Below, piece after piece: positions 1-29,271 of a stretch of DNA of 29,271 nt (its first letter is position 1; each line of letters opens with the position of its first letter). Source of the stretch: Candidatus Eiseniibacteriota bacterium (GTDB taxonomy: Bacteria; Eisenbacteria; RBG-16-71-46); the NCBI GenBank assembly GCA_044222045.1, contig JBGAOB010000021.1, positions 1-29,271 on the forward strand, in the 5' to 3' direction. The position numbers and the translations under genes were made by a program. Under the pieces are notes generated by a model. It saw nothing but the letters and a program-made list of their open reading frames with translations. It searched no databases and was not told where the DNA came from.

Positions 1-458
1 CAGCGGTCCTCCGTGGCGAGCGCGATCGCGCCACCCACGACCCAGCCCGCGGCCGCGCCCACCGCGCCGCCGCAGAGCCACATCAGCGGTTCGAAGAAGT
101 CCGAGATCCCGTCCTCGCCGCGCGTGCGAACCACCATCACCGTCACGCCGGTGATGGCGCCGATCATCGCGCCGGTGCTCGCGAACTCCTCGTAGCGCGA
201 CTGCGACTCCGTCGTGCCACGCGGGCCCACCGACCAGGCGTCTTCGCCGGGCGCCGGGTGGCCATCGTCCTTCGGGTCGGGCGTGCGCACGGCGAGCAAC
301 GACGGCGCGTAGGCTTCAACGGGAAGCCGGGCGACGGCAGCGCCGGGCGGACCGCATTCGGGCTCGGCCGCCGCGCACGGGCGCGCGAAGCCGACGGAAA
401 GAAGGAGCAGCAGGGTCGCTGCCGCGAATGTCGTTGGCATCCTCTTCATCGCCGTCAT
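1..458 (-). CDS. Secreted glycine-zipper protein, 3'-truncated at the window edge. The N-terminus is MTAMKRMPTTFAAATLLLLLSVGFARPCAAA... and the C-terminal part has GxxxG-rich segments (GAMIGAITGVTV, GGAVGAAAGWVVGGAIALA).
   Basis: Manual translation of the minus strand gives an uninterrupted frame from the ATG at 458 to position 1, with very high GC3. GGAGG lies 6 nt upstream (ccGGAGGatgatcATG). The signal-peptide-like N-terminus and glycine-zipper motifs are paralogous to the adjacent 513..1046 gene. This ORF is not in the supplied track because it has no in-window stop. Confidence 0.55.
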   Translation of the reverse strand, partial: MTAMKRMPTTFAAATLLLLLSVGFARPCAAAEPECGPPGAAVARLPVEAYAPSLLAVRTPDPKDDGHPAPGEDAWSVGPRGTTESQSRYEEFASTGAMIGAITGVTVMVVRTRGEDGISDFFEPLMWLCGGAVGAAAGWVVGGAIALATEDR

Positions 459-512
459 GATCATCCTCCGGATGGAACCAGTCACCCATCACGCGGTTCG
501 GGGCCCGGAGGG

Positions 513-1046
513 TCAGGGCCACACGGTGCGCCATCGCGCCGGAGCGGCGTCCGCCGCGAATCCCACCACTCCGCCCGCCGCCGCGCCGCCCACGACCCAT
601 AGAAGCGGGAAGTCCGGCATCTCGGAGGACTGGGCGCTGGCCAGCAGCATGAGCGCGCCGATCGCAGCCGCACCCACGGTCGCGCCGATCACGGGGCCGG
701 AGCTTCCGCCCCGATCGCGCGTCTGCACCGCGTCCACCTCGGCCCATGTGAGGCGCCTCACGTAGGCCGGTGTCCCGGGCACGCCGATCTGGATCAGCGC
801 CACGGCGTGAGTGGGGCGAACCAGCGAGACACCGGCCGAATCCCACGCGAGCCGCTCGCACGTGAGCAGGCTGTCGCTGCCCGCGCGCAGGACGCGCATC
901 GATCCCGACCGCAGCGCGCGCAGACGTGCGAGCGAGGCCCCGTCGGGCACGGGCGTGGCGCCGGCCGCCGACGCGAGCAGCGAACCCGCGACGATCGCGG
1001 CGAGCACGGTGGCGAGGGCGATGAGCGGGGCTTCGGTTCGATGCAT
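513..1046 (-). CDS. Secreted glycine-zipper protein (177 aa), with a signal peptide and a C-terminal Gly-zipper membrane-like segment. Paralog of the partial gene at 1..458.
   Basis: Track ORF 513..1127(-). I trimmed the start to Met28 at 1046 (MHRTEAPLIALATVLAAIVAGSLLASAAGA) because a GGAGG box sits 6 nt upstream (cccGGAGGactgccATG). The C-terminus GPVIGATVGAAAIGALMLLAS...VVGGAAAGGVVGFAAD is a typical glycine-zipper (Rick_17kDa/Gly-zipper_Omp-like) composition. Confidence 0.6.
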   Translation of the reverse strand: MHRTEAPLIALATVLAAIVAGSLLASAAGATPVPDGASLARLRALRSGSMRVLRAGSDSLLTCERLAWDSAGVSLVRPTHAVALIQIGVPGTPAYVRRLTWAEVDAVQTRDRGGSSGPVIGATVGAAAIGALMLLASAQSSEMPDFPLLWVVGGAAAGGVVGFAADAAPARWRTVWP

Positions 1047-1244
1047 GGCAGTCCTCCGGGCGCGTCGACGGGAAGAGCATCGGTCCGGAGTCCGGTACGG
1101 GATCAAGCGCTTTTCTCGCGCGCCCACCGGCGGGAGGACGGGCGCGAGCGTGGAACGGCCCGGCCGCCGCGTGGCCCGCCCGTGTGCCGGCTCCGACCCG
1201 CGCGGCCCGCGACCGCCGCGGCCCGCCCGCCCCGCACACGCGAA

Positions 1245-1270
1245 AGGCCCCGCCGGTCGGGCGGGGCCTT
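1245..1270 (-). terminator. GC-rich hairpin AAGGCCCCGCC-ggtc-GGCGGGGCCTT (11-bp perfect stem) immediately downstream of the mmsA stop, followed by UUUCG on the minus-strand transcript.
   Basis: Perfect inverted repeat read directly in the sequence. It sits 27-52 nt after the mmsA stop at 1297. Confidence 0.6.
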
Positions 1271-1296
1271 CGCGTCACTTCGAGCGGTCGGCGCGA

Positions 1297-2775
1297 TCAG
1301 AACCAGCGCGTGATGCTCACCTTCTTGTCGGTGTAGAACTCGATCGAGTCCTGGCCGTGCGCCTTGAGGTCGCCGAAGAAGCTGCCCTTGGCGCCGCCGA
1401 ACGGAAAGAACGCCATGGGCGCGGCCACGCCGATGTTCACGCCGAGCATGCTGGGCTCGACGTGCCAGCGGTACTCGCGGGCGTACTTGCCGCTGCTCGT
1501 GAAGATGCTGCTCGCGTTGCCGAGGTCGTGCCGCTTCACGATGGCCACGGCTTCCTCGAACGTGTCGGCCTTCATGATGCAGAGCACGGGACCGAAGATC
1601 TCCTCGCGCGCGATCACCATGTCGGGCTTCACGTCCACGAACACGGACGGCCCGAGGAAGTAGCCGTTCGGGTTCTTCGCGTCGGCGTAGCCGCGACCGT
1701 CGAGCGCCAGCTTCGCGCCCTCGGCGACGCCCTTCTCGATGTAGCCGAGCACCTTCTCGCGGTGCGCCTTGCTGATCACCGGGCCCATCGTGACGCCGGG
1801 CTCGAGGCCGTCGCCGACCTTGATCTTCTTCGCCTCGGCCACGAGCTTCTCGACCATCGTGTCGTACGCGCTGCCCACGGCCAGCACCACGCTGTTCGCC
1901 AGGCACCGCTCGCCGGCGCAGCCGAAGCACGACTCGGTGCTCACCTGCGCGGCGCGGTTCATGTCGGCATCGGGCATCACGAGCACGAAGTTCTTCGCGC
2001 CGCCCAGCGCCTGCACGCGCTTCCCGCGCTCGGCGCCGCGCTTGTAGATGTAGTGCGCCACCGGCGAGCTGCCCACGAACGACACGCCGGCGATGCCCGG
2101 GTGGTCGAGGATCGCGTCCACCGAGTCCTTCGCACCGTTCACCATGTTGACCACGCCCTCGGGGAAGCCGGCGTCGTGCAGCAGTTCGAAGATGCGCACC
2201 TGGGACAGCGGCACGCGTTCGCTCGGCTTGACCACGAACGTGTTGCCGCAGGCCACGGCGTGCGGCAGGAACCACAGCGGCACCATGGCCGGAAAGTTGA
2301 ACGGCGTGATCGCCGCGAACACGCCCATCGGCTGGCGGTACGTGTAGCAGTCGATGCCCGTGGCGACGTCCTCGAGCGAGCGGCCCTGCATGAGCGATGG
2401 GATGCCGCACGCCATCTCGACGTTGTCGATCGCGCGGCGCACGCTGCTGCGCGACTCGTCGAGCGTCTTGCCGTGCTCCAGCGTGACGATGCGCGCGACG
2501 TCGTCGAAGTACTTCTCGAACAGCGCGCGCAGCGCGAACAGCGGCCGCACACGGTTCACCGGCGGCGTGGCGCGCCACGCGGGGAACGCCTTCGTCGCGG
2601 CCTGCACGGCGGCGTCGACGTCGGCGGCGCCGCCCATCGGAACGCGCGCCAGCAGCAGGTCGTTCGCGGGATTGCGCACTTCGCCGAACTGCGTGGCGGC
2701 GGAGTCCACCCAGCGGCCTCCGATGTAGTTCTGCACGGTACGGGTGGAGGCTGCGGATCCGGACAGCGTCGCCAT
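1297..2775 (-). CDS. mmsA: Methylmalonate-semialdehyde dehydrogenase (CoA-acylating), aldehyde dehydrogenase superfamily, 492 aa.
   Basis: C-terminal 492 aa of track ORF 1297..5298(-). MATLSGS...VQNYIGGRWV...ITPFNFPAMVPLW...FVGSSPVAHYIY...ESCFGCAGERC...EEIFGPVL...KVSITRWF matches the MMSDH/ALDH signature order. The start ATG at 2773-2775 is preceded by AAAGGGG (gaAAGGGGttcccgcATG). The upstream part of the long track ORF is a GC shadow. Confidence 0.88.
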   Translation of the reverse strand: MATLSGSAASTRTVQNYIGGRWVDSAATQFGEVRNPANDLLLARVPMGGAADVDAAVQAATKAFPAWRATPPVNRVRPLFALRALFEKYFDDVARIVTLEHGKTLDESRSSVRRAIDNVEMACGIPSLMQGRSLEDVATGIDCYTYRQPMGVFAAITPFNFPAMVPLWFLPHAVACGNTFVVKPSERVPLSQVRIFELLHDAGFPEGVVNMVNGAKDSVDAILDHPGIAGVSFVGSSPVAHYIYKRGAERGKRVQALGGAKNFVLVMPDADMNRAAQVSTESCFGCAGERCLANSVVLAVGSAYDTMVEKLVAEAKKIKVGDGLEPGVTMGPVISKAHREKVLGYIEKGVAEGAKLALDGRGYADAKNPNGYFLGPSVFVDVKPDMVIAREEIFGPVLCIMKADTFEEAVAIVKRHDLGNASSIFTSSGKYAREYRWHVEPSMLGVNIGVAAPMAFFPFGGAKGSFFGDLKAHGQDSIEFYTDKKVSITRWF

Positions 2776-3132
2776 GCGGGAACCCCTTTCGTGGATGGAA
2801 CCGGCACGCGGGGCCAGCAGGCACCGCGTCTCCCGGCGGCTCGACTCGAGCGCCGTGCGCCGGGACGGCGCGGCTCGATGGTGGAGAAGTGCGGGGGAGG
2901 ATACAACGGTGGTCCGCGGCGACTGAGTGAAATCTGCCGCTCGATTCGCGGCTCGGGACGCTTCGGGGCCGGCGGGACCGCGCCCGTTCCACCGGCGTGC
3001 GCGCTCGTCCCGACGTGCCCGGGCCGCCCGGCGCGCCGGCGTCCGCGCCCGTCGGAGTGCTCGCCCGGCCCGAAGCCCGTGCAGTAGAGTGCCGCGACTC
3101 GTTCCACCCGCGAACCCACAGGAGAGCGATTC

Positions 3133-5418
3133 ATGGACCGCTCCTCGAGCCCGGCTCCCGCCGTACCGTTCTCGCCCTACATCCCCACGGAAGCCTCGAT
3201 CCGCGAGTTCAGCGCGCGCGGCGTCATCGTGGGCACCTTGCTGGGCCTGGTGTTCGGCGCCTCGTCGCTCTACCTGGTGCTGAAGGTGGGCCTCACGGTG
3301 AGCGCCTCGATCCCGGTGGCGGTGATCTCGATCACGCTGTTCAAGCTGCTGTCCAAGCTCGGCGTCAAGGACGCGACGATCCTCGAGAACAACATCGTGC
3401 AGACCGCGGGCTCCGCGGGCGAATCGATCGCGTTCGGCGTGGGCGTGACGATGCCGGCCATCATGATCCTGGGCTTCGATCTCGAGCTCACGCGCGTGGC
3501 GCTGGTCGCGTGCCTCGGCGCGCTGCTCGGCATCCTGATGATGATCCCTCTGCGCCGCGCGCTGATCGTGCAGCAGCACGGCGTGCTCAAGTACCCCGAG
3601 GGCACCGCGTGCGCCGAAGTGCTCAAAGCCGGCGCCTCGGACGACTCGCGCGCGGCCATGTCGGCCTCGGCGCGCGCCGAGGAAGCGGCGGGCTCGGGCG
3701 CGGGCGTCAACGCGCGCACGATCTTCACGGGCTTCGGGCTGGGCCTGCTGTACAAGACCGCGATGAGCGCGGGGCGGCTGTGGAAGGACGTGCCCGAGAA
3801 GGTGTTCGGCAAGCCGCTCGAGTCGGGCTCGATCGCGGCCGAGATCTCGCCCGAACTGCTCGGCGTGGGCTACATCATCGGGCCCAGGATCTCGGCGGTG
3901 ATGTGCGCCGGCGGCGTGCTCGCGTACCTGCTGCTGATTCCGCTGATCAAGTTCTTCGGCTCGGCGATCCCGGGCCCGCTCGCGCCGGGCACGATCCCGA
4001 TCTCCGAAATGAGCCCGGGGCAGATCCGCGGCGCGTACATCCTGTACATCGGCGCCGGTGCGGTGGCCGCGGGCGGCATCATCAGCCTGGTGCGCTCGCT
4101 GCCGATCATCGTGCACGGCCTGCGCGAGGGCCTGCGCGACGTGCGCGGCGGCAAGGGCGCCGCCAGCGCGCACCGCACCGAGAACGACCTGCCGATGACG
4201 TTCGTGTTCGCGGGCATCGCGGTGCTCATGATCGCGATCCTGCTGGCGAAGCCGCTGCACATGAACCTGCTGGGTGCGGCGATGATCGTCATCTTCGGCT
4301 TCCTGTTCGTCACCGTGTCGTCGCGACTCACGGGCGAGATCGGCTCGTCGTCGAATCCCATCTCGGGCATGACCGTGGCCACGCTGCTGCTGACGTGCCT
4401 GATCTTCCTGGTGGTGGGCTGGGTCGGCGGCGTGTGGTACGTCACCGCGTTGTCGGTCGGCGGCATCGTGTGCATCGCGGCGTCGAACGGCGGCACCACG
4501 AGCCAGGACCTGAAGACCGGCTACCTCGTGGGCGCCACGCCGCGCTACCAGCAGATCGCGATCCTGATCGGCTCCCTGGTTTCGGCGCTCGTGATCGGGC
4601 CGATCCTGCTCAAGCTGAACGACTCGGCCACCGTGTACGTGTCGGTCCAGCAGGTGGCGCCGGCGGGGCTCGCCACCGACGTGACCAAGCTGCCGCCGCG
4701 CATGGAGTCGATCCGCGGCCCGCAGGCCGGGCAGGACGCGAAGGCCTATCACGTGTGGCACAAGATCGACGACGTCGGCGGGCCGGCGGGCAAGTACCTG
4801 GTGGACGACGCCGGCAAGGCGGTGTGGCTGGCGGACCCGGGCATCAACGGCCAGTACGACACGCGCCCCGATGGCAGCACGGTGCGCAAGTTCGACGCGC
4901 CCAAGGCCACGCTCATGTCGTACATCATCCGCGGCATCCTCGACCGCCAGCTGCCGTGGGGGCTCGTGCTGTTCGGCGTGATGATCGCGATCGTGCTGGA
5001 AATGAGCGGCATCCCGTCGCTCGCGTTCGCCGTGGGCGTGTATCTGCCGCTCTCGTCGTCGACGCCGATCCTCGCCGGCGGCGCGGTGCGCTGGCTGGTG
5101 GACCGCGCGCGCAACAAGCAGCTCGAGGGCAAGGGCCTGACCGAAGCGCAGCTCGCGGCGGAGGCCGACAAGAGCCCGGGCGTGCTGATGGCCTCCGGCT
5201 ACATCGCGGGCGGCGCGATCGCCGGCATCGTGATCGCGTTCCTCGCGGGTGCGGCCGACCAGCTCGACTCGCGCATCGCGCACTGGGCCGAGGCGCACAA
5301 CCCGTTCTTCGCGGGCCCGAACGCCGACGTGCTTGCGATGATCCCGTTCGTGGTGATCACGGTGGCGCTGTGGCTGGTGGGCCGCGAGAAGTGGCTGGCG
5401 GGGCCGGCCCGGCGCTGA
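3133..5418 (+). CDS. Oligopeptide transporter, OPT superfamily (bacterial OPT family, 761 aa, polytopic membrane protein).
   Basis: Track ORF 3133..5418(+). The N-terminus ...REFSARGVIVGTLLGLVFGASSLYLVLKVGLTVSASIPVAVISITL is the conserved OPT-family opening, and many TM segments follow. The Shine-Dalgarno is cacAGGAGAgcgattcATG. Confidence 0.88.
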   Translation: MDRSSSPAPAVPFSPYIPTEASIREFSARGVIVGTLLGLVFGASSLYLVLKVGLTVSASIPVAVISITLFKLLSKLGVKDATILENNIVQTAGSAGESIAFGVGVTMPAIMILGFDLELTRVALVACLGALLGILMMIPLRRALIVQQHGVLKYPEGTACAEVLKAGASDDSRAAMSASARAEEAAGSGAGVNARTIFTGFGLGLLYKTAMSAGRLWKDVPEKVFGKPLESGSIAAEISPELLGVGYIIGPRISAVMCAGGVLAYLLLIPLIKFFGSAIPGPLAPGTIPISEMSPGQIRGAYILYIGAGAVAAGGIISLVRSLPIIVHGLREGLRDVRGGKGAASAHRTENDLPMTFVFAGIAVLMIAILLAKPLHMNLLGAAMIVIFGFLFVTVSSRLTGEIGSSSNPISGMTVATLLLTCLIFLVVGWVGGVWYVTALSVGGIVCIAASNGGTTSQDLKTGYLVGATPRYQQIAILIGSLVSALVIGPILLKLNDSATVYVSVQQVAPAGLATDVTKLPPRMESIRGPQAGQDAKAYHVWHKIDDVGGPAGKYLVDDAGKAVWLADPGINGQYDTRPDGSTVRKFDAPKATLMSYIIRGILDRQLPWGLVLFGVMIAIVLEMSGIPSLAFAVGVYLPLSSSTPILAGGAVRWLVDRARNKQLEGKGLTEAQLAAEADKSPGVLMASGYIAGGAIAGIVIAFLAGAADQLDSRIAHWAEAHNPFFAGPNADVLAMIPFVVITVALWLVGREKWLAGPARR

Positions 5419-5439
5419 TCGACACCCGGACGTGCACGA

Positions 5440-5475
5440 GGCCGGGGCGATCGCTCGCCCCGGCCTCGCCGTTTT
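5440..5475. terminator. Bidirectional intrinsic terminator between the convergent OPT and protease genes: GGCCGGGGCGA-tcgc-TCGCCCCGGCC (11-bp perfect stem) followed by a T-run (gttttcgttc).
   Basis: Perfect inverted repeat at 5440-5465 plus a downstream T-tract. It lies between the stop at 5418 (+) and the stop at 5491 (-). Confidence 0.65.
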
Positions 5476-5490
5476 CGTTCGACGTCGCGC

Positions 5491-8400
5491 CTACCGGAGC
5501 TTGATCACCTTGCGCTGATCGACCCGCTCCTCGCAGCGGAAGCGAACGAGGTAGACACCCGGCTCCACGCCGCGGCCCGCCTCGTCGTCGCCCCGCCACT
5601 CGATGCGATGCACGCCCGCGCCGAGCCGGCCGCTCGACAGCGTGCGCACGCGCGCGCCGTGCAGGTCGAACACCTCGATCGTGGCGTCCTGCTCGCGGGC
5701 CAGCTCGAACTGGACCGCGGTCGACGTGCGCACCGGGTTCGGCGACACGCCGCGGAACGCCGTGGCGCCGGTGGGCCGCTCGGGCGCATCCACGCTGCCG
5801 TGCTCGAACTGCAGCAGGTACGTGGCCGTGCGCGGCAGATCGTCGGACGCCACCTTCCACACGGCCACGCAGTAGTAGCCGTTGGAGGGCACGTCCACGA
5901 TGACCGTCTCGCGTTCGTCGTCACCGGCGAGCCACGAGACACCGCCGGGCAGCGCCGTGCTCTTGGACAGGTACGCCACGTCGCTCGGGTGCAGCGTCAG
6001 CCCCAGGTCCACGACGCCCGACACGCCGAACAGGTCGACGCCCCAGCGGCCGGCCGTCAGGTAGACCTCGTACAGGTCGAGGATCTGGTTCGGGCCGATC
6101 GTGTAGTTGCCGTAGCGGCCGTTCGGCGTGCCCAGGTACGTCGAGCCCACGACCTCGGCCCGGTAGGAGCTCGTGCCGGTGCCGTACTTCACCACGCCCA
6201 CGTCGAACGCGCGCCAGGCCGTGATGTTGAAGTTGCCCATCACGTAGTCCGACTGACCGTTGCCGAAGTACGACTGCGCGAGCGGCGTCTCGAAGCCGTT
6301 CTTCGCGCCGGTCGACACTTCATGCAGCCGCGGGTCGAAGTCGCTCGTCGAACCGGTCGGCATGATGGCGAGTGCGCCCCACCAGCCGTAGCTCGAATTG
6401 AACACCGGCGTGCGCAACGCATCGCAGTTCCAGTAGATGGAGCCCGTGGTGCCGTGGTCCCAGCCACCGGTGACCTCCGGCGGTGCGCTGCGCACCGTGG
6501 AGGCGTTCAACGCGAGCGTCGTGGGCGTCCAGGTCCACTGCTCGCCGAACGCGTTGTTGTTCTCCCAGATCTCCTCCTGGTCGTTGTTCGGGTCCTCGAT
6601 CGTCGACAGCGTGTGCCGGCCGCCGCGGACCGTCCACGCGTTCGTCCAGTTGAACAGGCCGACCGCGTGCGCGGGGTAGCTGCCCCACGACAACCACCAC
6701 GAGGATGCGCCGCCGTCCTCGTAGGCCTCCTGGTAGAGCGGCGCCGAAGCCGTGGGGCTCTGGTTGATGTTGCCGAAGTTGAAGTACGTACTCGCCACGT
6801 CGCCCGCGAGCGTCGTGGGCGCCGGCACCGAAGCCCCGGTGCCGTCGGCCGCAGCGCGCGGCACGAACGGCGAGTACCAGCCCGCCGCGGTGTACGGAAC
6901 GAAGTCCGGCGGCGTGCGCTGGATGCGCACGGTGTAGTGCACCGGCGCGGTTCCCGCGTCGAGTTCGCGGTACACCATCAGGCAGTGGTAGCCCGTGTTC
7001 GACACGGTCGCGTCGATGCGCCCGAGGCCGTTCGCGTCGGTCACCGCGGTCCCGGCGAGCGACGACAGAGCGCCGGTGGTGAACGTGCTGTCGAGCCACC
7101 GCATCTTCAGCGGCACGGCGCCCGGGTCGGGGTCGGTCACCTGCACCACGAAGCTCACGGCGCCGACCTGGCTCGCGCCCATGTAGACCTCGAACAGGTT
7201 CATGGACGAGCCGCTGGCCATGGTCGCCGCGTAGGTGGAGTTGAAACCGATCCCCAGGCTTCGCACGTGCTCGTAGTTGTAGTCGGAGATCCCGCCGTCC
7301 CAGTTGACCACGCCCACGTCCCACGTGGTGTAACCGACCACGTTGCGGTTCACGAGCACGGCGTCCAGCTCACCCACGCGGCTCGACCACTGCGTGTAGG
7401 TGTCGAAGCCGTTCGCGGGGCCGGTCGAGGCCGTGTGCAGCCGCAGGTCGTAGTCCACCGACGTGTCGGTGGGGCGCAGCGTGATCGCGTTCCACCAGCC
7501 CGACGTGGTGAAGCGCAGGCCGTCGGCGTTGTACTGGAGCGTGGATCCGTCGACGACGTTGCTCCAGCCGGCGGTGCGGTGACGCGGCGCGAAGCGGCTC
7601 GTCACGGCGGCGCCCGTCACGTCCATCGGCGACCAGATCCACTGGTGCCCCCAGGCGTTGTCGCCTTCGTTCGTCTCGGCGATCTCGTCGGCCGCGTCGT
7701 GCACCACCGAGAACGTGTGCCGTCCGCCGCGAACGCTGATCGGTCCCTGGTTCGGGGCGTAGTAGAGGCCCCCGGCACCGATCGCGCCCCACGACACCCA
7801 CATCTGCCATTCGTCGTCGGCGAACACGCGCGCCTGGAAGCCCGTGCCCGTGCTCTGCTCGCCGTTGTTCGTGCCGCCCATGTTCCAGTACGTCGACGAC
7901 GTGTTGCCGGTCAACGACGTGGGCGGCGGGCAGCTGCCGAGCGTGGCGTCGTTCGTCGGTCGCGGCACGACCGGCGTGGTCCAGCCGCTGAACAGGTGGT
8001 AGGTCAGGTTCGCGGGCACCGGCGTGCGGACGATGAACGGGCCCCACGAAGCGTAGCTGCCGCTCCAGCGACCGGCGCGGTCCACCGCGCGGATGTTGAA
8101 CCAGTACGTGCCGGGGGTCAGCGAGCTGGTGGTGAAGCTGGTGACGTTGCCGATGTTCTGGGTCGCCGCCGGCATCGCCGGCCCGCCCGCGGTCACGGAC
8201 ACGCCGTAGCCGCCCACGCCCGACCAGTCGTCGGTCGCGCGCGTCCAGTGCAGGTCGACGGTCGGATCGGGGGAGCTCACGCCGATCGTGTGCGACGTCG
8301 ACGCCAGGCCGGTCACCGCGCCCGGCGCGGTCGCGTCGATCTCGAAGGCGTTGTTCTTCGCCGTCTCCCAGAGGTTCTCCTTGTAGCCGGGATAGCGAGT

Positions 8401-9936
8401 GCCGAACGCCGTGAAGAACGTGGCCGGCGTGGTGCAGCCGTCCAGGTCGGTGACCGTGAAGATCTCGTCGAACCCGAGGCTCAGCCGGTCGCGCCACGTG
8501 CCGGGCGCGAGCGGATCGTCCTCGTTCGACGAGTCCCAGATGTCCTGCAGCACCGCGCCGAGGAAGCCCTCGGTGCGCCACACGTCGTCGAGCGACGTGC
8601 TGCAGTTCTGGATCGACTCGCTGTCGCGCGTGTTGACGGCAGCGACGCCGTACAGCGCACCGTATTCCGACGTCTGCACGTGCGCGATCCAGTTCGGCCA
8701 GCCCTCGGCCCACGCATCGTGGTCGGTCTCGCGGCACCACATGCAGTGCCCGCAGTTCGGAGGCGAGTCGCAGATGCCGTTGCAGTAGTCGGGCGGCAGC
8801 GACGAGCCGTAGCCGGCGATGAAGTGGTGGCCGTACTCGTGGGACTGCGAGTCCTCGCGCCACTGGCGGTCGGTGCCGATGTGGATGGCGCCGTTGTAGT
8901 AGGCGCCGCTCGCGCCGTCCGGCCAGTACACGTCGATCGCCGACAGCGAGTAGCCCTCGTTGACGACGTACCAGCGCCACTGGCGGCTCATGTCGGTGAT
9001 GATCATCACCGCGGGCTGGTCGGCCTCGGCCGCGGGCCACAGCCAGCCGTAGTCGAGGTCGGTGCCCGTGTAATCGCCCGTCGTGCCGGTGGTCCAGCTG
9101 TAGGCGCCGGCCCCGAACGTGGTGCTCTTGACGCTGAAGCGGCCGTTCGCCGCCTCGAACGTGAGGTACAGATCGGGCTCCGCGTCGCAGAACACGGCGC
9201 ACGGGTTCCAGAAGAACGTGATGTCGTACCAGCCCTGGGCGTCGGTGATGCCGGTGGCCAGCAGTTCGGATCCGAACGGCGAGTCGTTGTCGTACACGCG
9301 CACGGTCACGCCGTCCGCGCCGATGTCGATGCCGTCGCCGCGCGTGAACAGGAAGCGTCCGTGCACGCGGATGTTGCGCGCCTGCACGACTTCCGTCTTG
9401 CTCGCGCCGGGGTCGGCGCCGCGCGCGCGGCGCTGTGCTTCGGTCGGCTGCGGCGGCGCGGGCGCCGGCTCCAGCCGCATCATCTCCGCCGGTGCGGGCC
9501 GCGCGAGCGGATCGACCGTGCCGCGCGCCACGAGCTTGCCGGGCTCGAGCCAGCGCCGCACGGAGGCGGCCGAGAGGTCCAGTTCGCGTGTCATCGGCAC
9601 GCCGTCGGCCTCGTAGTGCACGACGAGCGGTTCGTCGTCACGCGAGGGCTTCACCACGAACGGCACGTCCACCGTACCGCCCTTGGCGAGCGTGGCGAGC
9701 AGGCCGTCCACCGACACCACGGACCAGCCGTCGCCTTTCAGTTCCAGGTTCGACAGTCGCAGCGGTGCACCCACCGTGAAGCGCAGCGTGCCCGCGAACT
9801 CCTGGCCCGCCACCGCGGCACGCGGTGCGCCCAGGAGGGTCACTTCCACCGGCGGCTTCACGTCGGCCCGGGCCGGCCGTACGCCGACCAGGACGAACGC
9901 CGCGAGGCACGCCAGCGCGATCCAGCGCTTTCGCAT
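5491..9936 (-). CDS. Large secreted modular protein (1481 aa). It has a signal peptide, an N-terminal beta-sandwich domain, a putative zinc-metallopeptidase region (SHEYGHHF HEXXH motif followed by a Cys-rich segment), an FN3-like domain, and two tandem modules each made of a CARDB-like domain plus a second beta domain. It ends in a C-terminal T9SS-type (Por_Secre_tail / FlgD-Ig-like) sorting domain.
   Basis: Track ORF 5491..9936(-), whose ATG is preceded by GAGGAGG. The signal peptide is MRKRWIALACLAAFVLVGVRPARA. HEYGHH lies at aa 366-371 with CNGICDSPPNCGHCMWC downstream. The FN3-like signature is TPGTYWFNIRAVDRAGRWS. CARDB-like ends are DAADEIAETNEGDNAWG and DPNNDQEEIWENNNAFG. The C-terminus NPVRTSTAVQFEL...VFDLHGARVRTL...GVYLVRFR...KVIKLR matches the T9SS CTD consensus. 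Confidence 0.85.
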   Translation of the reverse strand: MRKRWIALACLAAFVLVGVRPARADVKPPVEVTLLGAPRAAVAGQEFAGTLRFTVGAPLRLSNLELKGDGWSVVSVDGLLATLAKGGTVDVPFVVKPSRDDEPLVVHYEADGVPMTRELDLSAASVRRWLEPGKLVARGTVDPLARPAPAEMMRLEPAPAPPQPTEAQRRARGADPGASKTEVVQARNIRVHGRFLFTRGDGIDIGADGVTVRVYDNDSPFGSELLATGITDAQGWYDITFFWNPCAVFCDAEPDLYLTFEAANGRFSVKSTTFGAGAYSWTTGTTGDYTGTDLDYGWLWPAAEADQPAVMIITDMSRQWRWYVVNEGYSLSAIDVYWPDGASGAYYNGAIHIGTDRQWREDSQSHEYGHHFIAGYGSSLPPDYCNGICDSPPNCGHCMWCRETDHDAWAEGWPNWIAHVQTSEYGALYGVAAVNTRDSESIQNCSTSLDDVWRTEGFLGAVLQDIWDSSNEDDPLAPGTWRDRLSLGFDEIFTVTDLDGCTTPATFFTAFGTRYPGYKENLWETAKNNAFEIDATAPGAVTGLASTSHTIGVSSPDPTVDLHWTRATDDWSGVGGYGVSVTAGGPAMPAATQNIGNVTSFTTSSLTPGTYWFNIRAVDRAGRWSGSYASWGPFIVRTPVPANLTYHLFSGWTTPVVPRPTNDATLGSCPPPTSLTGNTSSTYWNMGGTNNGEQSTGTGFQARVFADDEWQMWVSWGAIGAGGLYYAPNQGPISVRGGRHTFSVVHDAADEIAETNEGDNAWGHQWIWSPMDVTGAAVTSRFAPRHRTAGWSNVVDGSTLQYNADGLRFTTSGWWNAITLRPTDTSVDYDLRLHTASTGPANGFDTYTQWSSRVGELDAVLVNRNVVGYTTWDVGVVNWDGGISDYNYEHVRSLGIGFNSTYAATMASGSSMNLFEVYMGASQVGAVSFVVQVTDPDPGAVPLKMRWLDSTFTTGALSSLAGTAVTDANGLGRIDATVSNTGYHCLMVYRELDAGTAPVHYTVRIQRTPPDFVPYTAAGWYSPFVPRAAADGTGASVPAPTTLAGDVASTYFNFGNINQSPTASAPLYQEAYEDGGASSWWLSWGSYPAHAVGLFNWTNAWTVRGGRHTLSTIEDPNNDQEEIWENNNAFGEQWTWTPTTLALNASTVRSAPPEVTGGWDHGTTGSIYWNCDALRTPVFNSSYGWWGALAIMPTGSTSDFDPRLHEVSTGAKNGFETPLAQSYFGNGQSDYVMGNFNITAWRAFDVGVVKYGTGTSSYRAEVVGSTYLGTPNGRYGNYTIGPNQILDLYEVYLTAGRWGVDLFGVSGVVDLGLTLHPSDVAYLSKSTALPGGVSWLAGDDERETVIVDVPSNGYYCVAVWKVASDDLPRTATYLLQFEHGSVDAPERPTGATAFRGVSPNPVRTSTAVQFELAREQDATIEVFDLHGARVRTLSSGRLGAGVHRIEWRGDDEAGRGVEPGVYLVRFRCEERVDQRKVIKLR

Positions 9937-9946
9937 GGCAGCCTCC

Positions 9947-10486
9947 TCAGCGCGACGGGGTGACGGTGGGGGCGGGGCGCTTCTCGGGGTTCACGGGCAC
10001 CACGGGGTGCAGGATCCCGTCGATGACCTTGGCCAACTGCTGCGCGTCGGCCGTGCGGCCTTCCTTCTGGGCCCAGCGGAACTGGATGCGCAGCATCTCG
10101 AGCTCGGTGTCCTGCTTCATCTGCTGAAGCTCGGCCTGCAGCGCGAGCGTGGCGGCCGCGTCCGTCTTGGCCGCCGCGAGCTGCTTGCGCTTGAGCGTCA
10201 TCGCCTGGTCGCGCGCGTCCAGGTAACCGAGAAGCTCCGTCATCATCGGCGTGAGCCGGTGCGCCGGCTGGCGCACCAGCGGCGTCACGAGCGGCGGCTG
10301 CGCGACGGTGCCCTGGATCTCGTCGGCGTTCTCGGGGATCGCCGGCAGCGCGGACACCTTCGGCGGCTGCTGCGACGATCCGCTCGCGGTGGGCGCCACG
10401 CGCTCGGCGGCGAGCGCCGCCGTGGCGAGCGCCAGCGCGGCGATCAGCAGCACGAGCAGCGAAGCGAAGGGAAGGGACTTCGGCAT
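9947..10486 (-). CDS. Small secreted alpha-helical / coiled-coil protein (179 aa), possibly a Spy/CpxP (LTXXQ)-like periplasmic protein.
   Basis: Track ORF 9947..10486(-). The signal peptide is MPKSLPFASLLVLLIAALALATAALAA and the SD is ccGGAGGtacgccATG. The helical Q/A/K/E-rich core is ...RLTPMMTELLGYLDARDQAMTLKRKQLAAAK...LQAELQQMKQDTELEMLRIQFRWAQKEG. The stop lies 10 nt before the protease ATG, so it is probably co-transcribed. The Spy/CpxP assignment is low confidence. Confidence 0.6.
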   Translation of the reverse strand: MPKSLPFASLLVLLIAALALATAALAAERVAPTASGSSQQPPKVSALPAIPENADEIQGTVAQPPLVTPLVRQPAHRLTPMMTELLGYLDARDQAMTLKRKQLAAAKTDAAATLALQAELQQMKQDTELEMLRIQFRWAQKEGRTADAQQLAKVIDGILHPVVPVNPEKRPAPTVTPSR

Positions 10487-10544
10487 GGCGTACCTCCGGG
10501 TTGGGTGGGGGACCGGGTCCGAGGCGCGGCGACTCCGCCGCGGT

Positions 10545-11003
10545 TCAGCGGGGTGGATGCGGGGAGACGCCGGCGGGCCCTCGGGCCCGCTCGACCGCCT
10601 CGGGAGAGAGAACGAATTCCTTGCGAAGCCACTGGCGCGCGGCCTTCACCTGCAGCACGAGCGGCCGGTGCACGTCGCCGGGAGTCGCGCGGAACGAGAC
10701 GCTCCAGCGCTCGCCCGCGCGCAGCGTTCGCGGCAGCCGCGGCGCGAAACGCCCGATGCGCCAGCGCTCGCCGGACAGGCTCAGCGAGTCCACGGTGAGC
10801 GCCACGCCGGAGCGCAGCTCGAACGTGCCCGTGAACGCGCGCCCGGTGCGCGCGGCGCGCGGGGGGCCGCAGATGACCACTTCGACGGCGGGGCGCACGT
10901 CGGCGTGCGCCGGGTACGCCGGCACCAGCATCGGCGCGAGCACGCACACGAGGAGTGCGGCGCCGATGTCGCGGAGGGGGAACGCTGCGGGCGTGGTTCC
11001 CAT
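10545..11003 (-). CDS. Small secreted beta-sandwich protein (~152 aa), a standalone paralog of the N-terminal domain of the 5491..9936 protease.
   Basis: Track ORF 10545..11111(-), trimmed to Met37 at 11003, which gives the signal peptide MGTTPAAFPLRDIGAALLVCVLAPMLVPAYPAHA (gAAAGGccgtcgcATG). The mature part DVRPAVEVVICGPPRAARTGRAFTGTFELRSGVALTVDSLSLSGERW... aligns at ~30% identity with DVKPPVEVTLLGAPRAAVAGQEFAGTLRFTVGAPLRLSNLELKGDGW... of the protease. Confidence 0.6.
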   Translation of the reverse strand: MGTTPAAFPLRDIGAALLVCVLAPMLVPAYPAHADVRPAVEVVICGPPRAARTGRAFTGTFELRSGVALTVDSLSLSGERWRIGRFAPRLPRTLRAGERWSVSFRATPGDVHRPLVLQVKAARQWLRKEFVLSPEAVERARGPAGVSPHPPR

Positions 11004-11241
11004 GCGACGGCCTTTCGAAAGGCGCGGCGGCGGCGCGACCGCCGGTCGGTCGCGCGGTCGGGGGTTCGCGCCGTTCATGGGACGCCCGGATCGGTGCTTC
11101 GTCACGGACAATCTTCACGTGCTCCGGCCGGAGGGCGCTGGAAAGCGGTGTTCGTGCGGTGTGAAGAATGCCCGCGTCCGGTTGTCGCGGGCAGCGGTTT
11201 CGTCGCAGCATGCGTCGACTGGCCGATCGCGAGGAGGACAC

Positions 11242-12144
11242 GTGAGCGAAGCGTCCGGGCGGGGGCGCGGTCCGTGGAGGGTGCTTCGCCCGCTGGTGGG
11301 GATCGCGCTGGCGTGCACCGTGGCGAACGGAGCGTTCGCGGTGCCGGCGCGCGGCACGGTGCAGCGGCTGACGATGGCCGCCCCGAGCGTGGGCGACGAC
11401 GCGCGCACCGTGCGCGTGTACCTGCCGCCTTCGTACTTCACGCCGGAGGCCGCCGCGCGAACCTATCCCGTGATCGTGCTGCTGCACGGCTGGCCCGGGT
11501 CCGACGGCAACTGGTTCGAGATGGGGCACGCGCCGGACACCGCGGACTCGCTGATCGCGCGCGGTGCGATTCCCGAGGTGATCCTGGTGTGCCCGAACGG
11601 CGCCGGCGCCGGTGTGCTCGGGCGTTCGTACTGGATCGACTCGTGGGATGGACGCAAGCGGCTCGAGACGTACGTCGTGCACGACCTGGTCGCGTGGATC
11701 GACGCGCACTACCGCACGCGGCGCACACCGCAGGGTCGCGCCTTGATCGGCCTGTCGGAAGGCGGCGACGCGGCCGTGAACCTCGCGTTCCGGCACCCCG
11801 ACGTGTTCTCGGCGTGCGGCGCGCACAGCGCCGACTACGTGCTGCGCAAGGGTTTCGGCACCGGCGGCATCACGGGCCCCGAGCCGGGTGCGTCACGCCT
11901 GCTGCGCGAGAACAGCCCCGCGGAGTACGTCGACCAGGTGGTCGAGCGCGCGAAACGGCTGACGATCTACCTGGACTGCGGCACGGGCGACGAGTCGATC
12001 GGCGACAGCCGCGCGTTCCATCTCCGGCTGCAGGAACTGGGCGTGCCGCACGCGTGGCACGAATGGCCCGGCTCGCACACGTGGAGCTACTGGGGCACCC
12101 ACCTGCGAGATTCGCTGCTGGTGGTGGCGAACGCGCTGCGGTGA
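11242..12144 (+). CDS. Secreted alpha/beta-hydrolase of the 'putative esterase' family (esterase D / enterochelin-esterase-like fold), 300 aa.
   Basis: C-terminal 300 codons of track ORF 10501..12144(+). The start is a GTG at 11242 behind GAGGAGG (cGAGGAGGacacGTG). The N-terminus is signal-like (RVLRPLVGIALACTVANGAFA), and the motifs VIVLLHGWPGS and GLSEGG (GxSxG nucleophile) are present, followed by a conserved esterase C-terminal region. The exact start is moderately uncertain; an ATG at MAAPSVGDD is an alternative. Confidence 0.7.
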   Translation: MSEASGRGRGPWRVLRPLVGIALACTVANGAFAVPARGTVQRLTMAAPSVGDDARTVRVYLPPSYFTPEAAARTYPVIVLLHGWPGSDGNWFEMGHAPDTADSLIARGAIPEVILVCPNGAGAGVLGRSYWIDSWDGRKRLETYVVHDLVAWIDAHYRTRRTPQGRALIGLSEGGDAAVNLAFRHPDVFSACGAHSADYVLRKGFGTGGITGPEPGASRLLRENSPAEYVDQVVERAKRLTIYLDCGTGDESIGDSRAFHLRLQELGVPHAWHEWPGSHTWSYWGTHLRDSLLVVANALR

Positions 12145-12163
12145 GACGGCGTGAAACGTCGAA

Positions 12164-12188
12164 GGCCGGGCGGTGGCGCCGCCCGGCC
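12164..12188. terminator. Bidirectional terminator hairpin GGCCGGGCGG-tggcg-CCGCCCGGCC between the convergent esterase and POT transporter genes.
   Basis: Perfect 10-bp inverted repeat flanked by AA and TT. It lies between the stops at 12144 (+) and 12206 (-). Confidence 0.6.
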
Positions 12189-12205
12189 TTCGTGGCGAAG
12201 CCCCG

Positions 12206-13753
12206 TCAGTGCGCGTTGCCGCGATCGTGTGCCGAAACGACCTTGTCGAGCGGACGGCTCATCACGAACAGCACCAGCCCCGCGACGACGCCGATCCCCA
12301 GCATCAGGTAGAAGAAGTTCTCCTTCGGCATGGTCTCGTAGAACGTTCCGAGGTAGCCGGCCATGTAGTTGCCGATGAAGTTCGCGAGGAACCAGACGCC
12401 CATCATCATCGAGACGATGCGAGCGGGGGAGACCTTGGTCACGAACGAGAGACCGATCGGCGAGAGGTAGAGCTCCCCGATCGTGAACACGGCGGTCGAG
12501 CCGAAGAGCCAGATCAGGTTGCGCTTCGCGTCGGGCGCCATGCCGTGAGCGGCGACCACCAGGATGGCGAAGCCCAGGCCCAGGAGCGTGCAGCCGATCG
12601 CCATCTTCACGAGGCTCGAGGGCTCCTGGTTGCGCTTGGACTGCCAGTTCCAGAGCCCGATGAGCGCCGGCGTGAAGAACCAGATCATGAACGGGTTGAA
12701 CGCCTGGTACCACGTGGTCGGGATGGTGAAGCCGAACAGCTTCGGCCAGTGCGTGTTCTGGTCGGCCCAGACCTGGAGCGTGTTGCCCTGCTGCTCGTAC
12801 ACGGCCCAGAAGGCCGCCACGATGAAGCAGGCCACGAAGATCGCGATCACGCGCGGCCGTTCGTCGCGTGGCAGGCGGACGAGCCAGACCACGAGCGCGA
12901 GCAGGACGAGCCCCGCGAGGATGCCGCGCACCACGAGCGGCAGCGTCATCACGTAGAGCAGCCCGAAGATCATGAGCGTCACGCCGACCAGGTAGACCGC
13001 CACGCCCGCGATCGGCGCGGACTTCGACGGCGTCGGCGGGGGCTCGTCGGGCAGGTAGCGCTGGAACATCACGTAGCTGATCAGCCCGAGCACCATGCCC
13101 ACGCCGGCGGCGGCGAAGCCCCAGTGCCAGTGCTGGACGCCGTTGATGCTGGTCTGCCCCAGCGTGCCGCAGATCATCGGCGCGAGGAACGCGCCGACGT
13201 TGATACCGATGTAGAAGATCGAGAACGCGCTGTCCCTCCGATGATCGCCCTCGGGATAAAGCTTGCCGACCTGCGTCGAGATGTTCGGCTTGAAGCAGCC
13301 GTTGCCGAGGATCAGGAACATCAGCGCGGGGAAGAACAGGTTCTCCATCGCCATCAGGAAATGCCCGATCGCCATGAGCACGCCGCCGACGATCACGGCC
13401 CAGCGCCGGCCGAGCACGCGATCGGCGAGCAGTCCGCCGAAGAACGGCGTCAGGTAGACGAAGGCCGTGTAGAGGCCGTAGACCCACGACTGGAGCGGCT
13501 GGGGTGTCCACGCGTTGCCGAAGAGTCCCTGGAACACGTGGGTCACGTAGTCGAAGCCGAGCACCTTGGCGCCGACGTCGGGCTTCACGAACAGGAAGTT
13601 CAGCATGTAGAGCGACAGCAGCGCCCGCATGCCGTAGTAGCTCATGCGCTCCCACATCTCGGCGAAGAACAGCACGAACAGTCCGCGAGGGTGTCCGAGC
13701 CACGTGTCCGTGGACTTGGGCGCGGTCGCGGGCGGCGCGGTGGCGTTGGCCAT
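12206..13753 (-). CDS. Proton-dependent oligopeptide transporter (POT/PTR2 family, DtpT-like di/tripeptide:H+ symporter, MFS), 515 aa.
   Basis: C-terminal 515 aa of track ORF 12206..14020(-), trimmed to MANATAPP at 13753. The PTR2 signatures are GLFVLFFAEMWERMSYYGMRALL and FGGLLADRVLGRRWAVIVGG, and there are ~12 TM segments. Confidence 0.88.
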   Translation of the reverse strand: MANATAPPATAPKSTDTWLGHPRGLFVLFFAEMWERMSYYGMRALLSLYMLNFLFVKPDVGAKVLGFDYVTHVFQGLFGNAWTPQPLQSWVYGLYTAFVYLTPFFGGLLADRVLGRRWAVIVGGVLMAIGHFLMAMENLFFPALMFLILGNGCFKPNISTQVGKLYPEGDHRRDSAFSIFYIGINVGAFLAPMICGTLGQTSINGVQHWHWGFAAAGVGMVLGLISYVMFQRYLPDEPPPTPSKSAPIAGVAVYLVGVTLMIFGLLYVMTLPLVVRGILAGLVLLALVVWLVRLPRDERPRVIAIFVACFIVAAFWAVYEQQGNTLQVWADQNTHWPKLFGFTIPTTWYQAFNPFMIWFFTPALIGLWNWQSKRNQEPSSLVKMAIGCTLLGLGFAILVVAAHGMAPDAKRNLIWLFGSTAVFTIGELYLSPIGLSFVTKVSPARIVSMMMGVWFLANFIGNYMAGYLGTFYETMPKENFFYLMLGIGVVAGLVLFVMSRPLDKVVSAHDRGNAH

Positions 13754-13876
13754 GCGGGGGCCCTCGGTGTTGGGTGTGGGTCGGGAAACGGTCCGGCAGG
13801 ATAGTCGGGTCGGCTCGGCTCGCGCCACGAAAACCGGGTGGGCGCGTGGGGAGGGAGCACGGGCGTTTCGATCGAC

Positions 13877-13919
13877 GGACACCGGTGCTCCGATCGCAGG
13901 ACACCGGCGCTTCGATCGC
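13877..13919. promoter_or_regulatory. Tandem imperfect 21-bp direct repeat GGACACCGGTGCTCCGATCGC / GGACACCGGCGCTTCGATCGC (22-bp periodicity) in the divergent intergenic region between the POT transporter and pepT. Candidate operator.
   Basis: Read directly in the sequence. There are 2 mismatches between the copies, which contain the palindromic cores ACCGGT and CGATCG. They sit ~125 nt upstream of the POT start and ~200 nt upstream of the pepT start. Confidence 0.4.
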
Positions 13920-14120
13920 CCCGTGTCGTACTTCGCCCGCGCGCGGGTCCCGTCGCGTGCCGCCGCCTCGCCCCCCGGCCACCGGCACGCTCTCGCCCGC
14001 GCGCGGTCGAAGCACGCCACGGGGCCGGGGCGGCGCCGGCGCGCGGCGGTGATCCGGGGGGTTGCCTCGGCCGTTCGGCGCGTCTAGCGTGCCCGGCGGA
14101 CGCTCGCCCAGGAGATTCCC

Positions 14121-15377
14121 ATGACCCCCGCCGTCGCCGGCCGCACCTCGGTGCTGGATCGCTTCCTCCACTACGTCACGTACGACACCCAGGCCGATCC
14201 CGAATCGACCTCGATCCCGAGCACGACGAAGCAGTTGCTGCTGCTGGACCGGCTCGTGGAGGAGCTGAAGCAGCTCGGCATCGCCGACGCGGTGCGCGAC
14301 GAGTTCGGCATCGTGATGGCGACGCTGCCCGCCACCCCCGGGCGCGAGTCGCGACCGGTGATCGGGTTGCTCGCCCACGTGGACACGTCGCCCGAGATGA
14401 GCGGCGCCGACGTGCGGCCGATCGTTCACCACAACTGGGACGGCCGGGACATCGTGCTGCCCGACGATCCGAGCGCCGTGCTGCGGCCCTCGGAAGACCG
14501 TGAGCTGGCGGCCAAGCAGGGCGAGGACGTGATCACCGCGTCGGGCGCCACGCTGCTCGGCGCCGACGACAAGTCGGGCGTCGCGGTGATCATGGCCGCG
14601 GTCGAGTACCTGCTCGCGCACCCGGAGATCCCGCACGGGCCGGTGCGCGTGGCGTTCACGCCCGACGAGGAGATCGGTCGCGGCGTGAAGAAGTTCGACG
14701 TGGCGCGATTCGGCGCGCACTGCGCGTACACGCTCGACGGCGAAGGCCTGGGCAGCCTCGACGTGGAGACGTTCTCCGCCGACTCGATGACCGTGACGTT
14801 CCAGGGTTTCAACACGCACCCGGGGCTCGCCACGGGCAAGATGGTGAACGCGATCAAGCTGGCCGCGGACTTCGTGAGCCGGCTGCCGCGCAACGGGATG
14901 GCGCCCGAGACCACGGGCGGGCGCGACGGCTTCGTGCACCCGAACGTGGTGGACGCCAGCGTCGACCGCACGTCCGTGCGCTTCATCGTGCGCGACTTCC
15001 GCACCGAGGGTCTGAAGGAGAAGGAGGACTTCCTCGAACGACTGGCGCGCGAGACCGTGGCCGTGTGGCCGGGCTCGTCGGTGTCGTTCGAGGTGCGCGA
15101 GTCGTACCGCAACCCGCGCGAAACGCTCGAGAAGTTCCCGGCGATCGTGGACAACGCGCGCGAGGCGATCCGGCGCGTGGGACTGGAGCCGGTCGAGACG
15201 GCGATCCGCGGCGGCACCGACGGCTCGCTGCTGACGGCGATGGGGCTGCCGACGCCGAACCTGTTCTCGGGCCAGCACAACTTCCATTCGCGGCTCGAGT
15301 GGATCACGGCGCAGGACCTGGAGCGTTCGGTGGCGATGGTGGTGGAACTGCTCCGCGTGTGGGACGAGCGCGGCTGA
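14121..15377 (+). CDS. pepT: Peptidase T (tripeptide aminopeptidase), M20B family, 418 aa.
   Basis: Track ORF 14121..15377(+). The sequence RFLHYVTYDTQADPES...GLLAHVDTSPE...GADDKSGVAVIM...FTPDEEIG...GGTDGS carries the M20 metal-ligand motifs in PepT order. The SD is cccAGGAGattcccATG. Confidence 0.88.
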   Translation: MTPAVAGRTSVLDRFLHYVTYDTQADPESTSIPSTTKQLLLLDRLVEELKQLGIADAVRDEFGIVMATLPATPGRESRPVIGLLAHVDTSPEMSGADVRPIVHHNWDGRDIVLPDDPSAVLRPSEDRELAAKQGEDVITASGATLLGADDKSGVAVIMAAVEYLLAHPEIPHGPVRVAFTPDEEIGRGVKKFDVARFGAHCAYTLDGEGLGSLDVETFSADSMTVTFQGFNTHPGLATGKMVNAIKLAADFVSRLPRNGMAPETTGGRDGFVHPNVVDASVDRTSVRFIVRDFRTEGLKEKEDFLERLARETVAVWPGSSVSFEVRESYRNPRETLEKFPAIVDNAREAIRRVGLEPVETAIRGGTDGSLLTAMGLPTPNLFSGQHNFHSRLEWITAQDLERSVAMVVELLRVWDERG

Positions 15378-15393
15378 CCGGCGCCGATCGCGC

Positions 15394-15675
15394 ATGCGAC
15401 ACCTGGGCCGCCACTACGCGACGTCGTGCTCGACGCACTTCCTGGTGCAGATGCTGGTCGTGATCGTGCACTGGGCGGCCGGCGCGCACGCGATGGCGCA
15501 CAGCCCGTTCGGCCGCCTGCTGACGCGCGCCGAGTTCTGGCTGACGATGCCGTTCGTGCCGGTGCTCGACCGCCTGGGGCTGCAGCCGCTGGAGCCGTTC
15601 GCGTGGGTGCCGAACAGTCTCGTGTGGGGGGCGGCGCTGTTCCTGGTGTCGCTGCCGGTGGCCTGGCGGCGGTGA
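15394..15675 (+). CDS. Hypothetical small membrane protein (93 aa, two predicted hydrophobic helices), 16 nt downstream of pepT.
   Basis: Track ORF 15394..15675(+). It has near-uniform G/C at third codon positions. Hydrophobic segments are HFLVQMLVVIVHWAAGAHAMA and SLVWGAALFLVSLPVAW. There is no clear SD, so it may be translationally coupled to pepT. The exact start is uncertain. Confidence 0.35.
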   Translation: MRHLGRHYATSCSTHFLVQMLVVIVHWAAGAHAMAHSPFGRLLTRAEFWLTMPFVPVLDRLGLQPLEPFAWVPNSLVWGAALFLVSLPVAWRR

Positions 15676-15786
15676 GCCGGGATTCGCGGCTTCCCTCGCC
15701 GGAGCGCGCCCGCGCGTGACGCCACGCCGTTCCCGGGTATGATGTCCCGCCTCGACAACCCCATCGCCATCCCCGGGAGGATTCCC

Positions 15787-16776
15787 ATGGCTCGTACGCT
15801 CGACATCCTGCTTCTCCTCGCACTTCCGGCCTCCGGCAAGTCCGAAGTGCGCCGCTACATGGCGCACCTGACGCCCGAGCAGTGCCGGGACGAGTTCCAC
15901 CTCGGCCCCACGGTGCAGCTCGACGACTACCCCTACGTGCACATGATGCGCCGCATCAGCCAGGAGCTGCGCAAGCGCGGCCACGACGGCGTCTTCTTCG
16001 ATTCCGACGACCAGCCGATGAAGGAGCAGCGCGACTGGGGCACGCTGATCGAACTGCTGAACGAGGACTTCGACGACCTCGTGAACCAGCGCCGCCCGTC
16101 GCCGCCGTCCAAGGCGTCGTGGCTGCTCGACCGTTTCGACGCGGCGCGCACCAAGGTGGGCGCCGACCCGGTGCTGGGCAAGCTGCCCGCCGACATCCGC
16201 CAGCAGCTCGTGACGGCGCTCGAGCGCGAGTCGGCCGACCTGCTGCGCGACAAGAACACGGGTATCCCCGAGTCGCTCGCCGGGCGCACCGTGGTGATCG
16301 AAGCCGCGCGCGGCGGCCCGCAGGGCGCGTCGCTGCCGCTGCCGTCGCCGCTGGGCTACCAGTATTCGCTGTCGCGCTTCAGCGACGCGATCCTGGCGAA
16401 GGCCAGCATCCTGTACGTGTGGGTCACGCCCGAGGAGTCGCGCCGCAAGAACCACGAGCGCACCGATCCGAACGATCCGGGTTCGATCCTGCACCACGGT
16501 GTGCCGATGGCGGTGATGCTCGGCGACTACGGGCTGGACGACATGGAGTACCTGATCGAGCACTCGGGCCGTCCCGACACGGTGAAGATCGAGACGCGCG
16601 GCCGCTCGTACTTCATCCCGGTGGCGCGGTTCGACAACCGCGTGGACAAGACCACGTTCGTGCGCGTGGACCGCGCCAAGTGGAAGGCCGACGACATCGC
16701 CGCGCTGCACGGCGGCCTGTCGGAGGCGCTCGGCCGGCTCGTGCAGGCGCGCGAGGCGCTCGCCGAGGCGAAGTAG
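15787..16776 (+). CDS. Cytoplasmic P-loop NTPase / kinase-like protein of unknown function (329 aa). It carries a Walker A variant ALPASGKS and resembles the nucleotide-binding domain of 6-phosphofructo-2-kinase-type kinases.
   Basis: Track ORF 15739..16776(+), trimmed to Met17 at 15787 behind GGGAGG (ccGGGAGGattcccATG). LDILLLLALPASGKSEV fits [AG]x4GK[ST], and the LP-A-x-GK pattern is like GLPARGKT of 6PF2K. Downstream, YPYVHMMRR and VFFDSDDQPMKEQRDW resemble the YRR and FDATN..RERR substrate motifs of that family. There is no signal peptide. Confidence 0.6.
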   Translation: MARTLDILLLLALPASGKSEVRRYMAHLTPEQCRDEFHLGPTVQLDDYPYVHMMRRISQELRKRGHDGVFFDSDDQPMKEQRDWGTLIELLNEDFDDLVNQRRPSPPSKASWLLDRFDAARTKVGADPVLGKLPADIRQQLVTALERESADLLRDKNTGIPESLAGRTVVIEAARGGPQGASLPLPSPLGYQYSLSRFSDAILAKASILYVWVTPEESRRKNHERTDPNDPGSILHHGVPMAVMLGDYGLDDMEYLIEHSGRPDTVKIETRGRSYFIPVARFDNRVDKTTFVRVDRAKWKADDIAALHGGLSEALGRLVQAREALAEAK

Positions 16777-16789
16777 CCGCGGCGCACAC

Positions 16790-16830
16790 GGTCGACGGCC
16801 CCGGCCACTTCGGTGGCGCCGGGGCCGTGT
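16790..16830. terminator. Imperfect GC hairpin CGACGGCCCCGGCCAC-ttcg-GTGGCGCCGGGGCCGTGTCG followed by TTTCC, 14 nt after the stop of the P-loop gene. The BNR gene is convergent on the other side.
   Basis: Inverted repeat with core GGCCCCGGC/GCCGGGGCC (9 bp perfect, extended with bulges), a TTCG tetraloop and a T-run. Confidence 0.5.
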
Positions 16831-16987
16831 CGTTTCCGGGCGTGCGTGCGGACCGCGCGTCAGCGCATGAGCATGAGCTTGCGCGTCTCGGTGACGACTT
16901 CGGTGGCGCCGGGGCCGTGTCGTTTCCCGGCGTGCGTGCGGACCGCGCGTCAGCGCATGATCATGATCTTGCGCGTCTCGGTGACGC
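16807..16987. repeat. Tandem direct duplication of 2 x 90 bp with 3 mismatches. It covers the last 12 codons of the BNR gene plus ~55 bp of its 3' flank, including one arm of the terminator hairpin.
   Basis: Copy 1 (16807-16896) and copy 2 (16897-16986) are ACTTCGGTGGCGCCGGGGCCGTGTCGTTTCC[G/C]GGCGTGCGTGCGGACCGCGCGTCAGCGCATGA[G/T]CATGA[G/T]CTTGCGCGTCTCGGTGACG. Copy 2 carries the real stop and C-terminus ...TETRKIMIMR*. Copy 1 would encode ...TETRKLMLMR* as a remnant. Confidence 0.85.
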
Positions 16988-18680
16988 TGCCCGCGCGGTA
17001 GCGGCAGAAGTAGAGCCCCGATCCCGCCATGCGCCCGGCCTCGTCGCGTCCGCTCCACGTTGCCGTTCGCGGTCCGCCCGCCAGGTGGCCGTCGACCAGC
17101 GTCGTCACGCGGCGCCCGGACGCGTCGTACACGTCGAGCGTCACGTGCGCGCCCGACGACGGCACTTCGTAGCGGATCGCCGTGGAGGTGGTGAACGGGT
17201 TCGGCGTCGCGGGCGACAGCCGCACGGGCCGCGTGCCGCCGTCCTCCACCGACAGCACGGGCGGCGTGATGCGGCAGTACCACACGTCCTGCTCGTTGTT
17301 GAACGTGGCGGCCCATGCGAGGTCGGCGCCCGTCGCGTCGGAGACCATGTGGTAGTAGTCGCCGATCTTCTGCTGGTTCGGGAAGCCCACCATGCTGTTC
17401 CACACGGGGCTCGCCTGTTCGTTCGGGGACCAGTGGAAGCCGCCGTCGTACGAGCACGAGTAGAACAGCGCCGTGCGCGTGCTGTCGCCGGTGAGCCGAG
17501 AGTCGTTCCACACCGCGTCGATGCGGCCGTCGGGCGACACCGACATGGTGCCGAACCACTGCCACGCGTGACCCGCGACGGGGTCGTCGTTCACGCGCAC
17601 CGGCGCGCTCCAGGTCTTGCCGCCGTCCGTGCTGCGCGAGAACAGCACGTCCACCGGGTCGTTCGCCGTTTCCAGCGTGGCGAGCACGTAGATCCATCCC
17701 CGACGCGGGCCGTTCGAGCGGTCCACGCCCACCCAGATCTGCCCGAGCAGCCCGACCGGGTTCGGTCCGCCGAGGCGAACGTAGCCCATCGGGTTCGCCA
17801 CGACCGTGGCGAAGCTCGGCGCGGCCGCCGTCTTCCACGCGTCCGCCGAGCGCGCCACCAGCACGTAGCCGCTGTCGGGATCCATGCCCGCCACGTACAG
17901 GCTGTCGTTCGCGTCGAGGTCGAGCGTGCCCCAGATGGGCTGCGCCGTGATCAGGCTCGGGAACGTGAAGCTGGCGCCGCCGTTCAGCGAGCGGTTGTAG
18001 GTCGACGGGTAGTACGGGTTGCCCGCCACGCTCCACGCCTGGTGCACGAAGTTCTGCCCCGGACCGCCGGTGCGGTCCACCGTGATCCACTGCTTGTCGC
18101 CGCCGTAGGCGGTGACCGCCGGGCCCCAAGTGGAGCCCCCGTTGGTGGACGAGAACATCTGCGCGCTCAGGTTGCCGTTCGCGTCGGACGTGAGGCTGCT
18201 GTAGAGGAACTTGCCCGCGGCGTCCACGCCCAGCACCGGGTCGCTGCGAAACACGCCGGGCTCGATCTTGCGCGCGGTCCACGTCAGGCCGCCGTCGCTC
18301 GTGAACCCGTAGCCCGCCTGGCGGAAGTTCGACGTCACGTTGTCGAACTGCCGCCAGCCGATCACCATGCGCGCGTGGAACGTCTGGTCGACGGCGATCG
18401 ACGGTTCGTTCGCCGCGTCCCCCACGATGTTCGCGCCGTTCAGGGCCACGTTGACCTGCCGGTGCGTGAAGCGTCCGAACGTGATCACGCTCGACGCCTG
18501 CGGCGCGCCGTCGGCCGGCGCGGCGATCCCGGGCGGGTCGCTCACGCGCTCGGGAGGCAGGCGGTCGGCCGGGCGCGTGCCCGCCGAAGCGAGCGAGGCG
18601 CCGCCGAGCAGGAGCAGGGCGACGGAGCGGGCGATGCGGAGCGGGTGCGGACGTGAACGCGATGCGGTCGGAGCCGTCAT
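16950..18680 (-). CDS. Secreted BNR/Asp-box repeat beta-propeller protein (sialidase / glycoside-hydrolase-like fold, 576 aa) with a C-terminal T9SS-type sorting domain.
   Basis: Track ORF 16950..18908(-), trimmed to Met77 at 18680 (MTAPTASRSRPHPLRIARSVALLLLGGASLASA), which has GGAGGG 8 nt upstream. Asp-box S-x-D-x-G-x-T-W motifs are present (SDGGLTWT, STNGGSTWG, STDGGKTWS, SYDGGFHWS). The CTD is PNPFTTSTAIRYEV...LDVYDASGRRVTTL...SGLYFCRYRAG...KIMIMR. Confidence 0.8.
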   Translation of the reverse strand: MTAPTASRSRPHPLRIARSVALLLLGGASLASAGTRPADRLPPERVSDPPGIAAPADGAPQASSVITFGRFTHRQVNVALNGANIVGDAANEPSIAVDQTFHARMVIGWRQFDNVTSNFRQAGYGFTSDGGLTWTARKIEPGVFRSDPVLGVDAAGKFLYSSLTSDANGNLSAQMFSSTNGGSTWGPAVTAYGGDKQWITVDRTGGPGQNFVHQAWSVAGNPYYPSTYNRSLNGGASFTFPSLITAQPIWGTLDLDANDSLYVAGMDPDSGYVLVARSADAWKTAAAPSFATVVANPMGYVRLGGPNPVGLLGQIWVGVDRSNGPRRGWIYVLATLETANDPVDVLFSRSTDGGKTWSAPVRVNDDPVAGHAWQWFGTMSVSPDGRIDAVWNDSRLTGDSTRTALFYSCSYDGGFHWSPNEQASPVWNSMVGFPNQQKIGDYYHMVSDATGADLAWAATFNNEQDVWYCRITPPVLSVEDGGTRPVRLSPATPNPFTTSTAIRYEVPSSGAHVTLDVYDASGRRVTTLVDGHLAGGPRTATWSGRDEAGRMAGSGLYFCRYRAGSVTETRKIMIMR

Positions 18681-18882
18681 GGGTGTGCCCTCCGGATTCG
18701 TGGCGGGATGTCGACCGGAAGGGTAAAGGCCGCGCGCGCCGAACGGGGAGCGGTTTTGGACCAGCGGGCGGGCGCGCCGACGGGGCGACCGGCGTGCGGG
18801 AGCCGCGATGTCTTCGCGCGGGGGTCGCCTCCGGCCGAGGAGCGCGGGCGGAAAGGGCCGCGCGGCCACCGCCCGGCCGCAC

Positions 18883-18918
18883 GAAGCCGCGGGCGCGATG
18901 TTCCGCACCCGCGGCTTC
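18883..18918 (-). terminator. GC hairpin GAAGCCGCGGG-(14 nt)-CCCGCGGCTTC, 16 nt downstream of the stop of the PPC-repeat gene. It has no U-tract, so it is a candidate terminator or RNA-stability element.
   Basis: Perfect 11-bp inverted repeat. It sits between the stop at 18934 and the BNR gene start at 18680. Confidence 0.35.
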
Positions 18919-18933
18919 GGAGCGTGCGCGTCG

Positions 18934-20676
18934 TCAGCGCGACAGCAGGAGCTTGCGCGAGAGCGCGGGGCCCGTCGTCTCGAGGCGGGCCATGTACATG
19001 CCCGGCTGGAGCGGCGTGCCCGCGGCGTCGCGGCCGTCCCACACGATGTCGTGCTCGCCCGCCGAAGCGGCCGGCTCGTCCACCAGCGTGCGCACGAGCC
19101 GGCCCTGCACGTCGTACACGCGCAGCGCGGCGCGTCCGGCCACGGGCAACGTGAAGTGCATGCGCGTGCGGCCCGCGAACGGATTCGGCGACGGCGGCGC
19201 GAACGCGAGCTCGAACGGGACCGGCGCCTGTGGCGTGTCGAGCGTGGTGCCGGGCGTGAGGCGGTACGGGCCCGTGGCGGCGAGACTGCTGTTGCCGTCG
19301 CCGGCCACGATCAGGTACGTGCCGCTCACCGGCGCGACCACGCTGAGCTGCGCGTAGAGCGAGCCGCTGCGGGACTGCACCAGCGCGCCGTTCGGGCCGT
19401 AGATGCGCAGCCACGGGTACAGCGCTCCCACGCCGGGCGTCATGTCCTCCATCGTCACGAGGATGTTGGCGCCCGCGGTGTAGCTGATCGTCCACGCGTC
19501 GATGTCGCCTTCCTCGATGAACGCCGGCGTCAACGCGGCGAGCAGGGGGCCGCCCTCGTCGCCGGGGGAGACGGTCACCGGGCTGCCGGTCTTGGCGAGC
19601 GTCAGCCGGTAGCTGTCCGTGCCCGCGAGGCTCGAGTTGCCGTCGCCGGCGACCACCAGGTAGGTCCCCGCGCTGTCGGCGGCGATGGCGACTTCGGCGG
19701 CGAAGGCTCCGGAGCCGCTGGCCCGGAGGATCCCGGTGGGTCCGTAGATGCGCAGCCACGGATAGAACGCGCTGCTGGCCGTGCCTTCGCCCATGCGCAC
19801 GACGATCGCCTCGCCGGGGCTCGCGGTGACCGTCCACAGGTCGAGGTCGCCCTCGGTGATCGCGCCGGTGTGCAGCGCACCGTTCGTGAGCGGTCCGCCG
19901 TCGTCGCCGGGGGAGACGGTCACCGGGCTGCCGGTCTTGGCGAGCGTCAGTCGGTAGCTGTCGGTGCCCGCGAGGCTCGAGTTGCCGTCGCCGGCGACGA
20001 CCAGGTACGTGCCGCTCGCGGTGGCCGTGGTCGCGACTTCGGCGGCGAAGGCGCCGGAGCTGTTGTCCGCGAGCGTACCGTCGGGACGGTAGATGCGGAG
20101 CCAGGGGTACAGCGTGCCGCCGCTCGCGCCCTCGCCCATGCGCACGACGATCGCCTCGCCGGCATTGGCCGAGACGGTCCACACGTCGAGATCGCCCAGG
20201 TCGATCGCCCCGGTGTGCAGCGCACCGTTCGTGAGCGGTCCGCCTTCGTCGCCGCCCGTCACCGACACCGCGCCGCCGGTCTTCGCGAGCGTGATGCGAT
20301 AGGTGCCGGTGGCGGTACCGGCCCCCGTCCCGTCGTTCACCACCACCGAGTACGTACCGCTGGCGGCCGCGGTGACCGCGACCTCGGCCGCGAAAGCACC
20401 GGAACCCACGGCGACCTGCGCACCGCCCGGCGCGAACAGCGTCAGGCGCGGATAGAACGTGCCGGGGACGCCCGTTTCGCCGACGCGCACGACGATCGCG
20501 TCGCCGGTGTTGGCGGAGAACGTCCACGTGTCGGCGTCGCCCGAAGGGGTGATCGCGCCGTTCAGAAGTTCGCCGCAGGCGATGGGGCCCTGCGCGTGGG
20601 TCGTCGTGGAGAGAAGCGCGACCAGGGCCGTCGCACCCAGGGTCGTGGTGAGCATGCTGCGCCAGCGCGTGGTCAT
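18934..20676 (-). CDS. Secreted protein (580 aa) made of four tandem ~113-aa PPC (pre-peptidase C-terminal)-like beta-sandwich repeats and a C-terminal T9SS-type sorting domain. No catalytic domain is recognisable, so it is a likely binding / adhesin-type cargo.
   Basis: Track ORF 18934..21207(-), trimmed to Met178 at 20676 (MTTRWRSMLTTTLGATALVALLSTTTHAQG; GGGAG 7 nt upstream). The repeats follow the pattern G.L.NGA...G.I..GD.D.WT.SA..GEAIVVRMGEG.....YPWLRIY.P.G....S.SGAFAAEVA.....GTYLVVAGDGNSSLAGTDSYRLTLAKTG. The CTD is PNPFAGRTRMHFTLPV...LRVYDVQGRLVRTL...GMYMARLE...KLLLSR. Confidence 0.75.
   Translation of the reverse strand: MTTRWRSMLTTTLGATALVALLSTTTHAQGPIACGELLNGAITPSGDADTWTFSANTGDAIVVRVGETGVPGTFYPRLTLFAPGGAQVAVGSGAFAAEVAVTAAASGTYSVVVNDGTGAGTATGTYRITLAKTGGAVSVTGGDEGGPLTNGALHTGAIDLGDLDVWTVSANAGEAIVVRMGEGASGGTLYPWLRIYRPDGTLADNSSGAFAAEVATTATASGTYLVVAGDGNSSLAGTDSYRLTLAKTGSPVTVSPGDDGGPLTNGALHTGAITEGDLDLWTVTASPGEAIVVRMGEGTASSAFYPWLRIYGPTGILRASGSGAFAAEVAIAADSAGTYLVVAGDGNSSLAGTDSYRLTLAKTGSPVTVSPGDEGGPLLAALTPAFIEEGDIDAWTISYTAGANILVTMEDMTPGVGALYPWLRIYGPNGALVQSRSGSLYAQLSVVAPVSGTYLIVAGDGNSSLAATGPYRLTPGTTLDTPQAPVPFELAFAPPSPNPFAGRTRMHFTLPVAGRAALRVYDVQGRLVRTLVDEPAASAGEHDIVWDGRDAAGTPLQPGMYMARLETTGPALSRKLLLSR
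19561..20010. repeat. Intragenic near-identical DNA repeats inside the PPC-repeat gene. Two ~105-bp segments (19561-19665 and 19906-20010) are ~97% identical and 345 bp apart, which corresponds to repeats 3 and 2 of the protein.
   Basis: Both segments read GCCGGGGGAGACGGTCACCGGGCTGCCGGTCTTGGCGAGCGTCAG[C/T]CGGTAGCTGTC[C/G]GTGCCCGCGAGGCTCGAGTTGCCGTCGCCGGCGAC[C/G]ACCAGGTA. Confidence 0.8.
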
Positions 20677-21107
20677 GGGGATCTCCCGATGGAAGGGGCG
20701 CAGCGGGGGGGCCGGCGCCGTGAGGACGAGGGGGTTCCTGCGTGCGGATCGAGTGCGAACCCGGGGCGCCGCGACCACCGGCCGATGCCGGCGTTGCGAA
20801 GCGCCCTGCCTGTCCATGCGTGGAACCGGGTCCGAAACCCTCACGGCCCGGGACGAGGCCGTGAAGCATTCGAGCAAACGGTGGACGGCCTCCGCAATGA
20901 TTCGTTTGCGGTGATTCCCACCGCTGCGCGCGTGAACACGGACGGCAAACCGAGCGGCCGTTCTCGCGGCGAGATCCGGCGCATTTCGGCTCGCACGTAG
21001 CGGGCGAGGTGATCGCGGCTTCGCGTACGCGGTGAGCGGCTCGCCCGGAAACGAAACCGCGCCGTCGTGGCGTGCACGGCGGCGCGGCGTGTTCGCCCAG
21101 GGCGGCG

Positions 21108-24100
21108 CTAGGGCTTCGCGACCACCGACATCTTCACCGCGTGACCTTCCACCTCGAGCGCCTTCGCGCCCGCCGCGGGGCCGTACGCGAAAGCGTCCAC
21201 CAGGCACTCGGTGCGCAGCGTGCCCTCGAAGCGCTTCACCACGTCGAGGAACTCCGCGGGCGCTTCCAGCGACAGCGTGATGCGCGCTTCGTACGGCAGG
21301 TCCTGCTCCTTGCGCTCGGCCTGCACGAAGTGGATCAGCTCGCGGATCTGGCCCTCCTCGATCAGCGCGGGCGTCAGCTCCGTGGACACCACCACGACGC
21401 CGGCACGTCCGGGCGCGGCCGACCAGCCCGGCTTCGCTTCGAGCCGCACCTGCACTTCGTCGGTGGTCAGCGACACGGCCTGGCCCTCGGCGGTCACCTC
21501 GATCGAACCGCGGTCGGCGAGCGTGCGGCGCACCTCGGCCGGGTCCATCGCCGTGAGGGCGTTACCTACCTTCGGCAGCAGCTTGCCGAGCTTCGGGCCG
21601 AGCGCCTTGAAGTCGGGCTTCACGGAGTACGTGACGTACTTCTCGCCTTCGGTGGTGAACTCCACCGCCTTCAGGTTCAGCTCCTCGAGCACGAGGTCCG
21701 CGTGCTCCTGCAGCCGCGCGATCGCGCCGGCGCGCGGCACGATGATCTCCGCCTTCGCGAGCGGCTGGCGCACCTTGAGCTTCGCCGCCGTGCGTGCCGC
21801 GCGGCCGGCCGACACGAGGTCGCGCACCTGGTCCATCACGTCGGCGAGCGCCTCGTCGATCGACGACTCGTCGGCCAGCGGGTAATCGCACAGGTGCACG
21901 CTCGGCGGCACGCCCGGTTTCGACTCGCCGCGATAGCCCGCGCCAGTCAGGGTCTGGTACATGGTCTCGGCGAAGTGCGGCGTGAACGGCGCCACGAGCT
22001 TCGACAGCGTGAGCAGGCACTCGTACAGCGTCTCGTACGCGTCCCACTTGTCCTGCGACTTGTCGTGCATCCAGAACCGCGGGCGCGAGCGGCGCACCCA
22101 CCAGTTCGACAGCGCGTCCACGAAGTCGTTCAGCCGCCGGGCCGCCGGGTAGTTCTCGAAACGGTCGAGCGACGCGCGCACGTCGCGGACCGTGCGGTGC
22201 AGCTCGCTGCGGATCCAGCGGTCGAGCTCGGCGCGCTCGCCGGGCGCGCGCACGTTCGCGCCGGGCTCGAAGCCGTCGAGGTTCGCGTAGATCACGAAGA
22301 AGCTGAACACGTTCGTCAGCCGCATCAGGAACTCGCGGTGCGCGTCGCGGATGTTCGCTTCCTGGAAGCGAGCGGTGGTCCACGGCGCCTGCGCGCTGTA
22401 GAAGTACCAGCGCATCGCGTCGGCGCCGTACTGGTCGAAGATGTAGCCGGGCTCCTTGTAGTTCTTGAGCCGCTTGCTCATCTTGAGCCCGTCCTCGCCC
22501 ATCATGTGGCCGAGCACGATGCACGTGCGGAACGGCAGCGGGTACTCGCGGCGCGTCTTCTCGCCGGCCGCCGACGGCGCTCCGAACAGCATGTTGTTGA
22601 TCGCCAGCAGCGCGTAGAACCAGCCGCGCGTCTGGTCGATCGCCTCGCTGATGAAGTCGGCGGGGAAGTGCGTGTTCAGTTGTTCGGCGCTGCCGGGCAC
22701 GTGCGGGTAGCCCCACTGCGCGAACGGCATGCTGCCGGCGTCCCACCACACGTCGATCACTTCGGGAACGCGGCGCATGCGCGCGCCGGCCTCGAAGGGG
22801 CTGTCGTACGTCCACTCGTCGATGTAGGGCTTGTGGACGCGCAAGTGCTCGGGCAGCGACGGGTCGGCGGCCTTCTTCGCCGCCCAGCAGCCGCCGTCGT
22901 TCGCGCCCGGCTTCGCGGTCAGCTCGGCGAACGAGCCGATCGCTTCCATGCGGCCGGTCTTCTCGCACACCCAGATCGGCAGCGGCGTGCCCCAGTACCG
23001 CTCGCGCGACAGCGCCCAGTCCACGTTGTTGCGCAGGAAGTCGCCGAAGCGTCCCTCCTGGATGTGTTCGGGCAGCCACTGCATGCGCGCGTTGTTCGCC
23101 AGGAACTCGTCCTTGAACTGGCTCGTGCGCACGAACCAGCTGCGCCGCGCGTACTGGATGAGCGGGTCGTTCTCGGCGCGCGGGCAGAACGGGTACTCGT
23201 GGCGGACCTGGTCCTGCATCCACAGCAGGCCCGACTCCTTCAGTTCGCGCGTGATCTCCTTGTCGCACTCCTTGATCCAGCGGCCGCGCCACGCCTCGGG
23301 CGCGTCGTCCGAGAACGTGCCGTCGGGCTTCACCGCGCACAGCAGCGGCACCGCGTCGGGGTCGGCGAAGCGCTCGCGCTCCTTCTGCAGCAGGTTGAAG
23401 TCCACCTCGCCGAACGCCGGCGCCTCGTGCACGAGGCCGGTGCCCGACTCGATCGTGACGAAGTCGGCGGGCAGCACGCGCCAGCCGATCGTGGCCTCGC
23501 CGCCGTCCTTGAGCTTCGCCGTGCGGCGGGCGAGCGGCAGGCCTTGCTCGAACGCCGGGAGCAGCGCGGTGCGCGCCGAGTACGTGTCGAACGGCGGCTG
23601 GTAGGCGAGCCCGAGCAGCGCGCGCCCGGCACACGTGCCGAGCACCGTCAGTTCGCGCTTCGACTTCTTGGCGAGCGTGTCCACGAGCGCCGCGGCCACG
23701 TACAGGTTTTCGCCGTCGTGCGCGTCGTGCACGAGCGCGTACTCGAGCTCGGGGTGCACGGCCGCGAAGTGGTTGCTCACGAGCGTCCACGGCGTGGTGG
23801 TCCACACGAGCAGGCTCGTGCGCTTCGCCGCGGGCGAGCCGGCCGGCGCGGCAGGCGGGTCGAGCAGCGGGAACTTCACGTACACGCTCGGGTCGTCGAC
23901 CGTGCGGTAGCCCTCGCCGACCTCGCCGGCCGACAGCGCGGTGCCGCCCTGCGCCCACCACCAGACCACCTTGTGGCCCTGGTAGAGCAGGCCCTTCTCG
24001 TACAGCGTCTTCAGCGACCACCACACGCTCTCGACGTAGCTCTGGTGGTAGGTGACGTACGCGTCCTCCATGTTGAGCCAGAAGCCCAGCCGCGACGTCA

Positions 24101-24500
24101 TCTCCTCCCACTCGCGCGTGTAGCGGAACACGCTGTCGATGCACTGGCGCACGAACTTCTCCACGCCGTAGCGCTCGATCTCCTCCTTGGTGTGGATGCC
24201 GAGCTGCTTGCACACCTCGACTTCCACCGGCAGGCCGTGCGTGTCCCATCCGGCCTTTCGCTCCACGCGCTCGCCGCGCATGGTGCGGTAGCGCGGGAAC
24301 AGGTCCTTCATCGCGCGCGTCAGGGCGTGGCCCGGGTGCGGCATGCCGTTCGCGGTGGGCGGCCCCTCGTAGAACACGAAGCGCGGCGCGCCTTCGCGGC
24401 GGCGCAGCGACTCGCCGAACACGTCGTTGCGGTTCCAGAACTCGCGGACGCGCTTCTCGGCGGTGGGGAAGTCGAAATCGGGGGGCAGGGGTTCGAACAT
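21108..24500 (-). CDS. ileS: Isoleucyl-tRNA synthetase, eukaryote-like type 2 form (1130 aa).
   Basis: Track ORF 21108..24863(-), trimmed to MFEPLPPDFDFP at 24500 (GGGAG upstream). It carries a HIGH-region variant PPTANGMPHPGH (the type-2 pattern, versus PPYANG.IHIGH in type 1) and KMSKRLKNY (KMSKS). The editing and anticodon-binding regions are collinear with IleRS. Confidence 0.93.
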   Translation of the reverse strand: MFEPLPPDFDFPTAEKRVREFWNRNDVFGESLRRREGAPRFVFYEGPPTANGMPHPGHALTRAMKDLFPRYRTMRGERVERKAGWDTHGLPVEVEVCKQLGIHTKEEIERYGVEKFVRQCIDSVFRYTREWEEMTSRLGFWLNMEDAYVTYHQSYVESVWWSLKTLYEKGLLYQGHKVVWWWAQGGTALSAGEVGEGYRTVDDPSVYVKFPLLDPPAAPAGSPAAKRTSLLVWTTTPWTLVSNHFAAVHPELEYALVHDAHDGENLYVAAALVDTLAKKSKRELTVLGTCAGRALLGLAYQPPFDTYSARTALLPAFEQGLPLARRTAKLKDGGEATIGWRVLPADFVTIESGTGLVHEAPAFGEVDFNLLQKERERFADPDAVPLLCAVKPDGTFSDDAPEAWRGRWIKECDKEITRELKESGLLWMQDQVRHEYPFCPRAENDPLIQYARRSWFVRTSQFKDEFLANNARMQWLPEHIQEGRFGDFLRNNVDWALSRERYWGTPLPIWVCEKTGRMEAIGSFAELTAKPGANDGGCWAAKKAADPSLPEHLRVHKPYIDEWTYDSPFEAGARMRRVPEVIDVWWDAGSMPFAQWGYPHVPGSAEQLNTHFPADFISEAIDQTRGWFYALLAINNMLFGAPSAAGEKTRREYPLPFRTCIVLGHMMGEDGLKMSKRLKNYKEPGYIFDQYGADAMRWYFYSAQAPWTTARFQEANIRDAHREFLMRLTNVFSFFVIYANLDGFEPGANVRAPGERAELDRWIRSELHRTVRDVRASLDRFENYPAARRLNDFVDALSNWWVRRSRPRFWMHDKSQDKWDAYETLYECLLTLSKLVAPFTPHFAETMYQTLTGAGYRGESKPGVPPSVHLCDYPLADESSIDEALADVMDQVRDLVSAGRAARTAAKLKVRQPLAKAEIIVPRAGAIARLQEHADLVLEELNLKAVEFTTEGEKYVTYSVKPDFKALGPKLGKLLPKVGNALTAMDPAEVRRTLADRGSIEVTAEGQAVSLTTDEVQVRLEAKPGWSAAPGRAGVVVVSTELTPALIEEGQIRELIHFVQAERKEQDLPYEARITLSLEAPAEFLDVVKRFEGTLRTECLVDAFAYGPAAGAKALEVEGHAVKMSVVAKP

Positions 24501-24784
24501 CGCGACGGCTCCCGCGGGGCGCGGCCCCGTGTGGACGTGGGCGGCAGGTGGGTGTGAGCCGGGGGAATCTAGCGTGTCGCGTTCCCGCCCCGCCAGCCGC
24601 GCCCGGGCTGTCGGGGCCGCGCCGGCAGACGCTTCCGCGTTCGTCCGAGTCCGGGTGCGTGTCCCGGCGATGCTGCGCCCGACGCCGAACGAGCGTCGCC
24701 ACCCCGAACCGCGCGCCCCGCGGCGTCGCGCGAACGCCGCGCCGGCCGCCCCGGGATCGCCGAACGACGTGCGGCGAATGCGAT

Positions 24785-24799
24785 GTCCGAATCCGTCCG
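24785..24799 (+). promoter_or_regulatory. Copy 1 of an exact 15-bp motif GTCCGAATCCGTCCG, 116 nt upstream of the small secreted-protein gene at 24915. Candidate shared operator / promoter element.
   Basis: Exact 15-mer, identical to 25489-25503. A 15-mer recurring by chance in 29 kb is highly improbable. Confidence 0.45.
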
Positions 24800-24914
24800 C
24801 ATTTCGTCGCCGGCCGGCATTTCGACCATCGCGTGCACCCCGTAGGTTCGTGCTCGTCGACACGCCGCGAAAGCCGCAACGATCCCCGCATCATCCGTCG
24901 TCGGAGGTTTCCTC

Positions 24915-25430
24915 ATGTCGCACCGCAGCAACTCGTCCCACGTGTCCGGCCGCGCTCGCGTCCCTTCGTCCATCCCGTCGTTCCGTCGCGCCGTGCTCGC
25001 CGCGGCAGGGGTCGCACTTCTCGCACTCTCGTCGGTGCACCGGGCTGCCGCCGCCGCGCCCGCCGGGCTCGAGGGCTGGTACCCGGGTCAGCCCTACGCC
25101 CTGCTCTACTCGCCGGATCACGTCACGCGGGTCGCGGGCCGCGTCCTGGGCGTGGATCGTTTCGTGCCGCGCGAGGGCATGGCCGAGGGCGTGCGCGTTC
25201 GCGTGGCCACCGGCACCGACACGGTGTGGGTGCACCTGGGCCCGGCCGCGTACGTGGACGCGCAGCGCGTTCGGCTCGCCGCGGGCGACGCCGTGCGCGT
25301 GACGGGATCGGCCGCGCACGACGGCGACCAGGCCGTGGTGCTGGCCACGCGCGTGGATCGCGACGGGCGGACGCTGCGCCTGCGCGAGCAGGACGGCACG
25401 CCCGCGTGGCTCGACTTCCGCCCGCGATGA
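24915..25430 (+). CDS. Small secreted protein (171 aa) with a signal peptide and a C-terminal small beta-barrel / OB-fold-like region. Function unknown.
   Basis: Track ORF 24915..25430(+). It has a GGAGG SD (tcGGAGGtttcctcATG) and high GC3. The signal peptide is RRAVLAAAGVALLALSSVHRAAAAAP, followed by VRVRVATGTDTVWVHLGPAAYVDAQRVRLAAGDAVRVTG...LRLREQDGTPAWLD, which has an alternating beta-strand pattern. Confidence 0.6.
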   Translation: MSHRSNSSHVSGRARVPSSIPSFRRAVLAAAGVALLALSSVHRAAAAAPAGLEGWYPGQPYALLYSPDHVTRVAGRVLGVDRFVPREGMAEGVRVRVATGTDTVWVHLGPAAYVDAQRVRLAAGDAVRVTGSAAHDGDQAVVLATRVDRDGRTLRLREQDGTPAWLDFRPR

Positions 25431-25488
25431 GCGCTCGGGGCCCGGGCGGCCATTCGCGCCGGGGCCCGGAACCGCGGTCCGGCAGTTC

Positions 25489-25503
25489 GTCCGAATCCGT
25501 CCG
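25489..25503 (+). promoter_or_regulatory. Copy 2 of the exact 15-bp motif GTCCGAATCCGTCCG, 58 nt upstream of the GlxA-family regulator gene.
   Basis: Exact match to 24785-24799. Confidence 0.45.
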
Positions 25504-25560
25504 TCGCGCGCGGCATCCATCCGAGGTCGATTCCCCCGTCGCCTCGTCCGGAGCGTCCCC

Positions 25561-26607
25561 ATGAAGAAGCCCGTGTCCACCGCCCGCGCGCCTCGCCCGG
25601 CGAAGGGTCCGCCAGTCCCGCGCATCGTGCCCGTGCTGGCCGTGATGCCCTCGAACACCGCGCTGCTCGACATGGCGGGCCCGATCGACGTGCTGCGCTC
25701 CGCGAACGAGCTGCAGGCCGACGTGCGCTTCGACGTGCGCTGCGTGGGGCCGACACGCGACGTGATGACCTCGGTTGGCCTGCGCCTGCACGGCGTGCAG
25801 CCGCTTCCGCCGGTGGTGCCGGACGGCGCGATCCTGCTGGTGATGGCGTCCATGGGCGGTCCGCCGCTGGGGCCGAAGCTGCCCGGTCCCTGGAATCCCA
25901 CCGAAGGCGACGAAGTCATCGTGCACTGGCTGCGATCGGTGTTCCGCCCCGGGCACAAGCTGGTCACCGTGTGCACCGGCGCGCTGCTCGCCGCGCGCGC
26001 GGGGTTGCTCGACGGCCACGCGTGCACCACCTACTACGAAGGCTGCGCCGAATTGGCGGCGATCGCCCCGCGGGCGCGCGTGCTGGAGAACCGCATCTTC
26101 GTCGAGGACCGTGACCGCTACACGAGCGCCGGCGTCACCGCGGGCATCGACCTGATCCTGCACCTGGTGGGGCAGTACACGGATTCCGCCACGGTCGTGA
26201 AGGCCGCACGCGCACTGGTGATGTACCAGCGTCGCACCGGCTGCGACCCGCAGCTCTCGCCGTGGACCGACGGCCGCAATCACCTGCACCCCGCGGTGCA
26301 CCGCGTGCAGGACGCGATCACCGCCGATCCCGCGCGCGCGTGGTCGCTCGATGCGCTGGCCCGCGTCGCCGGCACGAGCAGCCGGCACCTGGCGAGGCTC
26401 TTCCGCGAGCAGGTGGGCAGCAGCGTGACCGACTACCGCAACCGGCTGCGGGTGGCGGTCGCGCGCGAACTGCTCGGCCAGACGCAGCTCGACATGGAGC
26501 GCATCGCCGAGCGTGCCGGCTTCGGTTCCACGCGGCACCTGCGGCGGGCGTGGCGCGCGCTGTACGACGGCGCGCCGAGCGACCTGAGACGCACCGCGCG
26601 CGGCTGA
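25561..26607 (+). CDS. GlxA-family transcriptional regulator, with an N-terminal DJ-1/PfpI (class I glutamine amidotransferase-like) domain and a C-terminal AraC-type HTH (348 aa).
   Basis: Track ORF 25561..26607(+). The DJ-1 nucleophile-elbow region is KLVTVCTGALLAARAGLLDGH, and the AraC HTH region is WSLDALARVAGTSSRHLARLFREQVGSSVTDYRNRLRVAVARELL...ERIAERAGFGSTRHLRRAWR. Confidence 0.85.
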   Translation: MKKPVSTARAPRPAKGPPVPRIVPVLAVMPSNTALLDMAGPIDVLRSANELQADVRFDVRCVGPTRDVMTSVGLRLHGVQPLPPVVPDGAILLVMASMGGPPLGPKLPGPWNPTEGDEVIVHWLRSVFRPGHKLVTVCTGALLAARAGLLDGHACTTYYEGCAELAAIAPRARVLENRIFVEDRDRYTSAGVTAGIDLILHLVGQYTDSATVVKAARALVMYQRRTGCDPQLSPWTDGRNHLHPAVHRVQDAITADPARAWSLDALARVAGTSSRHLARLFREQVGSSVTDYRNRLRVAVARELLGQTQLDMERIAERAGFGSTRHLRRAWRALYDGAPSDLRRTARG

Positions 26608-26979
26608 GGCCGCGAAGGCATTCCGGCACCCCGCAGCGGCCGCCGGCGCCCGTGCGACGTGGGGCCACTTCGCGACGGGGCCGCCGTCCCGGGAACGGGC
26701 CGCGCCGGGCTGCCGCGCGGTTGGCCCAAGCGCCGTGCCCGGATAGCCGCGGTTCGGCGGTGGCGAACGGGTCCAGGCGGGCGCGCGGGCGGCCGCGGTG
26801 CAACGTCCGCGTCGAGGTTGGCGTACTCTGCGCGCGGCCGAACTTCCGGGGAAGCGCCCCATCACGCACGGGGCCCGCCTGACGCGAGGCGAGAGGGTCG
26901 GACCTTCAGCGATCGCCCCGGAGGCTCTCGAGACCGTGGACGGCCCCATCGCCGCGGGGCCGCGTCGGAGGTCTGAACG

Positions 26980-27063
26980 ATGCTGGTCTGCACCGTCATG
27001 CGCCCGGCCCGCTTCTCCTCACCCGTGTCACCGGCCCGCGCGCCGGAGCGCCGCCCGATTTAG
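26980..27063 (+). other. Mini-ORF (27 codons, MLVCTVMRPARFSSPVSPARAPERRPI) with a strong SD (GGAGGtctgaacgATG) inside the 600-bp non-coding gap upstream of the flotillin gene. Possible leader peptide, but it may be fortuitous.
   Basis: ATG at 26980 and TAG at 27061-27063. GGAGG lies 8 nt upstream. Confidence 0.2.
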
Positions 27064-27096
27064 AAGACACGCCGGGCGAACGTCCCCCCGCCGCGT

Positions 27097-27117
27097 GCGG
27101 ATCCCGGACGGATCCGC
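27097..27117 (+). other. Hairpin GCGGATCC-cggac-GGATCCGC (8-bp perfect stem) between the mini-ORF and the flotillin start, followed by GTTCCCTTCC. Candidate attenuator / terminator-like structure.
   Basis: Perfect inverted repeat read in the sequence, ~97 nt upstream of the flotillin ATG. Confidence 0.3.
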
Positions 27118-27213
27118 GTTCCCTTCCACGCCGACTTCCGAAACGTCCTGCCGTGCGCCACACGTGCGTCCGCACGCCTTGCCGCGCCGGCTTCTCGCGA
27201 GAGGTGCGTCCGA

Positions 27214-29271
27214 ATGGCCCTGGTCACCTGGATTCTGAGTCACGCGTTGCTTTCGATTCCCATCATCCTCGTCGCCTGGTTCCTGCTGCTCGGCTTGCGG
27301 TTCATTCCCAACAACAAGGTGGGCATCGTCGAGAAGCGCTGGAGCGGCAAGGGTTCGCTCCACTCCGGCATCATCGCCCTGAAGGGCGAGGCCGGCTTCC
27401 AGCCCGCGGTGCTGCGCGGCGGCCTGCACTTCCTGATGCCGTTCCAGTACGTGGTGCACATCACGCCGCTCGTCACGATCACGCAGGGGCGGATCGGCTA
27501 CGTGTTCTCGCGCGACGGCGAACCGCTGCTGCCGTCGCAGACGCTGGCGTCCAACGTGAAGGCGAGCGACTTCCAGGACGTCGCCGCGTTCCTGCAGGCC
27601 GGCGGCCAGAAGGGCCCGCAGCGCAAGGTGCTGCGCGAGGGCACGTACGCCGTGAACCTGGCGCAGTTCGTGGTGATCACCGAGGAGCGGGTGTTCTACC
27701 TGCCGCTCGACAAGTCCGAGGACGCCACGTTCCACGGCATGGCGCAGGTGATCCGTGACCGCGGCGGCTTCGCGCCCGTGGTCATCAAGGGCACCGACGA
27801 CGTGATCGGCATCGTCACCGTGCACGACGGCCCGTCGCTCGGCGAGGGCGAGATCATCGCGCCCACGGTGGGCGAGGATCCGGAACAGGCGGACACGTAC
27901 CACAACAGCTTCCAGGATCCGGAGAAGTACCTGAGGGCGGGCGGCCTGCGCGGCCGCCAGCTGCAGGTGCTGGTGGAGGGCACGTACTACATCAACCGCC
28001 TGTTCGCGACCGTGGAGATGGTGCCCAAGACCATCGTGGACGTGGGCAACGTGGGCGTGGTGGTGTCGTACGTCGGCGCGATCGGCAAGGATCTGTCGGG
28101 CGCCGAGTACAAGCACGGCGAGCTCGTGACGCGCGGCGAACGCGGCGTGTGGAGCGAGGCGCTGCTGCCGGGCAAGTACGCGTTCAACACCTACGCCGGC
28201 AAGGTGTTCATGGTGCCGACCACGAACTTCATTCTGAAGTGGAACAAGTCCGAGACCGGCGCGCACAAGTACGACGAGAACCTGTCCGAGGTCGCGCTGA
28301 TCACCAAGGACGCCTTCGAGCCCAGCCTGCCGCTGTCGGTGGTGGTGCACATCGACTACCGCAAGGCGCCGCTCGTGATCCAGCGCTTCGGTGACATCAA
28401 GCGGCTGGTGGAGCAGACGCTCGACCCGATGGTGAGCGCGTACTTCAAGAACATCGGGCAGACGCGCACGCTGATCCAGCTGATCCAGGACCGCAGCGCG
28501 ATCCAGCAGCAGTCGAGCGAGCAGATGAAGGAGAAGTTCGCGCAGTACAACCTGGAGCTGCAGGAAGTGCTCATCGGCACGCCGGGCTCGGGAGCCGTGG
28601 GCGGGCAGATCGAGCAGATCCTGACGCAGCTGCGCTCGCGCCAGATCGCCACCGAGCAGGTGGAGACGTACAACCGGCAGGAGGTGGCGGCGGTCAAGGA
28701 GCGCGAGCTGCGCGAGGCCGAGGCACGCGCGAAGCAGCAGACCGCGATCACCGAGTCGGAGCTGTCGATCACGGTGCAGGCGAACCAGGGCAAGGCCGAC
28801 CTGGCGCGTGCGCAGCAGGAGGCGACCAAGATCCAGACCATCGCCACGGCCGATGCCGAGCGCATCCGCATCCTCGGCGAGGGCGAGGCGCGCAAGATCC
28901 AGGCGCTCGCCGGCGGCGAGGCCGAACGCGCGGCGCGCGTCGGCGTGGCGCAGGCCATGGCGATCGAGGAGCAGGTGCGTGCGTACGGCGGCCCGCGGTT
29001 CCAGCTCACGCAGCAGGTGATGAACCGCTTCGCCGAGGCGATCCAGACGTCGGGCGTGGACGTCGTGCCGCGCGTGGTGGTGGGCGGCCACGGTGCGGAC
29101 GGCGGCACGCCGAGTTCGGGCAACGTGATGGAGGCGCTGCTGACGATGCTGCTGTCGGAGCGCATGGGCACCGACCTCGGCGCCCCGAGCCCGCCGCGCT
29201 GCGCCGAGGCGGAGGCCTTGCGACGGAAGATCACCGACGGCATGAAGGGCGGCGAGAAGCCGGCGAGCTGA
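27214..29271 (+). CDS. Flotillin-like SPFH/band-7 family membrane protein (YqiK/FloT-like, 685 aa). It has an N-terminal membrane anchor, an SPFH domain, and a long Ala/Glu/Gln-rich coiled-coil 'flotillin' region.
   Basis: Track ORF 27214..29271(+). The SD is GAGGTGcgtccgaATG. The anchor is MALVTWILSHALLSIPIILVAWFLLLGL, followed by VGIVEKRWSG... (SPFH start). EA-repeat coiled-coil segments are AEARAKQQTAITESELSITVQANQGKADLARAQQEATKIQTIATADAERIRILGEGEARKIQALAGGEAERAARVG. The stop is the last codon of the window. The opposite-strand ORF 27028..29091 is a shadow. Confidence 0.8.
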   Translation: MALVTWILSHALLSIPIILVAWFLLLGLRFIPNNKVGIVEKRWSGKGSLHSGIIALKGEAGFQPAVLRGGLHFLMPFQYVVHITPLVTITQGRIGYVFSRDGEPLLPSQTLASNVKASDFQDVAAFLQAGGQKGPQRKVLREGTYAVNLAQFVVITEERVFYLPLDKSEDATFHGMAQVIRDRGGFAPVVIKGTDDVIGIVTVHDGPSLGEGEIIAPTVGEDPEQADTYHNSFQDPEKYLRAGGLRGRQLQVLVEGTYYINRLFATVEMVPKTIVDVGNVGVVVSYVGAIGKDLSGAEYKHGELVTRGERGVWSEALLPGKYAFNTYAGKVFMVPTTNFILKWNKSETGAHKYDENLSEVALITKDAFEPSLPLSVVVHIDYRKAPLVIQRFGDIKRLVEQTLDPMVSAYFKNIGQTRTLIQLIQDRSAIQQQSSEQMKEKFAQYNLELQEVLIGTPGSGAVGGQIEQILTQLRSRQIATEQVETYNRQEVAAVKERELREAEARAKQQTAITESELSITVQANQGKADLARAQQEATKIQTIATADAERIRILGEGEARKIQALAGGEAERAARVGVAQAMAIEEQVRAYGGPRFQLTQQVMNRFAEAIQTSGVDVVPRVVVGGHGADGGTPSSGNVMEALLTMLLSERMGTDLGAPSPPRCAEAEALRRKITDGMKGGEKPAS

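Follow-up and report, generated by a model that had tools for sequence, protein, structure and literature searches.

Introduction

Protease genes of other bacteria adjoin genes for specific inhibitors, which have been proposed to protect the producer; among these, Spi is a propeptide analogue encoded beside speB, and a periplasmic location is predicted for some of the Bfi proteins of Bacteroides (PMC2873492). The SpeB-Spi, staphopain-staphostatin, and Bfp-Bfi systems resemble the locus described here in that a secreted protease gene lies beside a small co-transcribed gene, and by analogy SpeB-Spi of Streptococcus pyogenes appears to be the nearest precedent. The proteases of the SpeB-Spi group are cysteine proteases (C10, C47), however, and the site of action of Spi and the staphostatins is the cytoplasm, whereas the protease at this locus is a predicted metalloprotease of the thermolysin fold and both of its small neighbors bear Sec signals. 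The locus also departs from SpeB-Spi in copying an Ig-like sandwich, whose status as a propeptide is putative, and in having a further, helical partner that is conserved more widely.

Among metalloproteases, AprI/Inh (MEROPS I38) is a small Sec-exported protein whose gene shares an operon with that of a serralysin, a secreted zinc protease, and its presumed role is to protect the periplasm. It is a beta-barrel unrelated to its own protease, and serralysin is a metzincin that uses type I secretion. The locus described here similarly has genes for small Sec-signal proteins in a unit with the gene for a secreted, predicted zinc protease, although we found no relation in sequence or fold between AprI/Inh and either small protein. 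Proteases that are cargo of type IX secretion (T9SS), such as the gingipain RgpB, have in common with the protease here a layout of signal peptide, N-terminal, catalytic, Ig-like, and C-terminal sorting domains, and the prodomain of RgpB, a beta-sandwich, inhibits its own enzyme and works in trans in vitro. Gingipain-type proteases are cysteine proteases of the Bacteroidota, unlike the enzyme at this locus, and we know of no report of a separately encoded prodomain copy or of a cargo-specific helical partner gene in that group; a literature search found none. In thermolysin-type enzymes, the propeptide sits between the signal peptide and the catalytic domain.

Here we describe three genes, A, B, and C, in a 29,271-nucleotide stretch of DNA (the window) from a Candidatus Eiseniibacteriota bacterium. 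With moderate confidence, we propose that the A and B products act in the periplasm as partners of the protease C, controlling or escorting it ahead of export.

Results

Organization of the A-B-C locus

The three genes are co-directional on the minus strand, with A (10545-11003) encoding a 152-aa predicted exported protein, B (9947-10486) a 179-aa predicted exported protein, and C (5491-9936) a 1481-aa multidomain secreted predicted metalloprotease. GC3 in all three is of the coding type (0.88-0.96). The 58-nt A-B spacer (10487-10544, minus strand) has a GGAGG ribosome binding site (RBS) 7 nt before the B ATG, and in the 10-nt B-C spacer (9937-9946, minus strand) a GGAGG RBS overlaps the B TGA stop just before the C ATG; the coordinates and this overlap agree with an earlier reading of the DNA (the sequence-only reading), which described three co-directional genes with gaps of these lengths and a Shine-Dalgarno sequence lying over the preceding stop. 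A terminator scan of the coding (minus) strand detected zero terminator-like sites between the genes, the A-B spacer included. A 14-bp GC-rich hairpin at 5437-5468, between the C stop and a convergent OPT transporter gene, is likely a bidirectional terminator that marks the end of the unit, and the promoter is presumed to lie in the divergent intergenic region between A and an esterase gene (11004-11226, from the gene layout, with the esterase gene start estimated from a 305-aa ortholog). A promoter scan saw no sigma-70 consensus, a result that carries no information for a candidate-phylum genome of 70% GC. The 58-nt and 10-nt gaps, the coupled RBSs, and the lack of an internal terminator suggest that A, B, and C form a single transcription unit, as had been supposed.

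Sec-type signal peptides are apparent by inspection on all three products, ending in AHA before DVRP in A, in ALAA before ERV in B, and in ARA before DVKP in C. The signal peptide of C is MRKRWIALACLAAFVLVGVRPARA, followed by DV, and the mature N-terminus reads DVKPPVEV. Every secreted protein of the window carries a sorting domain except A and B. Measured against the closest relative, dN/dS is 0.46 for A, 0.36 for B, and 0.13 for C, and A and B thus evolve faster. OPT, POT, and M20 genes surround A-B-C, and two further proteins with a C-type tail are encoded at 16950-21207.

Architecture of C

The description of C as a giant T9SS-tagged metalloprotease is supported by its predicted fold and its sorting tag. 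Residues 186-530 (8347-9381, minus strand) are predicted to form a catalytic domain with the two-lobe thermolysin fold, and contain the motif HEYGH at residues 366-370 (nt 8827-8841), in which H366, E367, and H370 are nearly invariant among 19 homologs of 23-46% identity. Two glutamates, E403 and E411, are likewise nearly invariant among homologs; Glu411 (AEGWPNW, helix 405-423, nt 8704-8706), which we take to resemble the NEGF/NEA Glu of M1 and M4 enzymes, is the candidate third zinc ligand. A Cys-rich insert (C385, C389, C395, C398, and C401) separates the HEXXH motif from the Glu helix. No peptidase model of Pfam (M4, M36, M1, M6, and others) or NCBIfam matches C at E<=1, and FN3 domains are the sole matches of a C profile in the PDB. 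In comparison with thermolysin and LasB (M4), C shows only ~10% identity, lacks Peptidase_M4, FTP, and PepSY Pfam matches, has the extra Cys-rich insert, carries a T9SS tag rather than using type II secretion, and is five times larger; its N-terminal region is an unrelated Ig-like domain and not FTP-PepSY. The C family is new in sequence and known in fold. C itself is predicted to be a large zinc endopeptidase of the clan MA(E) thermolysin/gluzincin fold.

Downstream of the catalytic domain is an FN3-like region (residues 541-640; 8017-8316, minus strand), identified by PDB profile matches to FN3 and by weak Pfam matches to Big_13 and Y_Y_Y. It is followed by two ~365-aa repeats (residues 641-1005 and 1006-1390; 5767-8016, minus strand) that share 35% identity (E=4e-52) and are confined to non-planctomycete loci. 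Each repeat consists of a CARDB-like part and a ~240-aa domain without a family match; the CARDB matches fall at residues 689-761, and a sequence and profile search of the PDB with repeat 1 returned nothing. Residues 1397-1481 (5494-5748, minus strand) constitute a T9SS type A C-terminal sorting domain, with TIGR04183 matching residues 1397-1479 at 33.8 bits (cutoff 23) and, in Pfam, FlgD_ig scoring above its cutoff of 27 (34.9) and Por_Secre_tail below its own (20.1, cutoff 27). This tail is common to all non-planctomycete long C homologs. The phyla with the C family sit outside the FCB group in the NCBI taxonomy, and a literature search found no link between Eisenbacteria or Krumholzibacteria and T9SS.

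The N-terminal domain of C (residues 25-135; 9532-9864, minus strand) is modelled as an Ig-like beta-sandwich (pLDDT 80-93) and lies between the signal peptide and the catalytic domain, from which it is separated by a linker (residues 136-185; 9382-9531, minus strand) delimited from the secondary structure and pLDDT of the model. Within the linker, residues ~138-157 are modelled with beta bridges and one strand (MMRLEP, 152-157; pLDDT ~69-75), and residues 160-183 are disordered and Pro/Ala-rich. An exhaustive profile search identified the N-domain in 351 protein clusters, almost only N-terminal in C-type proteases and, in almost all clusters, at residues ~20-160 of 1400-1800-aa proteins; it is present in every examined C homolog whose N-terminus is intact. 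The matches to its fold are generic Ig-like domains and not the FTP/PepSY propeptide, and its sole match in sequence and profile searches of the PDB is a weak one to the transglutaminase C-terminal barrel (E=0.016). None of 14 N-domain or A sequences matches Pfam at E<=1, CARDB/DUF11 included, and the CARDB matches of C are outside the domain. The possibility that this is a generic, widespread CARDB/DUF11-type fold, which had been named as a reason to doubt any dedicated relationship, is thus not borne out, and the profile searches indicate a family-specific Ig-like sandwich distinct from CARDB/DUF11. Its position is that of a thermolysin-type propeptide and it may be removed by cleavage as such, although it could alternatively be a permanent binding domain.

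B is the widely conserved partner of C

C loci were collected by a search built on a 10-sequence alignment, and an HMM of B was used to take a census of them. The B HMM identifies the ORF directly upstream of C, on the same strand, in 24 of the 25 informative non-planctomycete genome loci. At the remaining locus (L024) B is just downstream of C, and L010 has an upstream B match in addition to those 24. In most loci, the N-domain begins 75-86 nt after the B stop, which corresponds to an intergenic gap of only ~5-20 nt. B-C pairs are found across several candidate phyla, and upstream B goes with long, T9SS-tagged C homologs. One Krumholzibacteriia genome has five diverged cassettes with their own B in each, and the pairwise identities of B and C among these are correlated (r=0.71, Mantel p~5e-4); B was duplicated together with C, and both diverge in step. 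Of the two small genes, it is B that is widely conserved alongside C.

B is missing at ~30 Planctomycetota loci and from short C forms without the two repeat modules. The Planctomycetota C neighborhoods contain no B-like or other conserved small partner, only pairs of an ECF sigma factor and a Ser/Thr kinase. These planctomycete and short homologs share the N-domain and the catalytic domain but are not accompanied by B, and B is therefore dispensable for folding or silencing the catalytic core as such. An 813-aa form of C has the sorting tag and no B, weakening the notion that B tracks the T9SS tag; in the set as a whole, B tracks the repeat modules, the sorting domain, and the lineage equally, such that these three factors are inseparable.

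This distribution can be accounted for in another way, in which A and B belong to the working enzyme as accessory subunits and are not factors for latency or export, with B assembling or stabilizing the two repeat modules and A providing an extra Ig-like module for binding substrate or surface. B co-occurs exactly with the 641-1390 repeats and is missing where the N-domain and catalytic domain stand without them, the generic Ig-like fold of the N-domain is of adhesin type or macroglobulin type, and the OPT, POT, and M20 neighbors suggest protein foraging, in which binding modules would be useful. However, A and B have no sorting domain, and hence no evident way out of the periplasm with C, and we consider it rather unlikely both that the two proteins are accessory subunits and that they divide the work in this manner. 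The pairing of one B with each C in paralogous cassettes fits the accessory-subunit and latency readings equally.

A is a standalone paralog of the C N-terminal domain

A consists of a signal peptide (residues 1-34; 10902-11003, minus strand) and a standalone paralog of the N-domain with a short following helix (residues 35-145; 10569-10901, minus strand), as defined by BLASTP, HMM, and ortholog comparisons. BLASTP aligns A residues 18-139 with C residues 8-128 at 37% identity over 122 residues (E=3e-16), and the N-domain HMM matches A at E=8e-22; the paralogy put forward in the sequence-only reading is therefore real, and closer than the ~30% identity noted there. As with Spi, the homology is to the N-terminal, pro-region position of the adjacent protease (C residues 8-128). 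A stops short of the linker segment of C modelled as a strand (~138-157), and if that strand blocks the active site, then A would be without the blocker. Searches of Pfam and NCBIfam with A returned nothing meaningful.

Orthologs of A (P0002, P0040, P0043, P0048, and P0055) were found, one close relative being recovered by a word-indexed search and the distant ones by an exhaustive profile search. Identity among these orthologs is 40-52%, compared with only 33-39% between each and its cognate N-domain, a pattern that points to one old duplication. The A-B-C order is present at this locus and in four further divergent lineages (the close relative, L070, L071/72, and L073-75), across which the C proteins are 59-71% identical and the genes flanking A-B-C differ from one lineage to the next. 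Together with the spread of B-C pairs over several candidate phyla, this shows that synteny is conserved, the absence of which had been named earlier as grounds for refutation. A lineage-specific accident, considered as an origin of A, was dropped once A-B-C appeared in three further contexts.

A could nonetheless be a neutral leftover from partial duplication of the 5' end of C, with the B-C pair alone being of consequence. Its confinement to one clade, when B-C is widespread, is compatible with this, as is its rate of evolution, which is the fastest of the three genes, with a dN/dS of 1.8 in the signal peptide. The mature part has a dN/dS of 0.28 against the same closest relative, however, and an intact reading frame, a signal peptide, and the place upstream of B have been kept in five lineages despite their divergence and differing flanks; the orthologs also have A-specific conserved motifs in common. 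We regard a neutral A as quite unlikely.

B is an unannotated helical protein family

Behind a signal peptide of ~27 aa, B has a disordered Pro/Ala-rich arm with a conserved (L)PEN-x-AEI motif, a three-helix bundle (residues 80-159; 10010-10249, minus strand) modelled by AlphaFold2 with pLDDT above 90, and a conserved extended tail, P-x8-R-P-A-P, at residues 160-179. Sequence and profile searches with B gave no match in Pfam, NCBIfam, or the PDB, and B is an unannotated protein family. The earlier account of B as an exported, helical protein therefore stands, and its proposed likeness to Spy/CpxP and its LTP..E motif do not: in the LTPMM segment solely the Pro is nearly invariant in the family alignment, the model is a three-helix bundle and not the helical cradle of Spy/CpxP, and a Foldseek search of the PDB with the model returned generic helical bundles, with a best E of 0.3 and ZraP (3lay) at E=4.1, the 50 matches listed containing neither Spy nor CpxP nor Skp. 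These matches led us to set aside both the Spy/CpxP and the Skp readings of B. A Skp homolog is part of the Flavobacterium T9SS translocon (PMC10994853), and B is exported, all-helical, and rich in Q, K, E, and A, with ZraP among the structural matches listed, but a general periplasmic stress chaperone of Spy/CpxP/ZraP or Skp-like type that is beside C by chance is largely refuted and very improbable, given that B and 11 homologs have no LTXXQ/CpxP, Metal_resist, or OmpH Pfam match at E<=1, that neither the structural nor the sequence comparisons lend it support, and that one copy per protease paralog would not be expected.

Discussion

The proposal that A and B are periplasmic partners of C can be set out as a sequence of steps. 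C would enter the periplasm via Sec and be directed outward by its sorting domain through a T9SS, presuming that such a system works in this organism. Because A and B bear Sec signal peptides but are devoid of a sorting domain, they should remain in the periplasm, meeting C only in transit. B would be the ancestral, cassette-specific partner of the long protease form, binding C in the periplasm such that C is kept latent, export-competent, or both, until it is handed over to the secretion machinery. A would be a later, clade-restricted duplicate of the C signal peptide, N-domain, and following helix, and may supply the N-domain in trans, for example by filling the place where the N-domain docks, whether on the catalytic domain or on B.

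A more specific, and more tentative, form of this proposal is that B, together with A in the one clade, is the first cargo-specific periplasmic partner of a T9SS protein, one that holds a folded protease latent and hands it over; we think this possible, though on balance doubtful. If so, one of the two conserved disordered arms of B (the P-x8-RPAP tail) possibly occupies the active-site cleft, and A would be a trans-encoded prodomain copy that tunes the latency or handover step.

The thermolysin-fold C family has been missed by current domain libraries, and is seemingly abundant in uncultured phyla (Eisenbacteria, Krumholzibacteriota, and Phycisphaerae). B is an unannotated partner family with unusually strict linkage, being beside each protease paralog and diverging in step with it. 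Profile models for the three families would permit annotation of hundreds of records now described as 'hypothetical protein'. If A and B do control latency or export, then the idea of an inhibitor that resembles the propeptide of its own protease would extend from Gram-positive cysteine proteases to metalloproteases that transit the periplasm, and these proteins would be the first cargo-dedicated helpers in type IX secretion.

Organization of the A-B-C unit

Genes A (10545-11003, 152 aa), B (9947-10486, 179 aa) and C (5491-9936, 1481 aa), which encode a small paralog of the protease N-terminal domain, a small helical protein and a large metalloprotease, are all on the minus strand. Their open reading frames and the gaps of 58 and 10 nt are as the sequence-only reading had described. 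A GGAGG motif is positioned just 5' of the C ATG, overlapping the B stop codon, and a second one precedes B. The GC3 values of the three frames (0.88-0.96) are like those of other real genes on the contig (~70% GC), whose nearest relative is a Candidatus Eisenbacteria MAG. Scanning the coding strand revealed no terminator-like site between A, B and C, and a 14 bp GC hairpin lies after the C stop (5437-5468).

The genes around the unit (3133-5418, plus strand; 11200-12144, plus; 12206-14020, minus; 14121-15377, plus) code for an OPT oligopeptide transporter, a POT/PTR2 transporter, an M20 peptidase and a putative esterase, and the peptide-uptake neighbors are compatible with a protein-foraging role for C. 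An M20 peptidase also adjoins the module at L070, a locus in another genome. Two further proteins with a FlgD_ig/T9SS-type C-terminal tail, one of which has a PPC pre-peptidase domain, are encoded at 16950-18908 and 18934-21207 (both minus), so the organism has several such cargo proteins. Housekeeping genes (21108-24863, minus; 27214-29271, plus; 1297-2856, minus) include those for a class I aminoacyl-tRNA synthetase with DUF5915, a SPFH/Band 7 protein and an aldehyde dehydrogenase, and there is no sign of a mobile element among them.

C is a new protease sequence family

Pfam and NCBIfam searches of C recognize only a C-terminal sorting domain (TIGR04183, 33.8 bits against a cutoff of 23; FlgD_ig also matches) and one CARDB domain, and detect no peptidase family. 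The sole match in a PDB profile search with the C sequence is an FN3 domain at residues 541-640. Homologs of residues 1-540 (23-46% identity) retain the motifs HEYGHH, CNGICD...CGHCxWCxE, EGWPxW and TEGFxAxxLRDIxD, and this region was modeled with AlphaFold2 (pLDDT 77.9, pTM 0.78). Because no peptidase family is matched and the PDB search reaches the FN3 domain alone, and in view of the conserved motifs and the model, we regard C as a new sequence family with a predicted thermolysin (gluzincin) fold. The HEYGH motif is at residues 366-370, and Glu411, on the next long helix in the model, is the likely candidate for the third ligand. The HEXXH and Glu helices are separated by a Cys-rich insert, CNGICD...CGHCxWC (residues 385-401; window 8734-8782), which has no equivalent in thermolysin; C385, C389, C398 and C401 are invariant in a 10-sequence alignment, C395 is nearly so, and the insert might be disulfide-bonded or hold a second metal. 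Two repeats of ~365 aa (residues 641-1005 and 1006-1390; 35% identity to each other, E=4e-52) separate the FN3 and sorting domains.

A is a paralog of the N-terminal domain of C

Residues 25-135 of C (the N-domain) are modeled as a confident beta-sandwich, followed over ~25 residues by a helix, two bridges and a strand, MMRLEP (152-157), with pLDDT ~70; residues 160-183 are disordered. Its fold matches are generically Ig-like (macroglobulin MG, transglutaminase C-terminal barrel, adaptin ear, PapD-like), and none of 14 N-domain or A sequences matches a Pfam model, including CARDB and DUF11. An exhaustive search of 1.84 billion representatives with an N-domain profile gave 351 clusters, and in the best 150 of these the domain is at about residues 20-160 of proteins that are usually 1400-1800 aa long. 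Many of the short matches are fragments continuing into the catalytic region, and four (P0040, P0043, P0048 and P0055, among the same best 150) are true A orthologs, sharing the A-specific motif D[ST]LRLxGExWRIxRF, a PGSVxP tail and the end point of A.

The earlier proposal that A is a paralog of the protease N-terminus is borne out by BLASTP (A 18-139 against C 8-128, 37% identity, E=3e-16), and this span indicates that the duplication took in the signal peptide, the N-domain and the short helix beyond. On the contigs of the A orthologs the A-B-C order recurs (gaps of 78, 25 and -19 nt; gene identities confirmed by HMMs), with different flanking genes on each. Across the five A-bearing lineages identities are 59-71% for C, 45-56% for B and 40-52% for A; since A is only 33-39% identical to its cognate N-domain, these sequence comparisons indicate a single old duplication that has since been retained. 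Within the ±6 kb flanks of the loci, only the clade in which C has 59% or more identity to the window's C has a standalone N-domain gene. Comparison with the closest relative gave dN/dS values of 0.46 (all of A), 0.28 (mature A), 0.36 (B) and 0.13 (C). Two of the five lineages (L071, 9086-9565; L073, 3694-4173) have a C whose N-domain lacks the usually conserved Trp of GxGW (GDPAAV, GDPAKV), whereas A retains it (GDGWRI, GEGWRI), which may be a sign of role division between the cis and trans copies.

B accompanies the long form of C

A scan for C homologs, taking one genome per species, gave 59 loci, with taxon labels as given by the MAG depositors. Twenty-seven are non-planctomycete (Eisenbacteria, Krumholzibacteriota, MAGs labeled Fibrobacteraceae, and unclassified), and 25 were counted after setting aside two cut at a contig edge. 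A B-family gene is directly upstream on the same strand in 24 of these 25, and just downstream (C then B) at L024; in most, the B stop is 75-86 nt ahead of the N-domain start, leaving a few nt between the genes. The C homologs at these loci all have the two repeat modules and a T9SS-type tail. The Planctomycetota loci, about 30, have the N-domain and catalytic domain, often with FN3, and end in dockerin-like Asp-rich repeats; none has B or the repeat modules. At ~9-11 of them (L036-L038, L042, L056-L059, L062, L063 and others) C has as neighbors a Ser/Thr kinase bearing TPR or WD40 repeats and an ECF sigma factor of the planctomycete type. Short forms (673-813 aa) also lack B, even one bearing a sorting-type tail. 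In three of these (L007, L008, L009; 673-677 aa) the C-terminus resembles a PEP-CTERM anchor, with basic residues after a hydrophobic stretch, and an exosortase EpsH gene is just downstream at L009 (8302-8736); one catalytic core is thus joined to three different sorting signals across lineages.

One Krumholzibacteriia MAG (JBGPIA01) carries five diverged B-C cassettes (L016, L024, L025, L029, L069), each with its own B (35-51% identity among the C paralogs, 25-47% among B), and the CAYNPY01 and CAZUEM01 MAGs have two apiece. Identities of B and C correlate over 26 cassettes (r=0.71, Mantel p~5e-4). P0013, the 755-aa C homolog at L010 (4710-9069), ends within repeat 1, and two Y2-type transposase genes come next; an insertion has probably shortened what was a long form, whose B gene is still upstream. 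At L030 a B-C cassette with a T9SS-type tail is on a contig of a MAG labeled Nocardioides (Actinomycetota), most likely through a binning error.

B consists of a signal peptide, a disordered Pro/Ala-rich arm with a conserved (L)PEN-x-AEI motif, a three-helix bundle (residues 80-159, pLDDT >90 in the model) and an extended, conserved tail with nearly invariant P161 and R170 and an RPAP motif. It has no relatives in Pfam, NCBIfam or the PDB. The suggested resemblance to Spy/CpxP chaperones is not supported: Foldseek with the B model returned no significant match, the Spy/CpxP relative ZraP appearing only at E=4.1. RPAP is shared by the B tail (EKRPAPT, window 9950-10009), the C linker (LARPAPAE, 9466-9531) and the A tail of L071; such sharing may be coincidental, the genome being high in GC and rich in Pro, Ala and Arg, although the [DE]RPxP of B is retained in lower-GC lineages too.

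A model for the unit

We propose that C would enter the periplasm via Sec and leave via its sorting domain. With predicted signal peptides but no sorting domain, A and B would be expected to remain periplasmic, encountering C only during its passage. That each long-form protease is strictly paired with one B points to a specific physical partnership. Because homologs with the same catalytic core dispense with B, what B serves may be the repeat modules and not the active site; this is the main rival to the role that we favor for B, that of a dedicated latency or export helper. A, as an N-domain supplied in trans, would act at the same step as B. By analogy, the region before residue 186 of C sits where thermolysin-type enzymes have their propeptide, although the fold differs. 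A stops short of the linker strand of C and, should it be this strand that blocks the cleft, would not work as a simple active-site plug.

The unit can be likened to M4 zymogens and to prodomain-bearing T9SS proteases. Closest in logic is SpeB-Spi, in which an inhibitor resembling the protease's own propeptide is encoded beside the protease, and staphopain-staphostatin and Bacteroides Bfp-Bfi are related cases (PMC2873492). A Skp homolog is a component of the T9SS translocon (PMC10994853), and B has no Skp-like signal. A literature search found no paper tying Eisenbacteria or Krumholzibacteria to T9SS. The overall plan of A-B-C resembles known protease-partner systems, and what is new is the protease sequence family, the partner family B and the clade-specific, prodomain-like paralog A.
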